A DNA stretch of 64,000 bases, from the IMG/VR virus record IMGVR_UViG_3300020202_000061, positions 248,001 through 312,000 of that record. One strand, written 5' to 3'. Below, in pieces: positions 1 to 64,000 of the stretch. The notes under the pieces are model-generated. The model was not told the origin of the DNA, did not search any database, and saw only the letters and a list, made by a program, of their open reading frames with translations. The translations under genes and the position numbers were made by a program. Within the stretch, counting starts at the first letter, position 1, and the number at the start of each line of letters is the position of its first letter.

Positions 1-71
1 GAGGTATTCGCGTTCATGGATCAGGCCCTAAAATCGGGGATTGAACAAGCCACGAATCGTCGTCGTAACTC

Positions 72-100
72 TTGACATTCCCTCTGATCTGTCCTAAGTA
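72..100 (+). promoter_or_regulatory. sigma70-like promoter for Y-RNA-like element and tRNA-Pro
   Basis: TTGACA-N17-TAAGTA. Confidence 0.7.
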
Positions 101-110
101 GGATGTTGAT

Positions 111-232
111 GACGGGTCGTTAGAATTGGGTTATTGTTGCCTTGATAGCAAACGAGTGGGTTCGATTCCCACGCATCCTCGGAAGAGGGTGTCCTTGGCG
201 GTAGTTCTAGTCCGGTTCGCCTCTTATCCGTC
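111..232 (+). ncRNA. Y RNA (YrlA)-like structured RNA with internal T-arm
   Basis: Terminal stem GACGGG/TCCGTC. Second stem GAATTGGGTTA/TAGTCCGGTTC. 5' GGGTCG and 3' CCTCTTATCC resemble the Ro60-binding stem. Internal GTGGG-TTCGATT-CCCAC T-arm; no 3' CCA. Confidence 0.6.
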
Positions 233-238
233 TTCTTT

Positions 239-316
239 CTGGGATTAGCTCAGTCAGGTTAGAGTGTCGGTTTTGGAAGCCGAAGGTCGAGGGTTCAAAT
301 CCCTCATCCCAGACCA
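239..316 (+). tRNA. tRNA-Pro(TGG)
   Basis: Cloverleaf, anticodon loop TTTGGAA, 3' CCA. Confidence 0.95.
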
Positions 317-334
317 AAATTGGAAGACCAGTTG

Positions 335-376
335 AAAAATCCCCACGAAACTCCTATGTGAGTCGTGGGGATTTTC
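335..376 (+). terminator. intrinsic terminator after tRNA-Pro
   Basis: AAAATCCCCACGA...TCGTGGGGATTTT inverted repeat. Confidence 0.7.
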
Positions 377-377
377 G

Positions 378-611
378 TTGGGGGAATTCATGATCAGTAT
401 TTTGATTGTTTCGCTGGTGGCCGGTTTGGTCATCGCTATTGGTTTTTTGATCAACGACTCTCTTCCAGTGAAATACCCCTATCTGGGGTTCCTTGGCGTT
501 ACAGTGTTTTGGCCCCTCGGGCTGGTTGCGGCTGCAATCTTCGGGCTCGGGTATTTTCTGTTTCAGACTGGGCGTGAGATCGGCGTACTGCTGGGGATGG
601 TGAAGTCATGA
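378..611 (+). CDS. small 2-TM membrane protein (WP-motif family)
   Basis: Two hydrophobic segments, VFWPL motif, SD GGGGA. Confidence 0.8.
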   Translation: MGEFMISILIVSLVAGLVIAIGFLINDSLPVKYPYLGFLGVTVFWPLGLVAAAIFGLGYFLFQTGREIGVLLGMVKS

Positions 612-862
612 TCAGTGGGATTCTCGCATATATTTTGGTCGGTGGCTTATGCTGGGCATTCGGGGTTCTGGGGCTTGTTGCTTTCGATGAAAGTGATCAC
701 GGATTGTTTAGCCAATATCCGTATCTGATCTCGTTGATTCTATTGCTGGGATGGCCTTTGGTTATTCCGAGTGTTATATTGGGACTGATCTGTTATGCGC
801 TGTATCGCGCCACTAAGGAGATTCAACTGCTCTGGTCACGTCTTTCCGGGAAAGCCCTATGA
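608..862 (+). CDS. small 2-TM membrane protein (WP-motif family)
   Basis: ATGA overlap, LGWPL motif. Confidence 0.8.
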   Translation: MISGILAYILVGGLCWAFGVLGLVAFDESDHGLFSQYPYLISLILLLGWPLVIPSVILGLICYALYRATKEIQLLWSRLSGKAL

Positions 863-1104
863 ATTGGTTTTTTGTTGCACTTGCCTACTCGTTTATAGGA
901 GCATGCATCATTGCATTTTATTGGTCGGCGTATGACGATGCCCCACTCGATGCGAAACCACCCCTGCCGTTGTGGACCGGAACCCTACTATTTTTGGGCT
1001 GGCCAATTGCAGGAGTTATTGGTATAATTATCGGGTCGTATTTGTTCGGCCGCGCCCTCTACAGGGAAGCCGCAGAGTTCTTCTCCAAAAAGGGAACTAC
1101 CTGA
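859..1104 (+). CDS. small 2-TM membrane protein (WP-motif family)
   Basis: ATGA overlap, LGWPI motif. Confidence 0.8.
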   Translation: MNWFFVALAYSFIGACIIAFYWSAYDDAPLDAKPPLPLWTGTLLFLGWPIAGVIGIIIGSYLFGRALYREAAEFFSKKGTT

Positions 1105-1301
1105 TGCAGTATTTGGTGTTCTTGGTGGTCGGTCTGTTGTGGGGACTCTACGCCTGCTCGATCCAGGCCCACCGCAAACCCGATGTCGGCGCACTCCGTC
1201 AGACATGGACATTCGTGTTGAACTTTGTCGGCTGGTTCATCCTGATTCCAACCGCTGTGATCAGCCGCCTTATCTACAACCGTACCCTTATTGTTGGATG
1301 A
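1104..1301 (+). CDS. small 2-TM membrane protein
   Basis: TGATG overlap, start MQYLVFLVV, VGWFI motif. Confidence 0.75.
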   Translation: MQYLVFLVVGLLWGLYACSIQAHRKPDVGALRQTWTFVLNFVGWFILIPTAVISRLIYNRTLIVG

Positions 1302-1391
1302 TAAATTTAATCCACGGGGTTTTTCTCATAGGGAATTGACAAACCTCCTGACTGCTCCAAATTTCCTATATAGAGTATAGGGGGTGCGGTC

Positions 1392-1967
1392 ATGATTAAG
1401 AGTTTCTTTGAGAAAACGCAGAACCTTCCAATCTACTCGTGGCTGGTCTGGAATGTATTTGGCCTTGCGCTAATCGGTTATTCGGCTCTCCAGGGTTGGG
1501 TCCAGATGTTTCTGACCCAGGACAACACCCACATCACCAAGATCATTGTCGCGATCTTCCTGATTTTTCAAGGAATCGGTTTCTTCCGAATCCGTGACTT
1601 CTCGAACCAACTCGAAGACTTTCGTACCGGAAAAGTTGATCCGGCCGGGGTGAAGCTGTCTGCGTTGATGACGAGAATGGCCGGTAAGGTTCGTATCTTC
1701 CAGGATGCTGCCGTAGCCCTGGTCACGTTGGGCCTGATTGGAACCGCTGTGGGCTACAAAATCGCGATCTCCGAGGTTGATCCCAACGCGGTGAGTGATC
1801 CCAGTGCGTTGACCGGGATGATCACGACGATGTTCGCCGGAATGAACTACATGCTCTACACCACGATTGCCGGAATGGTGTTCGGAATGTGGTTGATGAA
1901 CACCTATTACATTCTGCGTGGTGCTGGCACGGAAATAGTCGCTCTGGTCCAGGAGAAACAGCCCTGA
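1392..1967 (+). CDS. MotA/TolQ/ExbB proton-channel family protein
   Basis: 4 TM segments; LVTLGLIGTAVG and GMNYMLYTTIAG match the LGLxGT / ALxTTxxG motifs. Confidence 0.8.
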   Translation: MIKSFFEKTQNLPIYSWLVWNVFGLALIGYSALQGWVQMFLTQDNTHITKIIVAIFLIFQGIGFFRIRDFSNQLEDFRTGKVDPAGVKLSALMTRMAGKVRIFQDAAVALVTLGLIGTAVGYKIAISEVDPNAVSDPSALTGMITTMFAGMNYMLYTTIAGMVFGMWLMNTYYILRGAGTEIVALVQEKQP

Positions 1968-2617
1968 TGTTCGACTCGAACAGCGATGAGTTTCTAGGAC
2001 TGGCGTGGCGTGATGTTCTTTGGAACATGGTGAGTGCGGTTACCCTGATTCTGGTCATGATGATCCCGCTCATCGCGATCCAACAGACCAAGAACAACAC
2101 CGACAATGAAGGTTCGATCAACCAGGACAACATGATCATCGTCGAGATCAGATGGCCTGATGTCCAATGTGATGATGTTGATCTCTGGCTGATGGCACCG
2201 AACGAGGAGAAACCCATTGGATTCTCGAATCGTGGTGGTCGCACCATGGACCTTCTTCGTGACGATCTGGGTTGCACCAGCGATGGTACCAAGATCAACT
2301 ACGAGACCCAATTCAGCCGTGGTATTCCCGATGGTGAATACATCGTGAATATCCAGTTGTACAACAAGTCATCAGTCGGTGATGTTCCGGTAAACGGTGC
2401 GGTTACGCTACGTCGTCCCAAGTCGAGCGGGGATAGCGCTCTGGAAGGGAAGAAGATGTCCGAGCAACTCGTCGTACGCGAGGTCGTGCTGACCAAGGAT
2501 GATGAGGAAGTCACACTGTTCCGATTCCGTATGAAGGGTGGGCAGTTGGTGCCGGGATCGGTCAACAACAACTTCAAGAGTATCTTCCAGAAGAACGAAA
2601 TTAGGATCATGCACTGA
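1967..2617 (+). CDS. single-TM partner of the MotA/TolQ-like protein (ExbD/MotB-like position)
   Basis: AWRDVLWN (Asp at TM start), then a periplasmic domain with WPD..DVDLW, LLRDDLG, GEYIVN. Confidence 0.65.
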   Translation: MFDSNSDEFLGLAWRDVLWNMVSAVTLILVMMIPLIAIQQTKNNTDNEGSINQDNMIIVEIRWPDVQCDDVDLWLMAPNEEKPIGFSNRGGRTMDLLRDDLGCTSDGTKINYETQFSRGIPDGEYIVNIQLYNKSSVGDVPVNGAVTLRRPKSSGDSALEGKKMSEQLVVREVVLTKDDEEVTLFRFRMKGGQLVPGSVNNNFKSIFQKNEIRIMH

Positions 2618-3165
2618 TGAATGAACTTATCTGGTTTGGAATCTCTCTGGTCCTGGTATTTCTGAGCACGATGATCGCGCTCACCGGTCAACTCTCGACG
2701 GTATCGCGTTGGTCTGTGATCCTGTTGTTCGCGGGATTCATCGGATGCGGCGGCCTCACTGCGGTGAACCTGCTGTCCCGTCCCATGCCCATCGCCTGGT
2801 ACCAGTCTCTGCCGTGGAATCCCGAACTCAACGGGGTTCAGGTCATCGGATACTCCCAGGATCAGGGCGAGGCCATCTACTTGGTCATCAAGGTTCCGGG
2901 CTCTGAGAAGCCCGTGAGCCTGATTCTACCCTGGTCCGATAAGACCGCCGAGAGCGGAGATTCCGCCATGGTCAACCTGGAGAAGGCCGGACCCGGCGCG
3001 GAATTGATGTTCTCCGCTGGCGGTCAGGGACCGGCTGGAGGCGTCGGCACGTTCCAGGTCGGATATCCCCAACCTCTTCCAGAGAAGGAACCCGTCCGGT
3101 CTGAGGAAACCATCAATCTGAACGCTCCGGCGGTGCCCGCACAGATGCCGAACGAAACCCCTTGA
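2617..3165 (+). CDS. membrane protein, third gene of the TolQ-like operon
   Basis: 2 N-terminal TM, LSRP.P, AIYL, LPWS; TGATG coupling. Confidence 0.7.
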   Translation: MNELIWFGISLVLVFLSTMIALTGQLSTVSRWSVILLFAGFIGCGGLTAVNLLSRPMPIAWYQSLPWNPELNGVQVIGYSQDQGEAIYLVIKVPGSEKPVSLILPWSDKTAESGDSAMVNLEKAGPGAELMFSAGGQGPAGGVGTFQVGYPQPLPEKEPVRSEETINLNAPAVPAQMPNETP

Positions 3166-3190
3166 CATTCCCGAGAGTATCATCTAAATA
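3162..3190 (+). promoter_or_regulatory. tRNA promoter
   Basis: TTGACA-N17-TAAATA. Confidence 0.75.
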
Positions 3191-3207
3191 CCCGTCACCA
3201 AACATAT

Positions 3208-3283
3208 TCCCCAGTAGCTCAGTTGGTAGAGCGTTTGACTGTTAATCAAAATGTCGGAGGTTCGAGACCTTCCTGGGGAGCCA
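3208..3283 (+). tRNA. tRNA-Asn(GTT)
   Basis: Canonical cloverleaf, loop CTGTTAA, CCA. Confidence 0.95.
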
Positions 3284-3293
3284 AATGTCCTAT

Positions 3294-3369
3294 TCCAGAC
3301 AACGCACCGGGTGTGCGGGCTGGCTGTTAACCAGTATCGAGCTAGGTTCGAGTCCTAGGTCTGGAGCCA
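3294..3369 (+). tRNA. atypical tRNA-Asn(GTT)
   Basis: Acceptor TCCAGAC/GTCTGGA, A8A9 connector, D-arm CGCA-CCGGGTG-TGCG, loop CTGTTAA, CCA. Confidence 0.85.
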
Positions 3370-3370
3370 A

Positions 3371-3478
3371 AATCCCATTAGTTCCGCGCTAGGGCCTATT
3401 GTCCCATCCCCACTGACAATAACAAGGTCGCAAACAAATCCTGATGATGGATCGGGAGAGGTCGGGTTCGCTCCGACT
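3371..3478 (+). ncRNA. candidate structured RNA in tRNA trailer
   Basis: Three hairpins; loops CCATC and GATGG are complementary. Confidence 0.4.
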
Positions 3479-3528
3479 GCTTGACATCCCTTGATTTGTT
3501 ACCATTTTCTCTCAGGGGAGAATCCATC

Positions 3529-3843
3529 ATGACAGAAGATTTCAAGTTCGGCTTTGGGCGTTTTCTGAGCGAGCCCGAGATGGTCACGGACCTGATCGAC
3601 AACAGGTTGACGACTCAGGACAGGGCGGAATTCCGTAAGACTCCGGAACAGGACCTGATCATACTCCACCACGGCCTGGGCATGTGGATCAGGAACTTCT
3701 ACGGGCTCTGGCGCGAGGATAACCCTTACACCAAGGTCAACGCTGGGCCTAATTCCGAAGGAATCATTGATGATCCGCTGTTTCCGGATCAGGTCAGCCA
3801 GCGCATCATCGAGGCAGCGTGGCGTAAACTCCGCATCGACTAA
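3529..3843 (+). CDS. DUF6794-like protein
   Basis: LHHGLGMWIRNFYGLW motif; SD GGGGAG. Confidence 0.7.
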   Translation: MTEDFKFGFGRFLSEPEMVTDLIDNRLTTQDRAEFRKTPEQDLIILHHGLGMWIRNFYGLWREDNPYTKVNAGPNSEGIIDDPLFPDQVSQRIIEAAWRKLRID

Positions 3844-3881
3844 TCCTTGACATTTCGAAACCTCAGGATTATGCTGGGGTT

Positions 3882-4061
3882 ATGAGTGATCCAGTTTTCC
3901 TTGCTGTGGTAGTGGTCACCTGTATGGTGATGATGAGCCTCGTGCTCTGGGTGCTGCTGCCCAAGACAATCAATCGGCTGATCCCCATCGCGATCTCGAA
4001 TCTTGTGTTCCTGATCATGATTGCGAATCCGGTGCTCCGCGCCCTTGAAGGGAGATTCTGA
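3882..4061 (+). CDS. small membrane protein (59 aa)
   Basis: Manually translated MSDPVFLAVVVV...EGRF*; below the ORF-track cutoff. Confidence 0.7.
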   Translation: MSDPVFLAVVVVTCMVMMSLVLWVLLPKTINRLIPIAISNLVFLIMIANPVLRALEGRF

Positions 4062-4240
4062 TGCGTGAACTGGTTCTGTCCGCACTCAAGAAGATGCCGG
4101 TCCGCTCGGGCGATCCGGAGTGGGAAACCTCCCTGGAGGCGATGCCCGACAATATCCTGGTGGACCTCCTGATCAAGCGGGCGCATACCGATGGGTATCG
4201 CCAGTGTATGATCGACTACCCCGACAACCAGTACATCTGA
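4061..4240 (+). CDS. hypothetical protein (59 aa)
   Basis: TGATG coupling; MRELVLSALKK...NQYI*. Confidence 0.7.
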   Translation: MRELVLSALKKMPVRSGDPEWETSLEAMPDNILVDLLIKRAHTDGYRQCMIDYPDNQYI

Positions 4241-4247
4241 GGCGGTT

Positions 4248-4511
4248 ATGGCCAAGCAGAAAAAGGAACGCGAACTGACAAAGCTGGAACGCTATCGCTT
4301 GGCCATGATCGAGCACAAACGTCGAATCGAATCCGGCTCGGTCACGACCGAGCACATGAACGAGTTGGTCGTGGTGATCGCCAACTCATTTCGGTTTGGG
4401 TCTGGCATCGTCTGGAGCCAATCCAACAAAGTTCTGGAAGAGGTATTCGGTGAAGTGCCTGCGTGGCACAACCGGGTCGAGGACCATGAGCAGATCGAGG
4501 GGCTGGCCTGA
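4248..4511 (+). CDS. hypothetical protein
   Basis: SD GAGG, in a coupled gene run. Confidence 0.75.
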   Translation: MAKQKKERELTKLERYRLAMIEHKRRIESGSVTTEHMNELVVVIANSFRFGSGIVWSQSNKVLEEVFGEVPAWHNRVEDHEQIEGLA

Positions 4512-4768
4512 TGGAACTTTACACAATCCTGGACGTGTGGGATCAGGTCACCGTGGTTACATCGACCACGGACATCGTCAACTACGTCCGTTATACATCG
4601 GCCGATGCTCTGCGGACCAAATACTTCATGGATCGTGAGTTCACCGTGCCGTTGTCGGTGGAGGCCCTGACCGAGACGTTCCAGAGTCCGACTCGCGGCG
4701 TGGTGCCGATCTACGTGCAGAACGTCTCGTATCGTCCCAGCTTCAAGGTGCAGCGTCATGCCGTATGA
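4511..4768 (+). CDS. hypothetical protein
   Basis: TGATG coupling. Confidence 0.75.
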   Translation: MELYTILDVWDQVTVVTSTTDIVNYVRYTSADALRTKYFMDREFTVPLSVEALTETFQSPTRGVVPIYVQNVSYRPSFKVQRHAV

Positions 4769-5115
4769 CCCATGGGATCGATTCTATGACTAGACCACAG
4801 GATGAGGGATTCGACGAGATCACTGGTGGTCTGGCACCGAGACTTGGTGTGGTTCTCCCGGCCGATGAGATACCCCTGGGTTCCCAGGTGACCAAGCGCA
4901 CCGGCCGCGCCCAATACACCCTAGGCGACCGCCTACGCGTGTTCAACGCGGGTGGTGAGAAGCAGGAGATCGTCGCCCAGGAGGGAACCCGCTTCCTCAT
5001 CGGCGACCGAGGCGATGCCAATGCGATCCCAGCCAGCACCGAACTCATCTGGTTGATCGAGGAAGAGGAACTCCTCTTCTGGCTCGAAGCCCGTCAGAAC
5101 GGAACGCCACAGTGA
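4765..5115 (+). CDS. hypothetical protein
   Basis: ATGA coupling. Confidence 0.75.
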   Translation: MTHGIDSMTRPQDEGFDEITGGLAPRLGVVLPADEIPLGSQVTKRTGRAQYTLGDRLRVFNAGGEKQEIVAQEGTRFLIGDRGDANAIPASTELIWLIEEEELLFWLEARQNGTPQ

Positions 5116-5433
5116 AGCGCCGCCGTAAAACCGATGCCTATATCTGCGATATCTGTGGTGTGGGCGGCTGCAAGCTCTGGAGAGAGTATCAGACGTTTGA
5201 TCCACGCCTGTTCTGTCGAGCATGCTTGTGAGGACCAGGGCAAGGATGCCTCACTGTTCACCGCAGCGGGACTTCGTCCGAGTGACGTGATCAACATTCC
5301 CGGCCACATGACCGATCAGATCGGCTGGCTCGTACCGGCGCTTCCCTCCGAGGGTGGTTATTGGGGCTACACAAGTTCTCCGGTCGAGTCCATTGCTGCC
5401 TGGAAAGCCCTACCTACGTATCCTCGGCGTTGA
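5112..5433 (+). pseudogene. frameshifted Zn-finger (CxxC) phage protein
   Basis: Coupled GTG at 5112 gives YICDICGVGGCKLWREYQTF..LFC with a stop at 5231. The +1 frame continues VEHACED...TDQIGWLVPALP...YWGYTS...W..LP. Confidence 0.65.
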
Positions 5434-5472
5434 AATCCCCAGGGTTTCCACCCACCTTCGTGTGGGGGAAAC

Positions 5473-5952
5473 ATGCTGGCGCACGTCGATTGGGGTGGAC
5501 CGAATCAGGAATACCGATACACCTTGTGGAGGATTTGGGACGATTCGCTCCCAATCGTTCAGTGGATCGGCCTGAATCCGAGCACCGCTGACGAACACCG
5601 GGATGACCCGACCATCCGTAAGTGCGTGGGATTCGCTCGCCGCTGGGGAGCGGGTGCGATTTGCATGACCAATCTGTTTGCGTGGCGCGACACCAAGCCC
5701 GCTAACATGATGCGAGTGGCCGATCCTGTGGGACCGGAGAATGACCGGATTCTCCAGGAAGTGGCAAAGCATGCCACGATCCGAGTGGCCGCCTGGGGTA
5801 ATCACGGAGTGCATCTGAATCGAGCGGAGATCGTCACCAAGATGATCCCCGATCTCAGCATGCTCCGTATCAACGAAGCTACCGGCCAGCCTGGACATCC
5901 CCTCTACATACCCTATGAAACGAGTCTGAGTCCGTATGAAATCCGTCGCTAA
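5473..5952 (+). CDS. DUF1643 family protein
   Basis: YRYTLWRIW, IGLNPSTAD, DDPTIRKC, NLFA, AAWG, HPLY. Confidence 0.9.
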   Translation: MLAHVDWGGPNQEYRYTLWRIWDDSLPIVQWIGLNPSTADEHRDDPTIRKCVGFARRWGAGAICMTNLFAWRDTKPANMMRVADPVGPENDRILQEVAKHATIRVAAWGNHGVHLNRAEIVTKMIPDLSMLRINEATGQPGHPLYIPYETSLSPYEIRR

Positions 5953-7072
5953 TATCATCCATAAATGGCCCAAGCTGAAAACTGATGGCGAACGCCTGGG
6001 AATGCTCCGCGCCATCGCCACGGATAGTGATTTTTGGTTCTGTCTCCATCTGAATTCGGAGAATCGTCCGACCAATCCCTATCAGATGGTATTCGGTCCG
6101 AATCCCACCTACGGAAGCGGTGTGGTTCACGGAGTGTTTCAGAAACTGGTTTATGCGTTGGAGCGGCAAGGACTCAAGCAGGAGCGCATGATCCAGGCCG
6201 TCCAGGCATTTGCCGGAGCCTGCACCCAAGAGGAATGGGAACTCTTCTACATGCCCATCCTCAATCAGATTCGTCCCTCGATCTATGTGCCGCCACATCT
6301 GTTTAATCGAGTTGCTCCAGAAGAGTTTCGAATCCGCTGGCCCAGGCTGATTCCGATGAAACCAGTCGATGAGAATTGGCGCTATGAGACCGAATACTAC
6401 GTGGAACCGTTACCCACCGAGGATTACCCCCGTCGAGAGATGTGGGTGATCGAGCCGGTGCGGGTATACGGTGTGGACGAGTTCGAGCAGACCGTGGATC
6501 GTCCGGAGGTCGTAGCGATCTTCGAGAAACTCCTACTCACGGATGAGATCGCGTTTCCGATCCTGTTGGAGGTCTACGCTGATCCCCTGGTGGTGCGTGA
6601 CGTGCATTTCCCTCGGGTCAATCTCCATCTGGAAGAACGCATGGAACTCCTGGAGGATATCCGTCATCGCTTGGAAGATACCGTGGAATTCTCCGAGGTT
6701 CACAAGGTTGAAACCGCAGCGATGAACGATCAACTCGCGATGTTCTGGGAGCAGGGTTATCGAGGGATGGTTTTGCGTTCGGCTCGCAGCGATATGTTGG
6801 TGCAGCCCACAGACCGGGTTTCGGTTCGAATAGACAACTATACGGAACAGAACAAAATCCTCGAATCCATTGATGTGCTCGTGCGGAATGGATTATCCCC
6901 GCATACGCAAATTGTCAAAGCAGGCTTGAAATCTCCCAACGCCCGTCAACTTTATGAGGGCGAGAATATCCCAAGACGGCAAACCGTGCGATTACTGACG
7001 TGCGGCACGGACCGACATGGGGATTTCATGTTTCCTGTATTTGACCAAGTGGAAGAGGACAAAAATGACTGA
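5936..7072 (+). CDS. degenerate ATP-dependent DNA ligase-like protein
   Basis: N-terminal helical domain (WELFYMPIL), GYRGMVLR, and GDFMFPVF resembling the ligase OB-domain motif; no KxDG. Confidence 0.5.
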   Translation: MKSVANIIHKWPKLKTDGERLGMLRAIATDSDFWFCLHLNSENRPTNPYQMVFGPNPTYGSGVVHGVFQKLVYALERQGLKQERMIQAVQAFAGACTQEEWELFYMPILNQIRPSIYVPPHLFNRVAPEEFRIRWPRLIPMKPVDENWRYETEYYVEPLPTEDYPRREMWVIEPVRVYGVDEFEQTVDRPEVVAIFEKLLLTDEIAFPILLEVYADPLVVRDVHFPRVNLHLEERMELLEDIRHRLEDTVEFSEVHKVETAAMNDQLAMFWEQGYRGMVLRSARSDMLVQPTDRVSVRIDNYTEQNKILESIDVLVRNGLSPHTQIVKAGLKSPNARQLYEGENIPRRQTVRLLTCGTDRHGDFMFPVFDQVEEDKND

Positions 7073-7334
7073 TGTAGGTGGCATTGCCAGCGAACGTTTG
7101 AAGAGCTTCATCGAGCGCATCGAACGTCTGGAAGAAGAGAAGTCTGGAATCTCCGGTGATATCAAGGCGGTCTATGACGAAGCGAAGAGCACAGGCTTCG
7201 AGACCAAGATCATGAAGGAGATCATCAAGCGCCGTAAGAAGGATCGCAAGACTCTTCAGGAAGAAGACGCGCTGCTCGAACTCTACCAGCATGCTCTGGG
7301 TATGACCTCCGAGGGGGAAGACCCCGAAGAATAA
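7065..7334 (+). CDS. gapR: GapR (DUF2312) nucleoid-associated protein
   Basis: LKSFIERIERLEEEK..I..DIK.VY.EAK..GF..K.M..II. Confidence 0.92.
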   Translation: MTDVGGIASERLKSFIERIERLEEEKSGISGDIKAVYDEAKSTGFETKIMKEIIKRRKKDRKTLQEEDALLELYQHALGMTSEGEDPEE

Positions 7335-7696
7335 TGGCTGTTGATCTGGTCATCTTTACGGGCGACCGAGGGGAGTATCGCCTGTGTAATCGAATCTGGC
7401 ATGGCGGTCCGGATCGTCCGGACTACGAGTTCATGCAGGAACTCACGTTGATGCAGGCGATCATCCTCTATCAGACGGGAGTCGCGGACGACTACACACC
7501 CGGTAAAGAACTGGAACGAGCAGAACCGGTCAAACCGGCCGATAGAAAGAAAAACAAACCGCGCTTCCGCGTGAAAGCGCTGATAAGAAAGATCGAGGGG
7601 GATCATGACTTGGGAGAAGCGTTGGATGGATGTGGCCGATCTGGTCGCATCCTGGAGCAAGGATCGCAGTCGCAAAACCGGGGCTGTGATTGTTGA
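7334..7696 (+). CDS. hypothetical protein
   Basis: TAATG coupling; overlaps the next gene by about 90 nt. Confidence 0.6.
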   Translation: MAVDLVIFTGDRGEYRLCNRIWHGGPDRPDYEFMQELTLMQAIILYQTGVADDYTPGKELERAEPVKPADRKKNKPRFRVKALIRKIEGDHDLGEALDGCGRSGRILEQGSQSQNRGCDC

Positions 7697-8063
7697 TGAT
7701 CGTCAAGTCGTCATCGCGGTGGGTTGGAACGGGTTCCCGCGTGGAATTGACGACAACGTAGAGCAGCGTCACGAGCGTCCGGCCAAGTATCAGTGGACCG
7801 AGCACGCCGAGCGCAATGCCATCTTCAATGCCGCCGCCAAGGGCATTTCCACTCGTGGAACCACCATGTATCTCACGTGGTATCCCTGCGCGGATTGCGC
7901 TCGCTCAGTGATCCAGGCGGGCATCTCCTATTTGGTCAGTGTTGAGCCGGACTGGAACGACCCGAAGTGGGGTCAGGACTTCGTCATGGTCAAGGACATG
8001 CTGTCCGAGGCCGGAGTCAACGTGCGTTTCGTCACGGATCGCACCGCACCAATCATGAAGTAA
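7605..8063 (+). CDS. dCMP deaminase
   Basis: SKD, GWNG.P, HAERNAI, PCADC. Confidence 0.95.
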   Translation: MTWEKRWMDVADLVASWSKDRSRKTGAVIVDDRQVVIAVGWNGFPRGIDDNVEQRHERPAKYQWTEHAERNAIFNAAAKGISTRGTTMYLTWYPCADCARSVIQAGISYLVSVEPDWNDPKWGQDFVMVKDMLSEAGVNVRFVTDRTAPIMK

Positions 8064-8072
8064 GGAGGAATT

Positions 8073-8270
8073 ATGACCACAGTAGCACATATTCAACTCA
8101 GTGACGGTACCGTCATGGAGCGTGTGTCCATCACGAGCCCAGCAGACGCGGATTTCGGCGACAACATTCAGAACGTGTTCAACGCGGGATGGATTCAGGT
8201 CCTCTTGGAGGCCAAGCCGGTATGGGTCCAGGTCCCGACCATTGCACTGATCGAGCCCGTTGCGGAGTAG
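8073..8270 (+). CDS. hypothetical protein
   Basis: Strong SD AGGAGG. Confidence 0.75.
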   Translation: MTTVAHIQLSDGTVMERVSITSPADADFGDNIQNVFNAGWIQVLLEAKPVWVQVPTIALIEPVAE

Positions 8271-8273
8271 TCC

Positions 8274-8807
8274 ATGACGCTTCTCGTAAACTTGTTTGGC
8301 GGCCCAGGATGTGGCAAAAGCACGACCCGCGCTGGAATCTTCCACAAACTAAAGCTGCGTGGTTACAACGTAGAGGAAGCGCCTGAGTACGCGAAACAAC
8401 TCACTTGGGAAAAGCGTGGGATGGCTCTGACCTGTCAGCCCTACGTCCTGGGCAAGCAGTTGTTTACGATCTACCGCTTGATGGGACAGGTCGAAGCAAT
8501 CATCACGGATTCTCCGATCATTCTGGGTTCGGTCTATGCACCGCCAGAGGAATTGCCATCGTTTCATCAGTTTGTGATCGACAAGTTCAACTCGTTTGAC
8601 TCGATCAATTTCTACATCAATCGCGTGAAACCCTATAACCCGGCCGGTCGTAACCAGGACCTGGAGGGGGCCAAGCAGATCGATGACGTGGTCTTGAAAT
8701 ACATCCAGGCCCACAATATTCCCTACGAGAATATTGATGGCGACGAAGGTGGTGCGATTGAGGCCGCCGCACTCGTCGGATATATGTTGGAACGCAGAAG
8801 AACCTGA
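8274..8807 (+). CDS. NadR/Ttd14-like P-loop nucleotide kinase (AAA_28)
   Basis: NLFGGPGCGKST, EYAK, ITDSP, GRNQ. Confidence 0.85.
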   Translation: MTLLVNLFGGPGCGKSTTRAGIFHKLKLRGYNVEEAPEYAKQLTWEKRGMALTCQPYVLGKQLFTIYRLMGQVEAIITDSPIILGSVYAPPEELPSFHQFVIDKFNSFDSINFYINRVKPYNPAGRNQDLEGAKQIDDVVLKYIQAHNIPYENIDGDEGGAIEAAALVGYMLERRRT

Positions 8808-11701
8808 TGTACATCGATGCCGCACAAATCCAAAAGGATGGGAATCGTATCTATGTGAGTGAGAGGGGCAAGGATGGTCAAAGGATCATCAAGTCCCAGA
8901 TGCCTCCATATGTGCTCTACTATACCGACCCGGATGGCAATTTCACCAGTATCTACGGGGACAAGCTAAAGCGCGTCCACAATACCTCACGCCGTGCCCA
9001 CGAGAACGATCTCCAATACTACAGGGATCGCGGGTGCAACATTTTCGAATCCGACGTGAAGCCGGTCTTCCGTGTGTTGGAGGAGAAATACGGGCATCTT
9101 GATGATTTGCCCAGTTTGAATGTGGGCATCATCGATATCGAGGCCGACAAGGACCCGAAGAAGGGCTTCACCCGCGTGCGTGATCCCTACGCGATCATCA
9201 ACGCGTTGACCATCTATAAGAAGCACCTGGACACCTACATCACTCTGATTGTGCCACCACCGAATCTCACGGTCGCACAGACCGAATCGATTCTGGCCAA
9301 TACCGGACATCAAGCAGAGGATGGTAGCTACGTCGAGGGGCCGGGCCGAGATGAGTTCTCCGATCTCACTGAGGAACATGGATACTTCGTCTGTGAGGAT
9401 GAGGCCGATCTTCTTCTGACGTTTCTGGAACTGATCGAGGATATCGACGTGCTGACCGGTTGGAACAGCACGTTCTTCGATATTCCCTATCTGATCCAGC
9501 GCATGCGTATCGTGTTGGGCGGAGAATCCATCAACAAACTCGCGATGGAAGACGGCACGGATCAGCATCCGTATGATCCAACGTCGGAGAGTGTCACCCA
9601 CATTCAGAGAATGAACCTGTTTCCGACCGTTCCCAAACAGCGCCATGTGGAACGTTTCGGCACGTTCGAGACCGTCTACGATCTGTGTGGTCGCGTCCAT
9701 CTGGACTATCTGGAACTCTACCAGAAGTTCCCCCATGAGGAGCTTCACTCCTATACCCTGGACTTCGTTCTGAAGCATGAGGTCAAGCAGTCCAAGGTTG
9801 TCTACGAGGGGAGCCTCGACCAGCTATACCGTCTGAACATTCGTAGATTCGCCGCCTATAACCGTCAGGATGTTGCCGGGTTGAAGGCGTTGGACGCGAA
9901 GAAGAAATACATCGATCTGGCCAACGTCATGGCGCACATGGCCAGTGTGACTCTGCGCGAAGTTCTGGGTTCGGTGGTGATCATCGAACAGGCCATCTTG
10001 AAGCGTCTGCACAAGGACAAGCTGATCTGTTTCGACAAGATGGAGAAGCAACACGACCTCCCAATTCCAGGTGCGTTCGTGGTCAACCCAGAGAAGGGTG
10101 ATTATCGCTGCGTAGCCTCATACGACTTCAACTCGCTGTATCCGACGACGATTCGTCTTGTCAATATCAGTCCGGAACAGATCATTGGTCAGTTCGATCT
10201 GAACCGTACCATCACGAAGTGGCGCAAACACTTTGTGGATTACGGTGGGGACACCGGCCGCAAGGATGCCGGAACCAAGGCATGGTCGCATTTCACCGGA
10301 GTGCTCGAATACCATGACGTGATCGATGAGACCGAGGAACAACTCACCCTGGTCTTCGAAGGCACTGGTGAAGAGATCACTCTGACCGGGAAGGAATGGA
10401 AAGAGGTCCTCAAGGAGAACAACTGGTCGATCAGCGGATTCGGCACGGTCTTCGATCTATCCCGAGAGGGTATCGTCACCAAGTGCATGACTGAGTGGTA
10501 TGCGGACCGCGTGAAGCTCCAGGATCAGAAGAAGAAATACGGCAAGGCCCAGGAGGGTGTAAACGATCCGGATAGACTGAAGGAGTTGAAGGAGCTTGAA
10601 GCCTATTACGACATGCTCCAGCAGGCGAAGAAGCTGTTCCTGAACTCCACTTACGGAGCCTACCTGAACTCGTATTTCCGCTTCAATGATCCCCGCTTGG
10701 GTGCGTCGGTCACGCTGAGTGGTCGTGTCATGACCAAGCACATGGTGAAGCAGACCTCCTATGTGATGACCGGGGTCTACGATTTTGATCGCCGCGCCAT
10801 CATCTATGGTGACACTGACTCCTGCTACGCTACCATGCACTGGTATATGCAGCAGAATGGTATCGAGATCACCGACCGCAACATGGTGAAGCTCGCGGAC
10901 GAACTGGGTGAGAAGATCAACGCCAGTATGCCTCCGTTCCTGGAAGGCGCGTTCCTGATCGACCAGAAGCGTGGTGAGATACTCGAAGCCGGTCGAGAGA
11001 TCGTCGGTCGCCGTGGTCTGTTTAAGGACAAGAAGAAACGCTACGCTCTGCACATCATCGACAAGGAAGGCAAAACGGTGGACGATCTCAAGATCGTCGG
11101 TATGGAAACGCGCCGCTCAGACACTCCCAAGCATATCCAGGAGTTTCTCATCCAGTGCCTTACCCAGACCATCAAGGAGAACAAATCTTATGCGGAGATT
11201 CGCCAGATCGTGGATGAATTCCGTGCAGGATTCCGCAAACTTGATCCCTGGCGCATCGGTTCGCCCGGCCGCGTCAAGAAGCTGGCCACCGCCACGAAGA
11301 AACACAACGTCTACAACAGTCGCACCGAGGATGGTGTGGTCGGGCTGGCCAAGCCAAACTCGCATTTCTACGTGAAGGCGGCACTCAACACGAATACCTT
11401 GATGACCCACTACAACGAGACCCGTTGGGACGTGATCCGTGACGGCGATAAGGTCGAGGTTCTTTACCTTAGTCCGAACGAATTCGATATGGACGTGGTT
11501 GGCATCCGCACGGGTGAAACCTATGTCCCGGAGTGGTTCAAAACCCTCCCGGTGGACCGCGCCCGAATGGAGCAGAAATTGATCGATCAGAAACTCCACA
11601 ACGTTCTTGGGGATGTTCTGGAGTGGGATTTTACCCCACAAACAAACTATGCATCTGAAGTATTTGAGGAAAACACGGATTTCTACTCCATGGCGGGTTG
11701 A
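8807..11701 (+). CDS. family B DNA polymerase (T4 gp43-like)
   Basis: Exo motifs DIE, GWNSTFFDIPY, YNRQDV. Pol motifs DFNSLYP, KLFLNSTYG, YGDTDS, KKRY. Confidence 0.98.
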   Translation: MYIDAAQIQKDGNRIYVSERGKDGQRIIKSQMPPYVLYYTDPDGNFTSIYGDKLKRVHNTSRRAHENDLQYYRDRGCNIFESDVKPVFRVLEEKYGHLDDLPSLNVGIIDIEADKDPKKGFTRVRDPYAIINALTIYKKHLDTYITLIVPPPNLTVAQTESILANTGHQAEDGSYVEGPGRDEFSDLTEEHGYFVCEDEADLLLTFLELIEDIDVLTGWNSTFFDIPYLIQRMRIVLGGESINKLAMEDGTDQHPYDPTSESVTHIQRMNLFPTVPKQRHVERFGTFETVYDLCGRVHLDYLELYQKFPHEELHSYTLDFVLKHEVKQSKVVYEGSLDQLYRLNIRRFAAYNRQDVAGLKALDAKKKYIDLANVMAHMASVTLREVLGSVVIIEQAILKRLHKDKLICFDKMEKQHDLPIPGAFVVNPEKGDYRCVASYDFNSLYPTTIRLVNISPEQIIGQFDLNRTITKWRKHFVDYGGDTGRKDAGTKAWSHFTGVLEYHDVIDETEEQLTLVFEGTGEEITLTGKEWKEVLKENNWSISGFGTVFDLSREGIVTKCMTEWYADRVKLQDQKKKYGKAQEGVNDPDRLKELKELEAYYDMLQQAKKLFLNSTYGAYLNSYFRFNDPRLGASVTLSGRVMTKHMVKQTSYVMTGVYDFDRRAIIYGDTDSCYATMHWYMQQNGIEITDRNMVKLADELGEKINASMPPFLEGAFLIDQKRGEILEAGREIVGRRGLFKDKKKRYALHIIDKEGKTVDDLKIVGMETRRSDTPKHIQEFLIQCLTQTIKENKSYAEIRQIVDEFRAGFRKLDPWRIGSPGRVKKLATATKKHNVYNSRTEDGVVGLAKPNSHFYVKAALNTNTLMTHYNETRWDVIRDGDKVEVLYLSPNEFDMDVVGIRTGETYVPEWFKTLPVDRARMEQKLIDQKLHNVLGDVLEWDFTPQTNYASEVFEENTDFYSMAG

Positions 11702-11726
11702 CAATCCTGGGGTTTTCCCCTAAGTG
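11698..11726 (+). promoter_or_regulatory. promoter with CC-x-GGG spacer box
   Basis: TTGACA-ATCCTGGGGTTTTCCCC-TAAGTG. Confidence 0.6.
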
Positions 11727-11742
11727 AAGTCTGGGGGTTTAG

Positions 11743-12528
11743 GTGAACTATCTGTTTTCGTCCATCACAGAGTTTCTGGAGAAGATCGCTCCATTCACGA
11801 AATCGATCTCTCACGTCCATCTGGCTAAGATGAAGGATGGTCGTGGAGTCTTGGCCGCTCCCAGTAGGGATCGTTCGGTCGAGGTTCAAGCCATCACCAA
11901 ACAACCACTGGAAGACCTCCAGGGAGTGGCGTGTCTGGGCAATCTCCTCTATTTGAGGCAAATCCTGAAATCCTCCTTTATCAGGGATTCCGAGATCACC
12001 CTCTCCTACAGGGATGCCAAGGACAATCGACCGGCCTCGGTCAATACCGTACAGTTCTCGGTTCCCAAGAAGTCCGCGATCCTCTATCAGGCGACGGACC
12101 CATTCATGGGGAATCTGGTGATGCCGGTCAAACAGAAGATCACGGAATGGCCGGTCAGTTTCATCCTGGAGGGGAAGGCGTTCGAAGAGATAACCGAGAT
12201 GAGCCAGATTCAGGCTGCGAGTTCGGTCACGGGTGAAATTCTCTTCGAGTTGATCGCGGACAAATCCGGAGTGATGACAGCGATGTTCGGCAAACGTAAC
12301 CAATCCAGTCTGGTCCTGACCGATCAGGTGGATCGTGACGATCCGAAGTCAGGATTCTCGGCGAAATTCATTACGGACCATTTCATCCGCCTCGGTGGGA
12401 TGACCAATTGGAAGGTCCACAAGGACGGGATGGTGTTCCAGTTCTGTGATAAGGCGGTGAAATCCATCTTTGAGACACCAAACCTGGAATACGAAATTAT
12501 CCTGACTGCAAAGAAGGCGGCCGAATAA
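11743..12528 (+). CDS. probable DNA polymerase sliding clamp (gp45-like)
   Basis: 261 aa, directly after polB, alpha/beta pattern; inferred from size and position only. Confidence 0.5.
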   Translation: MNYLFSSITEFLEKIAPFTKSISHVHLAKMKDGRGVLAAPSRDRSVEVQAITKQPLEDLQGVACLGNLLYLRQILKSSFIRDSEITLSYRDAKDNRPASVNTVQFSVPKKSAILYQATDPFMGNLVMPVKQKITEWPVSFILEGKAFEEITEMSQIQAASSVTGEILFELIADKSGVMTAMFGKRNQSSLVLTDQVDRDDPKSGFSAKFITDHFIRLGGMTNWKVHKDGMVFQFCDKAVKSIFETPNLEYEIILTAKKAAE

Positions 12529-13181
12529 TGTTGAAGTGGTTTGGAAAAAAAGAGACCCCTCCGGCACCTGCTCCGACTCCCGTGGTGGAACAGAAAAAGA
12601 TTTGGTTTCGGGTGGAGTTTCACCGCGCCGAGGATGGCTCGGTCTATCACGAGGTTCAGACGGATCGTCGTTTTTTCGAGGATTTGGACCGCAAGTTCAA
12701 GGATCAGGACATCGCCTATGATCCTCTCATGGACGAGAAAACCAAGGTGGCCGTGTTTCTGCACGACTACCTGATGAAGACCATGGAGTATGATCGTCTG
12801 GTCCGCAACTTCATGTCGATGATCGGTGAACCCTATTTTCGTGTGTTGGTCGGACGTAAAACAAAGTCCACCGAGGTCACGGTGGATTCCGATTACAACA
12901 AACACCTGATCTACGATCTGGATAAAATTTATGCCAAGAATAAGGCTCCGTATGATCCGAACGCCGAGGAGCACGTGAAGATTGCGGTCTACCTCTATGA
13001 CATCGTGAACCAGATCGCTCGTCAACACCTCCCCGAGGACGAGGAGGAATTCACCCCTGATGATCCCATGATCAACATTCCTGCCCTGGCCGTACGTGGT
13101 GGGCAGGAGGTTAGGACCGTGGTGGACCTTGGCAACATCAATCCCGAACAGACCGGAACCATAGTCGATGTCCGACAATAA
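12528..13181 (+). CDS. hypothetical protein with internal duplication
   Basis: Repeated DLD....YDP..E..K.AV.L.D unit. Confidence 0.8.
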   Translation: MLKWFGKKETPPAPAPTPVVEQKKIWFRVEFHRAEDGSVYHEVQTDRRFFEDLDRKFKDQDIAYDPLMDEKTKVAVFLHDYLMKTMEYDRLVRNFMSMIGEPYFRVLVGRKTKSTEVTVDSDYNKHLIYDLDKIYAKNKAPYDPNAEEHVKIAVYLYDIVNQIARQHLPEDEEEFTPDDPMINIPALAVRGGQEVRTVVDLGNINPEQTGTIVDVRQ

Positions 13182-13749
13182 GATCGTTTTCATCCGCCAT
13201 GGCGAATCCATGGGTAATGTGTGGGTGGGCGCTTACAAGAACGAAGCGGCAAATTTTCTGACCATCCGTGGGGTGAAACAGGTCGAGCTTGCTGCCATCG
13301 ATCTGATCCGCCGTAACATCCGATTCGATCACGTAGTTACGTCCGGCTTGACCCGCGCTCGCCAGACCGCAACCACCCTGATGCAGACCATGGACGATTG
13401 GCAACGTCATTACGTGGTCGAGCCGCGCCTGAATGAGTGGGTCAAAGTTGGATACGTTCATGATCCCAGCATTCTGGTTCAGGATCGCAAGGATTTCATC
13501 CAGCGCGTGACCGACGCCTACAAGGAGGTGATTGCCCCACTGGACGGGAATGTCCTAGTGGTCTCTCACTTCTTTGTGATGGAGGTGCTGTTCGAGCTTC
13601 TGGGATTCGGTGAGTACGGGAAAATCATTCACCAGCTTCCGAATGATTGGATTCCGAACGCTGTCCCCTACGTGTATGAACCGGGTAATTCCTGGCGTGT
13701 CCCTCGTCTGACCATGATCCACGCTTATGTGCCAGAGCCCCAGTACTAA
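13168..13749 (+). CDS. histidine phosphatase superfamily protein
   Basis: FIRHGES, LT..G..Q, S.L.RA.QT, LNE, VLVVSH. Confidence 0.92.
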   Translation: MSDNKIVFIRHGESMGNVWVGAYKNEAANFLTIRGVKQVELAAIDLIRRNIRFDHVVTSGLTRARQTATTLMQTMDDWQRHYVVEPRLNEWVKVGYVHDPSILVQDRKDFIQRVTDAYKEVIAPLDGNVLVVSHFFVMEVLFELLGFGEYGKIIHQLPNDWIPNAVPYVYEPGNSWRVPRLTMIHAYVPEPQY

Positions 13750-13770
13750 ATATTCACAGAGGAACACGAC

Positions 13771-13956
13771 ATGTTGATCGAAAACAACCAACCCAACAAA
13801 TTTTCCATCGGCGATTTTGTGCGCGTGAAATACACCGGACAGACCGGAAAAATCACGGGTTACGTCGATGGGAAGTGGATTGTGCAAGTGCAAAACGGTA
13901 GACCCCTCCAAGAGGTCGCCGAGAATCTCGTTCCCACGCAGGTGCTGCTGGGATGA
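13771..13956 (+). CDS. small KOW/SH3-like protein
   Basis: FSIGDFVRVK..GQTGKI; TAAATA upstream. Confidence 0.7.
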   Translation: MLIENNQPNKFSIGDFVRVKYTGQTGKITGYVDGKWIVQVQNGRPLQEVAENLVPTQVLLG

Positions 13957-14141
13957 GTGAGACTTGGCCCGGTTGGATCAGAGCGGTGTGGCCCGCCACA
14001 AAGCTTGTTCTCATTCGTAATGAAAATATGAACAAGGAAATCCGCGTCAGCAACGACCAGATCACTGGTCGAATCGTCATGCACGCTCATTGTCAAGTTA
14101 CGGAAACTCCGGATTCTCCGGTATCAGTTGTGATCAACTGA
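13953..14141 (+). CDS. hypothetical protein
   Basis: ATGA coupling. Confidence 0.5.
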   Translation: MSETWPGWIRAVWPATKLVLIRNENMNKEIRVSNDQITGRIVMHAHCQVTETPDSPVSVVIN

Positions 14142-14319
14142 ACATTTTTCCCACACTCCGAAAGTTATTTTTACATCGTGATCTAAAAGGTTTCTATGTT
14201 TAACGGAAACCCCTTGATGTGATCATTAAAGACCTTATGTTACGCTATATACTAAGAGGCACCGAGGGTTTCAGATGCCTCTATGGGGATTCCAAATCAA
14301 CAACGGGGTCGAACAACGA

Positions 14320-16254
14320 ATGTCTAATCTCTTCGCGGATTTCAAGACAACTTTCGAAAAAACCAGGAAAACCGAACTCTCTCTCCAGGAATACTTGGAC
14401 CTGTGCAAACAGGATCGAATGGCTTACGCCTGGGCGGTGGAGAGAATGCTGGCGGCTATCGGCGAGCCCAAGCTAGTTGACACGTCCGAGGACCCGCGCC
14501 ATTCCAGAATCTTCCTGAACCGCACCATCAAGGTGTATGACGTGTTCAAGGATTTCTACGGGATGGAGGCGACCATCGAAAAGATCGTCGCCTTCTTCAT
14601 GAAGGCCGCTCAAGGTCTGGAAGAGAAGAAGCAGGTTCTCTATCTGATGGGGCCGGTTGGATCGGCTAAGTCCTCTCTGGCAGAGCGTCTCAAGGCTCTG
14701 ATGGAGAAGATGCCGATCTACGTGCTCAAGGCGGGTGATCAAATCAGCCCGGTGTTCGAGAATCCCTTGGGTCTGTTCGATCCGAACGTGTGGAGTGATC
14801 GCCTCCAAGAGGAATACGGGATTCCTCGTCGTTATCTGACCGGGTTGATGTCGCCTTGGGCGGTAAAGCGCCTGAACGAGGACTTCGACGGGGATATCAG
14901 CAAGTTCAGTGTGGTGAAGCTCTACCCGAGCAAGCTCAAGCAGATAGCGATCTCCAAGGTCGAACCCGGTGACGAGAACAACCAAGACATTTCGTCTCTG
15001 GTCGGTAAGGTTGATATCCGCAAGCTGGCGGAGTTCTCCGCTCGTGATACCGATGCCTACAGCTACTCCGGTGGTCTCTGCTTGGCCAACCAGGGCGTGC
15101 TGGAGTTCGTCGAGATGTTCAAGGCACCGATCAAGATGCTGCATCCGATGCTCACCGCGACCCAGGAGGGCAACTACAACGGCACCGAGGCGATCTCTGG
15201 TATTCCGTTCCAGGGTGTGATTCTGGCCCACTCCAACGAATCCGAATGGGAGTCGTTCAAGAGCAACAAGAACAACGAGGCATTCCTCGACCGCATCAGC
15301 ATCATCAAGGTCCCTTACTGCCTGCGTGTCACGGACGAGACCAAAATTTACCAGAAGCTCTTGCGTGATTCGTCCCTGGACAAGGCTCCATGCACACCCA
15401 AGACGCTGGAATTGCTCTCCCAAATGAGCGTGCTTTCCCGTCTGATCTATCCGGAGAACTCTTCGATCCATTCGAAGATGAAGGTCTACGATGGTGAGAA
15501 CATCAAGGAAACCGATCCCTACGCCAAATCTGTTCAGGAATATCGTGAACTGGCCGGGGTCAACGAGGGTATGACCGGTCTCAGCACCCGCTGGGCTTTC
15601 AAGGTGCTGTCATCGGTGTTCAATTATGATCCGAACGAGATCGGCGCGAATCCGGTCCATCTGTTCCGTATCTTGGAGGACAAGATCACTGAGGAACAAT
15701 TCCCGAAGGAAGTCGAAGAGGACCTTCGTGAACACCTCCAGTGGATCAAGGCCAAGTACATCGATTTCATCGGCAATGAAATCCAGGTTGCCTACCTGGA
15801 GTCCTACACCGAATACGGCCAGAACATGTTCGACCGCTACATCGTCTATGCGGATCATTGGATCGAGGATCGGGACTATCGTGATTCCGAGACCGGCGAG
15901 ATGTACAACCGCGAAACCCTGAATAAGGAACTCGAAAAGATCGAGAAGCCCTCCGGTATCGCGAATCCCAAGGAATTCCGTAACGAGGTGGTCAACTACT
16001 CTCTCCGTTACAAGGCCAACCACGGCAAGTATCCGAGGTGGAACTCCTACGAGAAGCTCAAGGAAATCATCGAGAAGAAGATGTTCGCGAACATCTCTGA
16101 TCTCCTGCCGGTGATCTCGTTCGAGAAGAAATCCTCCGAGGAGCACGAGAAGAAGCACAAGGATTTTGTGCAGCGCATGAAAGAGAAGGGATACAGCGAG
16201 CGCCAGACCCGTATCGTCGTGGACTGGTTCATGAAGGTACAGAAGTCCAACTGA
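14320..16254 (+). CDS. prkA: PrkA/YeaG family AAA+ serine kinase
   Basis: GPVGSAKSS P-loop, EPGDENNQDIS, ANQGVLEFVEMFKAPIK.LHP, HSNESEW, NNEAFLDR; alternative start 14275. Confidence 0.97.
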   Translation: MSNLFADFKTTFEKTRKTELSLQEYLDLCKQDRMAYAWAVERMLAAIGEPKLVDTSEDPRHSRIFLNRTIKVYDVFKDFYGMEATIEKIVAFFMKAAQGLEEKKQVLYLMGPVGSAKSSLAERLKALMEKMPIYVLKAGDQISPVFENPLGLFDPNVWSDRLQEEYGIPRRYLTGLMSPWAVKRLNEDFDGDISKFSVVKLYPSKLKQIAISKVEPGDENNQDISSLVGKVDIRKLAEFSARDTDAYSYSGGLCLANQGVLEFVEMFKAPIKMLHPMLTATQEGNYNGTEAISGIPFQGVILAHSNESEWESFKSNKNNEAFLDRISIIKVPYCLRVTDETKIYQKLLRDSSLDKAPCTPKTLELLSQMSVLSRLIYPENSSIHSKMKVYDGENIKETDPYAKSVQEYRELAGVNEGMTGLSTRWAFKVLSSVFNYDPNEIGANPVHLFRILEDKITEEQFPKEVEEDLREHLQWIKAKYIDFIGNEIQVAYLESYTEYGQNMFDRYIVYADHWIEDRDYRDSETGEMYNRETLNKELEKIEKPSGIANPKEFRNEVVNYSLRYKANHGKYPRWNSYEKLKEIIEKKMFANISDLLPVISFEKKSSEEHEKKHKDFVQRMKEKGYSERQTRIVVDWFMKVQKSN

Positions 16255-16265
16255 GGGCTATCATA

Positions 16266-17555
16266 GTGACCACGGTCATTGACAGACGTAAGACCGACCG
16301 CCAGAAGAACCTCTCCAATAGGCAGAGGTTCATCAAAAGAGCCAAGGAAGCGATCAAGAAGTCGATCCGTGGAGCCATCCTCAATAAGGATCGCTCGATC
16401 AAAGACTCATCCGGCGGTAATGTTCGAATCCCCAACAAAGGGACGACAGAGCCGAATTTCCGCAATGGAGACGGTGGTCGTAAGATCATCGTTCGTCCGG
16501 GTAATCCAGGCACTGTGCCGGGTGACAAGATTCCACGTCCCAGAAAGGATCAGACTTCGGGCCGTGGTAACAGTGATCCATCCAAAGACCCCGCTGAGTT
16601 GATGGATGAGTTCGAGTTCACGCTGACCCGTGAGGAATTTCTGGACTTCTTCTTTGAGGACCTGGAATTGCCCAACTTGGTCAAGACCGCCCTCAAAGAG
16701 GTGGTCGAGTACAAATGGTCCCGTTCGGGATTTGCCTCGGTCGGTATGCCGTCGAATCTCGACATTACCCGAACCTTCATCAATTCGATGGGTCGCCATT
16801 TCGCTCTGGCCGGAGCCTACCAGAAAAAGATCGACGAACTTCGCGCTAATGGTGGATCGGAAGAGGATATCGCGCTCTGGGAGAAGAGGAAGCGGACCAT
16901 CCCGTTCATGGATGACGTGGACCTGCGCTATCGCCTGTTTGTGAAGCAGCCCAAGCCGATCACCAAAGCGGTAATGTTCTGTCTGATGGACGTATCTGGC
17001 AGTATGGGCGAGTACGAGAAGGACTTGGCCAAGCGTTTCTTCATGCTCCTCTACATGTTTCTGGAGCGCAAATACGAGTCGGTCACCGTGGTGTTCATCC
17101 GTCATACCACCGAAGCCAAAGAGGTGGACGAGCAGGAGTTCTTCTACTCGAAAGAATCAGGTGGAACCGTGGTCAGCACGGCTCTGGAAATGACTGCTGA
17201 TCTGATTCAGCGGCGCTTCAACAGTTCAGACTACAACATCTACGTGAGCCAGTGTTCGGACGGCGACAATGCCTACGATGACAACTCCGTGTGCACCCAG
17301 ATCATCCGTGAGGATATTCTGCCTTATGTCCAGTATTTTGCGTATGTCCAGGTCGGACATCAGCGCGATGAGATGGCCAACATGTGGGGTGTGTTTGCGG
17401 GTCGTCTTGGGAACACCACGAGCACGAATTCCCTCTACGAGGTTTATAAGGAGATCGAGAAGAATACCTCCCATTTCAAGGTGAAGAACCTGAATGGTCC
17501 TGCCGACATCTACCCGGTGTTTCGCGAACTCTTTGAGAAGGACATCAAGGTATGA
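16266..17555 (+). CDS. yeaH: YeaH/YhbH (DUF444) vWA-like protein
   Basis: IDRR, NRQRF, AVMFCLMDVSGSM, FIRHT, SGGT, SDGDN. Confidence 0.96.
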   Translation: MTTVIDRRKTDRQKNLSNRQRFIKRAKEAIKKSIRGAILNKDRSIKDSSGGNVRIPNKGTTEPNFRNGDGGRKIIVRPGNPGTVPGDKIPRPRKDQTSGRGNSDPSKDPAELMDEFEFTLTREEFLDFFFEDLELPNLVKTALKEVVEYKWSRSGFASVGMPSNLDITRTFINSMGRHFALAGAYQKKIDELRANGGSEEDIALWEKRKRTIPFMDDVDLRYRLFVKQPKPITKAVMFCLMDVSGSMGEYEKDLAKRFFMLLYMFLERKYESVTVVFIRHTTEAKEVDEQEFFYSKESGGTVVSTALEMTADLIQRRFNSSDYNIYVSQCSDGDNAYDDNSVCTQIIREDILPYVQYFAYVQVGHQRDEMANMWGVFAGRLGNTTSTNSLYEVYKEIEKNTSHFKVKNLNGPADIYPVFRELFEKDIKV

Positions 17556-19042
17556 GCCTGCTCTGGAATGATAATGAATGGACTTTCCCGCTCATCGACA
17601 AGGTCTACAAGGAGATCGAGCAGATCGGCGTGGGTGAGATGGGTCTGGACATCTTCCCGAATCAGATCGAGGTCATCAGCAGTGATCAGATGCTGGACGC
17701 TTATGCAAGCCATGCCATGCCAGTCATGTATAAGCACTGGTCCTTTGGCAAGTCGTATTCGGTCAACAAGAAACTCTATGAGAACGGTCAGCAGGGTCTG
17801 GCCTACGAGGTCGTAATCAACTCGAATCCCTGCATTGCCTATCTCATGGAGGACAACACCATGACCATGCAGGCTTTGGTCATGGCCCATGCCAGCATCG
17901 GTCACAACAACTTCTTCAAGACTAACTACCTGTTCCAGCAGTGGACCGATCCGGATGGGATCATCGACTACCTGATCTTCGCCAAGAATTATGTGGCGAA
18001 GTGTGAGGAGCGATACGGTGCCGAACGAGTCGAGGAAGTTCTCGATTCCTGTCACGCTCTCATGGACCAGGGTATGGACCGCTTTAAGCGAGCCCGCAAA
18101 CGTTCCCGTCAGGAGGAGAAGCTCCGTGCGGCCGAACGTGAAGCCTATCACCAAAGTCGTGTGAGTGAGCTTTGGCCGGACACCTGGAAGTCCGAGACCC
18201 CGGCCCAGAAGGAAGAACGCAAGAAGCGGATTCTTCCGGAGCCCGAGGACAACATCCTCTACTTCATCGAGAAGAACTCGCCGATCCTGGAGCCGTGGGA
18301 ACGAGAGATCGTTCGTATCGTCCGTAAGGTATCGCAGTATTTCTGGCCTCAGATGCAGACCCAGGTCGGTAATGAGGGCTGGGCCACCCATACCCATTAC
18401 TTCATTATGAATCGTCTCTACGAGAAGGGTCTGATCTCGGACGGTTCTCTGTTGGAGTTCTTCAAGTCCCACACGGGCGTTATCGCGCAGTATCGCATGC
18501 AGCGTCTGAACCCGTACTGCCTGGGATTCAACATTTTCCGCGACATCAAGCGTATGTGCGAGAAACCCACCGATGAGGATCGTGAATGGTTCCCCGATCT
18601 GGTCGGGATGAACTGGCTGGAAGCCGCGAAGGACGCGCGTGAGAACTACAAGGATGAGAGCCTGATCCTCCAGTACCTCAGCCCCAAGGTGATCCGCGAT
18701 CTTAAGCTTTTCTCGATCCTGGATGATTACGGCACGGACTCGATGAACTATATCGTCCAGAACATCCACGACCGGGAAGGCTACAAGGAAGTTCGTCGAT
18801 CCCTCTCTCGCAACTACGACATCAACATGAGAATTCCACAGATTCAGGTGTCGGATGTCAATGTGGATGGGGATCGCAAACTGATCCTTCGCCATACCCG
18901 TCACAACTATGTGCCGCTGGATCAGGCCGATCTCAAGGAAACTCTCCTCCATGTGAGGCGTCTCTGGGGGTTTGCGGTGCGTCTGGACTTCTACAATCCC
19001 GGCGCGGTCAGTCCCACGGATTGGGTAGCGGTGGGTGAATAA
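17552..19042 (+). CDS. spoVR: SpoVR/YcgB family protein
   Basis: HWSFGK, LAYEVVINSNPCIAYLME.N, AH...GHN.FFK.N, NEGWA, NPY.LG. Confidence 0.96.
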   Translation: MSLLWNDNEWTFPLIDKVYKEIEQIGVGEMGLDIFPNQIEVISSDQMLDAYASHAMPVMYKHWSFGKSYSVNKKLYENGQQGLAYEVVINSNPCIAYLMEDNTMTMQALVMAHASIGHNNFFKTNYLFQQWTDPDGIIDYLIFAKNYVAKCEERYGAERVEEVLDSCHALMDQGMDRFKRARKRSRQEEKLRAAEREAYHQSRVSELWPDTWKSETPAQKEERKKRILPEPEDNILYFIEKNSPILEPWEREIVRIVRKVSQYFWPQMQTQVGNEGWATHTHYFIMNRLYEKGLISDGSLLEFFKSHTGVIAQYRMQRLNPYCLGFNIFRDIKRMCEKPTDEDREWFPDLVGMNWLEAAKDARENYKDESLILQYLSPKVIRDLKLFSILDDYGTDSMNYIVQNIHDREGYKEVRRSLSRNYDINMRIPQIQVSDVNVDGDRKLILRHTRHNYVPLDQADLKETLLHVRRLWGFAVRLDFYNPGAVSPTDWVAVGE

Positions 19043-19082
19043 GTTTTGACAAACCCAAGGGTTTTGGGGTAGAATAGAATTC

Positions 19083-19334
19083 ATGATCTTCGATCTGGAA
19101 CACGCTCGAAAGGCTCGTAAGAAAGGCTCCGGAAGTCTGCTCAAGGAGTGGATTCCAACCTCGCCCCAAGTGGTGGAGGATTTCCGAGTCGGCGACAAGG
19201 TGAAGTTCCGCGACGGCAAGACCGGCACCATTCTGTGCTTCGGAGCGAGTTCCATGCGGGGACCATTACTGGCCCTGGTCGCTGTGAATGGTGTCAACTA
19301 CACCTGTCCGATCTCGGAACTCCGCTCGGCCTAA
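19083..19334 (+). CDS. small SH3/KOW-like protein
   Basis: FRVGDKVKF..GKTGTI; own promoter upstream. Confidence 0.65.
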   Translation: MIFDLEHARKARKKGSGSLLKEWIPTSPQVVEDFRVGDKVKFRDGKTGTILCFGASSMRGPLLALVAVNGVNYTCPISELRSA

Positions 19335-19337
19335 CCC

Positions 19338-19366
19338 TTGACAATTCCAAGATTGCGGAATAAATA
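19338..19366 (+). promoter_or_regulatory. tRNA promoter
   Basis: TTGACA-N17-TAAATA. Confidence 0.75.
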
Positions 19367-19372
19367 AGCGTT

Positions 19373-19447
19373 GGGCTTGTAGCTCAGTGGTAGAGCAGAG
19401 TGTTGATAACGCTAAGGTCGAAGGTTCGATCCCTTCCAGGCCCACCC
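19373..19447 (+). tRNA. tRNA-Ile(GAT)
   Basis: Cloverleaf, loop TTGATAA; 3' end reads CCC(A). Confidence 0.92.
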
Positions 19448-19458
19448 AATCAAAGAAT

Positions 19459-19543
19459 GCCCGTATGGCGAAACGGCTATACGCGGGACACTTAAAACGT
19501 CCTCCTGAAAGGGGTGTGGGTTCGAATCCCTCTACGGGCACCA
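19459..19543 (+). tRNA. tRNA-Leu(TAA)
   Basis: Class II cloverleaf, loop CTTAAAA, A73, CCA. Confidence 0.93.
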
Positions 19544-19560
19544 ATTCCGAGGAAATTCAT

Positions 19561-19713
19561 ATGTCCGTGTTATTTTGGATCATCGCGATTATTCTGGGTA
19601 TTTGGGCCTTAGGAACAATTTTCTGCTGGGCGACCATCGCTCAGTTCGAAAATGCTTCGCAATGGGGCAAATTCTGCAAGTCTCTGACTTGGCCGTTCAT
19701 GCTGTTTGACTGA
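19561..19713 (+). CDS. small membrane protein (WP-motif family)
   Basis: SD GAGG, MSVLFWIIAII...LTWPF. Confidence 0.75.
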   Translation: MSVLFWIIAIILGIWALGTIFCWATIAQFENASQWGKFCKSLTWPFMLFD

Positions 19714-19952
19714 TGCCGTTACCACCGATTCAACGCTATCAAGTCGCTGGAAATTGGGGTGTAGGTCAGCCCGGTATCTGGTGGTCCTCAGACGCCCTGA
19801 TCCAGGATATGCAAGCGGCTTGGAATCGCCTACCAGCGGACCCGGTCTACGACCGACTCATAGCCAAGTTCACCCATCGCGCCCGCCTAGACGCTCAGAA
19901 GCGGCAACAGCCTTCTCGTGGGAGGAGCCGATCTTCGCGTAGAGATCGTTAG
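19713..19952 (+). CDS. hypothetical protein
   Basis: TGATG coupling; converges on and overlaps the HNH gene. Confidence 0.55.
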   Translation: MPLPPIQRYQVAGNWGVGQPGIWWSSDALIQDMQAAWNRLPADPVYDRLIAKFTHRARLDAQKRQQPSRGRSRSSRRDR

Positions 19953-20193
19953 GGTGCATCCCAACGATACATTTATGCCCGTCTGAGATATGGAAGAGTT
20001 CCGCATCGTAATGGTGTTGAGGGCATAATGTGATTCCGTTCTCCTTCACGTAGCCTCCGTTCGGCATGAGGCTGCGATCCGTAATATGGTGAGCGTCGAG
20101 ATTCTTGGTTTCCGAACAGAATACGCACCTGTGGCCATCGCGGGCAAACACGGCGTCACGGAACTTCTGGCGGATCAGTTTCTTCTGGTTCAT
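19870..20193 (-). CDS. HNH endonuclease
   Basis: VFARDGHRCVFC, LDAHHI, NGITLCPQHH. Confidence 0.9.
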   Translation of the reverse strand: MNQKKLIRQKFRDAVFARDGHRCVFCSETKNLDAHHITDRSLMPNGGYVKENGITLCPQHHYDAELFHISDGHKCIVGMHPNDLYAKIGSSHEKAVAASERLGGRDG

Positions 20194-20417
20194 AACACGA
20201 TCCTCAAATCGGATTCACAGCATTCTTTCCAGGTCTTGTAATTGGCGTCGGGTGAACGTGGAGTTCCCCACCAATCCGGATGGTAAATCCCAAGAAACCG
20301 ACCATCGATTTCCGAATGCCCGTTGGTGGTATATCCCCAGGATCGGGCGATTCGCTCGTAGTCGGCCTCGATCAGTTTCTTCTTGGGCCGAGTAATCTGA
20401 TGGAGTTCGTGGACCAT
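20190..20417 (-). CDS. hypothetical protein
   Basis: SD GGGAG before MVHELHQ; coupled to HNH. Confidence 0.65.
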   Translation of the reverse strand: MVHELHQITRPKKKLIEADYERIARSWGYTTNGHSEIDGRFLGIYHPDWWGTPRSPDANYKTWKECCESDLRIVL

Positions 20418-20419
20418 GT

Positions 20420-20620
20420 CTATCTCCCGTTGATCTTTCCGCTGGTGAAGTCGTGGAACTGGAAGGTCCAGGCTACCGGGCAAACCCCGATCAGTGGGTG
20501 TGCCACACAATTGTGGGTGAACCACCAGAAATGATGCACCAGGAGTGATTTCTTCAACAGCTTGAACAAACGGATGCGATAGTGGAATCGTTCTTGTGAG
20601 GTCTGGTGAGCAAAATCCAT
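20420..20620 (-). CDS. hypothetical phage protein
   Basis: WWFTHNCVAHPL...FHDFTS; SD GGGGGA. Confidence 0.7.
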   Translation of the reverse strand: MDFAHQTSQERFHYRIRLFKLLKKSLLVHHFWWFTHNCVAHPLIGVCPVAWTFQFHDFTSGKINGR

Positions 20621-20661
20621 CTGGTCCCCCTTGGTTATTCCCAAGATATCCGAGAAACCTC

Positions 20662-20690
20662 TTGACTTCAAGCAGGGGATTCGCTAAATA
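20662..20690 (+). promoter_or_regulatory. tRNA promoter
   Basis: TTGACT-N17-TAAATA. Confidence 0.75.
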
Positions 20691-20713
20691 TCCCTCACAA
20701 CGGATTGCTTTGC

Positions 20714-20789
20714 AGGCGTGTAGCTCAATTGGAAGAGCAGCGGCCTCCAAATCCGAAGGTTGGGGGTTCGAGTCCCTCCTCGCCTGCCA
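20714..20789 (+). tRNA. tRNA-Trp(CCA)
   Basis: Cloverleaf, loop CTCCAAA, G73, CCA. Confidence 0.93.
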
Positions 20790-20880
20790 AGCAATCCCAT
20801 CTCGGGCCGCCTGCGTGACCGTTCCAGGAGGTAAGAGGCAAGGTCGTTAATATGCCCCGCCCGATCTGAAAGGTTTCCTG

Positions 20881-21087
20881 ATGATTCTTGGTCTGAACAC
20901 GAGCATTTCTGGAATGCTGGTGGGATTTACTCTGATCGGAATCGCATTGCTCGTGCCGGGTCCGGCCGGGTTTCATGCTCTCTGCATGATATTGGGAGCG
21001 GGTCTGGTTGGGGTTTGTGTCCTCCATTGGCTCGCTCTTGTCTTGGATCGATTGGTCAAACGCCTTCAAGGGAATCGTCCAAGATGA
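20881..21087 (+). CDS. small 2-TM membrane protein
   Basis: Hydrophobic ORF. Confidence 0.7.
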   Translation: MILGLNTSISGMLVGFTLIGIALLVPGPAGFHALCMILGAGLVGVCVLHWLALVLDRLVKRLQGNRPR

Positions 21088-21341
21088 GTGGGGTTCCCTA
21101 CTGGTTCAACGAACGTGTGAACAAGCCGATTCTGATCGAGGGGCGTGAAACGATCTTGCGCGATGCCTACTGCGTGGGATGCCGCTATCACAGCCCGAAC
21201 TCGGACGAACTCATCCTGGTCACCGACATGGGCGAGTTTAACACGTCCGACCACAAGTTCGAGCTTCCACCCCTGACCAGGAAGAAACCCCGCAATAACC
21301 GGGCACCGGTTCGCGGTCCTCGGTCGATTTTGGGGCGCTAA
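21084..21341 (+). CDS. hypothetical protein
   Basis: ATGA coupling. Confidence 0.7.
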   Translation: MSGVPYWFNERVNKPILIEGRETILRDAYCVGCRYHSPNSDELILVTDMGEFNTSDHKFELPPLTRKKPRNNRAPVRGPRSILGR

Positions 21342-21354
21342 CCCAAGAATCTCC

Positions 21355-21383
21355 TTGACATATCCCGGAGTTTCCTGTAGACT
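21355..21383 (+). promoter_or_regulatory. early sigma70-like promoter
   Basis: TTGACA-TATCCCGGAGTTTCCTG-TAGACT; near-identical copy at 28042. Confidence 0.75.
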
Positions 21384-21390
21384 TCTGGAC

Positions 21391-21744
21391 ATGGCAGACA
21401 CCTCCATCCGTAAGAGTTCCCATAAGAACGGCAAGATGCGAACCATTTACGTGGGCACGCTGGGCCACTACATCGGCTACGGCTACTCGTGGCGTCCCGA
21501 TAATGACGGGGGTCTGTTCTCGCGCAATTTCCGATACACCGACGTGGACGTGTATATCCGCGTGGGTCGCCCCATTGACGACCTGGGTCGTGTGGCCCAG
21601 GAGACGGTCTTTGAAAAGACCGTAGGCACCGCGTTGAAATCGGGTCCCGCCGACAAGCTCGGCCGCGCCGGTATCCGCGAGGTTATCCAACCGCTCCTGC
21701 CGGAAATTATGGCCAAACTCACGGCCGAGGTCGCGGCCCTATGA
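21391..21744 (+). CDS. hypothetical protein
   Basis: First ATG after the promoter (possibly leaderless). Confidence 0.75.
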   Translation: MADTSIRKSSHKNGKMRTIYVGTLGHYIGYGYSWRPDNDGGLFSRNFRYTDVDVYIRVGRPIDDLGRVAQETVFEKTVGTALKSGPADKLGRAGIREVIQPLLPEIMAKLTAEVAAL

Positions 21745-21989
21745 GGCTGGAAATGACCAAGATCGACCGTCATCTTGAAGCCCGCCATGCCCGCCGGTTA
21801 GCGGCGGAAGATCGGTATTTGGCTCGCCGGGAACGGCTCGAAGCCAAAGCCGAACCCATGATCGGCGAACTATGTCGGGAAGGCACGACGGTCTACTATG
21901 TGTGGCCCCAGGGTGGTCGCTATCGTGAGTCCGCCAGCGAAACCGAACTCATCGAGTTTCTGATCCGCCGAGGATATGTGCATGACTGA
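21741..21989 (+). CDS. hypothetical protein
   Basis: ATGA coupling. Confidence 0.75.
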   Translation: MRLEMTKIDRHLEARHARRLAAEDRYLARRERLEAKAEPMIGELCREGTTVYYVWPQGGRYRESASETELIEFLIRRGYVHD

Positions 21990-22374
21990 AATCCCTAAGA
22001 TTGAGGTCGTGCGCGAGCACTATCGTATCCAACGCGAGAAGCAGAAGGCCGCGAGAGATCGCTATCTGTCCGACCGCTATGAAGCCGTACGAAAGGATCA
22101 GGCAGAAATTCGCCGCGATATAGGCGACCAGATTACTTACTACCTGAATGAGGCTACCGAGCGCGGTGAGCCCATCACCTATATCATCTATCGGCGCTGG
22201 AAAGTTCACATGGATGAGGGCACTACTCTCGCCATGATGAAGATTTTTGGACCCGAATTGGAAGCAGCCGGATACGAAGTGATGCCGGTCGATGGCGGAC
22301 TCCGAATTGATTGGCTGATCCAGGTCCAACCGGATCAGGCCGCTGATTGGGAAAAGGACAAGGTGCTACCATGA
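21982..22374 (+). CDS. hypothetical protein
   Basis: SD GAGG. Confidence 0.75.
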   Translation: MTEIPKIEVVREHYRIQREKQKAARDRYLSDRYEAVRKDQAEIRRDIGDQITYYLNEATERGEPITYIIYRRWKVHMDEGTTLAMMKIFGPELEAAGYEVMPVDGGLRIDWLIQVQPDQAADWEKDKVLP

Positions 22375-22871
22375 GCAAGCTGCTCGAAGGCAGTCTGGTT
22401 ACTTGGAATGTGGAACCCCCGGTCCAAGGGCGGGTCATCGAGGTCACCATCGATCTGGACGGCGATCTATGGGCAAGCCTGTCGTTCCGAGGCAATGACA
22501 AGGACGTGAAGGTTCTGGTCGAAGAAGATGTCCTCCTCCTCGACGGAACCCCGACCGATGAAATGCTCTGGGATGGCTCCCTGACCACCAACGTGGGCAA
22601 GCGGTTCTACGGCTGGGACGGCGCGACCTACCGGTGCATCGCCCACAATGATCGTGGCTACCTGATGGAGCCCGAGATCATCACCGGGAGCAATCCCACC
22701 CCTCGGTCCATCACCGAACGCGCCATCGGCGGCACTTTCTTCGAGATCGCCAAGGACGGCCGGGTCAAGGGCCTGCTTGGTGCACCGAACTGCCTGGAGT
22801 CGCGCCCGCTGTCCCGTGAGAATTTCCAGGTCGCCTGCAAGGTCCGGAAGGACAACGGAGTCACCGCATGA
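22371..22871 (+). CDS. hypothetical protein
   Basis: ATGA coupling; ITERAIGGTF motif. Confidence 0.75.
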   Translation: MSKLLEGSLVTWNVEPPVQGRVIEVTIDLDGDLWASLSFRGNDKDVKVLVEEDVLLLDGTPTDEMLWDGSLTTNVGKRFYGWDGATYRCIAHNDRGYLMEPEIITGSNPTPRSITERAIGGTFFEIAKDGRVKGLLGAPNCLESRPLSRENFQVACKVRKDNGVTA

Positions 22872-23038
22872 GCAAGTACACGTTCCAGGTCGAAAAGACC
22901 ATCTACCCGTTTGGTCCGAAGGACCCGGTCGAGGAGAAATTCGAGATCGTCATCGAGGCACGGACGTTGGAGGCCGCCGGTATTCGTGCCTCCAATATCG
23001 GGAAGGAACTCGGCCTGATGCTGGTCTACCACGGCTGA
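22868..23038 (+). CDS. hypothetical protein (56 aa)
   Basis: Manually translated MSKYTFQVEK...VYHG*; ATGA coupling. Confidence 0.65.
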   Translation: MSKYTFQVEKTIYPFGPKDPVEEKFEIVIEARTLEAAGIRASNIGKELGLMLVYHG

Positions 23039-23042
23039 GCCA

Positions 23043-23192
23043 ATGGTAGAACGAGGCGACAAGATCACCCTGAAAGAGGCGATTGCGGAAGCGCAACGCG
23101 GAACTCTGAAACAGCGAGTCGCCCGACATCGCAAACGCCTGAAACGCAAGTATGGACTCGGACCCAAGCCGAAACGCTCCAAAACCCCTTGA
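23043..23192 (+). CDS. small basic protein (49 aa)
   Basis: MVERGDKIT...RHRKRLKRKYG...TP*. Confidence 0.55.
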   Translation: MVERGDKITLKEAIAEAQRGTLKQRVARHRKRLKRKYGLGPKPKRSKTP

Positions 23193-23217
23193 CATCCTCG
23201 GGGTTATCCTCTAAATA
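23189..23217 (+). promoter_or_regulatory. tRNA promoter
   Basis: TTGACA-N17-TAAATA. Confidence 0.75.
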
Positions 23218-23226
23218 CCCCGTTAT

Positions 23227-23312
23227 GCCGGGATGGCTGAGTGGTCGAAAGCAGGCGTTTCGTAAGCGTCCGAAGCAATTCCTCGCAGGTTCGAATCCTG
23301 TTCCCGGCTCCA
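23227..23312 (+). tRNA. tRNA-Thr(CGT) with long variable arm
   Basis: Acceptor GCCGGGA/TCCCGGC, loop TTCGTAA, 14-nt variable region CGAAGCAATTCCTC, U73, CCA. Confidence 0.85.
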
Positions 23313-23450
23313 ATCCATGATCATCAGGATCAAATCCCCCATATTGTTGCGGATTTTCGGTTGGAATAATCCAACCCTGCCGAGCCACGTCACGGCCAGT
23401 CATCGGCTGTGGTGGTTCTGGCTGCTCCGGCGTGACAAAAGGAAACGCAA

Positions 23451-23975
23451 ATGAACGTGATCAAACCACCGCGTCCACTGACAGGGATTGATGAGTTTTT
23501 ACCCATCTTGTTCCTGGCCGGGACCATCGACATGGGCGATTCCGTGGATTGGCAGGCTGATACCGCCACCCGTCTCAAGCAGTATCCGGGCACCATCCTG
23601 AATCCGCGTCGTGACGCCTGGGACAAGTCCTGGAACCAGGACATTAACAATCCTGAGTTTGCGTATCAGGTCAATTGGGAACTCGATGGTCTGGACATGG
23701 CCACGCTGATCCTGATCAACTTCGAACCGGATTCGAAGTCCCCGATCTCATTGTTGGAGCTAGGGCTCCACGCGAATGACCGTGGTCTGATCGTGCGCTG
23801 CCCCAAGGGCTATTGGCGTAAGGGTAACGTGGACATCGTCTGCGCCCGCCATCGTGTGCCGGTCTATGAGGACCTGGATCAAGCCGTGGCCGAGATCACG
23901 GTGCGTCTGCAAGCCCAACAGAAATCAATTACCAGTTTCTACCACCAGATGGCCGTGGACACAGGTCAGGCATAG
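23451..23975 (+). CDS. nucleoside 2-deoxyribosyltransferase-like protein
   Basis: FLAGTID, WQ, LNPRR..WD, QVNWE, SPISLLELG, YWRKGNV. Confidence 0.88.
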   Translation: MNVIKPPRPLTGIDEFLPILFLAGTIDMGDSVDWQADTATRLKQYPGTILNPRRDAWDKSWNQDINNPEFAYQVNWELDGLDMATLILINFEPDSKSPISLLELGLHANDRGLIVRCPKGYWRKGNVDIVCARHRVPVYEDLDQAVAEITVRLQAQQKSITSFYHQMAVDTGQA

Positions 23976-24940
23976 ACCTCGGCATCGTGATTCGGTGCGG
24001 TGTCGAAGATCGACAACTCCGTGATCGTCTTGAGCACGGTCAGACCGAGGTCCTCTCTCAGGTGATAGAGCATGGTCTTGAGGTTGTCATCGTAGGCCGA
24101 CTTCGTGATTCCCGCGTGCCTATAGGTGAGGATCAGCGGAGCGTTCTGCTTGGCACGGTTGACCGACATGAACAGGGCGTAGCGTTCCTGATCTTCATCC
24201 TTGAAGGAGAGATCGACAGCCTGTCGGATGATATCCTCCGCTCCGGGCGTGACGATCTCGATATGGGTTTCCAGATACACACCGGGCTCTCCGCCCACGG
24301 GCTTCCCCTCGGTCTCTAACTGCTTGATGATGGGATGCCAGGGTAGAGTCTCGATCTTTTGTCGAACCACATTGAGCATGGTATGGCGAGTGAGATCGTA
24401 GACCAGCTTCGTCATCACATCCATGGCTTCCTGCTGGGTTCCGAACACCACCTTCGAACACATCACATCGGCCTTGAACGGGTCATACCCACGAAGCACA
24501 TGATAGGGCTCGATATCCAGGCATTTCATCTCGTTTCGGAAACAGAAGTCTCGGAACGCAAATAACACCTCTTCGTGATTCAACACTTCCGAACCCACCG
24601 TGATGTGAATCTCGAACGGGATGGGAAACTTGACGGTGCCTTCCTGTGCCTGTAAACCGCTCCACTTATTCATTTTTGTGCGAAGCATGTCGTCGAGGTC
24701 TTGATCGTTGAACCCGAGCGAGTATCCGATGCTGAGTGCGGCCAGGATCACATCCGCAACTTCATCCAGGACGTGATGACGTGAGGTCAATCGGTGCAGG
24801 GTGTCGGGTGCGCCCTCCAGTGGGAGAATGGCCTGATTGAGTTCACCAGTTTCGGCCGCCAGCTTGTTACCCTTCTGACCGAGTGTCTTACGGTCGCGCT
24901 CGGTGAGAACCTTGATGAAATCCAGAGTTTCCTGACGCAT
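23966..24940 (-). CDS. MazG-like NTP pyrophosphohydrolase fused to an unknown domain
   Basis: ETGEL...DEVADVIL; C-terminal FEIHITV, RQKIE, LETHI. Confidence 0.75.
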   Translation of the reverse strand: MRQETLDFIKVLTERDRKTLGQKGNKLAAETGELNQAILPLEGAPDTLHRLTSRHHVLDEVADVILAALSIGYSLGFNDQDLDDMLRTKMNKWSGLQAQEGTVKFPIPFEIHITVGSEVLNHEEVLFAFRDFCFRNEMKCLDIEPYHVLRGYDPFKADVMCSKVVFGTQQEAMDVMTKLVYDLTRHTMLNVVRQKIETLPWHPIIKQLETEGKPVGGEPGVYLETHIEIVTPGAEDIIRQAVDLSFKDEDQERYALFMSVNRAKQNAPLILTYRHAGITKSAYDDNLKTMLYHLREDLGLTVLKTITELSIFDTAPNHDAEVYA

Positions 24941-25048
24941 ATTTGTTTCCCCTTCTGGAGGAAACTGTTCGAAACTCTCGAAGAGTCAAGTTGACGCCTA
25001 GGGATTTCATCTGATAGGATCGGAATTCAACAATTGGGGGAGGTTCAA

Positions 25049-25225
25049 ATGGAGCTTCAAGGCGGGGTTCGTGTTCGCACCCGAAACGGTGCGTACCTGA
25101 TCGAGCAGGGCAACACCACCAGGATAGTCAAGTTGAAACCGGGCGAATCCGTCGAGGTTGTTCCGGGTTTCACCATCTCGGCTCCGGCCGAGATCGACGT
25201 GGTGATCCATGAGGCTCATCAATGA
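25049..25225 (+). CDS. hypothetical protein
   Basis: SD GGAGG before ATG. Confidence 0.65.
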   Translation: MELQGGVRVRTRNGAYLIEQGNTTRIVKLKPGESVEVVPGFTISAPAEIDVVIHEAHQ

Positions 25226-25449
25226 AACGACCCCAGACGTGGGTCATCCTGGGTCTGATCGGTGCGATTGCGGTCTACCTCTATCAGAGCCAGAACAGTT
25301 ACATGCTGGACCCCGACAACATCCGCTATACGCGTGATTCCCGCACTGGACTCTGCTACGCCTATGTGGGAACCAGCCTCGGCTTTCAGAAATCCGTGGG
25401 ACTGACCCAGGTTCCGTGCTCAGTTCTGACGGACCAGAGCAGCCGCTGA
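25222..25449 (+). CDS. small membrane-anchored protein
   Basis: N-terminal TM; Y..D.RTGLCYA...LT.VPC motif. Confidence 0.75.
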   Translation: MKRPQTWVILGLIGAIAVYLYQSQNSYMLDPDNIRYTRDSRTGLCYAYVGTSLGFQKSVGLTQVPCSVLTDQSSR

Positions 25450-26090
25450 TCGAGTATCTGGCACGGACTTATTGATGGTCCCGTTGGGCTGATGTATCTC
25501 AAACACAAAACCTACGGCTGATTCTTCCAGATACTGGATTAACTGGATGAGGACCTTCTTCACCTGGGGTGTAATCTTACCCTGAATGAACTCCAGATCG
25601 AGTTCACCACGAGTCGTATAGATGCCACGAACCCAGCCATGCTCCATGGCAATACGGTTCCAATCGGTGCCATCCTCGTTGTAGTCGTCATCTCCGTATC
25701 CGAATGCCTGAAATGCCGCATCCTCGTGGTGACCAGCCGGAGGAACCCAACCGTATGTTCCCTGCGCGGTAATCCAAAACATACCATGGTCCATGACACG
25801 ATGGATATCCTCGAACCCAGATTGCGCAATCTGACGGTCGTGCCAATCAACTCCTCCCAATGCGGCGATGCGCCTTTCGAGTTGAATGATCTTTCGAGTT
25901 GAATGATCATTGATTTGTAGTAGTCGATCTTGTTCTGATCGCGTGTTGGTATGATCTTCTCGATCATCTCACTACGATACGCTCGCAGCGCGTTTTTGAT
26001 CACGGCTTCATCCTCCCGCCTCAGAATTTCCTGAAAGGTTGGACGATTAGGCAAAAACTGTTCGGTTAGGTCACGAAGTTCCATGCTCAT
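25420..26090 (-). pseudogene. late gene split by a 17-bp tandem duplication
   Basis: Removing one repeat copy fuses ORFs 25560..26090 and 25420..25860 (…IIQLERRIAALGGVDWH…). Confidence 0.8.
25874..25907. repeat. perfect 17-bp tandem direct repeat
   Basis: CTTTCGAGTTGAATGAT x2. Confidence 0.95.
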
Positions 26091-26134
26091 ATTTATGCTT
26101 GAAACCCCAGGGTAAATCCGCTAAGTATTCCCCG

Positions 26135-26455
26135 ATGCGGTATAGCCTTTTCCTGGACGACGAACGACATCCTCCTGCCGGACGGTGGGAGATCGCCCGT
26201 ACTGTGGCCCAGGCCATCGAAATCGTCAAACAAAAGGGATTTCCGCAGTTCGTGAGCTTTGACCACGATCTGGGGTATGATGCCAACCTGGGTCTGCAAA
26301 GGACCGGTATGGACTTCGCCCGCTGGCTGGTGGAGCTTGATCTCGAAACCAACCGAATGCCGGACGGTTTCCAGTACTACGTTCACTCTCAGAATCCCGT
26401 GGGTGTAGAAAACATCCGTGGTCTACTGGATTGCTATCTGAGAGTGCGCGGATGA
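26135..26455 (+). CDS. cyclic-phosphate-processing receiver domain protein
   Basis: LFLDDER.P, SFDHDLG, TGMDFA.WL, HSQNPVG. Confidence 0.85.
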   Translation: MRYSLFLDDERHPPAGRWEIARTVAQAIEIVKQKGFPQFVSFDHDLGYDANLGLQRTGMDFARWLVELDLETNRMPDGFQYYVHSQNPVGVENIRGLLDCYLRVRG

Positions 26456-26468
26456 AAGCGAGGTTATC

Positions 26469-27083
26469 ATGGGTACGCGTCATTCAATTCTGGTTCAGGT
26501 GAACGACGATTACAAGGTGGCCAATTACGGTCAATGGGATGGTTATCCGAGCGGTCAAGGAACGGGTATCCTCCATTTCCTCGCGGAGGAAATGGACCTG
26601 GAGAAGTTCACCGAAGCGGTTCGACACTGCACCGAGATCACCCATGAACGTCTTGAGGAAATCTGGCTCTCGATGGGTGCTCGCAAAGACGGTGATAGTT
26701 ACATGATGGGATCGAATGCGAGCGACAAGTTTCAGCTCGAATATCCACATCTGCACCGTGACTGTGGTTCCGACATCCTCAAGATGATCCAGGATGCGGG
26801 CGGACTCGAACTCAAAATCGACAAGACATTCCCGGCCGATTCCCTGTTCTGCGAGTGGGCCTACGTGATCGATTTGGACAAGGGCACGTTCGAGGTCTAC
26901 GAGGGCTTCAACGAAACACCCCTTGACCCGCAGGAGCGATTTGCCACCCTGGTGGGTCCGCAAGATCGTCGCAGTGAATACCACCCGTGTCGATTCAAGT
27001 ACGCATGGCCACTCTCGGCCTTGCCCACTCAGGAGGAGTTCCTCGCCATTCTGGAACCACCCGAGGAAGAGACAACGGAATAA
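26469..27083 (+). CDS. conserved phage hypothetical protein
   Basis: MGTR...YGQWDGYPSGQG...DSLFCEWAYVIDLD. Confidence 0.85.
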   Translation: MGTRHSILVQVNDDYKVANYGQWDGYPSGQGTGILHFLAEEMDLEKFTEAVRHCTEITHERLEEIWLSMGARKDGDSYMMGSNASDKFQLEYPHLHRDCGSDILKMIQDAGGLELKIDKTFPADSLFCEWAYVIDLDKGTFEVYEGFNETPLDPQERFATLVGPQDRRSEYHPCRFKYAWPLSALPTQEEFLAILEPPEEETTE

Positions 27084-27086
27084 TCT

Positions 27087-27806
27087 ATGCCTGATCAGGA
27101 CGTTCCGTATCCGGGCTGGCCCGAGTTCGAGTATGTCTGTGATAGCGCCAACTCGGGCAGTCACGGACCTGCTTTCTGCGGGCTTGGTCCGGGGCCGGAT
27201 TGTCCCTGGTGCCAGCGCAAGGTCGTGATGACGCCGGAATGGGAAGCATTCATCGCGGACACCCCAAATCGCCATCAGCGTATCGCTGAGGCCGTGCTGG
27301 GAAATCCCGAGGTCAAAGCCTCACTCCGTCGTCATTCCCGTTTCAACCGTGGTGAATCCCAGGAGCGCATGATGAATGCCGCAATCGACAGCACCGATAT
27401 TCAACCAATCGCCATCGGCACACCATCAACCAACATCACCAAGGCCGATCTTCAACGTGAGGAAGCGAAGTTCCAGCAGTTCAAGAAGGATCGCGGCATC
27501 AATAACGAGGTCGAGGCGTTGATCGCAAGCATCCAAGAGAGTCATACTGCGGCGGTGACGTTCGACGACTCCATGAAACCCTCAACCGAGGAACGCATGA
27601 ATCGCATCCGCAAGAGTCGTGCGGAAATGGCCAGCTATGATCTGGACATCGAGGCATTAACCCGACAGATCACCGATGACATCGCCGCTCGTCAGGACAA
27701 GGCCGCCGCCATCACCCGAACGGCTCAGAAAGAACTTCGTCGGATGCAACGCCGAGTGTTCTGGACCCTTGTTAAGGACACGATCATCCGCTGGTTCCGT
27801 CGATGA
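27087..27806 (+). CDS. hypothetical protein with Zn-ribbon N-terminus and coiled coil
   Basis: C...H...C...CPWC motif; helical C-terminus. Confidence 0.75.
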   Translation: MPDQDVPYPGWPEFEYVCDSANSGSHGPAFCGLGPGPDCPWCQRKVVMTPEWEAFIADTPNRHQRIAEAVLGNPEVKASLRRHSRFNRGESQERMMNAAIDSTDIQPIAIGTPSTNITKADLQREEAKFQQFKKDRGINNEVEALIASIQESHTAAVTFDDSMKPSTEERMNRIRKSRAEMASYDLDIEALTRQITDDIAARQDKAAAITRTAQKELRRMQRRVFWTLVKDTIIRWFRR

Positions 27807-27910
27807 TCACCGCTAACGATAACCACCGATCTCTGGCGGAAATCCTCAATGATATCCACACCAGAAGGCGACGTGAATCTCTGACCCAACGCGTTCTGGG
27901 AAGATTCCTC

Positions 27911-27939
27911 TTGATTTTGAGCCGGATCACGCGTAAATA
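27911..27939 (+). promoter_or_regulatory. tRNA promoter
   Basis: TTGATT-N17-TAAATA. Confidence 0.65.
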
Positions 27940-27947
27940 AGAACTGC

Positions 27948-28033
27948 GCCAGGATGGCTGAGTGGCCGAAAGCAGAGCCTTTGTAACGCTCCGGGGAAAC
28001 CCCACGCAGGTTCGAATCCTGTTCCTGGCTCCA
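27948..28033 (+). tRNA. tRNA-Thr(TGT) with long variable arm
   Basis: Acceptor GCCAGGA/TCCTGGC, loop TTTGTAA, variable arm GGGG-AAA-CCCC, U73, CCA. Confidence 0.87.
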
Positions 28034-28041
28034 ATATTCCC

Positions 28042-28070
28042 TTGACATATCCTAGGGTTTCTGGTAGACT
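28042..28070 (+). promoter_or_regulatory. early sigma70-like promoter
   Basis: TTGACA-TATCCTAGGGTTTCTGG-TAGACT. Confidence 0.75.
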
Positions 28071-28095
28071 CCTCTTGCAATTCAGGAGGATACCG

Positions 28096-28380
28096 ATGGT
28101 CACCGAAGCCCAACTCAACGACTTCATCGCGGGTTGCAGCCGGATTTCCGGCTCGGACTATTCCTTCTCTTTCGACAACTCCAAGGGTTCCAAGTTCGTT
28201 CGGATCGTTCGCGAGGGCGGATGCCAGCGTTCGGTCCACTGCTTCATCGACCGCCAAACCGGCGACGTGCTCAAGGCGGCGGGCTGGAAGGCCCCGGCCA
28301 AGCATGCCCGTGGCAACCTGTTCGACGCCAAGCAGGGCCTGGGCCTGATGGGTCCGTATGGCCCGGCCTATCTGAGGTAG
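28096..28380 (+). CDS. conserved phage protein
   Basis: SVHCFID..TGDVLKAAGWKAPAKHARGN; SD AGGAGG. Confidence 0.85.
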   Translation: MVTEAQLNDFIAGCSRISGSDYSFSFDNSKGSKFVRIVREGGCQRSVHCFIDRQTGDVLKAAGWKAPAKHARGNLFDAKQGLGLMGPYGPAYLR

Positions 28381-28382
28381 CC

Positions 28383-28613
28383 ATGGCCCGAACCCCCACC
28401 GATGATCAATTCAACACGGCCATTGCGTGGCTCCAGGCGAACGAAGCCGACACCAACGATGGTTACGATGAGAAGGCCGCCTGCGAGGCAGTCGCGGCGT
28501 GGCTCGACGAGTACCGGTTCAACCAGATGCTCCGGGAGAAGGCCCGCGAATTGGGCGTTCCCGTGTCGGCGGTCCGGAAGCGGATCAAGGAAATGGAAAA
28601 GGCGAAAGGATAA
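28383..28613 (+). CDS. hypothetical protein, C-terminal HTH-like
   Basis: ARELGVPVSAVRKR. Confidence 0.7.
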   Translation: MARTPTDDQFNTAIAWLQANEADTNDGYDEKAACEAVAAWLDEYRFNQMLREKARELGVPVSAVRKRIKEMEKAKG

Positions 28614-28617
28614 AGCC

Positions 28618-28788
28618 ATGTACCGGCATGAACCCGAACGCCACTACCTGAGCCAGTCCCTGGGTCTGTGGTGGGTCCGCAAAGGCGACATCAATCCGGC
28701 TCTGGAAGGGCCGTTCATGGACGCGGCGGATGCCCGCGAGCAGACGGACGAGCCCGGTCGGGTTCTGATCAACCAGGGACCGCGCTGA
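28618..28788 (+). CDS. hypothetical protein
   Basis: SD AGGA; MYRHEPERHY. Confidence 0.65.
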   Translation: MYRHEPERHYLSQSLGLWWVRKGDINPALEGPFMDAADAREQTDEPGRVLINQGPR

Positions 28789-29189
28789 TGCTGACCTGGG
28801 TCAAGAACGGCGACACCATGGAGGGCACTTTCGAGGGCCGACTCCGGTTCACTGTCCAGAAAGAGGGCAAAATCTGGACAATGTGGCGCTGGCGTTACCT
28901 GCCGGGCGGGTCAGATCGTCCAGATGGCGCTGTGTTCCAGGCCAAGGAAAAGGTCAACTCCCAGCAGGACGGCATCGAGTACGCGAATGTCTTGCACAAG
29001 AACGCCTATGGGCCGGAACGCGACAAGCAAGAGAAGGCCAAGGTGGAATTCTACGACCAGTGGGATCGGCTGCACACGGCGATCCAGAGCATGCTCTGTG
29101 CGAACGTCGAGAACATGACGGCGCGGGCTGAGAAGCTCGAACAGGAGCGGCAGGCCATGGTCAAGGTGATCAATACGAGGAAGTCATGA
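28788..29189 (+). CDS. hypothetical protein
   Basis: TGATG coupling. Confidence 0.7.
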   Translation: MLTWVKNGDTMEGTFEGRLRFTVQKEGKIWTMWRWRYLPGGSDRPDGAVFQAKEKVNSQQDGIEYANVLHKNAYGPERDKQEKAKVEFYDQWDRLHTAIQSMLCANVENMTARAEKLEQERQAMVKVINTRKS

Positions 29190-29461
29190 AGGCTGGTATG
29201 CTCAGGAATACTGCAACCGGACGGTTCCATCCGATCCTGTTCCACCCCGCGCCGTTCCCTGGCCAGACCGGTGATCTGCCCATCGGCAGCGTCATGCGTT
29301 ATCGATCCATCGGTCATCACACCGAGGGGTTTTCGACCTTGGATGAGGCACTGGCCCACGTCAAGACGACCTACCCCGGCTATACCCTGCTGGAGGGTAT
29401 CGACGAGTGGGACGGCCAGGATGTTCCGGCCTCAACCATATTCCTTCCGGTGCTCACATGA
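29186..29461 (+). CDS. hypothetical protein
   Basis: RFHPI...P.PG...RY.SIGHHT.GF. Confidence 0.75.
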   Translation: MKAGMLRNTATGRFHPILFHPAPFPGQTGDLPIGSVMRYRSIGHHTEGFSTLDEALAHVKTTYPGYTLLEGIDEWDGQDVPASTIFLPVLT

Positions 29462-29784
29462 CTGGCATTCTGGTGATGGACCCCAAGTTCCCCCTGGGAC
29501 AGCTTGTCTGGACCAGAGCGGTGAACGAGCGAATCGCGAACATCGCAGAGTTCGCCGCGTTCGTCCTGGTGGCGTTGCAACGTCACGCCCACGCGGATTG
29601 GGGCGACATGGACGCCGAGGACAAGCAGAGCAACGACGAAGCTCTGGCGGCTGGAGATTTGCGCATTTTCAGCAGCTACAAGCTGCCGGAATCGCTGGCC
29701 GCCGAAAGCCCGGACAAACAGGTCTGGGTGATCACCGAGGCCGACCACAGCGTGACCACCGTGCTGTTTCCCTCGGATTACTGA
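29458..29784 (+). CDS. conserved plasmid/phage mobile-element protein
   Basis: L.RH...DWGD...ED...N...S.Y...VWVITEAD.S.TTVLFPSDY. Confidence 0.8.
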   Translation: MTGILVMDPKFPLGQLVWTRAVNERIANIAEFAAFVLVALQRHAHADWGDMDAEDKQSNDEALAAGDLRIFSSYKLPESLAAESPDKQVWVITEADHSVTTVLFPSDY

Positions 29785-29785
29785 C

Positions 29786-30046
29786 GTGAACCATCTGACC
29801 GAACGCGATCTGGAAGTGCTTGGCGAACTGGAGGCGGCTTGTCGCAACTACCAGCAGGTGACCGGTGAGGATTGGGTTCAGCCGATAGACTGCGGAGGTA
29901 CGAACAGTTCCCACCACTCCTACACCCTGTCCAAGCTGGTCCGGAAGGGGCTGGCCGAGCGCCGCCGCCGGGGTGGCTACTCCAGAGGGTCCTGGTCCTA
30001 CCGGATCAACGATGCAGGTCGTCAACGATTGCAGGAGGTAAAGTGA
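29786..30046 (+). CDS. winged-helix protein
   Basis: LT.R....L, HS..L.KL.RKGL.E, YRIN.AG. Confidence 0.7.
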   Translation: MNHLTERDLEVLGELEAACRNYQQVTGEDWVQPIDCGGTNSSHHSYTLSKLVRKGLAERRRRGGYSRGSWSYRINDAGRQRLQEVK

Positions 30047-30489
30047 CCAAGTTTCCGTTTCAGTTCGATGACGGCGGCCGAGCCGCCGCCGGATATAAGG
30101 GGCAGACCGGTGACTGCGTGACCCGGTCCATCGCCATCGTCACGGGCCTGCCCTATCAGGAGGTCTACGATCTGGTGAACGAGCACGCCCAGGGCGAGCG
30201 CCGTGGCCGTCGCAAGAAGGGCGTCTCCCGCGCCCGCACGGGTGTCTACAAGCGCACCATCCACAAGGTGATGGAACGCTTGGGCTTCATCTGGAAACCC
30301 ACCATGGCCATCGGGACTGGCTGCACCATGCACCTGCGCCGGGATGAGCTTCCCGCGCATTCGCGCATGATCGTCTCCGTGAGCCGTCATCTGACCGCTG
30401 TGATCGACGGCGTCATCCACGACACCCATGATCCGAGCCGTGACGGCACTCGTTGCGTCTACGGGTACTGGTTCAAAACGGAGGCATGA
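30043..30489 (+). CDS. conserved phage hypothetical protein
   Basis: DGGR..AG.KG..GDCV.R.IAI...Y.EVY; H..AVIDG..HDT. Confidence 0.8.
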   Translation: MTKFPFQFDDGGRAAAGYKGQTGDCVTRSIAIVTGLPYQEVYDLVNEHAQGERRGRRKKGVSRARTGVYKRTIHKVMERLGFIWKPTMAIGTGCTMHLRRDELPAHSRMIVSVSRHLTAVIDGVIHDTHDPSRDGTRCVYGYWFKTEA

Positions 30490-30668
30490 TGGATTGGGTT
30501 CACATGGTGGTGGTCGAGGACCAATGGGGTCTGGTTCAGGCCACCCGCCGAGTCTGGCGGAGTGAGTTCCTGGCCCAGGCTTATGCCGACACCTGTGCAC
30601 CCTCCCGCAAACCCCGTGTGGTTCAGGCATTTGCGGATTCGGTAAAACCCGAGTTCATCCAGGATTAG
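30486..30668 (+). CDS. hypothetical protein
   Basis: ATGA coupling. Confidence 0.6.
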   Translation: MMDWVHMVVVEDQWGLVQATRRVWRSEFLAQAYADTCAPSRKPRVVQAFADSVKPEFIQD

Positions 30669-30720
30669 CTTGAAATCCCCGTAGCCCTGCCTAGATTCCC
30701 TCTGAACCTAAGGGGGAAAT

Positions 30721-30888
30721 ATGGATATCAACGATATTGGTCGTCGCGTTCGTTCAACCGCGATAAATGACCGCTACGGGGAAGTCGTTTCGATCTCACA
30801 TCGTGGCCACGTCTATAAGGTCCAATACGAGGATCAACCCACCAATTCTCCCATCGCTCAAGAAGAGCACGAATTCGAATTCGTCTAA
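30721..30888 (+). CDS. small SH3-like protein (55 aa)
   Basis: Manually translated MDINDIGRRVR...GEVVSI...YKVQY...EFV*; SD GGGGG. Confidence 0.65.
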   Translation: MDINDIGRRVRSTAINDRYGEVVSISHRGHVYKVQYEDQPTNSPIAQEEHEFEFV

Positions 30889-30904
30889 ACCCAGGGAGAA
30901 TCCA

Positions 30905-31852
30905 TTGTATATCGATAATCGCGTTCGCGATCCCGAGATCAGCTTTGCCTTGAACATCAACGGGGAACCCCAGACCGTCCTTACCCTGGGTGTGGACCAG
31001 GGTAAGTTCCACGTGGAAATCCCCGAAGGGGTCGAGGCCACTGAGGCGGCCAAGAATTTCCTAACCGTGCTGACGGAGATTTATCCGGCGTGGCAGACAG
31101 AGCGTCAGCCCAAGGTCAAGACCACGGACTTTCACGATCCTTGGTATGTGGGGAACGACAGTGGAATGCCTGCGAGTGCATTCTTCCTGGACGCTGAGGA
31201 CACAGTGAAGGTGATTCACCAACCGGTGAAGATTAGTGACCTTCCCAGTTTGCCCAAGGGTAATGAACTGTTCTACGTGCATTATAATCCAAATACGGAT
31301 ACCCTCTCCAAGGTTCCCACAAAGAGCCGTGAAGTTGATTTTGCTCCAGAAGAAATCAGCGATCCGGAGCAATCCCCGATTTGGTTTAATTCAACCCTGT
31401 TTGACACCACTAATTTTCAGGCGTCGGATCGAGGGGCTCAACAAACCAAAATGCTGGAGGACGCCGTCAAGGTCTATGCTCTTCATCGTCCGGCCACACT
31501 CGAACAACAAGCCGATATCGAATATTTCACGAATATCGATATCAAGCTGGAATATGGCAACGCCATCTTCGGCAAGGAATCGGTTCGTTTACCCAGCATG
31601 GACGAAGACGGAGGCGAACTCTTCTCGGATGGTGCAAAAATTGGCACCTGGGAAAAGATAACACCGGATTTCGAGTTGGAAATTCAACCGATCACTCCGG
31701 TCGTGCGCTCGGTGGAGAAACCCGTGATGACCTCTGGCCATTACATGCGACCGGAGAGCGCCAAGCGCCTAGATAGTATCATGAGCCGTTATGAGGCGGC
31801 CAACCCCAAGCCCGAGGTCACCATGACCTCCGGCACATACGAGAAGGAATAA
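30905..31852 (+). CDS. hypothetical protein
   Basis: TTG start after SD AGGGAG; ends MTSGHY...MTSGTYEKE. Confidence 0.75.
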   Translation: MYIDNRVRDPEISFALNINGEPQTVLTLGVDQGKFHVEIPEGVEATEAAKNFLTVLTEIYPAWQTERQPKVKTTDFHDPWYVGNDSGMPASAFFLDAEDTVKVIHQPVKISDLPSLPKGNELFYVHYNPNTDTLSKVPTKSREVDFAPEEISDPEQSPIWFNSTLFDTTNFQASDRGAQQTKMLEDAVKVYALHRPATLEQQADIEYFTNIDIKLEYGNAIFGKESVRLPSMDEDGGELFSDGAKIGTWEKITPDFELEIQPITPVVRSVEKPVMTSGHYMRPESAKRLDSIMSRYEAANPKPEVTMTSGTYEKE

Positions 31853-31858
31853 ATCCCA

Positions 31859-32548
31859 ATGTGGGCAATTGAAATCATGAAGGCCGATCAGGGCCTGGAT
31901 CGTTGGATCGCTATGGTCGAGGATTCTGGTGTGGCAAACCGCGCCAACCTGTATATCTTGAAGAATCCGTTCGCGTTCGAAACCCGACTCGAAGCCATGC
32001 TGGCGAGCGCCGTGATATACGGATCGGACAATGCTATTCTGGGCGAGGACATGCACCTGGAACTGGTCTCGCTGATTGACGAAGCCGAGTTGCCGCCGGA
32101 ATTCGATGAGGACGAACTCGGCCTCAGTGACGCGGTTCTGCATGACCTCGACGAGGATACCATCAGTTATACCGAGTGGTGCCAGGAACACGGCATCACC
32201 ATGGCCCAGGGCCGCACGCCGGTCACGACCAACCTGACCCCGATTGTGGAACTCGCGAAGTCCACCGCTGAGGTCCTGGAAGGAATCGCGAATACCCTGG
32301 AATCAATGCGCCTGACCGTGGCCGAGATGAAAGCGAACGAACTCAAGAAATTGTTCGTCACAGATACCGGTTCAATGACTCCGGAGCGTGCACGTGATGT
32401 TGTGAGTGTGTTCGCGGCCGAAGGACTGACTGTCACGGATACCAAGAAGGCTCAGGAGTTCCTGAATCAGGCTCGATCCAACGGAGGTTTTCTGGACCCG
32501 GTCGAGTCGCCCTCCGACACTCCATTCATGTCGAGCGGAACCTATTAG
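31859..32548 (+). CDS. acidic hypothetical protein
   Basis: Ends MSSGTY. Confidence 0.75.
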   Translation: MWAIEIMKADQGLDRWIAMVEDSGVANRANLYILKNPFAFETRLEAMLASAVIYGSDNAILGEDMHLELVSLIDEAELPPEFDEDELGLSDAVLHDLDEDTISYTEWCQEHGITMAQGRTPVTTNLTPIVELAKSTAEVLEGIANTLESMRLTVAEMKANELKKLFVTDTGSMTPERARDVVSVFAAEGLTVTDTKKAQEFLNQARSNGGFLDPVESPSDTPFMSSGTY

Positions 32549-32559
32549 TCGGAAACTTC

Positions 32560-32588
32560 TTGACACCCGAGGGGTATTCACCTAAATA
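32560..32588 (+). promoter_or_regulatory. tRNA promoter
   Basis: TTGACA-N17-TAAATA. Confidence 0.75.
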
Positions 32589-32598
32589 CCCCTCACTC

Positions 32599-32686
32599 GG
32601 AGAGTAAACCCCTGAGGTTGGGGTGCCGCCTGGAAAGCGGTCAGGACCTGAAAGGGTCTACGGTTCGAGTCCGTTGCTCTCCTCCA
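32599..32686 (+). tRNA. 8/4-fold tRNA-Ser(GGA), allo-tRNA-like
   Basis: 8-bp acceptor GGAGAGTA/TGCTCTCC, 4-bp T-stem ACGG/CCGT, long V-arm, loop CTGGAAA, U73, CCA. Confidence 0.8.
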
Positions 32687-32694
32687 AGCCTTTT

Positions 32695-32785
32695 GGAAGA
32701 TTGGCAGAGTCTGGTAATGCGCCCGCCTCGAAAGCGGTGGCCTACCTCATGGGTAGCGGGGGTTCAACTCCCTCATCTTCCGCCA
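32695..32785 (+). tRNA. tRNA-Ser(CGA)
   Basis: Class II cloverleaf, loop CTCGAAA, G73, CCA. Confidence 0.93.
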
Positions 32786-32879
32786 GCATGGCCGTTCCTG
32801 GAACCCTTGAAGTTCCGATTGGTGGCCGTCAAACCGCTCGGGAGCGGGCTGAATCTGAAAAGGACCAGCGAACACCCAT

Positions 32880-32971
32880 GGAGGGTTGACAGAAAGGCTA
32901 TTGTGCCGGTCTTGAAAACCGTGGCTGACCTCAGAAGGGTCATGGGAGTTCGAATCTCTCACCCTCCGCCA
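32880..32971 (+). tRNA. tRNA-Ser(TGA)
   Basis: Class II cloverleaf, loop CTTGAAA, G73, CCA. Confidence 0.93.
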
Positions 32972-32972
32972 A

Positions 32973-33377
32973 ATGGATCAATTCTCTATCGGCTGGCTCG
33001 CTGGAATTATTGACGGTGAAGGCACTGTCACAATTGACAAAGAATCCAATCGTTATCGCCGACCAGTCATAAGCGTATCATCTACAGACATCGAGATTTT
33101 GAACCGTATTCAGGGAATGATCGGTGGCAGTATAACTGTGAAAAATCGTGAACGAGCGCCACATCACAAACTAGCATATATGTGGAAGATGCATGGTTCT
33201 CAAAAAGTGATTGAGGTTTTGAAAATCATTGCTCCGCATATGAGTTGTCCGAAGAAAAAGAATCGAGCAAATTTCATCCTTGAGAATTACCGAACGCTAA
33301 CACCTCGTAATGGAAAATATACCGAACAAATGAGAATAGATCGTCTCCAATTTGAAGAACAGTTTTTTCATGTCTGA
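32973..33377 (+). CDS. free-standing single-motif LAGLIDADG homing endonuclease
   Basis: GWLAGIIDGEGT; AT-rich; starts 1 nt after the tRNA CCA. Confidence 0.88.
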   Translation: MDQFSIGWLAGIIDGEGTVTIDKESNRYRRPVISVSSTDIEILNRIQGMIGGSITVKNRERAPHHKLAYMWKMHGSQKVIEVLKIIAPHMSCPKKKNRANFILENYRTLTPRNGKYTEQMRIDRLQFEEQFFHV

Positions 33378-33738
33378 GTTAGGAGATCAGATAATTGCTG
33401 GCATCATTAGTGGTGTGATTACCGTTATTATATTAGGTCTTTCGAATTATCTATTTGCCACGAAGATTCATATCTACGATTGGTTATATCCATTCCCACT
33501 CGAATTCCAATTACTACAATCAATGACGTGGGATAAAATGACTCTTCCGGCCGGGCAAATCATTCGCCTTCGTCTTACTGCATGGGAATTACGCTCGATA
33601 CCTCCTGATGAATGGATTGACTTTTTACTATGGGACCCATATCTAAACCAATACAACCATCATCCTGATCTACGACATCCGGCAACATATTTCAAAACGG
33701 GATCGTTGATGAAAAGGATTGATTGGAGATTTTGTTAA
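33370..33738 (+). CDS. membrane-anchored hypothetical protein
   Basis: N-terminal TM, AT-rich. Confidence 0.7.
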   Translation: MSELGDQIIAGIISGVITVIILGLSNYLFATKIHIYDWLYPFPLEFQLLQSMTWDKMTLPAGQIIRLRLTAWELRSIPPDEWIDFLLWDPYLNQYNHHPDLRHPATYFKTGSLMKRIDWRFC

Positions 33739-34073
33739 TGCCAATCATCGTTGAAACTATAATCATCGGAATCATCGTGTTTGTGATCGGTTCGCTCATT
33801 CTGAGTGGAATCCAAGCCCTGTTCAAGAAAAAGCAATGACCTCGGTGATCCTCTTCCTGGGTCTGATCGGGATCATTTACTCGGCCGCGACTCTCATCGA
33901 CCAACCCTATCGCACGTGGTGGGGGAATCTCGTTCTGTTTGGTGTGCTCATGGGATCGCTCTGTGCGATTATCTACGGGATTTCTGGTTCGCAAAATATT
34001 CCGCATTGATCATTGACACCGGGTAACCCTGGGATTACATTTGAGACCGTAGTGTAATCCGTGGGGGAATCTA

Positions 34074-35849
34074 ATGGGTGGTTTGCTATTTCTGGCATTT
34101 GGGCTCGTTGCCCTTCTTTTGATCGGAGCATTCGCTCCGAATTTCATTCACAAAATCCTTACCAGCAAAGAATCGGAGCCGAGCAAGCTCCTGGTTCAGG
34201 CTCCGCGTGTCATCGCGTGGGGTGTGATGGTGGTGTGGGTTCTCAGTCTCTCGTTCGTGCACGTACCGATTGGTCAAGTCGGTATGTTGAACCTGATCTG
34301 GGGTGCCGAGCGTGAGCAGGGCGCGATCCTCGCTCGTAGTGGAAGTCAGCGTGGTCCGCAGACCGATCTTCTCGGACCCGGAACCAAATTCATCCCGTTC
34401 GTGCACGTGCTGTATGACGTGGAGACGGCCGATCAGTTCGTGGTGCCGGATGGCTTCTACGGCCTATTGACGGCCAAGGATGGCGCTCCGATGCCAGCGG
34501 GTCAGTATGTGGCTCCGGCCTGGAAGGAAGGCACAGAGAGCGAAATGCTCGACGCCGCCACGTTCCTCACCAAGGGCGGGATCAAGGGTCCGCAACTCTA
34601 CGTGCTGACGCCGGGTATCTACCCGCTGAACACCTACCTGTGGGACGCTCGCACCGAGGCTGCTTCCGATACCAATTCCGGAACAAGGGCCACAATCATC
34701 CCGGCTGGTTCCGTGGGTGTGGTGAAGTCGAACGTGACCGATCCCGGTATCGTCTGCAAGCAGGTCGAGGAAAAGGTGGACACAACCGTGGCCCACGATT
34801 CGAACGCGCTCTCCGCGCTACTCGTTCCGAAGGGTTGCACCGGTATCTGGAATGAAGTGCTGACGCCGGGTGCGTATTACCTGAACCGTCTCGCCTATCA
34901 GGTGACCATCGTCGATACGCGTGTTCAAACTCTCCAGTACGCTGGTGGTTACGACTCGCGCAAGATCGAACTGAATGTCGGCCTGGACGGCAAGATCGAG
35001 CAAGCCGAGTCCGCGTCCAAGATCAGCACGCCCGAAGGTGCAGCGGATTCCGCGATCAACGTGAAGGTTGGTTCCTGGGTGGTTCATCAGGACCTCAGGA
35101 TGGTGATCCAGGTCAGTCCGGAAAACGCCCCCATCGTGGTGGGTGCGGTCGGTGGACTCAAGCAGATCGAGGATTCCATCGTGACCCCGGCGGTGCAGTC
35201 GGTCGTGCGTGACGTGATGGGCGGCCTGCTGTTGTTCCCGAGCGAAACCGTCGCACGTCAGGTTGAGATCAACGATCTGATCGTGAACCGCGAATTCATC
35301 CAGAGCGTGATCGAGGATCGTATCCGCGCCGAGGGGGCCAAGGCGGGTTTGTCCGTGCGTGAGGTTCGTCTGGCCAATCCGGACATTCCGCCCGAAATGC
35401 TTCTCGGCAACAAGCGTGAGCAGCTTGCCCAGCAGATGAAGCAGGCGTTCGAGCAGGAAGAAGTTACGCAGACCCAGCGTATCAAGGTGGAGCAGGCCAA
35501 GGCCACTGCCGATCAGCAGGAATCCCTGGTGACCGCGCAGATCGGCGTGGAAGTCTCCAAGCTGACCATCAACAAGCGCACCAACGAGGGTCAGGCCGAA
35601 CAGGCTTACCTGGAAGCGCTCGCTGCGGGTCAGAAGGCCCAGGCTTTGGTCCTGGGCGAAGAGAACGTGCTGATCCTGAATATGGTCGATAAGGTCCTGG
35701 CTAGTCTCGGAAAGAACCCGGAAATCCTGGGCTCGATCAAGCTGCCCTCGACCATGGTCATGGGAGGCGGTTCGTTTGAGGGGGTGGCGGCAATCGTGAA
35801 GGACGCGCTCGGGGGAGCGCCTCGTTCCGAAGCGAAGCTGCCACAGTAA
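34074..35849 (+). CDS. SPFH/Band-7 (flotillin-like) domain protein
   Basis: 2 TM, GPQ...L.PG repeats, PAVQSVVRD, IP..., C-terminal coiled coil. Confidence 0.85.
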   Translation: MGGLLFLAFGLVALLLIGAFAPNFIHKILTSKESEPSKLLVQAPRVIAWGVMVVWVLSLSFVHVPIGQVGMLNLIWGAEREQGAILARSGSQRGPQTDLLGPGTKFIPFVHVLYDVETADQFVVPDGFYGLLTAKDGAPMPAGQYVAPAWKEGTESEMLDAATFLTKGGIKGPQLYVLTPGIYPLNTYLWDARTEAASDTNSGTRATIIPAGSVGVVKSNVTDPGIVCKQVEEKVDTTVAHDSNALSALLVPKGCTGIWNEVLTPGAYYLNRLAYQVTIVDTRVQTLQYAGGYDSRKIELNVGLDGKIEQAESASKISTPEGAADSAINVKVGSWVVHQDLRMVIQVSPENAPIVVGAVGGLKQIEDSIVTPAVQSVVRDVMGGLLLFPSETVARQVEINDLIVNREFIQSVIEDRIRAEGAKAGLSVREVRLANPDIPPEMLLGNKREQLAQQMKQAFEQEEVTQTQRIKVEQAKATADQQESLVTAQIGVEVSKLTINKRTNEGQAEQAYLEALAAGQKAQALVLGEENVLILNMVDKVLASLGKNPEILGSIKLPSTMVMGGGSFEGVAAIVKDALGGAPRSEAKLPQ

Positions 35850-35855
35850 GGGGGA

Positions 35856-35894
35856 GAGCCAGGGCGGACTGGGGGAGTCCGCTCTGGTTCCTTT
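35856..35894 (+). terminator. intrinsic terminator-like hairpin
   Basis: GAGCCAGGGCGGACT-GGGGG-AGTCCGCTCTGGTTC then CTTT. Confidence 0.6.
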
Positions 35895-35904
35895 AGAGGG
35901 AAAC

Positions 35905-36159
35905 ATGTTGAAATCCAGCCGTATTCGAATCTCATACGAGACCACCAAGGGCTATTCCGGTCGTTGGTCGCTGGATTCCAAGAATATTCGTGCAGACATT
36001 TCCGAGCCCGGTGTTGAGGCCGCACTCCAGGCTCTGGTCGAAATCACCAGGATTTTGTCCGTCGCAGGTCGAGGCACAGAGGCCGTGTCCAAGGTTAATC
36101 AAACCCATATCGAAACCAGCAACATCATTGCTTCCTATCGAAAGGCAACATCATCATGA
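35905..36159 (+). CDS. hypothetical protein
   Basis: SD GAGGG. Confidence 0.65.
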   Translation: MLKSSRIRISYETTKGYSGRWSLDSKNIRADISEPGVEAALQALVEITRILSVAGRGTEAVSKVNQTHIETSNIIASYRKATSS

Positions 36160-36389
36160 TCATGACCATTCTGGTTTGCGCTGCTGGCCTTGTGGCGGCC
36201 GATTGCCAATCGAACACTGCCAAGCGGATGTTTCCCGGCGTCGAAGTGAAAAATGAGTTAGAGTGCATGTTCGCCGGAATCCAGTATGCGGCGAGCCTCC
36301 CGGCCGTGCAGGAACTCGTCAAGGATCGAGAATACTACGTGAAGGTTCAGTGCACAGAAACAACCATAGGCATCGAAAATCATGGATGA
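36156..36389 (+). CDS. small Cys-containing protein
   Basis: ILVC....DC...C...C pattern. Confidence 0.7.
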   Translation: MIMTILVCAAGLVAADCQSNTAKRMFPGVEVKNELECMFAGIQYAASLPAVQELVKDREYYVKVQCTETTIGIENHG

Positions 36390-36570
36390 CGCATTCGGTC
36401 CACTGTTCCTACTCGGGATGATATTCACCCTAGGCGGGGCCACCCTCGGGAAGGTCGTGCTCGGATTTTCGTGGTGGGGTGGATTTGGTATTCTGGTGGC
36501 ACTCTTGGTGTTCATCGGAATGATCATCGTATTCTTGTACACCACCGCGAATAAGTCCGAAACCGATTGA
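36382..36570 (+). CDS. small 2-TM membrane protein
   Basis: Hydrophobic. Confidence 0.7.
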   Translation: MDDAFGPLFLLGMIFTLGGATLGKVVLGFSWWGGFGILVALLVFIGMIIVFLYTTANKSETD

Positions 36571-37352
36571 TGTTCTACGTGATCCAGAGGAATCTTCTGA
36601 ATGAGGCGGACTTTGCCCGTCTGGTCGAGGCGGTAACCCGCTATGATCTGGATCATTGTTTTGTCGATATCATCCCGTTCACGAGCAGCCTCCAGGAGGA
36701 GATCGAACCGAAGCAGCCCTGCATGATCTTCGGTTCGACTACGTTGGCCAGGATCGCATCCGAGCGCGATTGGACTCCGGGATCATTCCTGAATGAGAAT
36801 CATGACGCACGTGTTTGGATTCCCGCTTATGGACCACATGCGTTGAACGCGGATGCGATCTTCTGCACATTCGGTGATGTCCCGGAACAATGGGACCCCT
36901 TCTTCATCCGTCCCTGCTTGGACTCGAAGAGCTTTACCGGAGAAGTATTGGACCGTAAGGAATTCGCGGAATGGCAGGACAAGGTTTTGCGTAGTGGAGC
37001 GACCATCGACGGGAATACCCCGGTAATGATCGCTGAGCCCACTCAGATCAATGCGGAGTACCGTTTCTTCATCGTAGATGGTCAGGTCATTACCGGGTCC
37101 ATCTACAAGCTCGACGGCCGAGCCATGACGCTACCCTGGAACCGCAACACCACTGTTCCGCTCGACACGGATGTCACAGAGTTTGCGAGGGAGCGAGCCG
37201 CCCAATGGAGTCCAGCCCGTGGATATGTGCTGGACATCGCACGTACGCCCATGGGGTTGAAGGTGATCGAGATCAACAACCTGAACAGTGCGGGATTCTA
37301 CAAGTCAGATATCAGTCTGATCCTGCAAGCCATCGAGGTCATGGAATGGTGA
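36567..37352 (+). CDS. ATP-grasp protein, R2K clade
   Basis: FGST, LN, FFIRP..D.KSFTG, EYRFFIV.G, VLDIA....KVIEIN..N.AGFY. Confidence 0.85.
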   Translation: MMFYVIQRNLLNEADFARLVEAVTRYDLDHCFVDIIPFTSSLQEEIEPKQPCMIFGSTTLARIASERDWTPGSFLNENHDARVWIPAYGPHALNADAIFCTFGDVPEQWDPFFIRPCLDSKSFTGEVLDRKEFAEWQDKVLRSGATIDGNTPVMIAEPTQINAEYRFFIVDGQVITGSIYKLDGRAMTLPWNRNTTVPLDTDVTEFARERAAQWSPARGYVLDIARTPMGLKVIEINNLNSAGFYKSDISLILQAIEVMEW

Positions 37353-37942
37353 AGAAGATTGATCGATCCTGGACGTTCAACGGACGTTATCACGATGAGA
37401 CCTACCATATCACCGTGAAGAAACTTCCGGAAGAACTCGATCAGAAGCACCTGAAAGGGTTGCTCACGCTCTATGTGCATCGTCTGCGTGAGTTCTATGG
37501 AGACGGTACCTATCCGGTGAGTTCGAAAATTGGCTATGGTTTGCGAGACCTCGGTCTGGTCGAGCAGGCCGGGAATGCATGGAATTCGTATCTGGTCTGG
37601 TCCCCACAGGTTAAGAGGTTCATGGAGGCACGTCAGCGGAAGTGCACGCATGAATGGAGGCGTTGTCACATTCCGAGTGTCTACCTCAGGGAAATATACT
37701 GCAAACACTGCGGGAAGAACTTGCCCGAGAACAAGCGGACCATCAACCCGTATGAGGTTCGCGACCTCCTGGGCGAGCACTACAATCACACCTTCAAGAG
37801 AGCAGTGGATGTGCTCTGGAACGATCCACTGCCGTTGCGTGAGCGCAAGGCCAAGCTTCAAGAGTGGGCCACTCAGGTAAAGCAGAAGAACGAATCCTAC
37901 AAGCACAGCAAGCACGAATCTCGTGCCGAATACGGAGCCTGA
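37346..37942 (+). CDS. hypothetical protein with Zn ribbon
   Basis: C.HEW...YCKHCGK. Confidence 0.7.
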   Translation: MVKKIDRSWTFNGRYHDETYHITVKKLPEELDQKHLKGLLTLYVHRLREFYGDGTYPVSSKIGYGLRDLGLVEQAGNAWNSYLVWSPQVKRFMEARQRKCTHEWRRCHIPSVYLREIYCKHCGKNLPENKRTINPYEVRDLLGEHYNHTFKRAVDVLWNDPLPLRERKAKLQEWATQVKQKNESYKHSKHESRAEYGA

Positions 37943-37944
37943 TC

Positions 37945-38268
37945 ATGGACAACAGAATGACCTGGGAAGAGATAGGCGAAATCTTCGGGGGTAAGCTCAT
38001 CCCGATGGATGTGGCCAAACTCATCTACGAGGATAAGCACGATCTCACATCAGAGCAACTCCGCGATAAGCTCAAGGGGATCGCTGCGACTCGTGAACAC
38101 TTCCAGAGCTACACGGACTGGGACTATCTGACCTCATTGGCCGAGAGCATCGGCAAGAACCGGGCGGGGGAGTTCAACAAGTACGACACGGGTCGTCTCC
38201 TGGAGATCGCGCGTCGAATCAATCCTCAGCACTTTGTCGTGCCCAAGAAAGAAGGGATGCGCTGCTAG
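37945..38268 (+). CDS. hypothetical protein
   Basis: SD GGAG. Confidence 0.7.
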   Translation: MDNRMTWEEIGEIFGGKLIPMDVAKLIYEDKHDLTSEQLRDKLKGIAATREHFQSYTDWDYLTSLAESIGKNRAGEFNKYDTGRLLEIARRINPQHFVVPKKEGMRC

Positions 38269-38663
38269 ACCACCCAGGTCTGGCTGGGGGTGTGGAAGTC
38301 GCGCTTGCGGATGACCGTCTTGGCGATGATCTTCAAACGGCGGTCACGGCGATCCACATCCAGGACGAATGGCACATTCAGGTCGTTCCGGGTGTCCTTG
38401 AACACGCCCTGAGCGCCCGGCTCCAATAGAGCGATCTGACGCCCGTGCTGGGCGATCTCCTGCTGGAATAGATGGATGATCTCCTGAACGCCTATAGGAG
38501 CCTTGTTGCGGGCGTCCCCAAGGCGTTCCTTCCAATGCCGGGACATAACCAGCCCCAAGCCCACAGCCTGCCACAGGCGATCCAGATAGCGCTCCAACTG
38601 AGTCAGCCCGGACGCACCGAGGTTGCTCATTGGATTATCTTCGAGGAGAGCCAGCAATCGCAT
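38265..38663 (-). CDS. late protein, possible internal head protein
   Basis: TAAATA 4 nt upstream of the ATG; N-terminus MRLLALLE; H..ERL.D.RN, KT..RK motifs. Confidence 0.75.
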   Translation of the reverse strand: MRLLALLEDNPMSNLGASGLTQLERYLDRLWQAVGLGLVMSRHWKERLGDARNKAPIGVQEIIHLFQQEIAQHGRQIALLEPGAQGVFKDTRNDLNVPFVLDVDRRDRRLKIIAKTVIRKRDFHTPSQTWVV

Positions 38664-38673
38664 GGAAATATTT

Positions 38674-38827
38674 AGGCCCCCTGAAGAGGAGGGCTTCAGG
38701 GGGCCTTATGGCCGTCAGCGGAAAGCTTCAGGCAGGTTCTGGGTTCTTCCTGACCGACCACCATCAACCCAGAAGGTTGGCCCGGACATCGCACACGGCC
38801 AGGAGGGCAAACTCACAGCGCGGCGAT
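38674..38827 (-). ncRNA. candidate rod-shaped sRNA with CCUCCU motifs
   Basis: Own promoter. Stems TGGCCGT/ACGGCCA and TTCTGGGTT/AACCCAGAA. Ends in a 13-bp hairpin with loop CCCTCCT. Confidence 0.55.
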
Positions 38828-38833
38828 AGGATA

Positions 38834-38862
38834 CTTATAGCAAATTCCGAGATGGTCGTCAA
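38834..38862 (-). promoter_or_regulatory. sigma70-like promoter on the minus strand
   Basis: TTGACG-N17-TATAAG. Confidence 0.7.
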
Positions 38863-38897
38863 GACAATAATATCCTTAAATATCGGGGAGGTGAATT

Positions 38898-39644
38898 ATG
38901 GAGAAAACCCGCTACCGTACCGTGTTTGTTCGGGATACACACCTCGGAACCCGTGGGTGCAAAGCGGTGGAATTGGGAAATTTTCTCAGTCGGGTTCAGT
39001 GCGACACCCTCTATCTGATCGGCGACATAATCGATTTCTGGAAGTTTCGTTCCGGGTGGTATTGGCCGAAGGCTCATTCCGAGGTGATTCGTTGTCTCCT
39101 GCGTATGCGGATGGACGGAACCCGCCTGATTTACATACCGGGTAATCATGACGATCTCCTCCGTCATCTCGACGGAGTTGAGTTCGGCGGATTACGAATT
39201 GATGAATCCGTCATTCATGAGTGTCTGGACGGTCGTCGTCTCTGGATCACCCACGGAGATCAGTTCGATCCGGTGGTCCGGAACTATCCCTGGCTTGGCA
39301 TCCTCGGTACGCAACTTCTCGATTTGCTGATCCAGTTCAGTCAATGGCTGCGCAAGAACAAGCTGATTCCAAAGCTAGGCAAGTTCTCCCTGGCCAATTA
39401 CGTCGCCGACAAGGGCAAGACCAATACCCGAGTGATCGACAATTTCGAACGGGCCATTACCGCCGCGACCAAACGCAAACGCCTGGATGGTGTGGTGTGT
39501 GGTCATACCCATCAACCGAAAATTCTTGAAATTAACGAGGTTGTTTACTACAATGATGGTGATTGGGTGGAGTCGAATACTGCGCTGGTCGAGCACGTCG
39601 ATGGGCGTTTCGAATTAACATGCCCGAATGGAAGGAACGCCTGA
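38898..39644 (+). CDS. plcP: PlcP-type metallophosphoesterase (phospholipase C / LpxH-like)
   Basis: RYRT...D.HLGTRGCKA, LYLIGDIID.W, WYWP..H, YIPGNHD, HGD.FD, DGVVCGH.H, NDGDWVES.TALVEH. Confidence 0.8.
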   Translation: MEKTRYRTVFVRDTHLGTRGCKAVELGNFLSRVQCDTLYLIGDIIDFWKFRSGWYWPKAHSEVIRCLLRMRMDGTRLIYIPGNHDDLLRHLDGVEFGGLRIDESVIHECLDGRRLWITHGDQFDPVVRNYPWLGILGTQLLDLLIQFSQWLRKNKLIPKLGKFSLANYVADKGKTNTRVIDNFERAITAATKRKRLDGVVCGHTHQPKILEINEVVYYNDGDWVESNTALVEHVDGRFELTCPNGRNA

Positions 39645-39645
39645 C

Positions 39646-39759
39646 ATGGTATCGCTAATTTGTGTGATATTGTTTGCGTGGTGGCTGTGTGATCTCGGCC
39701 TTCGAATTCTGGAGCATCGTCGCCAGAACAAATTCTGGGAAACTCGTAGATCATGGTGA
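39646..39759 (+). CDS. 37-aa single-TM microprotein between plcP and agt
   Basis: MVSLICVILFAWWLCDLGLRILEHRRQNKFWETRRSW*; fills the gap and overlaps the next start. Confidence 0.5.
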   Translation: MVSLICVILFAWWLCDLGLRILEHRRQNKFWETRRSW

Positions 39760-40745
39760 AGATCGCCATCGTCACCGACGCGTGGGCTCCGCAGATCAAC
39801 GGGGTTGTCCGCACGCTCCAGGCCACGGTTGAGCACCTGCGAGCGCGAGATCATCAAGTCATGGTGATTGAGCCCTCCACATTCCACCAGATCGGTATGC
39901 CCACCTACAACGAGATCGCGATCTCATTGTTTCCGGCCGAACAAGTGCATCGTCGCCTGGACCAGTTCGAACCTGATCGGATTCACATCGCCACCGAAGG
40001 CACGCTGGGTTGGGCTGCACGCGAATATTGTGGACTTGCGGGAATCTCCTTCACGACGAGTTTCCACACGAACTTTCCCGACTACGCGTGGCATCGTATC
40101 CGATTCCCCCGAGCAATTTCCTGGGCGATCCTCCGTGCGTTCCATTCGATGGCCCGCAAGGTCCTGGTGAACACTCCGGCTATGGTGGAGGAACTCCATC
40201 GTAACGGGATCACCAACACCGCGATGTGGTCACGTGGATCGGATTTCATCGGTTACCGCAATCTTCCAGCGGACTTCGAGGTTCTCGCCCTGCCAGCACC
40301 CAGGTTTGTTTATGTGGGACGCGTGAGCGTGGAAAAGAACATCGAAGCATTCCTCGACGCGAAACTCCCCGGCACCAAGGTGGTGGTCGGGGATGGACCG
40401 GCCCGAGAGAAGCTCCAACAGAAATACCCCACGGTGCATTTCCTTGGCTACCGCACTGGTCTTGATCTGGCTGGGGCCATCAAGGCGTGCGAGGTCATGG
40501 TGTTTCCGAGCCGCACCGACACGTTCGGTTTGGTCATGATCGAGGCCATGAGCCTGGGGGTGCCCGTGGCGGCTTATCCCGTGATCGGACCCAAGGATGT
40601 GGTCGATCATGGAGTGACCGGGTTCCTCAATGAGGACCTCCGTCTGGCCGCCCTAAACTGTCTCTGGATGAAGCGTCCGATCCAGTATCCAGAACGTTTC
40701 ACCTGGGAAACCGCTACGGATCAGTTCGAGGCGGCTTTGGCGTAA
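39753..40745 (+). CDS. agt: GT4 glycosyltransferase, Agt-type diacylglycerol glycosyltransferase
   Basis: IAIVTDAW.PQ.NGVVRTL, PTY.EI, HIATEG.LG, FTTSFHT.FP.Y, WSRG, YVGRV..EKNI, VFPS.TDTFG.V..EA. Confidence 0.8.
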   Translation: MVKIAIVTDAWAPQINGVVRTLQATVEHLRARDHQVMVIEPSTFHQIGMPTYNEIAISLFPAEQVHRRLDQFEPDRIHIATEGTLGWAAREYCGLAGISFTTSFHTNFPDYAWHRIRFPRAISWAILRAFHSMARKVLVNTPAMVEELHRNGITNTAMWSRGSDFIGYRNLPADFEVLALPAPRFVYVGRVSVEKNIEAFLDAKLPGTKVVVGDGPAREKLQQKYPTVHFLGYRTGLDLAGAIKACEVMVFPSRTDTFGLVMIEAMSLGVPVAAYPVIGPKDVVDHGVTGFLNEDLRLAALNCLWMKRPIQYPERFTWETATDQFEAALA

Positions 40746-40814
40746 ATATTGGAAACCACTCGGTATTCCTGTAAAATGCTTGACATTTTCGACATTTTCG
40801 AGTATAATCCTCCG

Positions 40815-41246
40815 ATGCCGTTGAAGCTGATCCCGGACACCGATCCCGTATTGCATGAGAAGGCCGAACCCGTTCAGAACGTGAACGAGGAAGTCGAGCC
40901 CGTGCTGATGGAAATGATCGCGATCATGGTCCGCGCCGGGGGCGTCGGTTTGGCCGCGCCCCAGGTCGGAATCAAGAAGCGTTTCTTCATCATCGCCTAC
41001 GGCGGTCTGACCAACGTCTACATCAATCCGGAGATCGTCAAGTCGGAGCCCAAAACCGTCAATATGGTGGAGGGTTGCCTGAGTTATCCCGGTCAGAATC
41101 GTGAAATTGTTCGTCACGAGCGCATCCGCGTGGCCTACACCACGATCACTGGAGAGCACAAGTCTCACTACGTGAATGGGATGATGGCCCGCATCTTCCA
41201 GCACGAACTCGATCACCTTGATGGAATTGTTTTCTTGGAACGATAA
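40815..41246 (+). CDS. def: peptide deformylase
   Basis: GVGLAAPQVG, EGCLS, QHELDHLDG. Confidence 0.97.
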   Translation: MPLKLIPDTDPVLHEKAEPVQNVNEEVEPVLMEMIAIMVRAGGVGLAAPQVGIKKRFFIIAYGGLTNVYINPEIVKSEPKTVNMVEGCLSYPGQNREIVRHERIRVAYTTITGEHKSHYVNGMMARIFQHELDHLDGIVFLER

Positions 41247-41286
41247 AACTCTTGACAACCTAGGGGTCTGAGAGTATCTCGGGGTT

Positions 41287-42168
41287 ATGAGAAGAGCACA
41301 AGGCGGTCAATTCGTCTACGAGGGTGGGCAAGTCATCGGCTTGGAGTTCGGCGCGGATTACGTGGCCGAACACGAATGCGGGATCGAGGACCTACAGCAC
41401 GAATTCGGTATCCCACTGAGACCGACCTGGACCGAATTCGGAATCGAGGCTCGTCGTATCACCAATGTCCCGGAACGTCTGTCCTTGCTGGACTGGGACG
41501 CGAGGGGGACGATGCATCGAGGCATCATCTTCGACGACTACCGCTCCTACAAGCATCGCCTGGACAAGGCTCAGATCGATTCCCTGCAACTGTCCGACCC
41601 CAAGGACAACTGGTGGAGGAACTCGCCTCCGCCGGAATCCCGATTGATCACGGCTTGGAAACGAAATTCGTTTGGATTTCTCGTTCATACCGAAACGCTA
41701 GGTCGGGACATCCTCGCAATCAGTGATCTCTACGACGCGTTCCTGACCATGGACCTTGCCATGTGGGCCAGTGGTAACCAACTCAGCGGCTCCATGCTCC
41801 GTGGGGGTCTGGTCCTGGCCATCGTGAGTCGAGTGCCCGAGAAGTTTCGCGAACACCTAAAGGATCAGGATCAGAACCAACTCGCCCTGGATGAGGCCGC
41901 GCACCTGACCGGTCTGGTCCAACGTGTGAATGAGGCCCGAGGGCAGCGTCAATGGCCGGATTGGTCACCATTCGCCCATTTCTCACTACGCCCTGCATGG
42001 GTTGCGCAGAAGCAATCCGCACTGAACGGAGCCGAAACCACCTACCCGGTGTGTTTCTGGTTGAATCCGCTCGATCAGAAAAACCAGAAGGCCGGATACT
42101 ACACAGTGGAGCAACTCGATGAGTGGCTTGCCGGTCGTGGTCCGGTCTACAGAGAGGTCACCCAGTGA
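41287..42168 (+). CDS. conserved phage hypothetical protein
   Basis: GADY.AEHE.GI, FWLNP..Q, G..TVE.L..W..G.GP. Confidence 0.8.
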   Translation: MRRAQGGQFVYEGGQVIGLEFGADYVAEHECGIEDLQHEFGIPLRPTWTEFGIEARRITNVPERLSLLDWDARGTMHRGIIFDDYRSYKHRLDKAQIDSLQLSDPKDNWWRNSPPPESRLITAWKRNSFGFLVHTETLGRDILAISDLYDAFLTMDLAMWASGNQLSGSMLRGGLVLAIVSRVPEKFREHLKDQDQNQLALDEAAHLTGLVQRVNEARGQRQWPDWSPFAHFSLRPAWVAQKQSALNGAETTYPVCFWLNPLDQKNQKAGYYTVEQLDEWLAGRGPVYREVTQ

Positions 42169-42632
42169 AGGTTGAAGTCATCCACGAGGACAAGTTTTGG
42201 ATCGAGCTACCCACCCGTGACGGTAATGTCCGAGTGGATGCCATGGCTCTGTTCGAGGACCTACCGAATGTTCCGGCCGGTCAGAAGCGTCAGGAGTGGA
42301 CCACGAAGAACTTCCTCGATGACGAGCAACTGTACGCGTTGGATCAGAATGGTATTATCGAGTGGTCTGAATATTCCTGCACGTGTCGTCGTGGCCTCTG
42401 GTTCGACATGTTCCTGCGGGACCTCGGCAATGCCCTGCGCGAGAAGCGCAACCTCCACACTCATGATGGGGGGCCGAACGATTTCACCAACGCCGTGCAC
42501 TGTCTGATCGTGAGCATGATCGAGCGCGGTGTGGATGAGAAGGAACCCTGGTTCGGACAGGACTTCCTGCACGTGCAGAAGCTGCTCGAATCCATGGGTC
42601 GCCCCTGTAAGGTTGAGGAGCGCACCGAGTGA
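42165..42632 (+). CDS. hypothetical protein
   Basis: GTGA coupling. Confidence 0.7.
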   Translation: MKVEVIHEDKFWIELPTRDGNVRVDAMALFEDLPNVPAGQKRQEWTTKNFLDDEQLYALDQNGIIEWSEYSCTCRRGLWFDMFLRDLGNALREKRNLHTHDGGPNDFTNAVHCLIVSMIERGVDEKEPWFGQDFLHVQKLLESMGRPCKVEERTE

Positions 42633-42886
42633 AGTTCTACGATCCCATCCGAGAGAAGCCCAAGGTGTCTGAGTGGCATCGCGTGTTTGCGTGGTTGCCC
42701 ATCCGCATCCAGGATTATTGGGTCTGGATGGAAACCTACGAGCAACGTCTGTGTTCGTTCAGGAAACCCGATCATTACTCCACCACGTATTGGTGGGAAT
42801 TCCGCACCGTCGTGAAACCCTACGCGACCAGCCAGCCGAGGGTAATCGTCACGTCTGGTCCTTCCCAGGAATGCAGTGATTTCTGA
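42629..42886 (+). CDS. hypothetical protein
   Basis: WHR.FAWLP....WVW.E motif. Confidence 0.7.
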   Translation: MKFYDPIREKPKVSEWHRVFAWLPIRIQDYWVWMETYEQRLCSFRKPDHYSTTYWWEFRTVVKPYATSQPRVIVTSGPSQECSDF

Positions 42887-43224
42887 TGCTGGTAAACCTG
42901 ATCGATGCGCGGTCGAATCGCTACGATGTCCATTGTGATGCGGAGCTTCGACCATCCTGGTTGGACAACGGATTGCCCGGCGCAACGCAATTCCCGGTGA
43001 TCCGACCGAACACGGACATGGCCAAGCCCATGTTGTCTCTGCACATGCCCAACACCTGCTTGATCGAGATCATCAACCTCTGCCAGACCCTGGGATTTCC
43101 GGTCACCGCATATCTCTATGATCGGGGAACTCAGACCCGAATCCAGACCGAATACAAGCAGGTCGAAACCCTTCTGGAGCAGACAACCACAGAGAAAATC
43201 AACGCTCCAGAAAAAACCTCTTGA
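42886..43224 (+). CDS. hypothetical protein
   Basis: TGATG coupling. Confidence 0.7.
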   Translation: MLVNLIDARSNRYDVHCDAELRPSWLDNGLPGATQFPVIRPNTDMAKPMLSLHMPNTCLIEIINLCQTLGFPVTAYLYDRGTQTRIQTEYKQVETLLEQTTTEKINAPEKTS

Positions 43225-43249
43225 CTTCCCGAACGGTTTCCCCTAAATA
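43221..43249 (+). promoter_or_regulatory. promoter of the Arg/Lys tRNA cluster
   Basis: TTGACT-N17-TAAATA. Confidence 0.75.
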
Positions 43250-43343
43250 CCCATCACAAGCGGTGCCCAGCGGAGATGGTTGGGAGTAATTAAATGGTGA
43301 GTAATCATCAGCCGCTTCAACTTTTGAGGAACGAGTTACCACA

Positions 43344-43382
43344 ATGACCCTGATTCGACGCAAACGAAAGATTAGCGCCTAA
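43344..43382 (+). CDS. candidate leader peptide MTLIRRKRKISA
   Basis: GAGGA SD; codons CGA CGC AAA CGA AAG; followed by alternative hairpins. Confidence 0.55.
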   Translation: MTLIRRKRKISA

Positions 43383-43491
43383 TCACTCCGTCAGTCCACG
43401 GAGTGGTTCTAGGCTCCGTGGGTAATGGTACTCTCCCTAACTCCCACCTAAATCTGAGATAGGACGCCCCCACAAGGGGTTGTTGCTGTTT

Positions 43492-43568
43492 GTTCCCGTA
43501 GCTCAACTGGATAGAGCACCAGACTACGAATCTGGCGGTTGGGGGTTCGACTCCCTCCGGGAACGCCA
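43492..43568 (+). tRNA. tRNA-Arg(ACG)
   Basis: Loop CTACGAA, CCA. Confidence 0.95.
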
Positions 43569-43587
43569 CAGCACCTATCGACCACAT

Positions 43588-43664
43588 GATCCTGTAGCTC
43601 ATCGGACAAGAGCGCCGTCGTGCGAAGGCGGAGGTAGTGGGTTCGATTCCCACCTGGATCGCCA
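43588..43664 (+). tRNA. tRNA-Arg(GCG)
   Basis: Stem CCGTC/GGCGG, loop GTGCGAA, CCA. Confidence 0.9.
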
Positions 43665-43674
43665 AGTAAACCGA

Positions 43675-43750
43675 GACCCAGTAGCTCAATGGAGAGAGCA
43701 CCGTCGTTCGAAGGCGGGAGATAGAGGTTCAAGTCCTCTTTGGGTCGCTA
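43675..43750 (+). tRNA. tRNA-Arg(TCG)
   Basis: Stem CCGTC/GGCGG, loop GTTCGAA; 3' end CTA. Confidence 0.9.
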
Positions 43751-43765
43751 ACGAGGAATAGTCCC

Positions 43766-43981
43766 GTGTACAACATCAAGGAGATGGTCAAAGACAAACG
43801 CGTGAAGTTCGATTTCTACAGGGCCGGAGAACTCTGGTACATCACGGAGTGTGGCTTCCGCTTTCCGGTTCCGATCAGCGACACCGGAGATGCGGTGTTC
43901 AAGTCGGAGGATAAGGCGATCTTGTTCATGCGTTGGATCAGAAAGCACGTCGCGTCGTGTGAGGAAGGCGCGAAAGGGTAA
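43766..43981 (+). CDS. conserved phage protein within the tRNA cluster
   Basis: F..YR.G.LWY....F.FPVPI.DTGDA.F...DKA..FMRWIRK. Confidence 0.8.
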   Translation: MYNIKEMVKDKRVKFDFYRAGELWYITECGFRFPVPISDTGDAVFKSEDKAILFMRWIRKHVASCEEGAKG

Positions 43982-43988
43982 TTGGAGT

Positions 43989-44063
43989 GGGCCGGTAGCT
44001 CAGAGGCAGAGCAGCATCCTCTTAAGTTGACGGTCGTGGGTTCGATTCCCACCCGGCCCTCCA
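43989..44063 (+). tRNA. tRNA-Lys(CTT)
   Basis: Loop CTCTTAA, weak anticodon stem, U73, CCA. Confidence 0.85.
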
Positions 44064-44068
44064 AATTC

Positions 44069-44144
44069 GCCAGATTACAGTTTAGTGGTAGAACACGCGG
44101 CCGATAACCGTGGAGCGGGGGTTCGATTCCCTCATCTGGCACCA
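44069..44144 (+). tRNA. atypical tRNA-Ile(GAT) with C33
   Basis: Loop CCGATAA, 4-nt acceptor/D connector, CCA. Confidence 0.75.
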
Positions 44145-44145
44145 A

Positions 44146-44228
44146 GGGCACGGAGCTTTAGAGCCGACAGGAAAGGCAAGAGACTCTTACTCTCCCAGCA
44201 TGGGGTTCGACTCCTCCCGTGCCCGCCA
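44146..44228 (+). tRNA. 8/4-fold tRNA-like RNA, anticodon CTT
   Basis: Acceptor GGGCACGG/CCGTGCCC, 9-nt connector, D-loop GACAGGAAA, loop CTCTTAC, G73, CCA. Confidence 0.7.
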
Positions 44229-44229
44229 A

Positions 44230-44304
44230 GGTGGATTCTGTCTAATGGTAGGACGCGCGCCTGATGAGCGTGAAGTAGAGGTTCGATTCCTCTATCCACC
44301 ACCA
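44230..44304 (+). tRNA. atypical tRNA-Ile(GAT) with G37
   Basis: Loop CTGATGA, 3-nt connector, CCA. Confidence 0.8.
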
Positions 44305-44305
44305 A

Positions 44306-44381
44306 GGACCTGTAGCTGAGAGGTTTAGCGGCTGGCTTTTACCCAGCGTCAACGGGAGTTCGATTCTCTCCAGGTCCACCC
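44306..44381 (+). tRNA. tRNA-Lys(TTT)
   Basis: Stem GCTGG/CCAGC, loop CTTTTAC; 3' end CCC(A). Confidence 0.88.
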
Positions 44382-44395
44382 AGTTTCCCAGTAAT

Positions 44396-44479
44396 GGGCC
44401 GCGAGAGTATAGCAGTACAGGAATCTGCACCGGGCTTTTAATCCGGCCTCAAGGGGTTCGACTCCTCCGTGGCTCGCCA
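44396..44479 (+). tRNA. 8/4-fold tRNA-like RNA with irregular anticodon loop (TTA-like)
   Basis: Acceptor GGGCCGCG/CGTGGCTC, 8-nt connector, D-loop TACAGGAAT, CCGG-GCTTTAAT-CCGG, G73, CCA. Confidence 0.65.
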
Positions 44480-44483
44480 ATTG

Positions 44484-44527
44484 AAAAACCCCCGAAGTTT
44501 CCCATCTTGGAAACACGGGGGTTTTCT
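44484..44527 (+). terminator. terminator ending the tRNA cluster
   Basis: AAAACCCCCG...GTTTCC-CATCTT-GGAAAC...CGGGGGTTTT. Confidence 0.7.
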
Positions 44528-44528
44528 C

Positions 44529-44852
44529 ATGACCTGGAAAACATTTTGGATTTGCATGACCGTTTGTGTCTGCGGCGTGCTCGGAGTGACTGCGTGGACT
44601 ATAAGGGCAGAGCGTTCTGACCCGGTGGAGCAGAACGTGAAATGCCTCAACGTAATGGATCAACTCGACTCACTCGCCCAACAGGGTCAGCGAAAGATCG
44701 TCATGTTCCAGATCGGCAAACCCATGACCGACGTGGAGATGATCGTGGGCGATCCCGAGGAGGGCGACTGGACCCGCGTAATCGTGCACCAGGATGCGTC
44801 CGCGTGTATTGTCGAGTCGGGGAGGGGTTTGCTTTTGCCAACCCCAGAATAA
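44529..44852 (+). CDS. secreted or membrane-anchored hypothetical protein
   Basis: Signal-like N-terminus; G.WT....AC.V.SG. Confidence 0.7.
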   Translation: MTWKTFWICMTVCVCGVLGVTAWTIRAERSDPVEQNVKCLNVMDQLDSLAQQGQRKIVMFQIGKPMTDVEMIVGDPEEGDWTRVIVHQDASACIVESGRGLLLPTPE

Positions 44853-44891
44853 AGCCTTGACAGAACTCCGGGGAATCCCCATAATTCAGGC

Positions 44892-44969
44892 GTCCTCGTA
44901 GCTCAATTGGATCAGAGCGTTACTTTCCGAAGGTAGAGGTTGTGGGTTCGAGCCCCGCCGAGGACGCCA
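44892..44969 (+). tRNA. tRNA-Arg(CCG)
   Basis: Loop TTCCGAA, CCA; own promoter TTGACA-N17-CATAAT at 44857. Confidence 0.92.
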
Positions 44970-44970
44970 A

Positions 44971-45294
44971 ATGATCAAGTTGATTCTCACCTGCGGCGCA
45001 TGCCCCGAACAGTATGACGCATTCCTGGGCGAAGAGCGCGTAGGTTACCTCCGTCTGCGCCATGGCCGTTTCTACGTGGAATGCCCGGACTCGGGCGGTC
45101 TGCGCGTGTATGAGGCCACACCCAAGGGCGATGGCCTCTTCGACTCGGACGAGCGCGACTATTATCTGGCCCACGCCGTGGCCGCCATCGAGGGCTGGAT
45201 TGCCAGCGGCAAACCGACCCAGATCGGACAGCCCCCGCGCCCGAACGTGCAGTATGAGATCGTGGGTGTTGCTGAGGAATGGGGCATCTATTGA
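44971..45294 (+). CDS. conserved phage hypothetical protein
   Basis: TC.ACPEQYD...VGYLRLRHG...GDG.F...ER. Confidence 0.85.
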   Translation: MIKLILTCGACPEQYDAFLGEERVGYLRLRHGRFYVECPDSGGLRVYEATPKGDGLFDSDERDYYLAHAVAAIEGWIASGKPTQIGQPPRPNVQYEIVGVAEEWGIY

Positions 45295-45521
45295 TGACCT
45301 GGGCAAATCGACTTGGTATTCCAACCGCAGTGATTCTGTTCCTGTTAGCGCAGTGGGCCAACTACGATTACCTGCACGATGTACCGGTCTCGCATTGGGG
45401 CGCGATCAACGGGTGGTTCGTCCTGATTTACACGACCATCGCATTTCCTGGATTTGGGTATCTAATGCTCGGTCTGCTTGGACACTGCATTGACCTTTAC
45501 CTACAAAGGAAATCCAAATGA
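45294..45521 (+). CDS. small membrane protein
   Basis: 2 TM; TGATG coupling. Confidence 0.7.
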   Translation: MTWANRLGIPTAVILFLLAQWANYDYLHDVPVSHWGAINGWFVLIYTTIAFPGFGYLMLGLLGHCIDLYLQRKSK

Positions 45522-45754
45522 TGTGGTTCCGTGATAGCCTCTCAGCCATCGGGTTTGGTGCTGGTCTGGGTCTGAGCATCATCATGGTTTCTCTGATCTA
45601 CCCGCAGATTCCACAGGGATCACCGGATGAGATTCGTCCCCAACTGGTTCTGACCATGGTCGCTCTCGCCGTGGGTCCGGCTATCGTCCTGAGCATCACC
45701 GGATGGTTTTTGGGCTGGATCGGGGACAAGCTCCTGGGTCTATTCACGCGATGA
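45518..45754 (+). CDS. small membrane protein
   Basis: 2 TM. Confidence 0.7.
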   Translation: MMWFRDSLSAIGFGAGLGLSIIMVSLIYPQIPQGSPDEIRPQLVLTMVALAVGPAIVLSITGWFLGWIGDKLLGLFTR

Positions 45755-46314
45755 GAATCTACACGATCAAAGAGGTTCCAGTCACCCAGGAGCACGGAAA
45801 CTGGCATCGAGTTTTCCATATCAGTTTCAACGAGGTCTCGATCCCCAATTATGGTGAATTCGACGACTGGCTTCGTCGTGTTGTCGCGGCCAAGCGTGAT
45901 GGCGGCATCATAGGTCCGATGGATTACTACTATGTGCTGCTGGCCCACTATCAGGGTTGGGTTTCCTGCAATGGATATTCGGGATCATTAGGTGATAGCG
46001 GACCTCGCTTGACCCATTACGAACTTCGCTGTCACCAACCACTGGCTGAGTTGTTCCTCCAGGTCTACTCACTTCCACAGGAAGAGTATGATCGGAATAT
46101 CAAATACCTCAGGGATCGAGAGAATCGTGGTCGTGGATATTTTGACACCAACGAGGAGGTATTCTCATACGGTGATGTGGAGAAACTCGTGGCCGCCCAT
46201 CGTGGGGAAATCCGAACCCTGGAGGAACAGCGTGCGGATTACGAAGCGGCCGAGAAGATTCGCCGCAAAAACGCTCGAAAACCCCGCAAAAAATCCCGTA
46301 GACAATCCCGATAA
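45751..46314 (+). CDS. hypothetical protein
   Basis: ATGA coupling. Confidence 0.7.
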   Translation: MRIYTIKEVPVTQEHGNWHRVFHISFNEVSIPNYGEFDDWLRRVVAAKRDGGIIGPMDYYYVLLAHYQGWVSCNGYSGSLGDSGPRLTHYELRCHQPLAELFLQVYSLPQEEYDRNIKYLRDRENRGRGYFDTNEEVFSYGDVEKLVAAHRGEIRTLEEQRADYEAAEKIRRKNARKPRKKSRRQSR

Positions 46315-46333
46315 TCTGTGTTAGGATCGGGAA

Positions 46334-46636
46334 ATGATCCAGGCAGAGGACCTCATCCAGGAAGGATATTGGCGGAAGCACTACCATACGTTGGTGGATG
46401 ACTTCTACGGCCGAGTTGCCCATTCCAACGACACTTTGGGCCGCATCAAGAAGCAGGCCCGCGAGGACGGCATCGATCCACGTCCGTTGCTGGCTCCGCT
46501 GCTCACGGAGAACACTCAGTTCGATATCGAGTGCAAGGCCCGCGCTCTGCGGGTTGTCCAGATCGGCGCAGATGCGCTGACCCAGCTTGGTTTCACCCTG
46601 GAACAGGTGCGAGAGGCATACAAGTCATGGGCATGA
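46334..46636 (+). CDS. hypothetical protein
   Basis: ORF in gene run. Confidence 0.7.
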   Translation: MIQAEDLIQEGYWRKHYHTLVDDFYGRVAHSNDTLGRIKKQAREDGIDPRPLLAPLLTENTQFDIECKARALRVVQIGADALTQLGFTLEQVREAYKSWA

Positions 46637-46821
46637 GTTCAGCCGAAATGGATTGGCAACCCATCGAGACTGCACCCGAAGGGGTGCTGCTCTGGACCAA
46701 GATCGGTGACGCGATAGGTGTGCGTAACGAGCAGCACCTGATCCGCCAGGGCAATCTCTGGTTCATCCCGGACAGGTCGATGTACGTCTACTATACCCCA
46801 ACGCACTGGAAAATCAGATGA
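46633..46821 (+). CDS. DUF551-like small phage protein
   Basis: WQPIETAP...PTHW. Confidence 0.8.
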   Translation: MSSAEMDWQPIETAPEGVLLWTKIGDAIGVRNEQHLIRQGNLWFIPDRSMYVYYTPTHWKIR

Positions 46822-47219
46822 GCGTGGAACTCGACTTCCTGATCCATCGTATGCCGGGCGTGCCTCCGAAGGGTCTCTGGCTGTGCCACGAGAACATGTA
46901 CGTGGGCACCACCTACAACGCATTCGTCAAGTCATGCGACACCGACGCTCTGCCCAAACAGGTGATCCCGGAGCCGATCTGTTGCCACTTCGACCGGATC
47001 AAGGACGGACCAAACGAGTCCGAATACTGCTACGGCAAGCAGGGCGAGTCCAACTACGGCGGTCCGCTTTACTGGACTTGTGCCAAGGACATCCTGAACC
47101 TCGCCCGAATGCATGTCGAGGACATCAAGGACAACACCCGAATTCAGGCTGCGCTGGCCTATCTCAAGGTTCTCGCCGACAAGGACCCGGATTGGCGTGT
47201 CGTTCTGTGGTGGCACTGA
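46818..47219 (+). CDS. hypothetical protein
   Basis: YG.....YG.PL, AA.AYL..L, V.L.WH. Confidence 0.75.
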   Translation: MSVELDFLIHRMPGVPPKGLWLCHENMYVGTTYNAFVKSCDTDALPKQVIPEPICCHFDRIKDGPNESEYCYGKQGESNYGGPLYWTCAKDILNLARMHVEDIKDNTRIQAALAYLKVLADKDPDWRVVLWWH

Positions 47220-47229
47220 GAGGACCCCA

Positions 47230-47694
47230 ATGACACTCGAAGATGGCTATGTGCCGGTAGCGAAGTTCGGTAAGGATCACTGGTCCACCCTGGCCTATGC
47301 CGAAACCGTCATGGTGGACTGCGGCGGCTTCCAGGTCGGTCTCGATCCGCACATGCGCCAGGGACGCCGCCATTACCGGGTGATGCGGGAGCAGTGCATC
47401 CGTCCGAAACGAATGGGTCGGGTCAGCCCGGACATGGCCATGATCATGGACATGAAATATTCGACCCGTCTCAACGACGGCACCATGGTCGAGAGTCATG
47501 ACGATTGGCACTGTGTGCAGGACATGGCTGAGGCCGGATACTTCCGAGTCGGTGCCGAACCCGCCACAGCAGATCGTGTGGAACCCGGCGTGATCCTGCA
47601 CCTTTCTCCCCTGGGTCGCACTGTGGCCGATGCTCTTCGTCAGCACAAGGCGAACGGCGGCACCTTCTCCACCTTCGTTCCCCCAACCGTCTGA
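47230..47694 (+). CDS. hypothetical protein
   Basis: FGKDHWSTLAY.E, Y.TRL, HDDW.C..D, LR.HKA.GG. Confidence 0.8.
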   Translation: MTLEDGYVPVAKFGKDHWSTLAYAETVMVDCGGFQVGLDPHMRQGRRHYRVMREQCIRPKRMGRVSPDMAMIMDMKYSTRLNDGTMVESHDDWHCVQDMAEAGYFRVGAEPATADRVEPGVILHLSPLGRTVADALRQHKANGGTFSTFVPPTV

Positions 47695-47700
47695 GGTTCT

Positions 47701-48702
47701 ATGGGTCAGTATCACATGCCGGTCAGTTTGACCGCGAAAGAATTCCTCTACAGCCACGAACTGGATTGCGGGCTGAAAGCCTGGGAGATCATCGCCAACG
47801 GCGAATCGATCTGTGCCGCCGTAGCCGGATTGATCGCGGTGAATCCCGGCAATGCCCCGGCCGATCTCTCCAACAACCTCTATGTCGGGCGTTGGGCCGG
47901 TCATCGGCTGCTCTGCGTCGGAGACTACGCGGAGAATTCGGACGCCGCCAACATCCCCAACTATGATGGGCCGCCCCTGGGCGATCTCTACGGGATGTGC
48001 GACACGGACAATCTTTTGCCCAAGCCCACCCGGAAGGGCGACGGGCGTGACCCGAATATGTTCTACAACATCACGCCCCAATTGCGCGGGCTGATCGAGC
48101 AAGCGTGTTCGGTTCGCTTCGTTCCGCACGATTGGTCCCTCAAGAACACTGAGACCGGCGAGATCACCACCAACACCAGTTTCACCCGTGTGCAGGTGAA
48201 ATCACGGGCACGCCGTGGTGAGGATGAATTCGGTCACTATGATCTGCTCGGCATCGAGGACAAGAACACTCTGGACTACTATAAGCGGGTGATGCCGAAC
48301 TTCGCCGACTCACCCTGGGATCGAGCGCCCGGTGATGGCTCCAGCCATGGCATCGGTGATGACGAGATCGACCAGGGTCAGACCCGCGTGTTCGCGAACC
48401 TCGACACCCACGAGTTCATTGATCCCATCGCGTTCGGTGAGGTCGCCACATTGGCCGGGATTATGCGCGGCGATTGGGGCTCCGCCAGTGCGTTGCTCGG
48501 CATGTTGTTCGAACCAGACCGGCGCGGGGGTGGCGATCTCTACTCGGAGTCCCGCCTGATCGGTCACTGGCGGAACGGTCGGCTGATCGCGTCGAGCGAA
48601 TACGAGTCCAAGGATTTTCCCTCGACCGATTTCATCCGGAAGAACTGGACAAATCTCTCCAAGGACGCGGTCAAATTCATCGCCAAAGAGAAGAAATCCT
48701 GA
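47701..48702 (+). CDS. conserved phage protein (MGQY family), two-repeat architecture
   Basis: MGQY..V.L..KE, GLK..E, GRWAG.R...GDY; second repeat NLD..EF...GGGD...GHW.NGRL. Confidence 0.75.
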   Translation: MGQYHMPVSLTAKEFLYSHELDCGLKAWEIIANGESICAAVAGLIAVNPGNAPADLSNNLYVGRWAGHRLLCVGDYAENSDAANIPNYDGPPLGDLYGMCDTDNLLPKPTRKGDGRDPNMFYNITPQLRGLIEQACSVRFVPHDWSLKNTETGEITTNTSFTRVQVKSRARRGEDEFGHYDLLGIEDKNTLDYYKRVMPNFADSPWDRAPGDGSSHGIGDDEIDQGQTRVFANLDTHEFIDPIAFGEVATLAGIMRGDWGSASALLGMLFEPDRRGGGDLYSESRLIGHWRNGRLIASSEYESKDFPSTDFIRKNWTNLSKDAVKFIAKEKKS

Positions 48703-48726
48703 GGACCACACTCGACTTCTTTTGAA

Positions 48727-48927
48727 ATGAGTCGGAAAGATAAACAACGAGAGACATTCAAAGCCGCATACGGCTATCTGTTCCTGCCGTCCAACGCAGC
48801 CAACCAACGAGCCTGGATCGCGGTGAAAGAGGTTCCGGAACCAGAACGGTCTAATCTGATCTCCGCGATGATGGCAGCGTGTTACGCCAAACTCGACATC
48901 AAGAAATCAAAACTCAAAGAGACCTAA
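48727..48927 (+). CDS. hypothetical protein
   Basis: ORF in gene run. Confidence 0.6.
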   Translation: MSRKDKQRETFKAAYGYLFLPSNAANQRAWIAVKEVPEPERSNLISAMMAACYAKLDIKKSKLKET

Positions 48928-48971
48928 TCTGACCGGAATCCCCGCCTATATACCGGGTGGGGGTGGCGTGG

Positions 48972-49457
48972 ATGAGGGACGATCAGCGCAGTAAAATTTA
49001 CACCTGGGAATGGGCCGTCGTTCCGCATTGGGATACGACAAAGGTTTTCTATAAGAACGCGCAGGAAATAGTAAATTTAATCTGGCTGGAAGAGGGATTC
49101 AAATATCCTCCGACGATCACGACGCTTCGTCCGAACGCCACGGCGACCGCAGCGAAAGCAGTTCGAGAGGGCAACACGTTAACGATTCAGATCAAGAGGA
49201 AGCGGCGTACCCGCGCGTTCATCCTGATTCACGAAATCGCCCACCACATGCTGGAGAAGTCCAAGTGGGTGGATACCGAACCCGACCACGGACCGAAATT
49301 CGTGGGAATCTACATGAAATTGCTGCGGAAATACCTCAATATCCCCCTGATTCATCTGATGGTTCGGGCTCATCAACACGGGGTTCGTTACAATCTCCGC
49401 GCCAAACCCACCGTGGGGCGGTTAGAACGCGCCAGAGACCGCAAGAAGGCGGCCTAG
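48972..49457 (+). CDS. zincin (SprT-like) metallopeptidase-domain protein
   Basis: RD.QRS..Y.WE, LIHEIAHH, HGPKF. Confidence 0.8.
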   Translation: MRDDQRSKIYTWEWAVVPHWDTTKVFYKNAQEIVNLIWLEEGFKYPPTITTLRPNATATAAKAVREGNTLTIQIKRKRRTRAFILIHEIAHHMLEKSKWVDTEPDHGPKFVGIYMKLLRKYLNIPLIHLMVRAHQHGVRYNLRAKPTVGRLERARDRKKAA

Positions 49458-49876
49458 AGCTTCCACCCATTCAGGGTGGCCAAATAGGTCAGGAGGCGCT
49501 GGCGGTCAGAATTCCCCGCTATGGGGATATCCTGGTGGAATCGGTCGGGCCGTGCGTATCCGAGCATGACCATGAGGTCCTTGAACCCGGTCTGAACCTG
49601 GATGTTGCCGTGGACACCCATTTGGTGGGCCATGCGGACCAACCCCATGAAGGTGCGGGTGCGCTCGTATTCGGTCTCCCTGGGAAGGCGACGGTGTTCC
49701 AGGTCCCAGTAAGCCTGTCGGGCGTCGGGTTTAGCCATGATGAGGCGGAATTTCGGACGGATTTGGCGGAAGGTCAACGCGACCGGACCCGGCACAGGAA
49801 TCTTGCGGGCGATGGTTTGTCGAACACGACCGGGAACTTCCGCATCAGGGCGGCTATAAATCTCAAACAGATTCAT
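49454..49876 (-). CDS. hypothetical late protein
   Basis: Coupled to the amidoligase gene; N-terminus MNLFE. Confidence 0.7.
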   Translation of the reverse strand: MNLFEIYSRPDAEVPGRVRQTIARKIPVPGPVALTFRQIRPKFRLIMAKPDARQAYWDLEHRRLPRETEYERTRTFMGLVRMAHQMGVHGNIQVQTGFKDLMVMLGYARPDRFHQDIPIAGNSDRQRLLTYLATLNGWKL

Positions 49877-51321
49877 TCTGCTGCTTTCGGATAGAATTGC
49901 TTGGCACGGTAGAGTTGCTCGAAATGCTTGCGGCCGGTCTCGACCGCGACCTTATAGAGCTTGGTCAGAAACTCCTTGCGATAGACCTCGGGAGTGGTGG
50001 CCACGTACATCATCACGATCAGTTGTAGACAAGTGTCCTCGATCTCGGACCAACGATCCTCGTAGTCGGAGTTGCCTGCGGCACGAAACTCGATGTAGCC
50101 CTGATCTAGTTTGGTCAGGTTGACCCGGAAGTATTTCTGTTTGGGTACGGCACGACGAAACAATTCGATCACCTTTTGGATGTCCTGCTGGTTCAGTCTG
50201 ATCCGACCACCAAGATTCGAGAGCACGCGCATAAGCTCGGCTTTGTTCCGGGCGAAGTTCTGCACCATTTGGTAATAGGTCTGTGCGGCCATTACCCCGC
50301 TGTTCACGGCGTGACCCTCACCCTTATTGAATTGGAGACGGTCGTAATTCTGTGCGATGTAGGCGTCTCCCATCAGGAACAACAGCTTCACGTAATCCAC
50401 ATCAGCACCAGCCTTGCCAATGTTGATGTGCAAACCCGTAGCCTGATTCGTCTCGGCTTGAGTTCCAGGAATGTGCCGACCGATGTTCTGGATGAACAGG
50501 AGCACCTTGTGCAAGGCTTTCAAACCTTCTGCCGCAGGCTTAATCGGTGAGACCACCTCGACACCGACCATGCCTTGTTCCCATAGCTCGTTGATGTCCA
50601 GTGAGTTGTCCATGGTAACGGCCCAGGTCGAGTAGTTGTGGGTCTTCGTCTTGGTATCGCCCCGCATCAACCGCACCACCACGGGTTCACCCAGATACTC
50701 CTCAAGCGCCTCGGCGATTACCTGATAGAGAACCTCGATCTGAACATGACTGTCATTGGGATCGAAATTCTGATCCTCCTCACCGATCATGAACTGCCTG
50801 TAGCTCTCATCATCGAGGTTCTTATAGGCGACCATCCCCACACGATCACCTTTCGCGATAAGACGTTTGATCTTGCGCAGGGCAGTTTCATCCTCGATGT
50901 CGAAACCCTCATCCGGCCACACACGAAGAGCCGTGATCAAGCCGTAGGGTTTGAACTTCTTGACCAACGCCCCAAACATATCCCGGAACTTGGTCTGTCC
51001 GGCCTCGGGGAAATTGGCCTGAAATAGACGGTCCATGCGCTCGCGGACGATCTCTTGATTGTCCTGTCCCAGACCTTCCGCACCGAGCGGGGTGAAACTC
51101 TTCAACAGATCGTACCACCGGAGGTCTCCCAGCTTCTTCACGTACCAGAAACGATCCTTGCTGCGACTGGAATTCTTCTTGTAGAGACCGGCCATTCTCT
51201 TGGCCGCGTTCAACACGTAGAACTCCGTCTCGAATCCCATCGTCATGTTGGGATCGGCCAGAGCCTGATTGATTAGGGCTTGCCGGACCTTGGCCCCCTC
51301 GAAGAGAATCGGGTTTGTCAT
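49873..51321 (-). CDS. amidoligase-family (COOH-NH2 ligase) protein
   Basis: GFETE, DNSL, GVEVVSP, TGLHINIG, KY..VN, YIEFR.AG; TAAATA upstream. Confidence 0.8.
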   Translation of the reverse strand: MTNPILFEGAKVRQALINQALADPNMTMGFETEFYVLNAAKRMAGLYKKNSSRSKDRFWYVKKLGDLRWYDLLKSFTPLGAEGLGQDNQEIVRERMDRLFQANFPEAGQTKFRDMFGALVKKFKPYGLITALRVWPDEGFDIEDETALRKIKRLIAKGDRVGMVAYKNLDDESYRQFMIGEEDQNFDPNDSHVQIEVLYQVIAEALEEYLGEPVVVRLMRGDTKTKTHNYSTWAVTMDNSLDINELWEQGMVGVEVVSPIKPAAEGLKALHKVLLFIQNIGRHIPGTQAETNQATGLHINIGKAGADVDYVKLLFLMGDAYIAQNYDRLQFNKGEGHAVNSGVMAAQTYYQMVQNFARNKAELMRVLSNLGGRIRLNQQDIQKVIELFRRAVPKQKYFRVNLTKLDQGYIEFRAAGNSDYEDRWSEIEDTCLQLIVMMYVATTPEVYRKEFLTKLYKVAVETGRKHFEQLYRAKQFYPKAAE

Positions 51322-51354
51322 TGAACATATTTAGGATTTCCCTACATAGGAACC

Positions 51355-51786
51355 ATGACTAGAGAACCCGTATTCTCGTTGACCCGAAAGGATTTTCGCC
51401 TGGAATGGTTTAGTGGCACCGGACCGGGCGGTCAAAACCGCAACAAGGTTCAGGCGTGTTGCCGAATCACCCATATCGCCACGGGTATCCAGGCGACCTG
51501 CCAGGAACACCGTGAACGCTCCAAAAACCAAAAAGCCGCGTTCAAGGTCCTGGTTGAGCGTCTGATGCCGTGGATCGAGGAACAGGTCAACGGGAAACGT
51601 CCCGATTATAACCCCCAGACCGATACGATTCGCACCTATCACGTCGCGGATAATCGTGTGAAGGATCACGATTCGGGTTATCGTCAGACCTGGGATGAGG
51701 TCGAACGCGATCTATCCAAGATGATTGAGGCTCGCCTTCAACAAAAAGTCCGCACCGAACTTGAAAAACAACAGGACGAATCCTAA
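51355..51786 (+). CDS. class I release-factor-like peptidyl-tRNA hydrolase (GGQ domain only)
   Basis: SGTGPGGQNRNK, RITH..TGI, N...A...L, IRTY....NRVKDH. Confidence 0.9.
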   Translation: MTREPVFSLTRKDFRLEWFSGTGPGGQNRNKVQACCRITHIATGIQATCQEHRERSKNQKAAFKVLVERLMPWIEEQVNGKRPDYNPQTDTIRTYHVADNRVKDHDSGYRQTWDEVERDLSKMIEARLQQKVRTELEKQQDES

Positions 51787-51816
51787 TATTCATGGGGATA
51801 CGTGAGGTGGGGAAAC

Positions 51817-52149
51817 ATGAAGCTGACTCGTCGAGGCACCCGAGCGGGGACCAAGCCGGAAACTGAAAGGCCGGAAGAGCCTACGGTTTCGGTTCACAAG
51901 CATGCGTCGATGACACTGTCGATTCCGGGCGAGCAGATCGTCAACCTCCTCAAGGAGGTCCTTCTCGAACACCTTCCCGAAGGTGTGATGCCACCTGTCG
52001 CTCTTAGCGATGTGAACCTGGAATTCCATATCGAGGATTCCGAGGGGAATCAGACCTGCGGCACCCTGGATACGTTGGAGTTCTCCTACCACATCTACGA
52101 GAACACCAAGGGTGAGGTCGTGTTCAAGTTTCCGTTGGTGAAGAAATGA
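51817..52149 (+). CDS. hypothetical protein
   Basis: SD GGGG before MKLTRRG. Confidence 0.65.
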   Translation: MKLTRRGTRAGTKPETERPEEPTVSVHKHASMTLSIPGEQIVNLLKEVLLEHLPEGVMPPVALSDVNLEFHIEDSEGNQTCGTLDTLEFSYHIYENTKGEVVFKFPLVKK

Positions 52150-52364
52150 CCTTCACCGTCACACTGATTGATTTATGGTGGGTTCTGCCCACGTTGGTGA
52201 CCCTGATCTCTTGGGGTGTAGCCATTTGGTTCTATAACGACGAAATGAAGGGAGCCCGTTTTACTCTCCCCTGGTTCGTCAATCCAATCTTTTGGTTCGG
52301 TGCTCTTATTGCCTCGGTCCTGAGCCTGGGTTCGTGGATCATTTATCTCCTGGTGCATTCATGA
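52146..52364 (+). CDS. small 2-TM protein (paralog 1)
   Basis: WWVLPTLVT...W..Y. Confidence 0.75.
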   Translation: MTFTVTLIDLWWVLPTLVTLISWGVAIWFYNDEMKGARFTLPWFVNPIFWFGALIASVLSLGSWIIYLLVHS

Positions 52365-52567
52365 CGAATACTCCCGCGATCCTCGATTATGTTTGGGTGA
52401 TTCCCACCCTGATCACCATCAGCATGTGGGCCTGGGTTATTTTGACTCCGGCCGAAGAAACGAAGAGCGATGTGATGTGGCTTCCCGATCCTATGCCGTT
52501 GGTTCGTGGTGCAGTCGCAGCAATCGTCAGTCTCGCGGTATGGCTGATCTACTTCATCATTTTCTGA
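52361..52567 (+). CDS. small 2-TM protein (paralog 2)
   Basis: WVIPTLIT...WLIY. Confidence 0.75.
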   Translation: MTNTPAILDYVWVIPTLITISMWAWVILTPAEETKSDVMWLPDPMPLVRGAVAAIVSLAVWLIYFIIF

Positions 52568-52743
52568 TGTCATCCATTGTATTCCCGATTGTTCTGACCG
52601 TGCTCCTCTGGCTTTGGGCCTGGACACAACCCCGATTGGACATGCAGTCACTCGTCTCCATGGTGATAGCAATCAACGGGACCATTGGTATCTGGGTGAT
52701 CTATTTCGTCACCCTCGGCATTTACCATCTGAGCATTACATGA
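52567..52743 (+). CDS. small 2-TM protein (paralog 3)
   Basis: IVFPIVLT...WVIY. Confidence 0.7.
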   Translation: MSSIVFPIVLTVLLWLWAWTQPRLDMQSLVSMVIAINGTIGIWVIYFVTLGIYHLSIT

Positions 52744-52979
52744 ACCACATCTTCAACATGAATGATGTATTTCGGGTCGCTCGGGCCTGGGCCGATATGG
52801 ATGGAAAACTCCAAGAATTCGATACTGAACGCGACCGGTTCCATGCGGAATTCGTGGATTTTCTAACCGATGATCTTCAAATGCCGGTCTATGATGAGTA
52901 CACCGATAAGGCTCAGGAATTGCTGGAAAAAGCCTACGGTCCCGAATCCATTCGGTTGATCGAAGTGATCATGCACTAA
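52740..52979 (+). CDS. hypothetical protein
   Basis: VARAWA..DGK...F. Confidence 0.7.
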   Translation: MNHIFNMNDVFRVARAWADMDGKLQEFDTERDRFHAEFVDFLTDDLQMPVYDEYTDKAQELLEKAYGPESIRLIEVIMH

Positions 52980-52982
52980 TCC

Positions 52983-53011
52983 TTGACATTTCCTGGAGTT
53001 TCCAGTATAAA
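52983..53011 (+). promoter_or_regulatory. early promoter
   Basis: TTGACA-TTTCCTGGAGTTTCCAG-TATAAA. Confidence 0.75.
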
Positions 53012-53033
53012 TGGGGTTCAGATAGGAGCCCCG

Positions 53034-53222
53034 ATGAAGACCACGGACATTGAAAGCCTGACCAACTCTGTGCTCCAGGCTATCGAGAAGGAGTTCCGAA
53101 AGAACGACATGGGTGGTGCTTTCCACCGCCAGTCGGCGATACTCCGGACGATGATCCGTGCCAATGTCTCCATCGTCGTGGCCGACCACAAGGCCCATAC
53201 CCGGAAACAGGTGAAGAAATGA
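53034..53222 (+). CDS. hypothetical protein
   Basis: SD AGGAG. Confidence 0.7.
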   Translation: MKTTDIESLTNSVLQAIEKEFRKNDMGGAFHRQSAILRTMIRANVSIVVADHKAHTRKQVKK

Positions 53223-53458
53223 GCGGCGAGAACCGCGTAGCCCTGCTCCGGGCGGTCGGCGGCGATCCCAGCGCCGTTGTGGTGCGGACACCCGAGGCGG
53301 CGCTCCAGGTCCTACTCCGGGCCAAGGTCACCGTGACGTTCGGGAGCGAGTCCATCACGACCACGGCCGGTGACGAAGTGTTTTACGACCAGTTCGGTTG
53401 GGATGTCACGTCGGCGCTGGAAGCGCTGGCCCAACAGGTGGCCAATCGGAGGACCTAG
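53219..53458 (+). CDS. hypothetical protein
   Basis: ATGA coupling. Confidence 0.7.
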   Translation: MSGENRVALLRAVGGDPSAVVVRTPEAALQVLLRAKVTVTFGSESITTTAGDEVFYDQFGWDVTSALEALAQQVANRRT

Positions 53459-53459
53459 G

Positions 53460-53630
53460 ATGACACCGGTTCGTGAACTGCAACAGCAGTGTCGGCTGTT
53501 CCACGCCGATATGGAGCAGCGCAAGGCTGAGGTTTGCCGCGAGCGCCGCACCATGACGGTCGGCGTGTTCATCATCACGGCGCTCCTGCTCGGGGCGTTC
53601 GGGGCCAAACTACTGACGGGGTTATTCTGA
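53460..53630 (+). CDS. small C-terminal TM protein
   Basis: SD GGAGG. Confidence 0.65.
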   Translation: MTPVRELQQQCRLFHADMEQRKAEVCRERRTMTVGVFIITALLLGAFGAKLLTGLF

Positions 53631-54148
53631 TGCTTGGTCTGTTCTATCCCACTGCGTTGGCGAATCTCTTCCGGGGTTCCACCTTGGACCCGGACCTGCC
53701 CGCGCCGAAACCCGTCCCGAGTCCGCAGCCACTGACCTATGAACGGGCGGAACCCGCCGTGACCTACGCTCGCCACAGCTTCAAGCCGAAGAGCCTGGAG
53801 CAGCATCGCGAGGAATTTCGCACAGCGTTTCAAACCGTTCTGACCCGCGTGGAGTCGGAACTGCGCTCACACCCCCACGAGCAGCCCAACCAGATCATGG
53901 TGATTCCCGGTGTCCCGGCGCGGCTCAAGGGATCGAGTCGCAAGACCAGCACGCCGGTCGGGGTTCTTCGGGATTTCCGCCACGGTCCGACCGACATGGT
54001 CCAATTCACCCGCACCATCAATGGGGTGGAGAAGATCGTCTCGGTTCCACTGGAACGCCTGGATCAGGCCCAGGCGAAGCTGGTCGCACACATTGCGCGG
54101 CTTGCACCAACACCGGTCGCCGAACCCCTTCCCATCGCAGCGGAGTAG
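53630..54148 (+). CDS. hypothetical protein
   Basis: TGATG coupling. Confidence 0.7.
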   Translation: MLGLFYPTALANLFRGSTLDPDLPAPKPVPSPQPLTYERAEPAVTYARHSFKPKSLEQHREEFRTAFQTVLTRVESELRSHPHEQPNQIMVIPGVPARLKGSSRKTSTPVGVLRDFRHGPTDMVQFTRTINGVEKIVSVPLERLDQAQAKLVAHIARLAPTPVAEPLPIAAE

Positions 54149-54151
54149 ACC

Positions 54152-54532
54152 ATGAGCGGGATCACCATCAGCGTCGAGTTGACCCCGTACAAGGTCAATC
54201 AGACCAAGAAGTTCATCAAGAAGCGGTTCGGTCTGATCGCCACGGATGAACTCCTCACGGCGTTCCTCCAACAGCATCCGGATTTGGCCGTGGTCATTCA
54301 TGAGTCGATTGATCCCACGCGTATGGACACGTACGACCGTGACAATTTCGTGGATGGGCTGACCCAGCATATCCTCGGTAAGGGTCGGTATTGGCCGTCC
54401 AACTCCGACATCTTCAAAGGCGTCGATCCGAAGGATTTCATCCAGGAAATCTTCGTCATGGGCGAGGCCAAAGGCTGGAAGGTCGCCAAGTTGAAGGTGA
54501 AGAAGAAGGTCAAGAAAAAGGCGAAGAAGTGA
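54152..54532 (+). CDS. hypothetical protein with Lys-rich tail
   Basis: DT.DR, WP; KVKKKVKKKAKK. Confidence 0.75.
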   Translation: MSGITISVELTPYKVNQTKKFIKKRFGLIATDELLTAFLQQHPDLAVVIHESIDPTRMDTYDRDNFVDGLTQHILGKGRYWPSNSDIFKGVDPKDFIQEIFVMGEAKGWKVAKLKVKKKVKKKAKK

Positions 54533-54822
54533 GCGAGGACAAGCACGAACACGGCAACGTTCACTTTGCCTGGGCTCTAGGTGGGACGGGCGAGCGCGTG
54601 CACTACCGACTGGAGAGTGAAGGACGCAAGGGGCCTATCCGTGAACTCACTCTCCAGCAGGCCGAATCCTTTATGTTGAATCCGGACCGGGATTACACCC
54701 CGAAGGATGGTGTGCTGAACCTAGAGAAATGGGTCGCCGCGAAGAAACTCCTGACCGAGACCATGTTCAAGCTGGAAAAGACCAAGCCCGGCACCATTGT
54801 CAGACCCGCCGCAAATCCCTAG
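54529..54822 (+). CDS. hypothetical protein
   Basis: GTGA coupling. Confidence 0.65.
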   Translation: MSEDKHEHGNVHFAWALGGTGERVHYRLESEGRKGPIRELTLQQAESFMLNPDRDYTPKDGVLNLEKWVAAKKLLTETMFKLEKTKPGTIVRPAANP

Positions 54823-54831
54823 ATTATCCCT

Positions 54832-55779
54832 ATGAATTTGGATAGGGCCGTTATCGCACTCCAGAAGGCCACGGGGTGGCCGGACATTTTCAGGACCAGA
54901 TATGACGAGGTCTGCTTGCGTTTCAATATGCATCAGGCCATGTCGATCACGGGCCTGGAAATCCGCAATTTTCCCGAGCGTATGAATTACTACTTGAATT
55001 TCCCCGGTTTGGAGGAGATTCCGTTGAGTTTCCTCGTCATGGAAGTGCCGACCAATAACAGCACGGTTCTGCATCGCACCCTGGCCGGACAATTCCACTC
55101 CTACCAGGGATTGCCATCGAAGGTTGTGATGAGCCCAATGGTGGACCCCACTGGCGTGTCCAAATATCTCACCATGCAGGAATGGCACTGGAACGGGGTG
55201 CTCCACAACACCGAGGGGCCAGCCAGAATCACCTATCAGGGTTATCATTGTGACGAAACCCACCCGACCACACTAGACCCGATCAAGCCCTCGCAGGTGG
55301 TTCAGTTTTGGGATTCTGCGATTCTTGGTTGGTTCATCAACGGCACGAGAAAGGTGTGGCCGTTCCCGGCCACGGTTCAGCTAGAGGCGGGATGGTCCCT
55401 GCGCGAACGCGAGTCACCCTACTCGATGATCCGCCAAGAAGGGGTGAGATCGTACTGGTGCCAGTCCGGCATGTTTCTGTTCCAGCGCGATCCCGACGAC
55501 AAGGACACCAACACGGAATTCCTGGTCTCCAAGTTGCTCATCCATCAGCACCAGGAGGAGATCGAGCAGGGCCGAATGATTCGCACTGGTCCCTGCATGT
55601 TCGAGTGGAACTTCAACGGGACCAACTACAGCGGAATCGAGAAGGAAGAAGCCTGCGTGAGGATGATGCGCTGGTTCGAGCAGGACATGCTCTCGCGTAT
55701 CGATCCGTGGGGTCCGTTCTTCCAATCCCAACAGGACAAAATGATCCTGCTATCGAAGATCAAGGAGTTCGGATTTTGA
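54832..55779 (+). CDS. LHxxxGPA-repeat family protein 1
   Basis: W.WNGVLHNTEGPARI; C-terminal FF.S..D. Confidence 0.75.
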   Translation: MNLDRAVIALQKATGWPDIFRTRYDEVCLRFNMHQAMSITGLEIRNFPERMNYYLNFPGLEEIPLSFLVMEVPTNNSTVLHRTLAGQFHSYQGLPSKVVMSPMVDPTGVSKYLTMQEWHWNGVLHNTEGPARITYQGYHCDETHPTTLDPIKPSQVVQFWDSAILGWFINGTRKVWPFPATVQLEAGWSLRERESPYSMIRQEGVRSYWCQSGMFLFQRDPDDKDTNTEFLVSKLLIHQHQEEIEQGRMIRTGPCMFEWNFNGTNYSGIEKEEACVRMMRWFEQDMLSRIDPWGPFFQSQQDKMILLSKIKEFGF

Positions 55780-56570
55780 TCAAGAACTGGACGGACTTCG
55801 CGTCCTGCTATCCTCTAATGAAGGCTCTGGTCGATCTCATGCCGGGTGGGGAGAAGATCGCGGAAATGAGCTACGAGCCCATCCAGAACGATACCTCGTT
55901 CCGAGTAGATCGGCACTCCTATCTGGATGCGGAAAAGCTTCCAGAGGAACTCCGCAAATACGCACCCAAGCAGGTGTTCTGGTGGAGGGACGGCCTTCGT
56001 CATCGAGCCCATGCACGACACGAGACGTTCCACGGCTCTGTGCTGCTCGCCTACGGCAACATCGCGATTGAACCGGCTCCACATCGGTCCTGGAGCACAG
56101 GCTCTTCCTGGGCCGCCAATTCGCCCATATTCAGCTACCCTCGTAGTCAGCCTTCATGGAAGGATGTTCCGGACGATTACCTGCATCGCGAAGATGGGTT
56201 TCCGGCACTAATCGGACTATTTGGGTATCATGGCAAGTTCAACCCCCTGACCCAACTCCCCTATGGGGATGTGCGCAAGCGCACGATCACCTGCACCCAT
56301 CTGACCGGTTCCTGGTGCCGCCACGGTCGTCCCTATCGCGCATTTGGACCCTGTGGTATGATCATCCACTCCTACCGGGAATTCTGGGAGGACGGTAAGC
56401 GATCCAATTGCAGGCATTCCAGCGTGGACACGTATTGGCGTCCGACTCCGGAGAAGGACCTGGACGAGTTCAAAGCGTTCCGGGCTCGAATCCGAAAGAC
56501 CGATCCCTACCAGAACATTTATTTCCTGGATTCGGTGAATCGCACGGAGTACGTGACCAGATTTGCTTGA
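55776..56570 (+). CDS. LHxxxGPA-repeat family protein 2
   Basis: WW.DGLRHR, YLHREDGFPALI, YRAFGP; TTGA coupling. Confidence 0.75.
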   Translation: MIKNWTDFASCYPLMKALVDLMPGGEKIAEMSYEPIQNDTSFRVDRHSYLDAEKLPEELRKYAPKQVFWWRDGLRHRAHARHETFHGSVLLAYGNIAIEPAPHRSWSTGSSWAANSPIFSYPRSQPSWKDVPDDYLHREDGFPALIGLFGYHGKFNPLTQLPYGDVRKRTITCTHLTGSWCRHGRPYRAFGPCGMIIHSYREFWEDGKRSNCRHSSVDTYWRPTPEKDLDEFKAFRARIRKTDPYQNIYFLDSVNRTEYVTRFA

Positions 56571-56601
56571 CAAAACTCAGTGAAATCCTTAAGATATTAG
56601 G

Positions 56602-57501
56602 ATGTTCACGAGCATTCTCGACTATATCCGTTCGGACCTCTACCACACGCTGGCGTACCGGCACCCGCGCAGTCAGGTCCGGCATGATCCGCTCGCTCTG
56701 TTCCAGAGTATCGATGGTGTGAGCCTCGGCAAGCACTTCTGGGGTGATCGCGAGATCGAGACGAACCTTGCCAAGACCAAGCCGGGTTCGTTCACCACGT
56801 TCGATCATTTCTGGTTCATTCCGGATCGCGCCAACTACCAGAACTACATCCTCGGCCTCGCCCAGAACGAGATCGAAATCGCCGCTGATGATATCCCCGA
56901 TCTGATCGGGTTCGAAAGCGAATTTGGTTGTCGTCAGCATCAGATCGACGGGCTCATCAATACCCAACTGGATGGTTCTCCCTCGGTGGAAATGCACAAC
57001 CTCTACCTCTACTGGGGCTATTGGGATGGGGAGATCGATCACAAAGAGAAGCGTCGGAAGAAATTCGTCTGCCACCGTGAGAATGGCCCGGCTCGGGTCT
57101 ATATGAGCAAGCTCAAGAAGTGGCACAAGGATGGCAAACGGTATCGGGTCGGGAGTCAATCCACGATCACCTGCGACCGGTTCCATGCCTTGTGGATGCA
57201 CAAGGGTGAACTGATCGAGGGGCAACACCAGGAACGGCCCCAATCCGTGTGTGTGACCGACTTTCGAGAATGGGAAAGCGTGAAGTCGAAGAAGAGAGGG
57301 CTTGAGGTTCAACAGACCGCCAAGATCGATTACATCTGGCGGATGAACCAACGGACCTATCACACGAAGGTTCTCGAACCGATCTACAAAGAACTATCCC
57401 GCCGGGGATTGGATTTCAACCTGCTCGCCACGGGTTCGGTCTACGGATCATCTGTCGCTCGCATGGCGTTCTATTCGGAGTTGTCCAAGCATGTCGGGTA
57501 G
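56602..57501 (+). CDS. LHxxxGPA-repeat family protein 3
   Basis: CHRENGPARV, WHKDGKRYR. Confidence 0.75.
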   Translation: MFTSILDYIRSDLYHTLAYRHPRSQVRHDPLALFQSIDGVSLGKHFWGDREIETNLAKTKPGSFTTFDHFWFIPDRANYQNYILGLAQNEIEIAADDIPDLIGFESEFGCRQHQIDGLINTQLDGSPSVEMHNLYLYWGYWDGEIDHKEKRRKKFVCHRENGPARVYMSKLKKWHKDGKRYRVGSQSTITCDRFHALWMHKGELIEGQHQERPQSVCVTDFREWESVKSKKRGLEVQQTAKIDYIWRMNQRTYHTKVLEPIYKELSRRGLDFNLLATGSVYGSSVARMAFYSELSKHVG

Positions 57502-58360
57502 TATCGTAGAGTATCTGGCCCAGGCCGACATCTACTACTTGTTGTTCCACGAGGCGGCCTCGCGTGGTCAATCCGTGCCTTTGGGCAAGACCTTTCCGAT
57601 CTACTCGGTGAAGGTCAGTAAGGGTAAGGTGGCGGATTTCGACTACACCGATTTCATGGGAATCGAACGGGCAGACTTCAATCCAACTCTGGCCTCGTTG
57701 GTTCCGGAGCATGATCTACCCGACCTCATCCTGGTGCAGAGCCGTCCGGAGTACCACTTCAACAAGGACGGACTCCTGCACGGTCCTCATGGTGGTGGAC
57801 AGAGCAATCCCTCGCTCAAGATTCGCAGCATGATCCTGTTGTGGGGCTCGATTTCCTCCGCAATCACCGGAACAATGGAACGGATCAACAAGGCCAAACC
57901 CAGAGGAACCGAAACCACACCAAACCGCTACATTCAGGTACGCCGAGTTAATGCTCCGGCTATCGTTCGTATGGATCACGTCCGATTCTGGCACAATTGT
58001 GCTGAGGTCCAGTGGATCAACTGCGGCAAACTCATGTGCCATTGGGTCCACAAGGAACGACTCCTCCGAGACAACGGTGGTCCCCACACGACTCTACTGG
58101 AGGAGATCAGGATTCTCCCTCAGAACGAAGGGGAGGGATTGGTCCTCAACGATCACACCGTTACCATTGACGTTGTCGATCATACCTGGAACACCATGGG
58201 TGGCAAAAACATCGCTCAAAAAACAGTGCAGCGGGTTCTCGACGCCAAAAACATCCGCTATGAAGAGTTCTCAAAGGACCAATTCTTCAAAAGCCAACAG
58301 GAGTTCATGATCTTCCTCCAAGGCATGCAGGACGAACTCGCTCGGGATCGAATCGTATAA
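57491..58360 (+). CDS. LHxxxGPA-repeat family protein 4
   Basis: DGLLHG..G..PS, RVNAPAIV, LRDNGGP; C-terminal FFKSQQE. Confidence 0.75.
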   Translation: MSGSIVEYLAQADIYYLLFHEAASRGQSVPLGKTFPIYSVKVSKGKVADFDYTDFMGIERADFNPTLASLVPEHDLPDLILVQSRPEYHFNKDGLLHGPHGGGQSNPSLKIRSMILLWGSISSAITGTMERINKAKPRGTETTPNRYIQVRRVNAPAIVRMDHVRFWHNCAEVQWINCGKLMCHWVHKERLLRDNGGPHTTLLEEIRILPQNEGEGLVLNDHTVTIDVVDHTWNTMGGKNIAQKTVQRVLDAKNIRYEEFSKDQFFKSQQEFMIFLQGMQDELARDRIV

Positions 58361-58950
58361 TGACGAATTCACATCCCGCTCATGACCTGGATTGGTACGT
58401 CTGCAATCTCAAAGGTCTCCAGACCGAGGTCTATGCCGGAATCAAATGCACGTCCAACGCGAACCTCGATATAAAAACGAACAACCCCGAAAGGGGGAGT
58501 GTGGCAGAGATTACCTACCGCGATCTGATCCTACACTTCTACCGTGAGAACGAACACATCAAGGCGATCCTCCGTGGTGGCCGACATCGCTTCGAGCATG
58601 GCCAACTCCATGATGGGGTCCGACCGGCTGTAGAAATCGAATACATCGAACTGGTCTGGCAGAACGAGTTGGGCGAAAAGTTCCGCAAATTCGGTCCGGT
58701 CAGTGTAAGCATTTGGGATTATCGCGCCAATTGGTCCAACGGCACTTTTCTGATGGACCAATCCTCCATGGTGAAGGAACAGTTCCTCAACTATGATAAT
58801 CGTGAAATTTTTCACGAAGCAGTAGATGCCTGGAAGAAACAGAGTAAGATCAAGGCGGATCATTTCTCGTTCGACTACATCACGGACGGTATCCACAAAC
58901 TGTCTATAAGCGCGGAACTCTTCAGGTCGCAAGATACCATTAGCAAATAA
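58360..58950 (+). CDS. LHxxxGPA-repeat family protein 5
   Basis: HGQLHDGVRPAVE, FRKFGP. Confidence 0.7.
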   Translation: MTNSHPAHDLDWYVCNLKGLQTEVYAGIKCTSNANLDIKTNNPERGSVAEITYRDLILHFYRENEHIKAILRGGRHRFEHGQLHDGVRPAVEIEYIELVWQNELGEKFRKFGPVSVSIWDYRANWSNGTFLMDQSSMVKEQFLNYDNREIFHEAVDAWKKQSKIKADHFSFDYITDGIHKLSISAELFRSQDTISK

Positions 58951-58975
58951 ATACGGGGGAACAGGAGAATCCCCC

Positions 58976-59602
58976 ATGGTATTGAGCGCAACATCCGCAG
59001 CCACCCTTACTCAAAACGTCATCAACGTCCAGGAGAACCGTCTCCTCGTGGACGAGATCGGTGGTGCCGAGTCTGCCATCCGCAACGCTGCGCGGCGTCA
59101 GCATTATAAGGTTGCTTACAACGCGACGAAAATCGGCAATCCGCCACTGGATGATCTCGATCAGGGTCTGACGGTGGTTCAGGAGGAGTTCTACGACGCC
59201 TTCAAGAATGCCGGATACATTGTGCGGCGCGACGAAGATTCTGGATATTGGCTCCTACGGTGGGCCGTGTCCGGGGCTGAGGAACTGGTGCGGCTCTATT
59301 CGGTGCGTACGATTGTGTCGCCCGGCACCAACGAGTCTCAGACGCTCACCGCAATCGACGCGTTCTTCACCACCCAGATTGCCCCGAAAGCGACCGTACG
59401 CTCACTCTTGGTCAATCCGATGGGATCGGGTGGAAACATCGACGAGACCCAGTTCGGGGCGACCGCGAGCACCTTCTACGAGTACGTGGCTATTGTCCAG
59501 CAAGGTACCGATCTGGACCATGCTGCGGCCCTGAAGTCTTACTTGGTGAATTCGGCGATTGGGTTTGCCACGAACAATGTGGCCGTCTACAAGATCGCTT
59601 AA
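58976..59602 (+). CDS. late protein, probably structural
   Basis: TAAATA at 58947, SD AGGAG, A/T/V/N-rich. Confidence 0.7.
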   Translation: MVLSATSAATLTQNVINVQENRLLVDEIGGAESAIRNAARRQHYKVAYNATKIGNPPLDDLDQGLTVVQEEFYDAFKNAGYIVRRDEDSGYWLLRWAVSGAEELVRLYSVRTIVSPGTNESQTLTAIDAFFTTQIAPKATVRSLLVNPMGSGGNIDETQFGATASTFYEYVAIVQQGTDLDHAAALKSYLVNSAIGFATNNVAVYKIA

Positions 59603-60015
59603 CGCTTCAGATTGAATTTTTCGCGAACGTCGTTAGCGAGCCTTGCCAGTTTTTCCTTGATCGTCTTGGGGTCGCCTTCGGACTCAACGATGATCTTGGC
59701 CTTGGCCAAGTATTCTACCGTGGCCTGAGCACCTAACTGGCATATCTTGGCGATGTCGTAGAAGTTCACCGCGATCAATGAGGCTTCCCGACCCAAGTGC
59801 ACGGGGGTTTCCGGATAAGCGCTGAGGAAATCTCGATTCACACAGTTCTTGGAGAAATCCTCCGGGACCTCAACCATTTGATACTTGTACTCGGTGACTA
59901 AGACCTTCTTGGTCCCGGCGCAACCCGTGGCCAGAAATAGAACAGTGATGATCAACAACATCCAAAGCAAAATCTTGAATGCTCTCTTCGAGTTGTAAGG
60001 AGAAACTTTGATCAT
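59599..60015 (-). CDS. putative outer-membrane spanin (Rz1-like lipoprotein)
   Basis: Signal peptide with lipobox-like LATG-C; downstream P....C and second Cys. Confidence 0.6.
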   Translation of the reverse strand: MIKVSPYNSKRAFKILLWMLLIITVLFLATGCAGTKKVLVTEYKYQMVEVPEDFSKNCVNRDFLSAYPETPVHLGREASLIAVNFYDIAKICQLGAQATVEYLAKAKIIVESEGDPKTIKEKLARLANDVREKFNLKR

Positions 60016-60482
60016 GGCTGAACCTCCGGCTTCAATTCGGGCTGTAGGGTCGGTACCGGGGCTGGCGTCACCGGAATGTTGAGTTCGAGTTTGCGGATGT
60101 CCTCCAGAGTCTTCTGCAAGACTTCGGGAATCTCACCATCCTTCAGTTGACCCTCTTTGATCTGCTCAGTCAGATTACGGACGTTGCGGAGGAGCTTCTC
60201 CTGCTTCTGCATGAAATCCTGGATCGCCTGCTCACGCGCCTGCATGACCTCTTCCATCGTCTCCAGATGCTCCTGCTGCTGTTTCAGATGGTTTTCGACC
60301 TGCTCCTGAAATACCTTGTTCACAGCTTCGGTTTCGATAGACTTCTTCCACCACATATATCCGAGGAACAAACCTAGGGCGACGACGCCAACCAGAAGGA
60401 GCTTTCCACCAATTCCCTTCAGGAATCCGAAGAACGGAAACATCGCAAGTAATTTGGCACCCAAAAAGGCAAACGGGAGCAT
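60012..60482 (-). CDS. putative inner-membrane spanin (Rz-like)
   Basis: N-terminal TM, long coiled coil, DG..P..L, Pro-rich tail; TAAATA upstream. Confidence 0.6.
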   Translation of the reverse strand: MLPFAFLGAKLLAMFPFFGFLKGIGGKLLLVGVVALGLFLGYMWWKKSIETEAVNKVFQEQVENHLKQQQEHLETMEEVMQAREQAIQDFMQKQEKLLRNVRNLTEQIKEGQLKDGEIPEVLQKTLEDIRKLELNIPVTPAPVPTLQPELKPEVQP

Positions 60483-60547
60483 GGTTGAAAATCCTCAATC
60501 GTATACTCATTTATTTAGGGGAACCCGAGGATTTCATAAATATTAAC

Positions 60548-61354
60548 ATGAGAGTCATCGTCTGCGGTGGTAGGGATTTTGAGGACGTAGAATTCGTCAT
60601 CCACTACCTAAACCACGTCCACAACTGGAATCCGATCACCTGTGTGATTGCCGGAGCCGCTCGGGGTGTGGACACGTTTGCGGAGCTTTGGGCGGACGAG
60701 ATGGGTATTCCCAAGGAGGTATATCCGGCTGACTGGGACAAACACGGGAAGTCTGCGGGACCCATCCGTAATCAGGAAATGCTCGACAAGTCCAATCCGG
60801 ATATGATCATGGCCTTCCCTGGTGGTCGTGGAACCGCCCACATGTTCAAGATTGCCGAGGCCCATGGAGGTGTCGATCTATGGCAGTCCAAGCAGATTCT
60901 CTTCCGTAAGCGCGATCCCAAATACGGGTTCATGTCGAATTTTGCCGAGGGGTTTGAATTCGTCGATCAGGATGGTCTGATTTGGTCCACCAGCGAGCAC
61001 CACTATCAGGCTCAAAAAGCCACAAACGAGGAGGATCGCAGCCGGGTCCAGATGGCCCGTACCGCATTCGATTCGAAGCAGATTGGTGGTTCTATTACCC
61101 TGCGTCCGGACTGGGACGAGGTCAAGATAGACTGCATGCGTCAAACCCTGGCTCTGAAGTTCGCTGAAGGTTCGAAGGCGGCCGATCGCCTCATGGACAC
61201 CCAGGCGGCCTATCTCGTAGAGGATACGCCCTGGGGCGATCAATTCTGGGGGAAAACCTATGGTGTCGGAGAGAGTCATCTGGGAAAACTCTTGATGGAA
61301 CGTCGTGAATCCCTTATTCTGGGGACTCCTGTGAGGATTTGGTATCCCGAGTGA
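60548..61354 (+). CDS. SLOG (DUF2493/YspA-like)-NADAR fusion protein
   Basis: VCGGR.F, G.A.G.D..A, ADW..HGK.AGPIRN, AFPGG.GT; then SNF, SEH.YQA.K, R.DW...K...M..KF, LVE...D..WG, LG..LM..R. Confidence 0.9.
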   Translation: MRVIVCGGRDFEDVEFVIHYLNHVHNWNPITCVIAGAARGVDTFAELWADEMGIPKEVYPADWDKHGKSAGPIRNQEMLDKSNPDMIMAFPGGRGTAHMFKIAEAHGGVDLWQSKQILFRKRDPKYGFMSNFAEGFEFVDQDGLIWSTSEHHYQAQKATNEEDRSRVQMARTAFDSKQIGGSITLRPDWDEVKIDCMRQTLALKFAEGSKAADRLMDTQAAYLVEDTPWGDQFWGKTYGVGESHLGKLLMERRESLILGTPVRIWYPE

Positions 61355-61587
61355 CTTATCCACAACTTACACCACTAAACGGCACGAAAACGCATCCGCT
61401 GAGCAAGCATGCGCTTGAAGTGATTGAACGTTTGCGCCTAGGCCCATTGCCACGCACAGAAATCAATCCGGGCGTATGGAACCGTTTACTTCGCGAGCCG
61501 GATTTGGTAGAGGAAGTGTGGTTGCCGAGCCCGTACAAAACGGTTCGTGGCAACGTCCTTTTCCTCAAGCTTAAAGAGGCATCCTGA
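61351..61587 (+). CDS. hypothetical protein
   Basis: GTGA coupling. Confidence 0.65.
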   Translation: MTYPQLTPLNGTKTHPLSKHALEVIERLRLGPLPRTEINPGVWNRLLREPDLVEEVWLPSPYKTVRGNVLFLKLKEAS

Positions 61588-61772
61588 TGAAACAGGTCTC
61601 CATCCGAATCGGTGGACTGTTGAGGTGTTGCACCACCACAATACGGGAGGACGCGGAGACCCGCGTGAGTAAACCGCAGGAGGGAGAACGTCTCACCTGC
61701 AAATATTGCAACAATGAAGATATCATCTTTCATAAAGGAGCCTGGGAGTGGGTTCGTGAAAAAGCTCACTGA
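61587..61772 (+). CDS. small Zn-ribbon protein
   Basis: GGL.RCC, CKYC, W.W. Confidence 0.7.
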   Translation: MKQVSIRIGGLLRCCTTTIREDAETRVSKPQEGERLTCKYCNNEDIIFHKGAWEWVREKAH

Positions 61773-62022
61773 CAAACAGGCTATTCGAGTGGCTTTGAGT
61801 TTGGCCATCGACTACGAAGAATCCCTGATCGATTCCTACAGTAGTGTGTCCGATTCGGCCGAGAAAGAAGATGTTGTGGGTCGTGCACAGAAACGAATCG
61901 ACGCGTTCAAGCGTGTCCTACAACGCTACTACGGGGTGAAGTATCAACACCCCATGTTGAAGGACGTGGGCAAACCAATACCAGTGTTGACATTTTTGAA
62001 GGGAAAACAAGACAATGAGTAA
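61756..62022 (+). CDS. hypothetical protein
   Basis: SD GGAG before GTG. Confidence 0.65.
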   Translation: MKKLTDKQAIRVALSLAIDYEESLIDSYSSVSDSAEKEDVVGRAQKRIDAFKRVLQRYYGVKYQHPMLKDVGKPIPVLTFLKGKQDNE

Positions 62023-62215
62023 GGTTGTGAGTCCGATCTGCATGTCTCGCGACAAATACGGCAACTACTGTCTCACCGGCACTGCTCTTGATGATGAGTT
62101 CCACAAAGACATCACCAAGGAAGAGGCAAGGAAGATTCTGAGCGACCGCAAGTGCCCACCTGATCTACTTGAAGAGATCATGTCCCAGACAGGCGCTGGC
62201 GTGGTGATGTGTTAG
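62015..62215 (+). CDS. hypothetical protein
   Basis: Coupled ORF. Confidence 0.6.
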   Translation: MSKVVSPICMSRDKYGNYCLTGTALDDEFHKDITKEEARKILSDRKCPPDLLEEIMSQTGAGVVMC

Positions 62216-62628
62216 CGGCGAAGTGATTTCCGCGTCAGATAATTGATCACCGAATCGGTCAGCGCTTCCATGCGATCCTGGAGGCGCTGGATCGACCGCT
62301 TCACCTCGATGATCTGGCTCTCGACGTTCTTGATCTGCACCCGCACGGTGCCATCCAGGGTCTCCTGAAGCACTGCAAGCTTCTGTTCGAGGTCGGCGAG
62401 TTCCCTCTGGACCTCCTCAATCTCTTGCTCAGTCTTGGGATCAGCATGCTGAACGGGGTCCTTTTCCTTCTCCCCATCCACACGATTCTCGATCCACATA
62501 CGAGCGACCTGAACCACACCAAGAACCACGGTGGTGACCGCACCCAAAACGGATGCGACTAGGCCAAAAGCTCCGGCCCAGGATAAAGGTTTGAAAACCT
62601 CTACAATATCAACCAACAAGTCCATCAT
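62212..62628 (-). CDS. membrane-anchored coiled-coil protein
   Basis: N-terminal TM, heptad-rich C-terminus. Confidence 0.75.
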   Translation of the reverse strand: MMDLLVDIVEVFKPLSWAGAFGLVASVLGAVTTVVLGVVQVARMWIENRVDGEKEKDPVQHADPKTEQEIEEVQRELADLEQKLAVLQETLDGTVRVQIKNVESQIIEVKRSIQRLQDRMEALTDSVINYLTRKSLRR

Positions 62629-63163
62629 GACGGAATTCTGCCTTTAGGCGATACAGGTCTTTAAGAACCGTGTACTCGGCTGTTACATCTCGAATGATCC
62701 CCACGGTGCCCAGGTACTCCCCGTTTCTGATCGGGTAATAATTGATATGCAGGGTATGACCCCGATCCAGGGTCACCTCAAATTCTCCTTCTTCTCCTTT
62801 CGTGGCCAGGGTCCAGTGATCCTTCACGAACTCTCGCCACCGACGCCCAAAGATGAGTTCACCCTGCTCGGGCAACTTCATCTGAGTTGATTCCTTCGGG
62901 GTAAATCCTAGAAGCGTGCAGGCAGAGGGGTTGACAAACTCGATACGGCCATTGGGGTCCGTCTTGAACAGACCGATATTGATCCGCTCGGCTATGATTC
63001 GCAGAGATTCTTGTGCCTCGAACAAAGGCTTTTCATATGCTTCCATCGCCAAAGGTCCAAAATCGTTATGACCAGCATATTTATGCCATGCACGATCCGT
63101 GAGGCGTTCCACCGGGAACAACACGACGTTTTTGACGAGCGCAACATTTTCCCTGGTGTACAT
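62609..63163 (-). CDS. stand-alone PAS-domain protein
   Basis: LRIIAE....G....D..GRI.FVN..AC.LLG.T..E; G.VG..RDVT; TAAATA upstream. Confidence 0.85.
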   Translation of the reverse strand: MYTRENVALVKNVVLFPVERLTDRAWHKYAGHNDFGPLAMEAYEKPLFEAQESLRIIAERINIGLFKTDPNGRIEFVNPSACTLLGFTPKESTQMKLPEQGELIFGRRWREFVKDHWTLATKGEEGEFEVTLDRGHTLHINYYPIRNGEYLGTVGIIRDVTAEYTVLKDLYRLKAEFRHDGLVG

Positions 63164-63270
63164 GAGAGTTTTCCTCCGGGGTTATTTACGACCTCGAAGG
63201 ATTAGACAACCCGTGTGGGTTGTAAATTTTGGATTAAATTACAACGTGTTATAACAAAAGTGTTAGGCTA

Positions 63271-63675
63271 TTATTCTGAAAAGTAAAAAGCTTCCGGACC
63301 GTAAAGGACCCAGTTGCAAACCATCAACACGTTGACCACGACCATCGCCCATAGCAGCCAACGGCCCCAGTTGTTTTTGAACAATTTGAATCGTTCATGG
63401 ACCGCGACCAAAGCCAGAACCACACCTGCGCCCCCGGCTGAGAAAATTCTCCACCTGGAATGACCGTCCTCGGCGAGTTGCACGGGATCGGAGAAGTAGA
63501 GCAGGGCAATCCACCCAAGCAGTCCCACGACGAACATCGTGAGAAGGCTCCATCCCTTGGCCCCGCTCAGATCGAGTGAGACCTCTTTGGACTCGGTGAT
63601 CGAATTCAGCGTGCCGGGGAACGACACAAGGAGTCCGCAGAAGAACGCCAGGAGAAGAATCAGTTGAGTGCTCAT
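63271..63675 (-). CDS. 4-TM membrane protein
   Basis: Four hydrophobic segments. Confidence 0.75.
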   Translation of the reverse strand: MSTQLILLLAFFCGLLVSFPGTLNSITESKEVSLDLSGAKGWSLLTMFVVGLLGWIALLYFSDPVQLAEDGHSRWRIFSAGGAGVVLALVAVHERFKLFKNNWGRWLLWAMVVVNVLMVCNWVLYGPEAFYFSE

Positions 63676-64000
63676 GAAAATTTGATCCTCATGCGCAGGG
63701 CGATGATGACGATAGCAGAGTAGGGACTGCGACTGGCCAACACCTTGTAGTACCGGTACGGGTCATCCTGGCGCAGAGCCGCGCCCCACCACGGACGATC
63801 CTTCGGAACAACCGATTGCCAGAGTTCAGCCAGATGCCACCCCTCGGGGATCACCTTCTGGGCATCCTCGAAATCGCTGAGGTAACGAGGTGCCTTGTAG
63901 ACGAACTCCTGCTGGGTCAGTTTCCAGTAGATGGCCTGCTCAATATCACGGAGTTCTTGATCGTCCAGAAGGATCGGAGGATTCTTCTTGGGGTCCTCCG
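63672..64000 (-). CDS. hypothetical protein (5' end outside the window)
   Basis: Frame open to the window edge (…PRYLSDFEDAQKVIPEGW…SPYSAIVIIALR). Confidence 0.65.
   Translation of the reverse strand, partial: EDPKKNPPILLDDQELRDIEQAIYWKLTQQEFVYKAPRYLSDFEDAQKVIPEGWHLAELWQSVVPKDRPWWGAALRQDDPYRYYKVLASRSPYSAIVIIALRMRIKFS

What the first reader, a model, noticed from the sequence alone, without database searches (positions are those of the whole stretch)
38876..40745. Phage-encoded PlcP-Agt membrane-lipid remodelling cassette
Seen: a metallophosphoesterase and a GT4 glycosyltransferase in tandem behind a TAAATA motif, bridged by a 37-aa TM microprotein. Established: in alphaproteobacteria the phospholipase PlcP (often annotated LpxH-like) releases diacylglycerol, and Agt converts it to glycosyl/glucuronosyl-DAG under phosphate starvation. 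The motifs here match those subfamilies. Inference: the phage frees phosphate from host phospholipids for genome synthesis, or alters the membrane. I saw no clear PHO box, so expression may be uncoupled from host PhoB.
Basis: partly seen in the sequence, partly recalled or inferred. Interest (0 to 1): 0.8.

Follow-up and report, generated by a model that had tools for sequence, protein, structure and literature searches.

The report
Phage-borne PlcP–Agt lipid-remodelling gene pair
A giant soil phage carries the two bacterial genes that swap phosphorus-containing membrane lipids for sugar lipids during phosphate starvation, but under phage rather than host starvation control, so phages may mine the host membrane for phosphorus.

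Summary
At 38898-39644 there is a 248-aa metallophosphoesterase, and at 39753-40745 a 330-aa GT4 glycosyltransferase. Both lie behind a TAAATA element in a jumbo phage (contigs of 347-401 kb) from soil.

The phosphoesterase is PlcP-type, not LpxH:
- It is 45% identical, without gaps, to the P. aeruginosa PlcP (PA3219) orthologue, against 25% to E. coli LpxH.
- It keeps the GNHD histidine that every LpxH replaces by arginine.
- It fails both LpxH equivalog models.

The glycosyltransferase is Agt-type:
- It is 43% identical to the P. aeruginosa Agt1 orthologue.
- It has the GRVxxEKN and FPSxTDTFG motifs and the His-Asp dyad of the Agt/GTcp clade.
- Its nearest reviewed folds are diacylglycerol-glycolipid synthases.

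Of the 80 closest cellular homologues, 57 have the same adjacent pair, and many of those have Pho-box-like sites. The phage copies have none. Four related phage contigs keep the pair under strong purifying selection (dN/dS 0.05-0.14).

The "bridging" micro-ORF is an orphan insertion that is absent from relatives, so it is not part of the cassette.

Enzyme activity, sugar donor, host and the phosphate-scavenging purpose remain inferred. I found no paper that describes phage-encoded PlcP-Agt. Homologues in isolated phages are annotated as LpxH.

The parts
38664..38897 (.). Conserved non-coding region between the divergent minus-strand gene (38265-38663) and the cassette. It starts with a 13-bp-stem hairpin.
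   Evidence: Mean identity is 88% among four phage relatives, although synonymous sites of the flanking genes are near saturation (dS 0.7-1.3). Frame-breaking indels rule out coding. There is no Rfam hit and no covariation. The minus strand folds with z = -3.55 and the plus strand with z = -1.42. The best Pho-box match is 9 of 14, which is the mode of shuffles.
38877..38882 (+). TAAATA element, a candidate phage-programmed -10-like promoter element with no convincing -35.
   Evidence: It lies 15 nt before the ATG. The hexamer is enriched 18 versus 6.5 in the window. The same hexamer serves as the -10 of CTTGAC-N17-TAAATA promoters before tRNA genes, and it stands alone 5-25 nt before other ATGs. 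It is invariant in four relatives.
38885..38891 (+). Shine-Dalgarno sequence GGGGAGG of the phosphoesterase gene.
   Evidence: Read from the sequence; invariant in the relatives.
38898..39644 (+). PlcP-type (LpxH2-type) metallophosphoesterase, a predicted phospholipase C, 248 aa.
   Evidence: Pfam Metallophos. All metal ligands and His84 are invariant in the family alignment. 45% identity over 238 aa with no gaps to the P. aeruginosa PlcP orthologue, against 25% to E. coli LpxH. Fails the LpxH equivalog models. The AlphaFold2 model (pLDDT 78.9) shows a catalytic core plus a helical insertion, and LpxH is the nearest fold. dN/dS 0.05-0.09.
39628..39759 (+). Orphan micro-ORF (43 aa, or 37 aa from ATG 39646). 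It has one hydrophobic helix and a basic tail, and is inserted at the gene junction. It is not a conserved part of the cassette.
   Evidence: Absent in L009 and L010; a different ORF sits there in L003. No homologue found.
39753..40745 (+). Agt-type GT4 (GT-B, retaining) glycosyltransferase, a predicted UDP-sugar:diacylglycerol glycosyltransferase, 330 aa.
   Evidence: Pfam GT4 domains. 43% identity over 329 aa to the P. aeruginosa Agt1 orthologue. 44-56% identity to cellular GT4s that lie downstream of plcP. H105, GRVSVEKN (R190, K195), FPSRTDTFG (D256-G259) and E264 match the Agt/GTcp signature of PMC8231724. AlphaFold2 pLDDT 90.3, with the best Swiss-Prot folds being DAG-glycolipid GT4s. 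dN/dS 0.08-0.14.

Best explanation
This is a phage-carried copy of the bacterial PlcP-Agt membrane-lipid remodelling operon.

Step 1, supported by homology: the PlcP-type metallophosphoesterase docks on the cytoplasmic face of the inner membrane through its helical insertion domain. It cuts the glycerol-phosphate bond of host phospholipids, giving diacylglycerol (DAG) plus a phosphorylated head group.

Step 2, supported by homology: the Agt-type GT4 transfers glucose and/or glucuronic acid from a UDP-sugar to that DAG. The resulting phosphorus-free glycolipid keeps the bilayer intact and removes DAG.

Step 3, inferred: the released head-group phosphate is dephosphorylated by host enzymes, or possibly by a phage phosphatase, and feeds nucleotide synthesis for a 347-401 kb genome.

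Regulation, partly shown: the host-type Pho box is missing and a conserved phage TAAATA element takes its place. Remodelling would therefore be switched on by the infection programme rather than by PhoB.

My confidence in the enzyme identities is about 0.8. My confidence in phosphate scavenging as the selected benefit is about 0.45.
For: Identity of the two enzymes:
-.
- GNHD rather than the Arg found in all LpxH (alignment; PMC5016852).
- Agt/GTcp motifs and the His-Asp dyad (invariants against PMC8231724).
- Identity to the P. aeruginosa enzymes (45% and 43%) equals that between validated family members: 46-47% for PlcP and 35-41% for Agt (PMC8528852).
- Structure: LpxH-like two-domain fold. 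For the GT4, the top reviewed folds are MgtA/Rv0557, S. pneumoniae and A. laidlawii monoglucosyl-DAG synthases, and SQD2.

The pair as a module:
- 57 of the 80 nearest cellular loci have the MPE directly upstream.
- Among them is Erythrobacter sp. SD-21, which Sebastian et al. list as PlcP with neighbour Agt.
- 24 of 60 cellular upstream regions match the Pho-box consensus at 11 or more of 14 positions, against 0 of 14 viral regions. The window scores 9 of 14, the shuffle mode.

Phage context and selection:
- PolB phrog_262, 18 tRNAs, and an IMG/VR contig of 347.5 kb (401 kb in another assembly).
- The same synteny in four contigs and dN/dS 0.05-0.14.
- Both gene trees place the phage clade in the same alphaproteobacterial neighbourhood, which suggests the pair was acquired jointly.

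Link to phosphorus stress in other phages:
- The homologue in Pelagibacter phage Mosig sits next to pstS.
- A T4-like IMG/VR contig with the pair also carries PhoH.
Against: - No biochemical or expression data exist. No RNA run was listed.
- PlcP releases phospho-head groups, not free phosphate, so a phosphatase step is assumed.
- The sugar donor cannot be read from sequence. P. aeruginosa Agt1 makes only MGDG, Agt2 makes only GADG, and SAR11 and Agrobacterium Agt make both.
- The host is unknown, and so is the phosphate status of its soil habitat.
- The cap domain of the PlcP model has low confidence (pLDDT 36-56 over residues 130-172).
- The promoter role of TAAATA is inferred from enrichment and conservation only.
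- The placement of the phage clade in the trees rests on a long stem (1.2-1.9 substitutions per site) and moderate support (86-92).
Confidence: 0.6

Rival explanations
1. The enzymes are the same, but the selected benefit is a changed cell surface or membrane rather than phosphorus supply. Replacing phospholipids by glycolipids could block superinfection by competing phages, alter envelope stability or lysis timing, or protect the infected cell from predators or antimicrobials.
For: Lipid remodelling is reported to change phage attachment and predator-prey outcomes (titles and abstracts of PMC9804370, PMC9938194 and PMC9457565) and antibiotic tolerance (PMC8528852). The cassette lacks a Pho box, so it is not tied to phosphorus status. 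Nearby phage genes include a Band_7/SPFH membrane-scaffold protein.
Against: PlcP-like genes in other phages sit beside classical phosphorus-stress genes: pstS in Mosig and PhoH in L016. Inner-membrane glycolipids are not obviously exposed to incoming phages. Nothing in the window ties the pair to an exclusion system.
Confidence: 0.22
2. The lipids serve a phage-built membrane structure. The DAG and glycolipid would supply or remodel lipid for intracellular vesicles or compartments made by some jumbo phages.
For: The genome is of jumbo size. A Band_7 protein and a hydrophobic micro-ORF lie nearby.
Against: I looked for no compartment or shell genes and saw none in the window. The same pair occurs in ordinary T4-like contigs of much smaller phages. 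The micro-ORF is not conserved.
Confidence: 0.06
3. An LpxH plus an LPS or DNA glycosyltransferase. The phosphoesterase would work in lipid A synthesis and the GT4 would decorate LPS, capsule or phage DNA, as the database annotations imply.
For: Public annotations call the homologues UDP-2,3-diacylglucosamine diphosphatase or 'glycosyltransferase involved in cell wall biosynthesis'. LpxH is the nearest solved fold.
Against: The protein has His84 where every LpxH has Arg. It scores 47.9 and 39.7 bits against cut-offs of 134 and 190, and is 25% identical to E. coli LpxH against 45% to PlcP. The best GT4 matches are DAG-glycolipid synthases, with LPS enzymes far lower. The closest MPE homologues come from Caulobacter, Phenylobacterium and sphingomonads; from my own knowledge, this class makes lipid A with LpxI, not LpxH.
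Confidence: 0.04
4. An assembly artefact or host contamination. The pair would be bacterial DNA wrongly joined to a phage contig.
For: Some IMG/VR contigs carrying the pair have host-like neighbours, for example L017 with a CHASE2 cyclase and FecR.
Against: Four independent assemblies (7.4, 46, 347/401 and 409 kb) share the same phage synteny on both sides: R2K ATP-grasp ... MPE-GT4-pdf .... GC content is even across the window. The phage clade is 44-56% diverged from any cellular copy and sits on a long stem.
Confidence: 0.02

Closest known systems
P. aeruginosa PlcP-Agt1 operon (PA3219-PA3218; Jones et al. 2021, PMC8528852)
   Same: Same two genes in the same order and strand, overlapping or abutting. 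The phage proteins are 45% and 43% identical over their full lengths. Same metal ligands, same GNHD, same UDP-sugar motifs.
   Different: The bacterial operon has a Pho box and is PhoB-induced, whereas the phage copy has none and sits behind a phage TAAATA element. The phage proteins are shorter: 248 versus 270 aa and 330 versus 351 aa. In this phage only, an orphan micro-ORF is wedged between the genes.
SAR11 HTCC7211 PlcP (PB7211_983) and Agt/GTcp (PB7211_960); A. tumefaciens Agt (atu2297)
   Same: Same 'type 2' plcP-agt arrangement (PMC4796936). The GT4 is almost the same length (330 versus 334 aa). It has the GRVAXEKN and FPSXTDTFG motifs, Asp in place of the EX7E glutamate, and R190, K195, D256-G259 and E264 at the same residue numbers.
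   Different: Donor range (Glc, Gal, GlcA) is known for them and unknown here.
LpxH (UDP-2,3-diacylglucosamine diphosphatase)
   Same: Same superfamily and two-domain architecture: a metallophosphoesterase core plus a helical lipid-binding insertion. LpxH is the nearest solved fold (TM about 0.57).
   Different: 25% identity. The LpxH-specific Arg80 is His here. The protein falls far below both equivalog cut-offs. E. coli LpxH is separated by a branch of about 10 substitutions per site in the tree.
Phage phosphorus-stress auxiliary metabolic genes (pstS, phoH, phoA of cyanophages and pelagiphages)
   Same: These are host-derived genes carried by lytic phages that plausibly relieve phosphorus limitation during infection. 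PlcP-like genes lie beside pstS in Pelagibacter phage Mosig and near phoH in IMG/VR contig L016.
   Different: Those genes import or signal phosphate. This pair would instead mobilise phosphorus already locked in the host's own membrane. From my own knowledge, cyanophage pstS/phoA keep a host Pho box; this cassette has none.

Membership tests
PlcP (LpxH2-type phospholipase C of lipid remodelling) | Calcineurin-like metallophosphoesterase with the full set of metal-binding motifs (DxH, GD, GNH[DE], H, GHxH) | tested here: met
   D13, H15, D43, N83, H84, H119, H203 and H205 are invariant in alignments A1 and A3. Pfam Metallophos.
PlcP (LpxH2-type phospholipase C of lipid remodelling) | Full-length similarity to an experimentally validated PlcP at the level seen between validated members (46-47%) | tested here: met
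   45% identity over 238 aa, 0 gaps, 218 bits to the P. aeruginosa PA3219 orthologue (L102). Calibration from PMC8528852. In the tree, the P. aeruginosa PlcP lies in the same clade and E. coli LpxH lies outside it.
PlcP (LpxH2-type phospholipase C of lipid remodelling) | Helical insertion (lipid-binding cap) domain inside the catalytic core | tested here: met
   The AlphaFold2 model has helices at 120-193 between core strands. LpxH is the best fold match. The cap has low confidence (pLDDT 36-56).
PlcP (LpxH2-type phospholipase C of lipid remodelling) | Linked to a gene for a phosphorus-free lipid (agt, btaBA, pgt) | tested here: met
   An Agt-type GT4 lies directly downstream. The same holds in 57 of 80 cellular loci and in all viral loci that carry the GT4.
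PlcP (LpxH2-type phospholipase C of lipid remodelling) | Pho box and PhoB-dependent induction | tested here: not met
   The best match to CTGTCATN4CTGTCAT in the 300 nt upstream is 9 of 14, the shuffle mode. 24 of 60 cellular operons reach 11 or more. This is a regulatory feature, not an enzymatic one.
PlcP (LpxH2-type phospholipase C of lipid remodelling) | Hydrolyses PE, PG or PC to diacylglycerol plus a phospho-head group | not testable with these tools
   Needs an enzyme assay or lipidomics.
LpxH | Arg replaces the His of the GNH(D/E) motif in all LpxH (Arg80; PMC5016852) | tested here: not met
   The window protein reads PGNHDD where E. coli LpxH reads HGNRDF (alignments).
LpxH | Scores above the NCBIfam equivalog cut-offs (NF003743: 134 bits; TIGR01854: 190 bits) | tested here: not met
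   47.9 and 39.7 bits. Cellular plcP-position homologues score equally low, at 39-60 bits.
Agt / GTcp clade of GT4 (DAG glucosyl/glucuronosyl-transferase) | [quoted passage not shown] | tested here: met
   GRVSVEKN at 189-196 and FPSRTDTFG at 251-259. G17, G83 and G86 are invariant. Pfam GT4. The AlphaFold2 model has two Rossmann domains and pLDDT 90.3. Motifs as defined in PMC8231724.
Agt / GTcp clade of GT4 (DAG glucosyl/glucuronosyl-transferase) | Catalytic His-Asp dyad, with Asp (not Glu) at the first position of the EX7E motif | tested here: met
   H105 and D256...E264 are invariant across 21 homologues. GTcp has His104-Asp256, and D256E loses more than 90% of activity.
Agt / GTcp clade of GT4 (DAG glucosyl/glucuronosyl-transferase) | Full-length similarity to a validated Agt (validated members share 35-41%; other GT4s share under 25%) | tested here: met
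   43% over 329 aa to the P. aeruginosa Agt1 orthologue. 51% to the Erythrobacter sp. SD-21 gene listed as Agt by Sebastian et al.. Other GT4 families reach at most 63.5 bits in NCBIfam.
Agt / GTcp clade of GT4 (DAG glucosyl/glucuronosyl-transferase) | Makes MGlc-DAG and/or GlcA-DAG from UDP-sugar and DAG | not testable with these tools
   Nearest reviewed folds are DAG-glycolipid enzymes, but product and donor need an assay.
Phage auxiliary metabolic gene | Encoded inside a bona fide phage genome, conserved among related phages, and under purifying selection | tested here: met
   T4-type PolB (phrog_262, 568 bits), 18 tRNAs, and an IMG/VR UViG of 347.5 kb. Same synteny in four contigs. dN/dS 0.05-0.14. 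I did not look for virion genes inside this window.

The most novel reading that the evidence does not exclude
Membrane-lipid remodelling is an unrecognised class of phage auxiliary metabolism. Unrelated phage lineages would have repeatedly captured plcP, with or without agt: soil jumbo phages, T4-like marine contigs, Pelagibacter phage Mosig and freshwater cyanophage S-SRM01. They would run it independently of PhoB to strip phosphorus from the host membrane for genome synthesis. If so, part of the glycolipid signal used as a marker of phosphorus stress in nature would be virus-driven.
Probability: 0.35. Interest if true: 0.75.

Novelty: new member of a known kind. Interest (0 to 1): 0.6.

Why it matters
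PlcP-Agt remodelling is a major route by which bacteria cut their phosphorus quota, and glycolipids such as GlcA-DAG are read as markers of phosphorus stress.

A phage that carries the whole pathway under its own promoter would add the host membrane to the phosphorus pools a virus can mobilise. From my own knowledge, the host chromosome, imported phosphate and RNA are already on that list, and a Gram-negative cell holds about 2 x 10^7 phospholipids. A 0.35-0.4 Mb genome costs about 0.7-0.8 million phosphorus atoms per copy, so full conversion of the membrane would cover roughly 25 genome copies.

The finding also shows that 'LpxH' annotations in phage genomes (Mosig, S-SRM01, viromes) are probably PlcP. 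That changes how these genes are counted in surveys of auxiliary metabolic genes.

The idea is directly testable by expressing the genes in E. coli with lipidomics, and in the culturable Mosig/HTCC1062 system.

Tried and rejected
- Nucleotide search of the cassette against 50,697 phage records found nothing.
- PHROGs has no family for either protein beyond weak generic hits.
- NCBIfam has no PlcP or Agt model, so only the negative LpxH result is informative.
- Swiss-Prot holds no PlcP or Agt entry. The fold search could therefore give only LpxH and generic DAG-glycolipid GT4s.
- I could not obtain the validated SAR11, Phaeobacter, S. meliloti or A. tumefaciens sequences. I used P. aeruginosa instead: a PLSDB 'plasmid' record that actually carries the PA3223-PA3217 chromosomal neighbourhood.
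I rebuilt the alignment without them and did not send those rows to any other external (shared-database) search; they went only into the NCBIfam family scan and the sandbox trees and scans.
- Rfam search and consensus folding of the conserved upstream region gave no family and no covariation.
- No RNA-seq run holding the cassette was listed, so I could not check transcription or the transcription start site.
- The micro-ORF has no homologue, and I rejected it as a cassette component.
- My peptide-deformylase query was one base out of frame (the pdf ATG is 40815). Those rows should be ignored. The presence of pdf in relatives rests on the Pfam marks.
- I considered host contamination and rejected it (see rival explanations).
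Full report
WHAT IS THERE. The window is part of a very large phage genome.
- Its own glycosyltransferase sits on a 401,308-bp contig, and an identical stretch lies on IMG/VR UViG_3300020202_000061 (347,504 bp).
- The window holds a T4-type family-B DNA polymerase (phrog_262, 568 bits), 18 tRNA genes all on the + strand, and many small orphan genes.
- The runs that hold the stretch are soil metagenomes.

At the reported place there are three ORFs on the + strand:
- a 248-aa metallophosphoesterase (MPE) at 38898-39644;
- a 43-aa ORF at 39628-39759, or 37 aa from ATG 39646;
- a 330-aa GT4 glycosyltransferase at 39753-40745.

Pfam confirms both enzyme families. TAAATA sits at 38877-38882, 15 nt before the ATG, and is followed by GGGGAGG. 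Downstream, peptide deformylase (ATG 40815) has its own perfect TTGACA-N17-TATAAT promoter. The cassette is therefore a separate two-enzyme unit.

CONSERVATION IN RELATED PHAGES. Three further contigs carry the same neighbourhood: R2K ATP-grasp, small genes, a divergent 132-aa gene, MPE, GT4, pdf. They are 409 kb (L009), 46 kb (L010) and 7.4 kb (L003).
- Protein identities to the window are 88-93% for the MPE and 81-87% for the GT4.
- Pairwise dN/dS is 0.05-0.09 for the MPE and 0.08-0.14 for the GT4. dS is 0.7-1.3, so synonymous sites are close to saturation and both proteins are under strong purifying selection in the phage lineage.
- In L009 and L010 the MPE stop abuts or overlaps the GT4 start. 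L003 has an unrelated hydrophilic 54-aa ORF at that junction. The window has its hydrophobic micro-ORF there.
- The micro-ORF has no homologue among 5.8 billion proteins. It is a strain-specific insertion at an indel-prone junction and is translationally coupled to the GT4, because its TGA overlaps the GT4 ATG. It is not a conserved 'bridge'.

PlcP OR LpxH? Public annotation calls all close homologues LpxH. Four tests say otherwise.
1. Both NCBIfam LpxH equivalog models are missed by a wide margin: 47.9 bits against 134 and 39.7 against 190. The cellular homologues that lie next to a GT4 miss them in the same way.
2. Okada et al. report that in every LpxH the catalytic His of the GNH(D/E) motif is Arg80, which clamps the lipid X phosphate (PMC5016852). 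The window protein reads GNHD where E. coli LpxH reads GNRD.
3. A PLSDB record of P. aeruginosa HOU1 carries the neighbourhood azoR3 - tRNA-binding protein - HTH regulator - 'UDP-2,3-diacylglucosamine diphosphatase' - GT family 1 - cyaB.
   - The adjacent diphosphatase-glycosyltransferase pair is the PA3219-PA3218 arrangement of Jones et al.. That cyaB is PA3217, so that this is the PA3219/PA3218 locus, is from my own knowledge.
   - The phage MPE is 45% identical to this PlcP over 238 residues with no gap, cap region included (218 bits).
   - It is only 25% identical, with many gaps, to E. coli LpxH (49 bits).
   - Validated PlcPs are themselves 46-47% identical to each other (PMC8528852).
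4. In a maximum-likelihood tree, the P. aeruginosa PlcP and all phage and cellular GT4-linked MPEs form one side. E. coli LpxH is separated by a branch of about 10 substitutions per site.

All seven metal ligands and His84 are invariant. The AlphaFold2 model (pLDDT 78.9) has the LpxH-like architecture of a core plus a helical insertion, and LpxH is the nearest fold at about 20% identity.

Agt OR ANOTHER GT4? Wei et al. define the Agt/GTcp clade by four features (PMC8231724):
- two UDP-sugar motifs, GRVAXEKN and FPSXTDTFG;
- a Gly-rich motif;
- a His104-Asp256 dyad in which Asp replaces the usual EX7E glutamate;
- less than 25% identity to other GT4s.

The phage protein has G17, G83, G86, H105, GRVSVEKN (R190, K195), FPSRTDTFG (D256, T257, F258, G259), E264 and W318. 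All are invariant across 21 homologues. Further evidence:
- It is 43% identical over 329 residues to the P. aeruginosa Agt1 orthologue. Agt1 is 41% identical to the MED193 Agt.
- It is 51% identical to the Erythrobacter sp. SD-21 gene (L029). Sebastian et al. list that organism as PlcP with neighbour Agt.
- One close homologue (51% identity) is named 1,2-diacylglycerol 3-alpha-glucosyltransferase/glucuronosyltransferase by JGI.
- The AlphaFold2 model (pLDDT 90.3) is closest, among reviewed proteins, to MgtA/Rv0557 (TM 0.90-0.91), the S. pneumoniae and A. laidlawii monoglucosyl-DAG synthases (0.88, 0.83) and plant SQD2 (0.81). From my own knowledge these all act on DAG-based glycolipids: MgtA/Rv0557 mannosylates glucuronosyl-DAG, and SQD2 also makes glucuronosyl-DAG.
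- LPS and polysaccharide GT4s rank lower.

THE PAIR IS A MODULE.
- A scan of one genome per species returned 599 relatives of the GT4. The best 80 have 44-55% identity and come from Alpha-, Beta- and Gammaproteobacteria and a few other phyla.
- In 57 of these 80 the MPE lies directly upstream on the same strand. Several of the rest have too little upstream sequence to judge.
- Upstream of the cellular pairs, 24 of 60 regions match the Pho-box consensus CTGTCATN4CTGTCAT at 11 or more of 14 positions. None of 14 viral regions does. The window scores 9 of 14, which is what shuffled sequence gives.
- So the cellular relatives look like Pho-regulon plcP-agt operons, and the phage copies have lost that control.

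ORIGIN. Both gene trees put the four-contig phage clade (100% support, stem 1.2-1.9 substitutions per site) in the same moderately supported group of Sphingomonadales, Acetobacteraceae and Rhodospirillales (support 86-92). A Phycisphaerae MAG is the nearest MPE. This suggests, but does not prove, one old capture of the whole operon from an alphaproteobacterium.

OTHER PHAGES. Other viral sequences form separate groups.
- IMG/VR contigs L015-L020 all carry MPE plus GT4.
- Of these, L016 also has T4 RNase H and PhoH. L019 has a split ribonucleotide reductase with an HNH endonuclease. L020 has amidoligase and 2OG-Fe(II) oxygenase genes typical of myophage accessory regions. L017 has host-like neighbours and may be contamination.
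- Pelagibacter phage Mosig has the MPE alone (38.8% identity), next to pstS. Cyanophage S-SRM01 has a more distant copy.
- Phage carriage of PlcP is therefore recurrent, and the two isolated phages (Mosig, S-SRM01) annotate their copy as LpxH.

REGULATION.
- TAAATA is enriched in the window (18 versus 6.5).
- Seven copies are the -10 of clean CTTGAC-N17-TAAATA promoters, six of them directly in front of tRNA genes.
- Most of the others stand alone 5-25 nt before start codons on either strand, as at the cassette.
- The 210 nt upstream of the cassette are 88% identical among the four phages despite saturated synonymous sites. TAAATA and the ribosome-binding site are invariant.
- I read TAAATA as a phage-programmed promoter element. 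This is inference, because no transcript data could be found.

MECHANISM AND PURPOSE. What is shown:
- two intact, selected enzymes of the PlcP and Agt families;
- they are arranged as an operon, in a phage, without a Pho box.

What is inferred:
- PlcP cleaves host PE/PG/PC to DAG and a phospho-head group.
- Agt converts the DAG to glucosyl- and/or glucuronosyl-DAG.
- The head-group phosphate is recycled into nucleotides.

The sugar donor cannot be called, because validated Agts differ in specificity. The phosphatase step is assumed; a histidine-phosphatase-family gene at 13168-13749 is a candidate only. The main rival is that the altered membrane itself is the benefit. I give the enzyme identities about 0.8 and the phosphate-scavenging purpose about 0.45.

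NOVELTY. Full-text searches found no paper that joins 'auxiliary metabolic' with plcP. They found none that describes phage-encoded PlcP or Agt. One virome paper lists 'lpxH' among viral transcripts under LPS biosynthesis. The enzymes and the pathway are well known, and phage phosphorus-stress genes are well known. A phage-carried, PhoB-uncoupled lipid-remodelling operon appears to be undescribed. I rate it a new member of a known kind, of moderate to good interest (0.6), and readily testable.

Noticed in passing
window 3155-3190, 19331-19366, 20655-20690, 23182-23217, 27904-27939, 32553-32588, 43214-43249: Seven near-identical sigma-70-like promoters (aaaCCyCTTGAC-N17-TAAATA). Six lie 5-23 nt upstream of tRNA genes or tRNA clusters; the seventh (43214-43249) lies about 240 nt upstream of the tRNA-Arg cluster at 43492. 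This is a clean promoter family for the phage tRNA genes.
   Followed up: partly
window 38664-38897: A divergent intergenic region that is 88% identical among four phages, although synonymous sites are saturated. It has frame-breaking indels, a 13-bp-stem hairpin at its 5' end, no Rfam family and no covariation. The minus strand folds with z = -3.55. It may be a leader or regulatory RNA for the minus-strand 132-aa gene or for the cassette.
   Followed up: partly
window 14275-19042: A complete PrkA (YeaG) - DUF444 (YeaH) - SpoVR (YcgB) operon, with very strong Pfam scores (566, 477 and 536 bits), encoded by the phage. From my own knowledge this is a bacterial starvation and stress kinase module.
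   Followed up: no
window 40780-41246: Peptide deformylase (ATG 40815) behind a perfect TTGACA-N17-TATAAT promoter, immediately after the GT4 stop. It is conserved in all relatives.
   Followed up: partly
window 13168-13749: A histidine-phosphatase-superfamily protein (His_Phos_1, 54.9 bits). It is a possible partner for releasing phosphate from phospho-head groups, but this is pure speculation.
   Followed up: no
window 34074-35849 and 36567-37352: A 591-aa Band_7/SPFH membrane-scaffold protein and an R2K-clade ATP-grasp protein lie just upstream of the cassette. Both are conserved in L009 and L010.
   Followed up: no
window 23227-23312 and 27948-28033: Two tRNAs called tRNA-Thr (anticodons CGT and TGT) are 86 nt long. 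That is the length of class II tRNAs with a long variable arm, which is unusual for threonine.
   Followed up: no
window 60485-61354 and 62609-63163 (-): A fusion of a SLOG (YspA-like) domain and a NADAR domain, and a separate PAS-domain protein. Divergent TAAATA elements lie at 60512/60537.
   Followed up: no
L001 (Pelagibacter phage Mosig, MT647606) 3909-5744: The 'putative UDP-2,3-diacylglucosamine hydrolase' of Mosig (38.8% identical to the window MPE) is divergently adjacent to pstS. It groups with PlcP-type proteins, not with LpxH, and no Agt is next to it.
   Followed up: partly
L016 (IMGVR_UViG_3300009184_005285) 537-8096; L019; L020: Smaller T4-like viral contigs carry the same MPE-GT4 pair. 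In L016 it lies within 4 kb of PhoH and T4 RNase H. These groups are separate from the window's clade in both trees.
   Followed up: partly
L102 (NZ_CP042268.1, 'plasmid pHOU1-1'): A P. aeruginosa record filed as a 167-kb plasmid carries what I take, from the cyaB marker and my own knowledge of PAO1 gene numbering, to be the chromosomal PA3223-PA3217 neighbourhood. It may be a mis-assigned chromosomal segment.
   Followed up: no

Follow-up and report, generated by a model that had tools for sequence, protein, structure and literature searches.

Why does one tRNA operon of a jumbo phage place its promoter almost a quarter of a kilobase upstream of the first tRNA, and is the intervening leader read by ribosomes? 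The locus lies within a 64,000-nucleotide stretch (positions 248,001 to 312,000 of IMG/VR record IMGVR_UViG_3300020202_000061), hereafter referred to as the window, and all parts of the leader and operon are on its + strand. A first-pass annotation had proposed that the leader is a ribosome-mediated attenuator, in which a 12-codon ORF with codons matching the downstream Arg, Lys and Ile tRNAs, a pair of mutually exclusive stems, a C-rich tract pairing with an upstream TGGGAGT, and a short hairpin with a T-rich run together sense the loss of host Arg/Lys tRNA, through anticodon-nuclease defence or starvation, and switch on replacement tRNAs. All of the features it described were found at the positions it had given, and its observation is confirmed. 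Its interpretation was only partly supported.

A codon-matched ORF ahead of the tRNA operon

The promoter (43220-43249, CTTGAC-N18-TAAATA; inferred start near 43256) belongs to a tRNA-associated class. The motif CTTGAY-N18-TAAATA occurs 8 times in 64 kb against 0.21 expected, every copy precedes a tRNA cluster, and the promoter is conserved in relatives. The distance from the end of the -10 element to the first tRNA is 5-23 nt for six of these promoters, 138 nt for the one at 71, where an odd tRNA-like element comes first, and 242 nt here, making this the only one of the eight with a long untranslated-looking leader. ARAGORN and Rfam identified Arg ACG, GCG and UCG, Lys CUU and UUU, and Ile GAU in the operon, which comprises nine Arg/Lys/Ile tRNA genes: tRNA-Arg ACG, GCG and UCG (43492-43748); tRNA-Lys CUU, an Ile GAU-like gene recognized at the Rfam level (44070-44139), an odd Lys CUU-like gene (44146-44228), Ile GAU and Lys UUU (43989-44380); and an odd Lys-like gene with a UUU anticodon loop (44396-44479), in which a compensatory change in the anticodon stem was observed. 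A 71-aa protein of unknown function (phrog_20427) is embedded in the operon (43766-43981), and a strong intrinsic terminator (44485-44527, -25 kcal/mol, then TTTT) ends it.

The leader contains a 12-codon ORF from the ATG at 43344 to the TAA at 43380-43382, with the predicted peptide MTLIRRKRKISA. An SD-like GAGGA lies at 43326-43330, within an element (43326-43343) that includes the spacer to the start codon, and this start-site context resembles that of real genes of this phage, which also have GAGGAA 14-16 nt before the ATG. The seven central codons, ATT CGA CGC AAA CGA AAG ATT (43353-43373), are all read by tRNAs of the operon. A run of seven cognate codons arose in 1.5e-5 of dinucleotide shuffles of the leader, and in all frames of both strands of the window (128 kb) only two runs of six or more exist, this one and one inside a gene at 7221. 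Among 76 tRNA clusters in the window and other phage loci, this leader ranked first and was the only outlier, and the other tRNA clusters of the window have no comparable leader ORF. There is no CGG codon in the ORF, and tRNA-Arg CCG has its own promoter outside the operon. Five of the seven codons are minor codons of the phage (p = 0.025 for the bias), whose major synonyms are ATC, CGT and AAG.

Conservation and predicted folding of the leader

Conservation of the ORF, of its codons and of stem covariation in related phages had been set beforehand as a test of the proposal. Five diverged phage lineages keep the ATG, frame and stop, with an in-frame 3-nt indel and one synonymous change, in codon 2, outside the core. 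Samples that hold the leader come from wastewater and sludge. A 30-nt core is identical in all lineages (30 of 30), while the adjacent 5' leader shares 6-28 of 67 positions, the sequence downstream of the stop 57-65 of 66-67 positions, and the tRNAs 77-99%. The invariance of third positions has p = 0.03 at the substitution rate of the nearby 71-aa ORF and p = 6e-4 at that of the upstream gene. However, the whole operon is about 90% identical among lineages, meaning that a 30-nt identical block is not by itself remarkable, and the core region falls into only two haplotypes, which makes the covariation evidence thin.

Two hairpins follow the ORF. The stem CACTCCGT/ACGGAGTG (43384-43405) extends to an 11-bp hairpin, H1 (43381-43408, -15.2 kcal/mol), which includes two bases of the stop codon, while CCACGGAG/CTCCGTGG (43396-43421) extends to a 10-bp hairpin, H2 (43395-43422, -17.5 kcal/mol). 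H1 and H2 are mutually exclusive, of similar stability and kept in all five lineages. Across lineages, H1 shows one A-U to G-C compensatory pair, one U-G to C-G change and one broken pair, and H2 shows one broken pair. The hairpins are placed such that a ribosome at the last codons or the stop must melt H1; H2 is favoured when a ribosome covers 43381-43394, and constrained folds switch from H1 to H2 as the modelled ribosome moves from early codons to the stop. A weak helix, H3 (43418-43447, GTGGG/CCCAC), is exclusive with H2 and encloses part of the C tract, but is invariant, so that no covariation is possible. Overall folding of the leader is not unusually stable (z-scores of -1.7 to -1.8).

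The C-rich, G-poor tract (43427-43455; G-free at 43429-43455, with 12 C and 1 G in 28 nt) is conserved and constitutes a candidate Rho entry site, although it is short for this role and 6 such tracts occur on the + strand of the window. Its conserved partner is the SD-to-start spacer: GAG..ACC (43333-43340) pairs with GGTACTCTCC (43427-43436) at the start of the tract, in a duplex of -11 to -15 kcal/mol that persists in all five lineages despite four different spacer sequences, with a fraction of 0.003-0.06 of shuffles being as stable. The spacer and H3 each sequester part of the tract in the predicted folds, and in lineage A, to which the window belongs, TGGGAGT is added to these, without available covariation. 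TGGGAGT (43281-43287), complementary to 43440-43446, lies in a lineage-A insertion within a hypervariable 5' stem-loop (43258-43317) closed by AAGCGG/CCGCTT, and each lineage has a different 5' hairpin. The pairing of TGGGAGT with ACTCCCA proposed in the first-pass annotation is therefore rejected as a conserved feature; however, the single core substitution of lineage A (43441 C) completes that helix, and it may be a real lineage-specific addition.

A classical terminator/antiterminator switch of the trp type was not supported. The pre-tRNA hairpin (43466-43480), followed by an interrupted U-rich tail to 43491 and flagged as terminator-like, is weak (core -7.8 kcal/mol), lies 44 nt beyond the helix chain, overlaps no alternative helix, forms in every modelled ribosome state and is replaced by an unrelated hairpin in lineage E; it could be a weak terminator-like element or a processing/stability hairpin. 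A search for a conserved antiterminator against its 5' arm found best partners that differ between lineages, and a search downstream for a conserved partner of the ORF core found only A-rich to U-rich pairing with the pre-tRNA tail, in different registers.

Rfam (release 15), which includes amino-acid leaders and T-boxes, gave no match in 43250-43491 at E up to 10, found only tRNAs over 42000-46000 at a permissive threshold, and gave none for the module in relatives described below. DNA similarity to 50,697 phage records matched only the tRNAs. Exact and degenerate ORF patterns returned only the window's own contig from viral contigs, only itself plus 4 chance hits from metagenome contigs, and nothing from 185,579 genomes, indicating that the leader was not captured from a sequenced host; a scan with the promoter pattern likewise found only the window's own contig plus chance hits. 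An RNA-library contig covering 43329-43466 may be DNA carry-over and gave no usable evidence of transcription.

In more distant phages we found a canonical attenuator (loci L009, L088, L089, L090-L092 and L094). Here a phage promoter is followed by a small ORF of 31-35 codons, made of Thr/Lys/Val/Ile/Asn/Ala codons that mirror the downstream tRNAs, and by invariant 1:2, 2:3 and 3:4 helices including a strong GC hairpin followed by a U run. It lies upstream of an RNA ligase gene and/or Lys/Ala/Ile/Thr/Asn/Val tRNAs, and the tRNA cluster that follows contains a homologue of the same 71-aa protein; where the downstream gene is known (L009, L088, L089, L094) it is an RNA ligase. The sequence is not homologous to the leader in the window, neither an RNA ligase homologue nor a homologue of this leader peptide occurs in the window, and more distant ligase loci (L095, L096) lack the leader module.

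A putative ribosome-read sensor and its rivals

The explanation we favour, with moderate confidence, is that the 236-nt leader is probably a cis-acting, ribosome-read sensor in front of the Arg/Lys/Ile tRNA operon. What the sequence analysis establishes is a conserved 11-12-codon ORF whose seven central codons, mostly minor ones, are each decoded by tRNAs of the operon, a stop codon built into H1, competition of H1 with H2 for the same strand, and complementarity of the SD-to-start spacer to the start of a conserved C-rich tract. Translation of the ORF, any effect on readthrough, involvement of Rho and the link to anticodon nucleases or starvation are inferences. In this view, the speed at which a ribosome decodes Ile-Arg-Arg-Lys-Arg-Lys-Ile would decide which folds form while RNA polymerase is still in the leader, and would thereby set how many transcripts reach the tRNAs. 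In the preferred model, slow decoding would park a ribosome on the ORF and block new initiation, H1 would stay intact, and the bare SD spacer would pair with the C tract, allowing polymerase to read through. Fast decoding would keep the ribosome-binding site occupied; a ribosome at the stop would melt H1, H2 would form and the C tract would be exposed, with transcripts ending early by Rho loading or at the weak hairpin at 43466-43491. The result would be feedback that raises Arg/Lys/Ile tRNA output when those tRNAs are scarce, whether from codon mismatch with the host, starvation or tRNA-cleaving defences.

Of the alternatives, all of which appear unlikely, the best surviving is that the conserved core of roughly 125 nt (43323-43448) is a structured non-coding leader, acting as a processing or stability element, a protein-binding site or an sRNA released by RNase P cleavage at the first tRNA, with an incidental ORF. 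Nucleotide-level conservation does extend well beyond the ORF, the long-range helix between SD spacer and C tract closes the domain, and a hairpin sits just before the RNase P site in every lineage. On the other hand, a seven-codon cognate run inside an ATG-started ORF is very unlikely by chance, the indel is in frame, there is no Rfam match, folding is not unusually stable, and relatives use an analogous ORF in a textbook attenuator.

Slightly less likely, the ORF could encode a functional basic micropeptide (I-R-R-K-R-K-I-S-A core), for example an RNA- or tRNA-binding or anti-defence peptide co-expressed with the tRNAs, the codon match being a by-product of its Arg/Lys content. The conserved ATG, frame and stop and the in-frame indel are consistent with this, and small basic peptides in tRNA operons have a precedent in Tpr of the E. 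coli tyrT operon. However, there are no synonymous changes in nine sense codons, whereas neighbouring genes vary at 32-56% of third positions, the codons are the phage's minor ones, the flanking Ile codons also match the operon, the stop codon is embedded in a bistable hairpin pair, and the peptide is only 11-12 residues long. About equally doubtful is that the ORF is translated and matters in cis without sensing codons, the ribosome merely shielding the long leader from Rho or RNases or opening the structure for processing. The pairing of the C-rich tract with the ribosome-binding region and the long naked leader, the only one among these tRNA promoters, would fit this view, but it does not explain why the codons are exactly those of the operon's tRNAs, why minor codons are used, or why they are frozen at third positions. 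A chance ORF in a conserved spacer is very unlikely: short ORFs are common and only two core haplotypes exist, but the codon-match statistics, the third-position invariance and the conservation of start, frame and stop in five lineages speak against it.

Known attenuators and implications for phage tRNAs

The leader shares with the leader-peptide attenuators of amino-acid operons (trpL, hisL, leuL, thrL, pheL) a short ORF with a run of codons cognate to the operon's product and a stop codon abutting the first of a chain of mutually exclusive helices, the choice among which, in the modelled folds, follows ribosome position. It differs in that the product is tRNA rather than a biosynthetic enzyme, that three amino acids and six anticodons would be sampled at once, and that no intrinsic terminator is part of the helix chain. 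The pheM-pheST attenuator likewise governs a component of the decoding apparatus, phenylalanyl-tRNA synthetase, but controls a protein gene in a bacterial chromosome, senses one amino acid and has a classical terminator. Rho-dependent leader-ORF attenuators (mgtL-mgtA, corL-corA, tnaC-tnaA) combine, as this leader may, a leader ORF with regulatory codons, alternative stem-loops and a downstream C-rich, G-poor tract whose exposure could depend on the ribosome, whereas here the tract is only about 28 nt, the operon is non-coding and a role of Rho is hypothetical. T-box riboswitches couple the supply of a specific tRNA to transcription of translation-related genes, but bind uncharged tRNA directly and need no ribosome; no T-box features were found here.

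Leader-peptide attenuation is a classic mechanism for amino-acid biosynthesis genes and a few aminoacyl-tRNA synthetase or transport genes, but is not known for tRNA genes or in phages, and literature searches found no such description. A broader reading, which the evidence permits but which we regard as tentative and less likely than not, is that some large phages gate their tRNA genes, and in relatives an RNA ligase gene as well, with leader-peptide attenuators whose regulatory codons are exactly those read by the tRNAs they control. The phage would then measure the decoding capacity of the host cell directly, including loss of Lys/Arg/Asn/Thr tRNAs to anticodon nucleases, and respond by making replacement tRNAs and possibly tRNA-repair enzyme, with the leader in the window being a compact, possibly Rho-dependent, version of this device.

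Why phages carry tRNAs is still debated, the two main ideas being codon compensation and replacement of tRNAs destroyed by host defences (PMC10264068, PMC11464382, PMC11555353). A sensor that turns phage tRNA genes on when specific codons are decoded slowly would show that tRNA supply is actively monitored during infection, and would make it testable which stress opens the switch. The same logic appears twice in non-homologous form, in one case next to an RNA ligase gene, and phage RNA ligases are known to mend cleaved tRNA-Lys (PMC10264068), which suggests a recurrent strategy rather than a one-off.

The tRNA operon and its codon-matched leader

The window belongs to a 347.5-kb phage contig from a soil metagenome (IMGVR_UViG_3300020202_000061) that has no close relative among deposited phages, with which only its tRNAs match. 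The first-pass annotation had described a short leader ORF, two stems, a G-free C-rich tract, a TGGGAGT motif at 43281 and a hairpin with a U-rich run at 43466-43491, and this observation was confirmed, as all of its coordinates proved correct and every element was present. The ORF extends from the ATG at 43344 to the TAA at 43380-43382 and encodes MTLIRRKRKISA. Its distant promoter, at 43220, belongs to a distinct class: the motif CTTGAY-N18-TAAATA (often CTAAATACCC) occurs eight times in 64 kb against 0.21 expected (71, 3161, 19337, 20661, 23188, 27910, 32559 and 43220), each time in front of a tRNA cluster. Six of these promoters end 5-23 nt before their first tRNA, whereas the one considered here ends 242 nt before. 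The remaining promoter, at 71, ends 138 nt before tRNA-Pro at 239, and is separated from it by an odd tRNA-like element (101-180) with a good T arm and acceptor stem and a poor anticodon arm, which was missed by ARAGORN.

The operon encodes tRNA-Arg ACG, GCG and UCG, tRNA-Lys CUU and UUU, and tRNA-Ile GAU, in addition to a second Ile GAU-like gene (Rfam, 41 bits). Two non-canonical tRNA-like genes (44146-44228 and 44396-44479) have Lys anticodon loops (CUU and UUU), encoded CCA ends and unusual D regions; both are conserved across lineages, the second with a compensatory change in its anticodon stem, and they might be nuclease-resistant variants or decoys for tRNA-Lys-cleaving defences. Within the operon lies a 71-aa protein of unknown function (43766-43981; phrog_20427, no Pfam match), which is found inside tRNA clusters in many unrelated large phages (loci L009-L033 of our collection of phage loci), with 135 homologues at E <= 1e-20. 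A strong terminator ends the operon at 44485-44527. In contrast, tRNA-Arg CCG (44892) lies outside the operon, behind its own near-consensus sigma-70 promoter (TTGACA-17-CATAAT at 44857).

The seven central codons of the ORF (ATT CGA CGC AAA CGA AAG ATT, 43353-43373) are all readable by tRNAs of the operon. Four of them carry the Watson-Crick codon of one anticodon each (GCG, UCG, UUU and CUU), while ATT is read by GAU through wobble; the ACG tRNA would read CGC and CGA if its A34 is deaminated to inosine. No CGG codon is present, and the CCG tRNA is located outside the operon. A run of this length arises in 1.5e-5 of dinucleotide shuffles of the leader, and in every frame of both strands of the window only one other run of six or more exists, inside a gene. 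When 76 tRNA clusters from the window and from other tRNA-rich phage loci were scored for the same property, this leader was the single outlier, the next-best p being 0.026, and no other cluster of the window has such an ORF.

Conservation and RNA structure of the leader

Homologues of the flanking 112-aa and 71-aa genes led to four further lineages in addition to that of the window (lineage A): lineage B (locus L040), lineage C (L039, a 409-kb contig), lineage D (L006) and lineage E (L002-L004, L044 and L045). The protein encoded by the upstream gene is only 71-73% identical for lineages D and E, and at least 90% identical in lineage B. All five lineages keep the promoter, the ATG, the stop and the frame. 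Lineages A and B read ATG ACC CTG, C reads ATG ACT CTG, a synonymous change, and D and E read ATG CAG, an in-frame 3-nt indel, while the last 30 nt of the ORF are identical in all five. By contrast, the 5' leader just upstream shares only 6-28 of 67 positions, with a different 5' hairpin in each lineage, and the tRNAs share 77-99%. Third codon positions vary at 32% in the nearby 71-aa ORF, whose first 62 nt are identical in all five lineages, and at 56% in the upstream gene; nine invariant third positions therefore have p = 0.03 to 6e-4. The frozen codons are mostly the minor ones of the phage (ATT 21%, CGA 14% and AAA 25% of their families), and five or more minor codons out of seven has p = 0.025. 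Although the GAGGA located 13 nt before the ATG appears distant, genuine genes of this phage also show GAGGAA 14-16 nt upstream.

In lineages C and E an HNH endonuclease gene (phrog_2255, E 2e-33; L002:1977-2439, and after the first tRNA in L039), preceded by a 19-nt inverted repeat, is inserted right after tRNA-Arg ACG, recalling the homing endonucleases of the T4 tRNA region. A peptide deformylase gene (PF01327), another translation-related gene, sits a few genes upstream of the tRNA operon in all lineages (L002:305-769, and L041:11-481, a locus from the same phage as the window, about 2.5 kb upstream of the leader). A wastewater metatranscriptome run (X24) holds a 151-nt contig covering the ORF and hairpins (43329-43466) with 5 differences, which cannot be told apart from DNA carry-over, and DNA runs from wastewater and sludge hold lineage-C-like versions; the phage group is therefore not confined to soil.

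Two hairpins are predicted from the stop codon onwards. H1 (43381-43408, -15.2 kcal/mol) begins inside the stop codon, and H2 (43395-43422, -17.5 kcal/mol) uses the same central strand. The five lineages comprise only two core haplotypes, between which H1 shows one A-U to G-C compensatory pair, one U-G to C-G change and one broken pair, H2 shows one improved and one broken pair, and H3 (GTGGG/CCCAC) is invariant, so that covariation evidence is thin. Folds constrained by a 29-nt ribosome footprint give H1 (plus H3) when the A site is on the early Arg/Lys codons, and H2 when it is on the last codons or the stop.

The interpretation offered in the first-pass annotation, a ribosome-mediated attenuator of the tRNA operon, was supported only in part. 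The TGGGAGT sequence, proposed as the partner of the C-rich tract, sits in an insertion found only in lineage A, although the one core substitution private to that lineage (43441 C) completes this helix, and the pairing may be a real lineage-specific addition. The conserved partner of the C tract is instead the SD-to-start spacer: GAG(N1-2)ACC pairs with GGTACTC(TCC) in all five lineages, although the spacer has four different sequences, with a duplex of -11 to -15 kcal/mol and a fraction of 0.003-0.06 of shuffled spacers pairing as stably. The hairpin preceding the first tRNA is weak (core -7.8 kcal/mol, against -25 for the operon-end terminator), has an interrupted U tract, forms in every modelled ribosome state and has no conserved antiterminator. 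In lineage E it was replaced, together with the first tRNA, by unrelated sequence that again forms a hairpin. A trp-type terminator/antiterminator switch is therefore not supported, and whatever the conserved core (43323-43448) does, it does not need sequence complementarity with that hairpin.

A second leader module in more distant phages

Homologues of the 71-aa protein at 71-78% identity were followed into more distant phages, and in loci L009 (a 363-kb IMG/VR phage), L088, L089 and L090-L092 the highest-scoring stretch of cognate codons was again a small ORF upstream of the tRNAs. A further locus, L094, was found through the RNA ligase and has the same module. The layout (L009:376-1254; L088:560-830; L089:915-1150; L090:2130-2362; L094:3240-3500) comprises a TTGACA-type promoter, an ATG and 31-35 codons, of which the first 22 or so encode almost only Thr, Lys, Val, Ile, Asn and Ala; the tRNAs downstream are Lys, Ala, Ile, Thr, Asn and Val. 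The cognate-codon scores are 14 and 12, whereas the maxima in 2,000 whole-locus shuffles were 12 and 11 (p < 5e-4). Four short elements are invariant while the peptide varies within that residue set: element 1, TCAAAACCA, in codons 5-7; element 2, GGGGTTTTG, near the ORF end; element 3, AAAGCCCC; and element 4, GGGGC followed by six or seven T. L090 carries a compensatory C-G to U-A change in the terminator stem.

Judged from sequence and modelled folds, this is a canonical leader-peptide attenuator. Constrained folds behave as in a textbook example: free RNA, or a ribosome at the stop, gives helices 1:2 and 3:4, the latter being the strong terminator, and in L089 and L090 a ribosome on codons 6-10 gives the 2:3 antiterminator. 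In L009 and L088, however, the minimum-energy fold keeps the terminator. The next gene in L009, L088, L089 and L094 is an RNA ligase (PF09414; 35.2 bits in L009 and 28.3 bits in L088, against a cut-off of 27), followed by tRNAs for the same amino acids, which in L009 start 8 nt after its stop; in L090-L092 the tRNAs follow without a ligase. More distant ligase loci lack the module. The module is not in Rfam, and no paper describing it was found. In addition, a conserved element of about 150-190 nt (GGTAAGAGCAAG ... CCCCCTCCCC ...) and a GGTATAAAAT promoter-like box lie just before the first tRNA in two of these loci (L088:1868-2052; L090:2365-2560), without an Rfam match. As the module is not homologous to the leader of the window, it is an independent instance of a leader ORF mirroring the tRNA cluster.

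A possible ribosome-read sensor

What the analysis establishes is the anatomy of the leader; the regulatory function, including translation of the ORF and termination within the leader, is inferred from sequence alone. We infer that decoding speed on the seven codons sets the fold of the nascent leader, and with it the fraction of transcripts that reach the tRNAs. This general claim, a ribosome-read cis sensor of cognate decoding, we consider about as likely as not. Alternatively, the region could be a structured non-coding leader with an incidental ORF, the ORF could encode a functional basic micropeptide, or the leader could be translated without sensing; chance is the weakest of these alternatives. 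No description of an attenuator for tRNA genes, or in phage tRNA clusters, was found in the literature searched, which did not include subscription journals.

Our preferred model, which uses the conserved parts but whose particular output mechanism remains doubtful, is as follows. A ribosome stalled on the short ORF would block re-initiation and leave H1 intact, and the uncovered SD spacer would then pair with the C tract, hiding a candidate Rho entry site, so that polymerase continues. Rapid decoding, in this view, would keep the ribosome-binding site occupied and put a ribosome on the stop, whereupon H1 melts, H2 forms and the C tract is exposed, and transcripts would then end before or at the first tRNA. 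Such a device would resemble mgtL-mgtA more than trpL, and would give the sensible sign, with more tRNA made by the phage when tRNA is short.

What the first reader, a model, noticed from the sequence alone, without database searches (positions are those of the whole stretch)
43492..44969. All four CGN arginine anticodons (ACG, GCG, TCG, CCG) encoded
Seen: four intact Arg tRNAs. The GCG and TCG species share the identical stem CCGTC/GGCGG and an unusual G32. Established: most bacteria read CGU/C/A with one ICG tRNA made by TadA, plus CCG, so GCG and UCG anticodons are rare. Inference: inosine-independent decoding, or escape from a nuclease that targets tRNA-Arg(ICG).
Basis: partly seen in the sequence, partly recalled or inferred. 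Interest (0 to 1): 0.72.

Follow-up and report, generated by a model that had tools for sequence, protein, structure and literature searches.

The report
Jumbo phage with doubled arginine tRNAs
A soil jumbo phage carries its own complete tRNA set, in which the CGN arginine codons are covered twice: by the usual bacterial ACG+CCG pair and by an inosine-independent GCG+UCG pair that has an odd shared anticodon arm. This is a rare but not unique variant of something huge phages are known to do.

Summary
ARAGORN and Rfam find intact tRNA-Arg genes with anticodons ACG, GCG, UCG and CCG at the stated coordinates. All four have the ArgRS identity bases A20, C35 and G36.

The setting changes the reading. 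The window lies in a 347.5-kb T4-like jumbo phage from soil. ARAGORN tRNA genes with 46 distinct anticodons, enough to read all 61 sense codons. Seven of the eight four-codon boxes carry G34+U34+C34. GCG/UCG/CCG therefore follows the genome-wide rule, and ACG is the extra.

The phage has no TadA. GCG+UCG is the known TadA-independent pair (Mollicutes), and ACG+CCG is the bacterial pair, so each CGN codon has two readers.

tRNA-Arg(GCG) recurs in 61 IMG/VR contigs, often next to UCG. ACG and GCG are normally alternatives. All four occur together in only two other sampled loci.

Two features are unusual:
- The GCG and UCG genes share an identical anticodon arm, which none of 53 other pairs does.
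- Both carry G32.

Escape from a nuclease is untested. Expression and charging are unknown.

Verdict: a real, rare variant of a known kind, of moderate interest.

The parts
43492..43568 (+). tRNA-Arg(ACG). Loop CUACGAA, stem CCAGA/UCUGG, A20, G73, CCA encoded. This is the bacterial-type species that TadA normally converts to ICG.
   Evidence: ARAGORN; Rfam 66.2 bits. Its 5' half matches abundant bacterial tRNA-Arg(ACG) sequences in other metagenomes.
43588..43664 (+). tRNA-Arg(GCG). Stem CCGUC/GGCGG, loop GUGCGAA (G32), A20, G73, CCA encoded. It has one U-U mismatch in the acceptor stem.
   Evidence: ARAGORN; Rfam 54.2 bits. Identical in an independent soil run.
43675..43748 (+). tRNA-Arg(UCG). 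Same stem CCGUC/GGCGG, loop GUUCGAA (G32), A20, G73, no encoded CCA.
   Evidence: ARAGORN; Rfam 57.5 bits. The minimum-energy fold is the cloverleaf, z -2.7. In a ~96-97% identical wastewater relative the anticodon arm is unchanged and the only two changes lie in the T loop.
44892..44969 (+). tRNA-Arg(CCG). Loop UUCCGAA, A20, G73, CCA encoded.
   Evidence: ARAGORN; Rfam 59.6 bits. The relative's single change inside the gene (44936 G>A) turns a G-U stem pair into A-U.
44857..44885 (+). Sigma-70-like promoter, TTGACA-17-CATAAT, ending 6 nt before the CCG tRNA.
   Evidence: Consensus scan, 11 of 12 matches. This is a prediction only.
44482..44529 (+). Strong hairpin followed by a U run. It probably terminates the tRNA cluster that starts with the ACG tRNA.
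   Evidence: Fold -24.8 kcal/mol, z -4.7, 0 of 200 shuffles as good.
43989..44380 (+). Rest of the same cluster: tRNA-Lys(CUU) 43989-44063, a degenerate Ile-like tRNA 44069-44144, tRNA-Ile(GAU) 44230-44304 and tRNA-Lys(UUU) 44306-44380.
   Evidence: ARAGORN; Rfam.
43766..43981 (+). Small ORF (71 aa) between the Arg trio and tRNA-Lys. It belongs to phage family phrog_20427, of unknown function.
   Evidence: PHROGs E 7e-34.
7605..8063 (+). The only cytidine-deaminase-fold gene in the genome. It is a dCMP deaminase, not TadA. This is the relevant negative.
   Evidence: PF00383 gives one hit. The TadA model scores 24 bits against a cut-off of 150. The best solved relatives are dCMP deaminases.

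Best explanation
The four genes are working elongator tRNA-Arg genes. They belong to a complete, self-contained tRNA complement of a T4-like jumbo phage.

The phage follows one rule in the four-codon boxes: a G34, a U34 and a C34 tRNA in seven of the eight, with only Gly lacking C34. For arginine that gives GCG, UCG and CCG. GCG reads CGC/CGU and UCG reads CGA/CGG without any wobble editing. This is the TadA-independent strategy known from Mollicutes.

On top of this the phage keeps the bacterial-type ACG tRNA. Host TadA can turn it into ICG. If left unedited it still pairs with CGU, the phage's commonest Arg codon.

Every CGN codon therefore has two phage-encoded readers. Host ArgRS charges them. 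The phage's own CCA-adding enzyme can finish the UCG species.

The likely benefit is sustained translation of a CGN-rich phage proteome (86% of Arg codons) when host tRNAs or their modification become limiting late in infection or in different hosts.

Shown: the genes, their structure and identity bases, the genome-wide pattern, the absence of TadA and ArgRS, and recurrence in other phages. Inferred: expression, charging, editing and the benefit.
For: - Gene calls and scores.
- Phage identity: IMG/VR virus record of 347,504 bp with a gp23-type capsid at 270 bits and a PolB 33-44% identical to jumbo phages.
- Complement: ARAGORN tRNA genes plus a tmRNA, with 46 distinct anticodons. All 61 sense codons are covered by simple wobble rules and each CGN codon is covered twice.
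- G/U/C34 sets are present for Leu(CUN), Val, Ser(UCN), Pro, Thr and Ala.
- Codon use: CGT .32, CGC .26, CGG .17, CGA .12.
- No TadA and no ArgRS. A CCA-adding enzyme is present.
- GCG+UCG is the TadA-free strategy (PMC3711424).
- tRNA-Arg(GCG) occurs in 61 IMG/VR contigs and sits with UCG in 29 of them.
- An unrelated 463-kb phage (G001, 68 tRNAs) shows the same full G/U/C34 sets plus ACG, CCG, GCG and UCG within 650 nt.
- PolB-related low-GC jumbo phages G004 and G005 carry GCG, with or without UCG, and no ACG.
- Variation in a ~96-97% identical relative spares stems and the anticodon arm.
- Huge phages are known to carry up to 67 tRNAs (PMC7162821).
Against: - There are no expression, charging or modification data. 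The only 'RNA' runs that hold related sequence look like DNA.
- The host is unknown, so phage and host codon use cannot be compared.
- Redundancy alone does not explain G32, or why the GCG and UCG genes share one anticodon arm.
- G32 is rare in tRNAs and might impair decoding.
- The GCG tRNA has a U-U acceptor mismatch, and its minimum-energy fold shifts the anticodon stem by one register.
- The record is about 90% complete, so the count of the complement is provisional.
Confidence: 0.6

Rival explanations
1. Counter-defence. The GCG and UCG tRNAs, with G32 in a shared anticodon arm, are variants that escape a host or competitor enzyme acting on the anticodon loop of tRNA-Arg, such as a colicin-D-like nuclease or another tRNA-targeting defence. 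They keep CGN decoding alive when host tRNA-Arg(ICG) is destroyed. Alternatively, they let the phage itself disable host tRNA-Arg or TadA.
For: - G32 occurs only in these two among the ARAGORN calls with a three-base anticodon in the genome.
- In bacterial-genome contigs, G32 in tRNA-Arg(GCG) is confined to dense tRNA arrays: 10 of 30 arrays against 0 of 89 solitary genes, Fisher p 2.8e-7.
- The anticodon arm is identical between the two genes, unlike 53 other GCG/UCG pairs, and is unchanged in a diverged relative.
- The phage has two RNA-ligase-family genes.
- Phage tRNAs with anticodon-loop changes are proposed or shown to evade tRNA nucleases (PMC10264068, PMC11464382, PMC11555353).
- Next to the genuine tRNA-Lys genes lie two aberrant Lys-like elements. 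tRNA-Lys is a classic nuclease target.
Against: - No nuclease, host or defence system has been identified.
- None of 61 IMG/VR tRNA-Arg(GCG) genes has G32, and only 1 of 30 UCG genes does. G32 is therefore not general to phage copies.
- G32 is also enriched in other G34 tRNAs (Gly-GCC, Val-GAC). That points to decoding tuning rather than an Arg-specific escape.
- The ACG and CCG tRNAs keep ordinary loops.
Confidence: 0.15
2. Codon-supply tuning. The phage gives each CGN codon its own Watson-Crick reader (A34:U, G34:C, U34:A, C34:G) simply to speed translation of its own codon mix. There is no link to editing independence or defence.
For: - CGN makes up 86% of the phage's Arg codons.
- CGT exceeds CGC, whereas C-ending codons lead in six of the other seven four-codon boxes (Gly is the exception). 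A U-pairing A34/I34 tRNA is therefore useful.
- Codon matching has been reported for the jumbo phage XacN1 (PMC5852040).
Against: - The set covers all codons, not only favoured ones.
- The host is unknown, so no mismatch can be shown.
- XacN1's tRNA species are all found in its host, whereas GCG is absent from most bacteria.
- In phage arrays ACG and GCG are normally alternatives: none of 115 ACG loci holds GCG.
Confidence: 0.2
3. Some of the four are decaying duplicates with no function. They are left over from tRNA gene turnover in a large array.
For: - The cluster does contain degenerate tRNA-like sequences: 44069-44144 with C33, 44145-44229 and 44392-44481.
- The GCG tRNA has a U-U mismatch.
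- UCG lacks an encoded CCA.
Against: - All four score 54-66 bits and keep every Arg identity base.
- Changes in a ~96-97% identical relative fall in loops or turn a G-U pair into A-U, while the neighbouring ORF differs at 15 of 161 positions.
- The sequence is identical in a second soil sample.
Confidence: 0.05

Closest known systems
tRNA complements of jumbo and huge phages (XacN1, PMC5852040; huge phages, PMC7162821)
   Same: These are large T4-like or other large phages with dozens of clustered tRNA genes covering all amino acids. They also carry a CUA suppressor tRNA, a CCA-adding enzyme and RNA repair genes. The proposed role is independence from host translation.
   Different: XacN1 has 28 tRNA species per terminal repeat, and all are shared with its host apart from its CUA suppressors. 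This phage has 46 distinct anticodons, including GCG, which most bacteria lack. It also doubles the CGN box.
TadA-independent CGN decoding in Mollicutes (tRNA-Arg GCG + UCG; PMC3711424)
   Same: The same anticodon pair reads all four CGN codons without inosine.
   Different: In Mollicutes the pair replaces ACG after loss of tadA. Here it coexists with ACG and CCG in a virus, and the TadA status of the host is unknown.
Phage tRNAs that evade tRNA-targeting defences (T5 tRNA-Lys versus PARIS, PMC11464382; retron evasion, PMC11555353; the loop-mutation hypothesis, PMC10264068)
   Same: These are phage-encoded isoacceptors whose anticodon loops differ from the common bacterial form. Here the difference is G32.
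   Different: No cognate nuclease is known here and no resistance has been shown. Position 32 is not a documented determinant for any tRNA-Arg nuclease that I know of.
tRNA gene arrays on bacterial mobile elements and MAG contigs (my own knowledge of published 'tRNA array units', plus loci L312, L314, L344, L397, L417 here)
   Same: These are dense arrays of 20-34 tRNAs holding GCG+UCG. Ten of them have the same loop type, GUGCGA(A/U), in tRNA-Arg(GCG).
   Different: The five genomes tested (L344, L417, L312, L350, L397) lack a PolB like this phage's. Their UCG tRNAs have C32 or U32. None of the sampled loci showed ACG next to GCG.

Membership tests
Bacterial-type class I elongator tRNA-Arg | Cloverleaf with a 7-bp acceptor stem, 4-bp D stem, 5-bp anticodon stem, 7-nt loop with U33, and a GTTCRA T loop; scores above the Rfam tRNA threshold. 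| tested here: met
   ARAGORN structures. RF00005 scores 54-66 bits against a gathering score of 29.
Bacterial-type class I elongator tRNA-Arg | ArgRS identity bases A20, C35 and G/U36 (established for E. coli ArgRS; my own knowledge). | tested here: met
   Read directly from the sequences. All four have A after G18G19, plus C35, G36 and G73.
Bacterial-type class I elongator tRNA-Arg | Expressed, processed and charged with arginine. | not testable with these tools
   No RNA data for this phage. The runs labelled RNA look like DNA.
TadA substrate tRNA-Arg(ACG) | A34 in the loop C32-U33-A34-C35-G36-A37-A38 on a regular stem. | tested here: met
   The loop is CUACGAA. The same loop occurs in 6 of 7 other phage ACG tRNAs. 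TadA contacts C32-A38 (PMC3711424).
TadA substrate tRNA-Arg(ACG) | Actual A-to-I conversion in the infected cell. | not testable with these tools
   The phage has no TadA. The host is unknown.
TadA-independent CGN decoding (Mollicutes type) | tRNA-Arg(GCG) and tRNA-Arg(UCG) are both present. | tested here: met
TadA-independent CGN decoding (Mollicutes type) | tRNA-Arg(ACG) and tadA are absent. | tested here: not met
   ACG is present at 43492-43568. tadA is absent from the phage, but the host's status is unknown.
Near-complete tRNA complement of a huge phage | A phage genome over 200 kb with hallmark genes and tens of clustered tRNA genes. | tested here: met
   347.5 kb; gp23 capsid; PolB; 55 tRNA genes between 64 and 293 kb.
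Nuclease-evading phage tRNA | Anticodon-loop difference from the common cellular form. | tested here: met
   G32 here, against C32 or U32 in 61 of 61 viral tRNA-Arg(GCG) genes and in all 89 solitary bacterial loci, none of which has G32.
Nuclease-evading phage tRNA | A cognate tRNA-Arg-directed nuclease in the host, and demonstrated resistance. | not testable with these tools
   The host and its defences are unknown.

The most novel reading that the evidence does not exclude
The shared G32 anticodon arm of the GCG and UCG tRNAs may be a selected module copied from one gene to the other. It would make CGN decoding immune to an enzyme that acts on the ordinary tRNA-Arg anticodon loop, either a host tRNA nuclease or modifier or the phage's own host-shutoff activity. 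The ACG/CCG pair would then serve undefended cells. The same genome also holds a serine-type tRNA body with the Arg anticodon CCG. This raises the possibility that the phage deliberately manipulates how CGG is read.
Probability: 0.12. Interest if true: 0.7.

Novelty: new variant of a known kind. Interest (0 to 1): 0.42.

Why it matters
tRNA-rich phages do not simply copy host tRNAs. In the CGN box they often use G34 and U34 species that most bacteria lack, so they need no wobble inosine. A few phages stack both decoding strategies.

This gives a natural test bed for three questions:
- Can GCG+UCG replace the essential TadA/ICG system?
- What does position 32 do in strong G/C anticodons?
- Does tRNA-Arg, like tRNA-Lys and tRNA-Tyr, lie on the front line between phages and tRNA-targeting defences?

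The practical value is modest: a ready-made, possibly orthogonal set of Arg tRNAs.

Tried and rejected
- **Close relatives by DNA.** No match in the phage collection. An exact scan for the anticodon arm in IMG/VR gave only three chance hits in non-tRNA sequence.
- **Synteny through the neighbouring small ORF 44971-45294.** The protein is widespread in unrelated phages and useless for this purpose.
- **Phage TadA.** Rejected. The single deaminase-fold gene is a dCMP deaminase, and the TadA model finds nothing over its cut-off in this phage or in four other phages that carry ACG with GCG.
- **Phage ArgRS, peptidyl-tRNA hydrolase, RtcB.** Not found. The T4 Rnl1 search was uninformative because its controls were silent.
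- **Expression evidence.** The runs labelled RNA-Seq behave like DNA and hold a relative, not transcripts.
- **Kinship of the G32 arrays.** The MAG genomes tested lack this phage's PolB.
- **Neighbouring ORFs.** Annotation gave only families of unknown function.
- **Other Ser-bodied CCG tRNAs.** A narrow scan for them in IMG/VR found none.
- **Host identification.** Not achieved. Weak hints, such as the best PolB hit to a Sinorhizobium phage and a 74% DNA match of one small ORF to Rhizobium phages, are not enough.
Full report
**1. Observation**

ARAGORN finds 18 tRNA genes in the window, all on the + strand. Four are tRNA-Arg: ACG 43492-43568, GCG 43588-43664, UCG 43675-43748 and CCG 44892-44969. 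Rfam's tRNA model scores them 66.2, 54.2, 57.5 and 59.6 bits against a gathering score of 29.

Each folds as a standard cloverleaf. Read directly from the sequence, each has an A right after G18G19 (A20), plus C35, G36 and G73. From established knowledge of E. coli ArgRS, these are the arginine identity bases.

ACG, GCG and CCG encode their CCA end; UCG does not. The GCG species has one U-U mismatch in the acceptor stem.

GCG and UCG share the stem CCGUC/GGCGG and a loop that starts with G32.

A second soil metagenome, from another sample and study, holds 43499-45236 in three contigs with zero differences. The array is therefore not an assembly artefact.

**2. What the sequence belongs to**

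The window is bases 248001-312000 of a 347,504-bp IMG/VR virus record. The record is linear, about 90% complete and 54.5% G+C.

It encodes a T4 gp23-type major capsid protein at 270 bits. It also encodes a family B DNA polymerase that is 32-34% identical to those of jumbo phages Phosso, RsoM2USA, SCTP-2 and the 121Q group. It is 40-44% identical to two uncultured jumbo phages, G004 and G005.

No near-identical DNA exists in the phage collection. The source is soil. A relative about 96-97% identical occurs in wastewater runs. The host is unknown.

**3. The genome-wide tRNA pattern**

ARAGORN on the whole genome gives 55 tRNA calls plus a tmRNA, spread over 64-293 kb. There are 46 distinct anticodons, 45 sense plus a CUA suppressor. 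By simple wobble rules they cover all 61 sense codons.

The four-codon boxes follow one rule, G34 + U34 + C34:
- Leu: GAG, UAG, CAG
- Val: GAC, UAC, CAC
- Ser: GGA, UGA, CGA
- Pro: GGG, UGG, CGG
- Thr: GGU, UGU, CGU
- Ala: GGC, UGC, CGC

Gly has only GCC and UCC.

Seen this way, Arg GCG/UCG/CCG is the phage's normal pattern, and ACG is the extra member. Each CGN codon is read by two phage tRNAs: CGU and CGC by GCG and ACG, CGA by UCG and ACG (as ICG), and CGG by CCG and UCG.

A crude ORF set (395 ORFs of at least 80 aa, covering 83% of the genome) gives these Arg codon shares: CGT .32, CGC .26, CGG .17, CGA .12, AGG .08 and AGA .06. Unlike six of the other seven four-codon boxes (Gly is the exception), the U-ending codon beats the C-ending one. 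An A34/I34 reader is therefore not superfluous.

**4. Enzymes that bear on the interpretation**

The only cytidine-deaminase-fold gene (window 7605-8063) is a dCMP deaminase. Its best solved relatives are dCMP deaminases, and NCBI's TadA model gives 24 bits against a cut-off of 150.

The phage therefore cannot make inosine itself. Four other phages that carry ACG together with GCG cannot either.

There is no ArgRS, so charging must use the host enzyme.

A CCA-adding enzyme and two RNA-ligase-family genes are present. No peptidyl-tRNA hydrolase or RtcB was found.

**5. How unusual the feature is**

A structure-aware pattern for bacterial-type tRNA-Arg(GCG) found 61 IMG/VR contigs. All were confirmed by ARAGORN, and many are 100-580 kb with dense tRNA arrays.

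Within those partial loci, GCG sits with UCG in 29 and with ACG in only 7. All four CGN anticodons occur in 2:
- L066, from a 463-kb phage
- L058, an 8.9-kb fragment

None of the 115 ARAGORN-confirmed ACG loci holds a GCG gene. In phage arrays ACG and GCG are therefore normally alternatives, and having both is rare.

Whole-genome comparison shows three things:
- The PolB-related low-GC jumbo phages G004 and G005 use GCG, with or without UCG, and have no ACG or CCG.
- The search found no PolB homologue in the 463-kb phage G001 (55% G+C, 68 tRNAs), so it appears to be an unrelated lineage.
- G001 nonetheless repeats this phage's design exactly: full G/U/C34 sets in all eight boxes, plus CCG, GCG, UCG and ACG within 650 nt.

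The lineages include Planctomycetota, Dehalococcoidia, Pyrinomonadaceae, CPR groups and Borreliella. GCG is therefore uncommon in bacteria but not vanishingly rare.

The literature gives the cellular precedent. Most bacteria use ICG+CCG. Mollicutes without tadA use GCG+UCG (PMC3711424). Huge phages with up to 67 tRNAs are known (PMC7162821). XacN1's tRNA species, apart from its CUA suppressors, are all shared with its host (PMC5852040).

**6. The odd anticodon arm**

Overall, the GCG and UCG genes are 76% identical, much like any two of the four (69-76%). Their 17-nt anticodon arm, however, differs only at the wobble base.

In 53 GCG/UCG pairs from other arrays, no pair shares an anticodon stem. 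The minimum is 2 stem differences and at least 3 differences across the arm, with a median overall identity of 0.68. This points to copying of the arm between the two genes, or to strong selection for this particular arm.

G32 statistics:
- G32 is absent from all 61 viral GCG tRNAs sampled.
- It occurs in 1 of 30 viral UCG tRNAs.
- In bacterial-genome contigs, 10 GCG tRNAs have the loop GUGCGA(A/U). All 10 lie in loci with at least 7 tRNAs: 10 of 30 arrays against 0 of 89 solitary genes, Fisher p 2.8e-7.
- The array-bearing genomes tested lack this phage's PolB.
- Across arrays, G32 is rare overall (34 of 1289 tRNAs). It is enriched in G34 tRNAs with strong anticodons: Arg-GCG 10/74, Gly-GCC 6/42, Val-GAC 4/13.

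That enrichment fits tuning of the 32-38 pair for decoding at least as well as it fits nuclease escape.

In the wastewater relative the UCG arm, including G32, is unchanged. The only two changes inside that tRNA lie in the T loop. The single change inside the CCG tRNA turns a G-U stem pair into A-U. By contrast, the neighbouring small ORF differs at 15 of 161 positions. This is what purifying selection on working tRNAs looks like, although the sample is small.

**7. Transcription signals (predictions only)**

- A weak terminator-like hairpin lies just before the ACG gene (43466-43480).
- ACG, GCG and UCG follow with spacers of 19 and 10 nt. Then come a 71-aa ORF, Lys, Ile and Lys tRNAs and some degenerate tRNA-like elements.
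- A strong hairpin with a U run lies at 44482-44529 (-24.8 kcal/mol, z -4.7).
- The CCG gene stands apart behind a near-consensus sigma-70-type promoter at 44857-44885.

**8. Explanation**

The best-supported reading (confidence about 0.6) is doubled coverage of the CGN box. It combines an editing-independent GCG+UCG pair, which follows the phage's general G34/U34 rule, with a bacterial-type ACG+CCG pair. Both sit inside a complete phage tRNA set that buffers translation against loss or shortage of host tRNAs and of host modification capacity.

The capacity is there, but inosine is not avoided, and the design is not specific to arginine.

The second idea, escape from a tRNA-Arg nuclease, remains a hypothesis (about 0.15). 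The G32 arm and the repair genes hint at it, but no enzyme or host is in hand.

Plain codon-supply tuning (about 0.2) and gene decay (about 0.05) are the remaining rivals. The first three readings are not mutually exclusive.

**9. Verdict**

The feature is real, and it is rare even among tRNA-rich phages. It is a variant of a known kind, the huge-phage tRNA complement, combined with a known decoding strategy.

The shared G32 arm and the recurrence of G32 in array-borne tRNA-Arg(GCG) are, to my knowledge, undescribed and cheap to test.

The most surprising thing met on the way lies outside the window: a serine-type tRNA body carrying the arginine anticodon CCG.

Noticed in passing
G000:C1:190845-190934 (+), outside the window, 57 kb upstream of its start: ARAGORN's second 'tRNA-Arg(CCG)' is a 90-nt class II tRNA. 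It has a 3-bp D stem, no A20, a 6-bp long variable arm, an acceptor stem starting GGAA, G73 and an encoded CCA. Its best match among 2869 array tRNAs is a phage tRNA-Ser(CGA) with the same anticodon stem, CTCGC/GCGAG. It looks like a seryl-type tRNA that would read the Arg codon CGG. A narrow IMG/VR scan found no second example.
   Followed up: partly
window 44145-44229 and 44392-44481 (+): These are two tRNA-like elements with good acceptor and T arms and anticodon loops of Lys type (CUU and UUU). Their D regions are aberrant and enlarged. ARAGORN and Rfam miss both. They sit beside the genuine tRNA-Lys(CUU) and tRNA-Lys(UUU) genes. They may be decayed copies or variant Lys tRNAs.
   Followed up: partly
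window 44069-44144 (+): A degenerate tRNA-Ile(GAU)-like gene with C33 instead of U33 and a weak D arm. Rfam gives 41 bits. ARAGORN finds it only at a relaxed threshold.
   Followed up: partly
G000:C1:218699-218776; also G001 (3 copies), G004, G005 (2 copies), L006: Amber-suppressor-type tRNAs (anticodon CUA) recur in these tRNA-rich phages, as reported for XacN1. I did not test whether TAG is read through in any gene.
   Followed up: no
G000:C1:133337-133428; 18 more in loci such as L023, L314, L364: tRNA-Ile(UAU) genes of 91-96 nt with a long extra arm recur across unrelated phage and MAG arrays. Many share an insert motif, such as GCGCCAGAU.AGCG. Other class-II-sized tRNAs with class I anticodons (Asn, Cys, Lys, Thr, Trp) also recur.
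   Followed up: no
loci L312, L314, L315, L332, L344, L350, L361, L397, L400, L417 (bacterial MAG or genome contigs): These loci hold 7-34 tRNA genes within at most 8 kb and include GCG, sometimes with UCG. They lie on contigs assigned to Acidobacteriota, Planctomycetota, Hyphomicrobiaceae and others. They could be mobile tRNA arrays or mis-binned phage DNA. The five genomes tested lack this phage's PolB.
   Followed up: partly
window 14275-17555 (+): A PrkA-type serine kinase (E 4e-170) followed by a DUF444/YeaH-like protein (E 1.5e-114). This is a bacterial stress-response gene pair carried by the phage.
   Followed up: no
window 43300-45300, as laid on runs X3 and X4: Wastewater runs labelled RNA-Seq (probably DNA) hold pieces of a relative about 96-97% identical. 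The pieces include non-tRNA parts, so this phage lineage is not confined to soil.
   Followed up: partly
G000:C1:128216-128552; G000:C1:226543-226723: The phage encodes a tmRNA. Its two CAU tRNAs show no obvious initiator features: neither has three G-C pairs at the base of the anticodon stem. Initiation probably still depends on the host.
   Followed up: no
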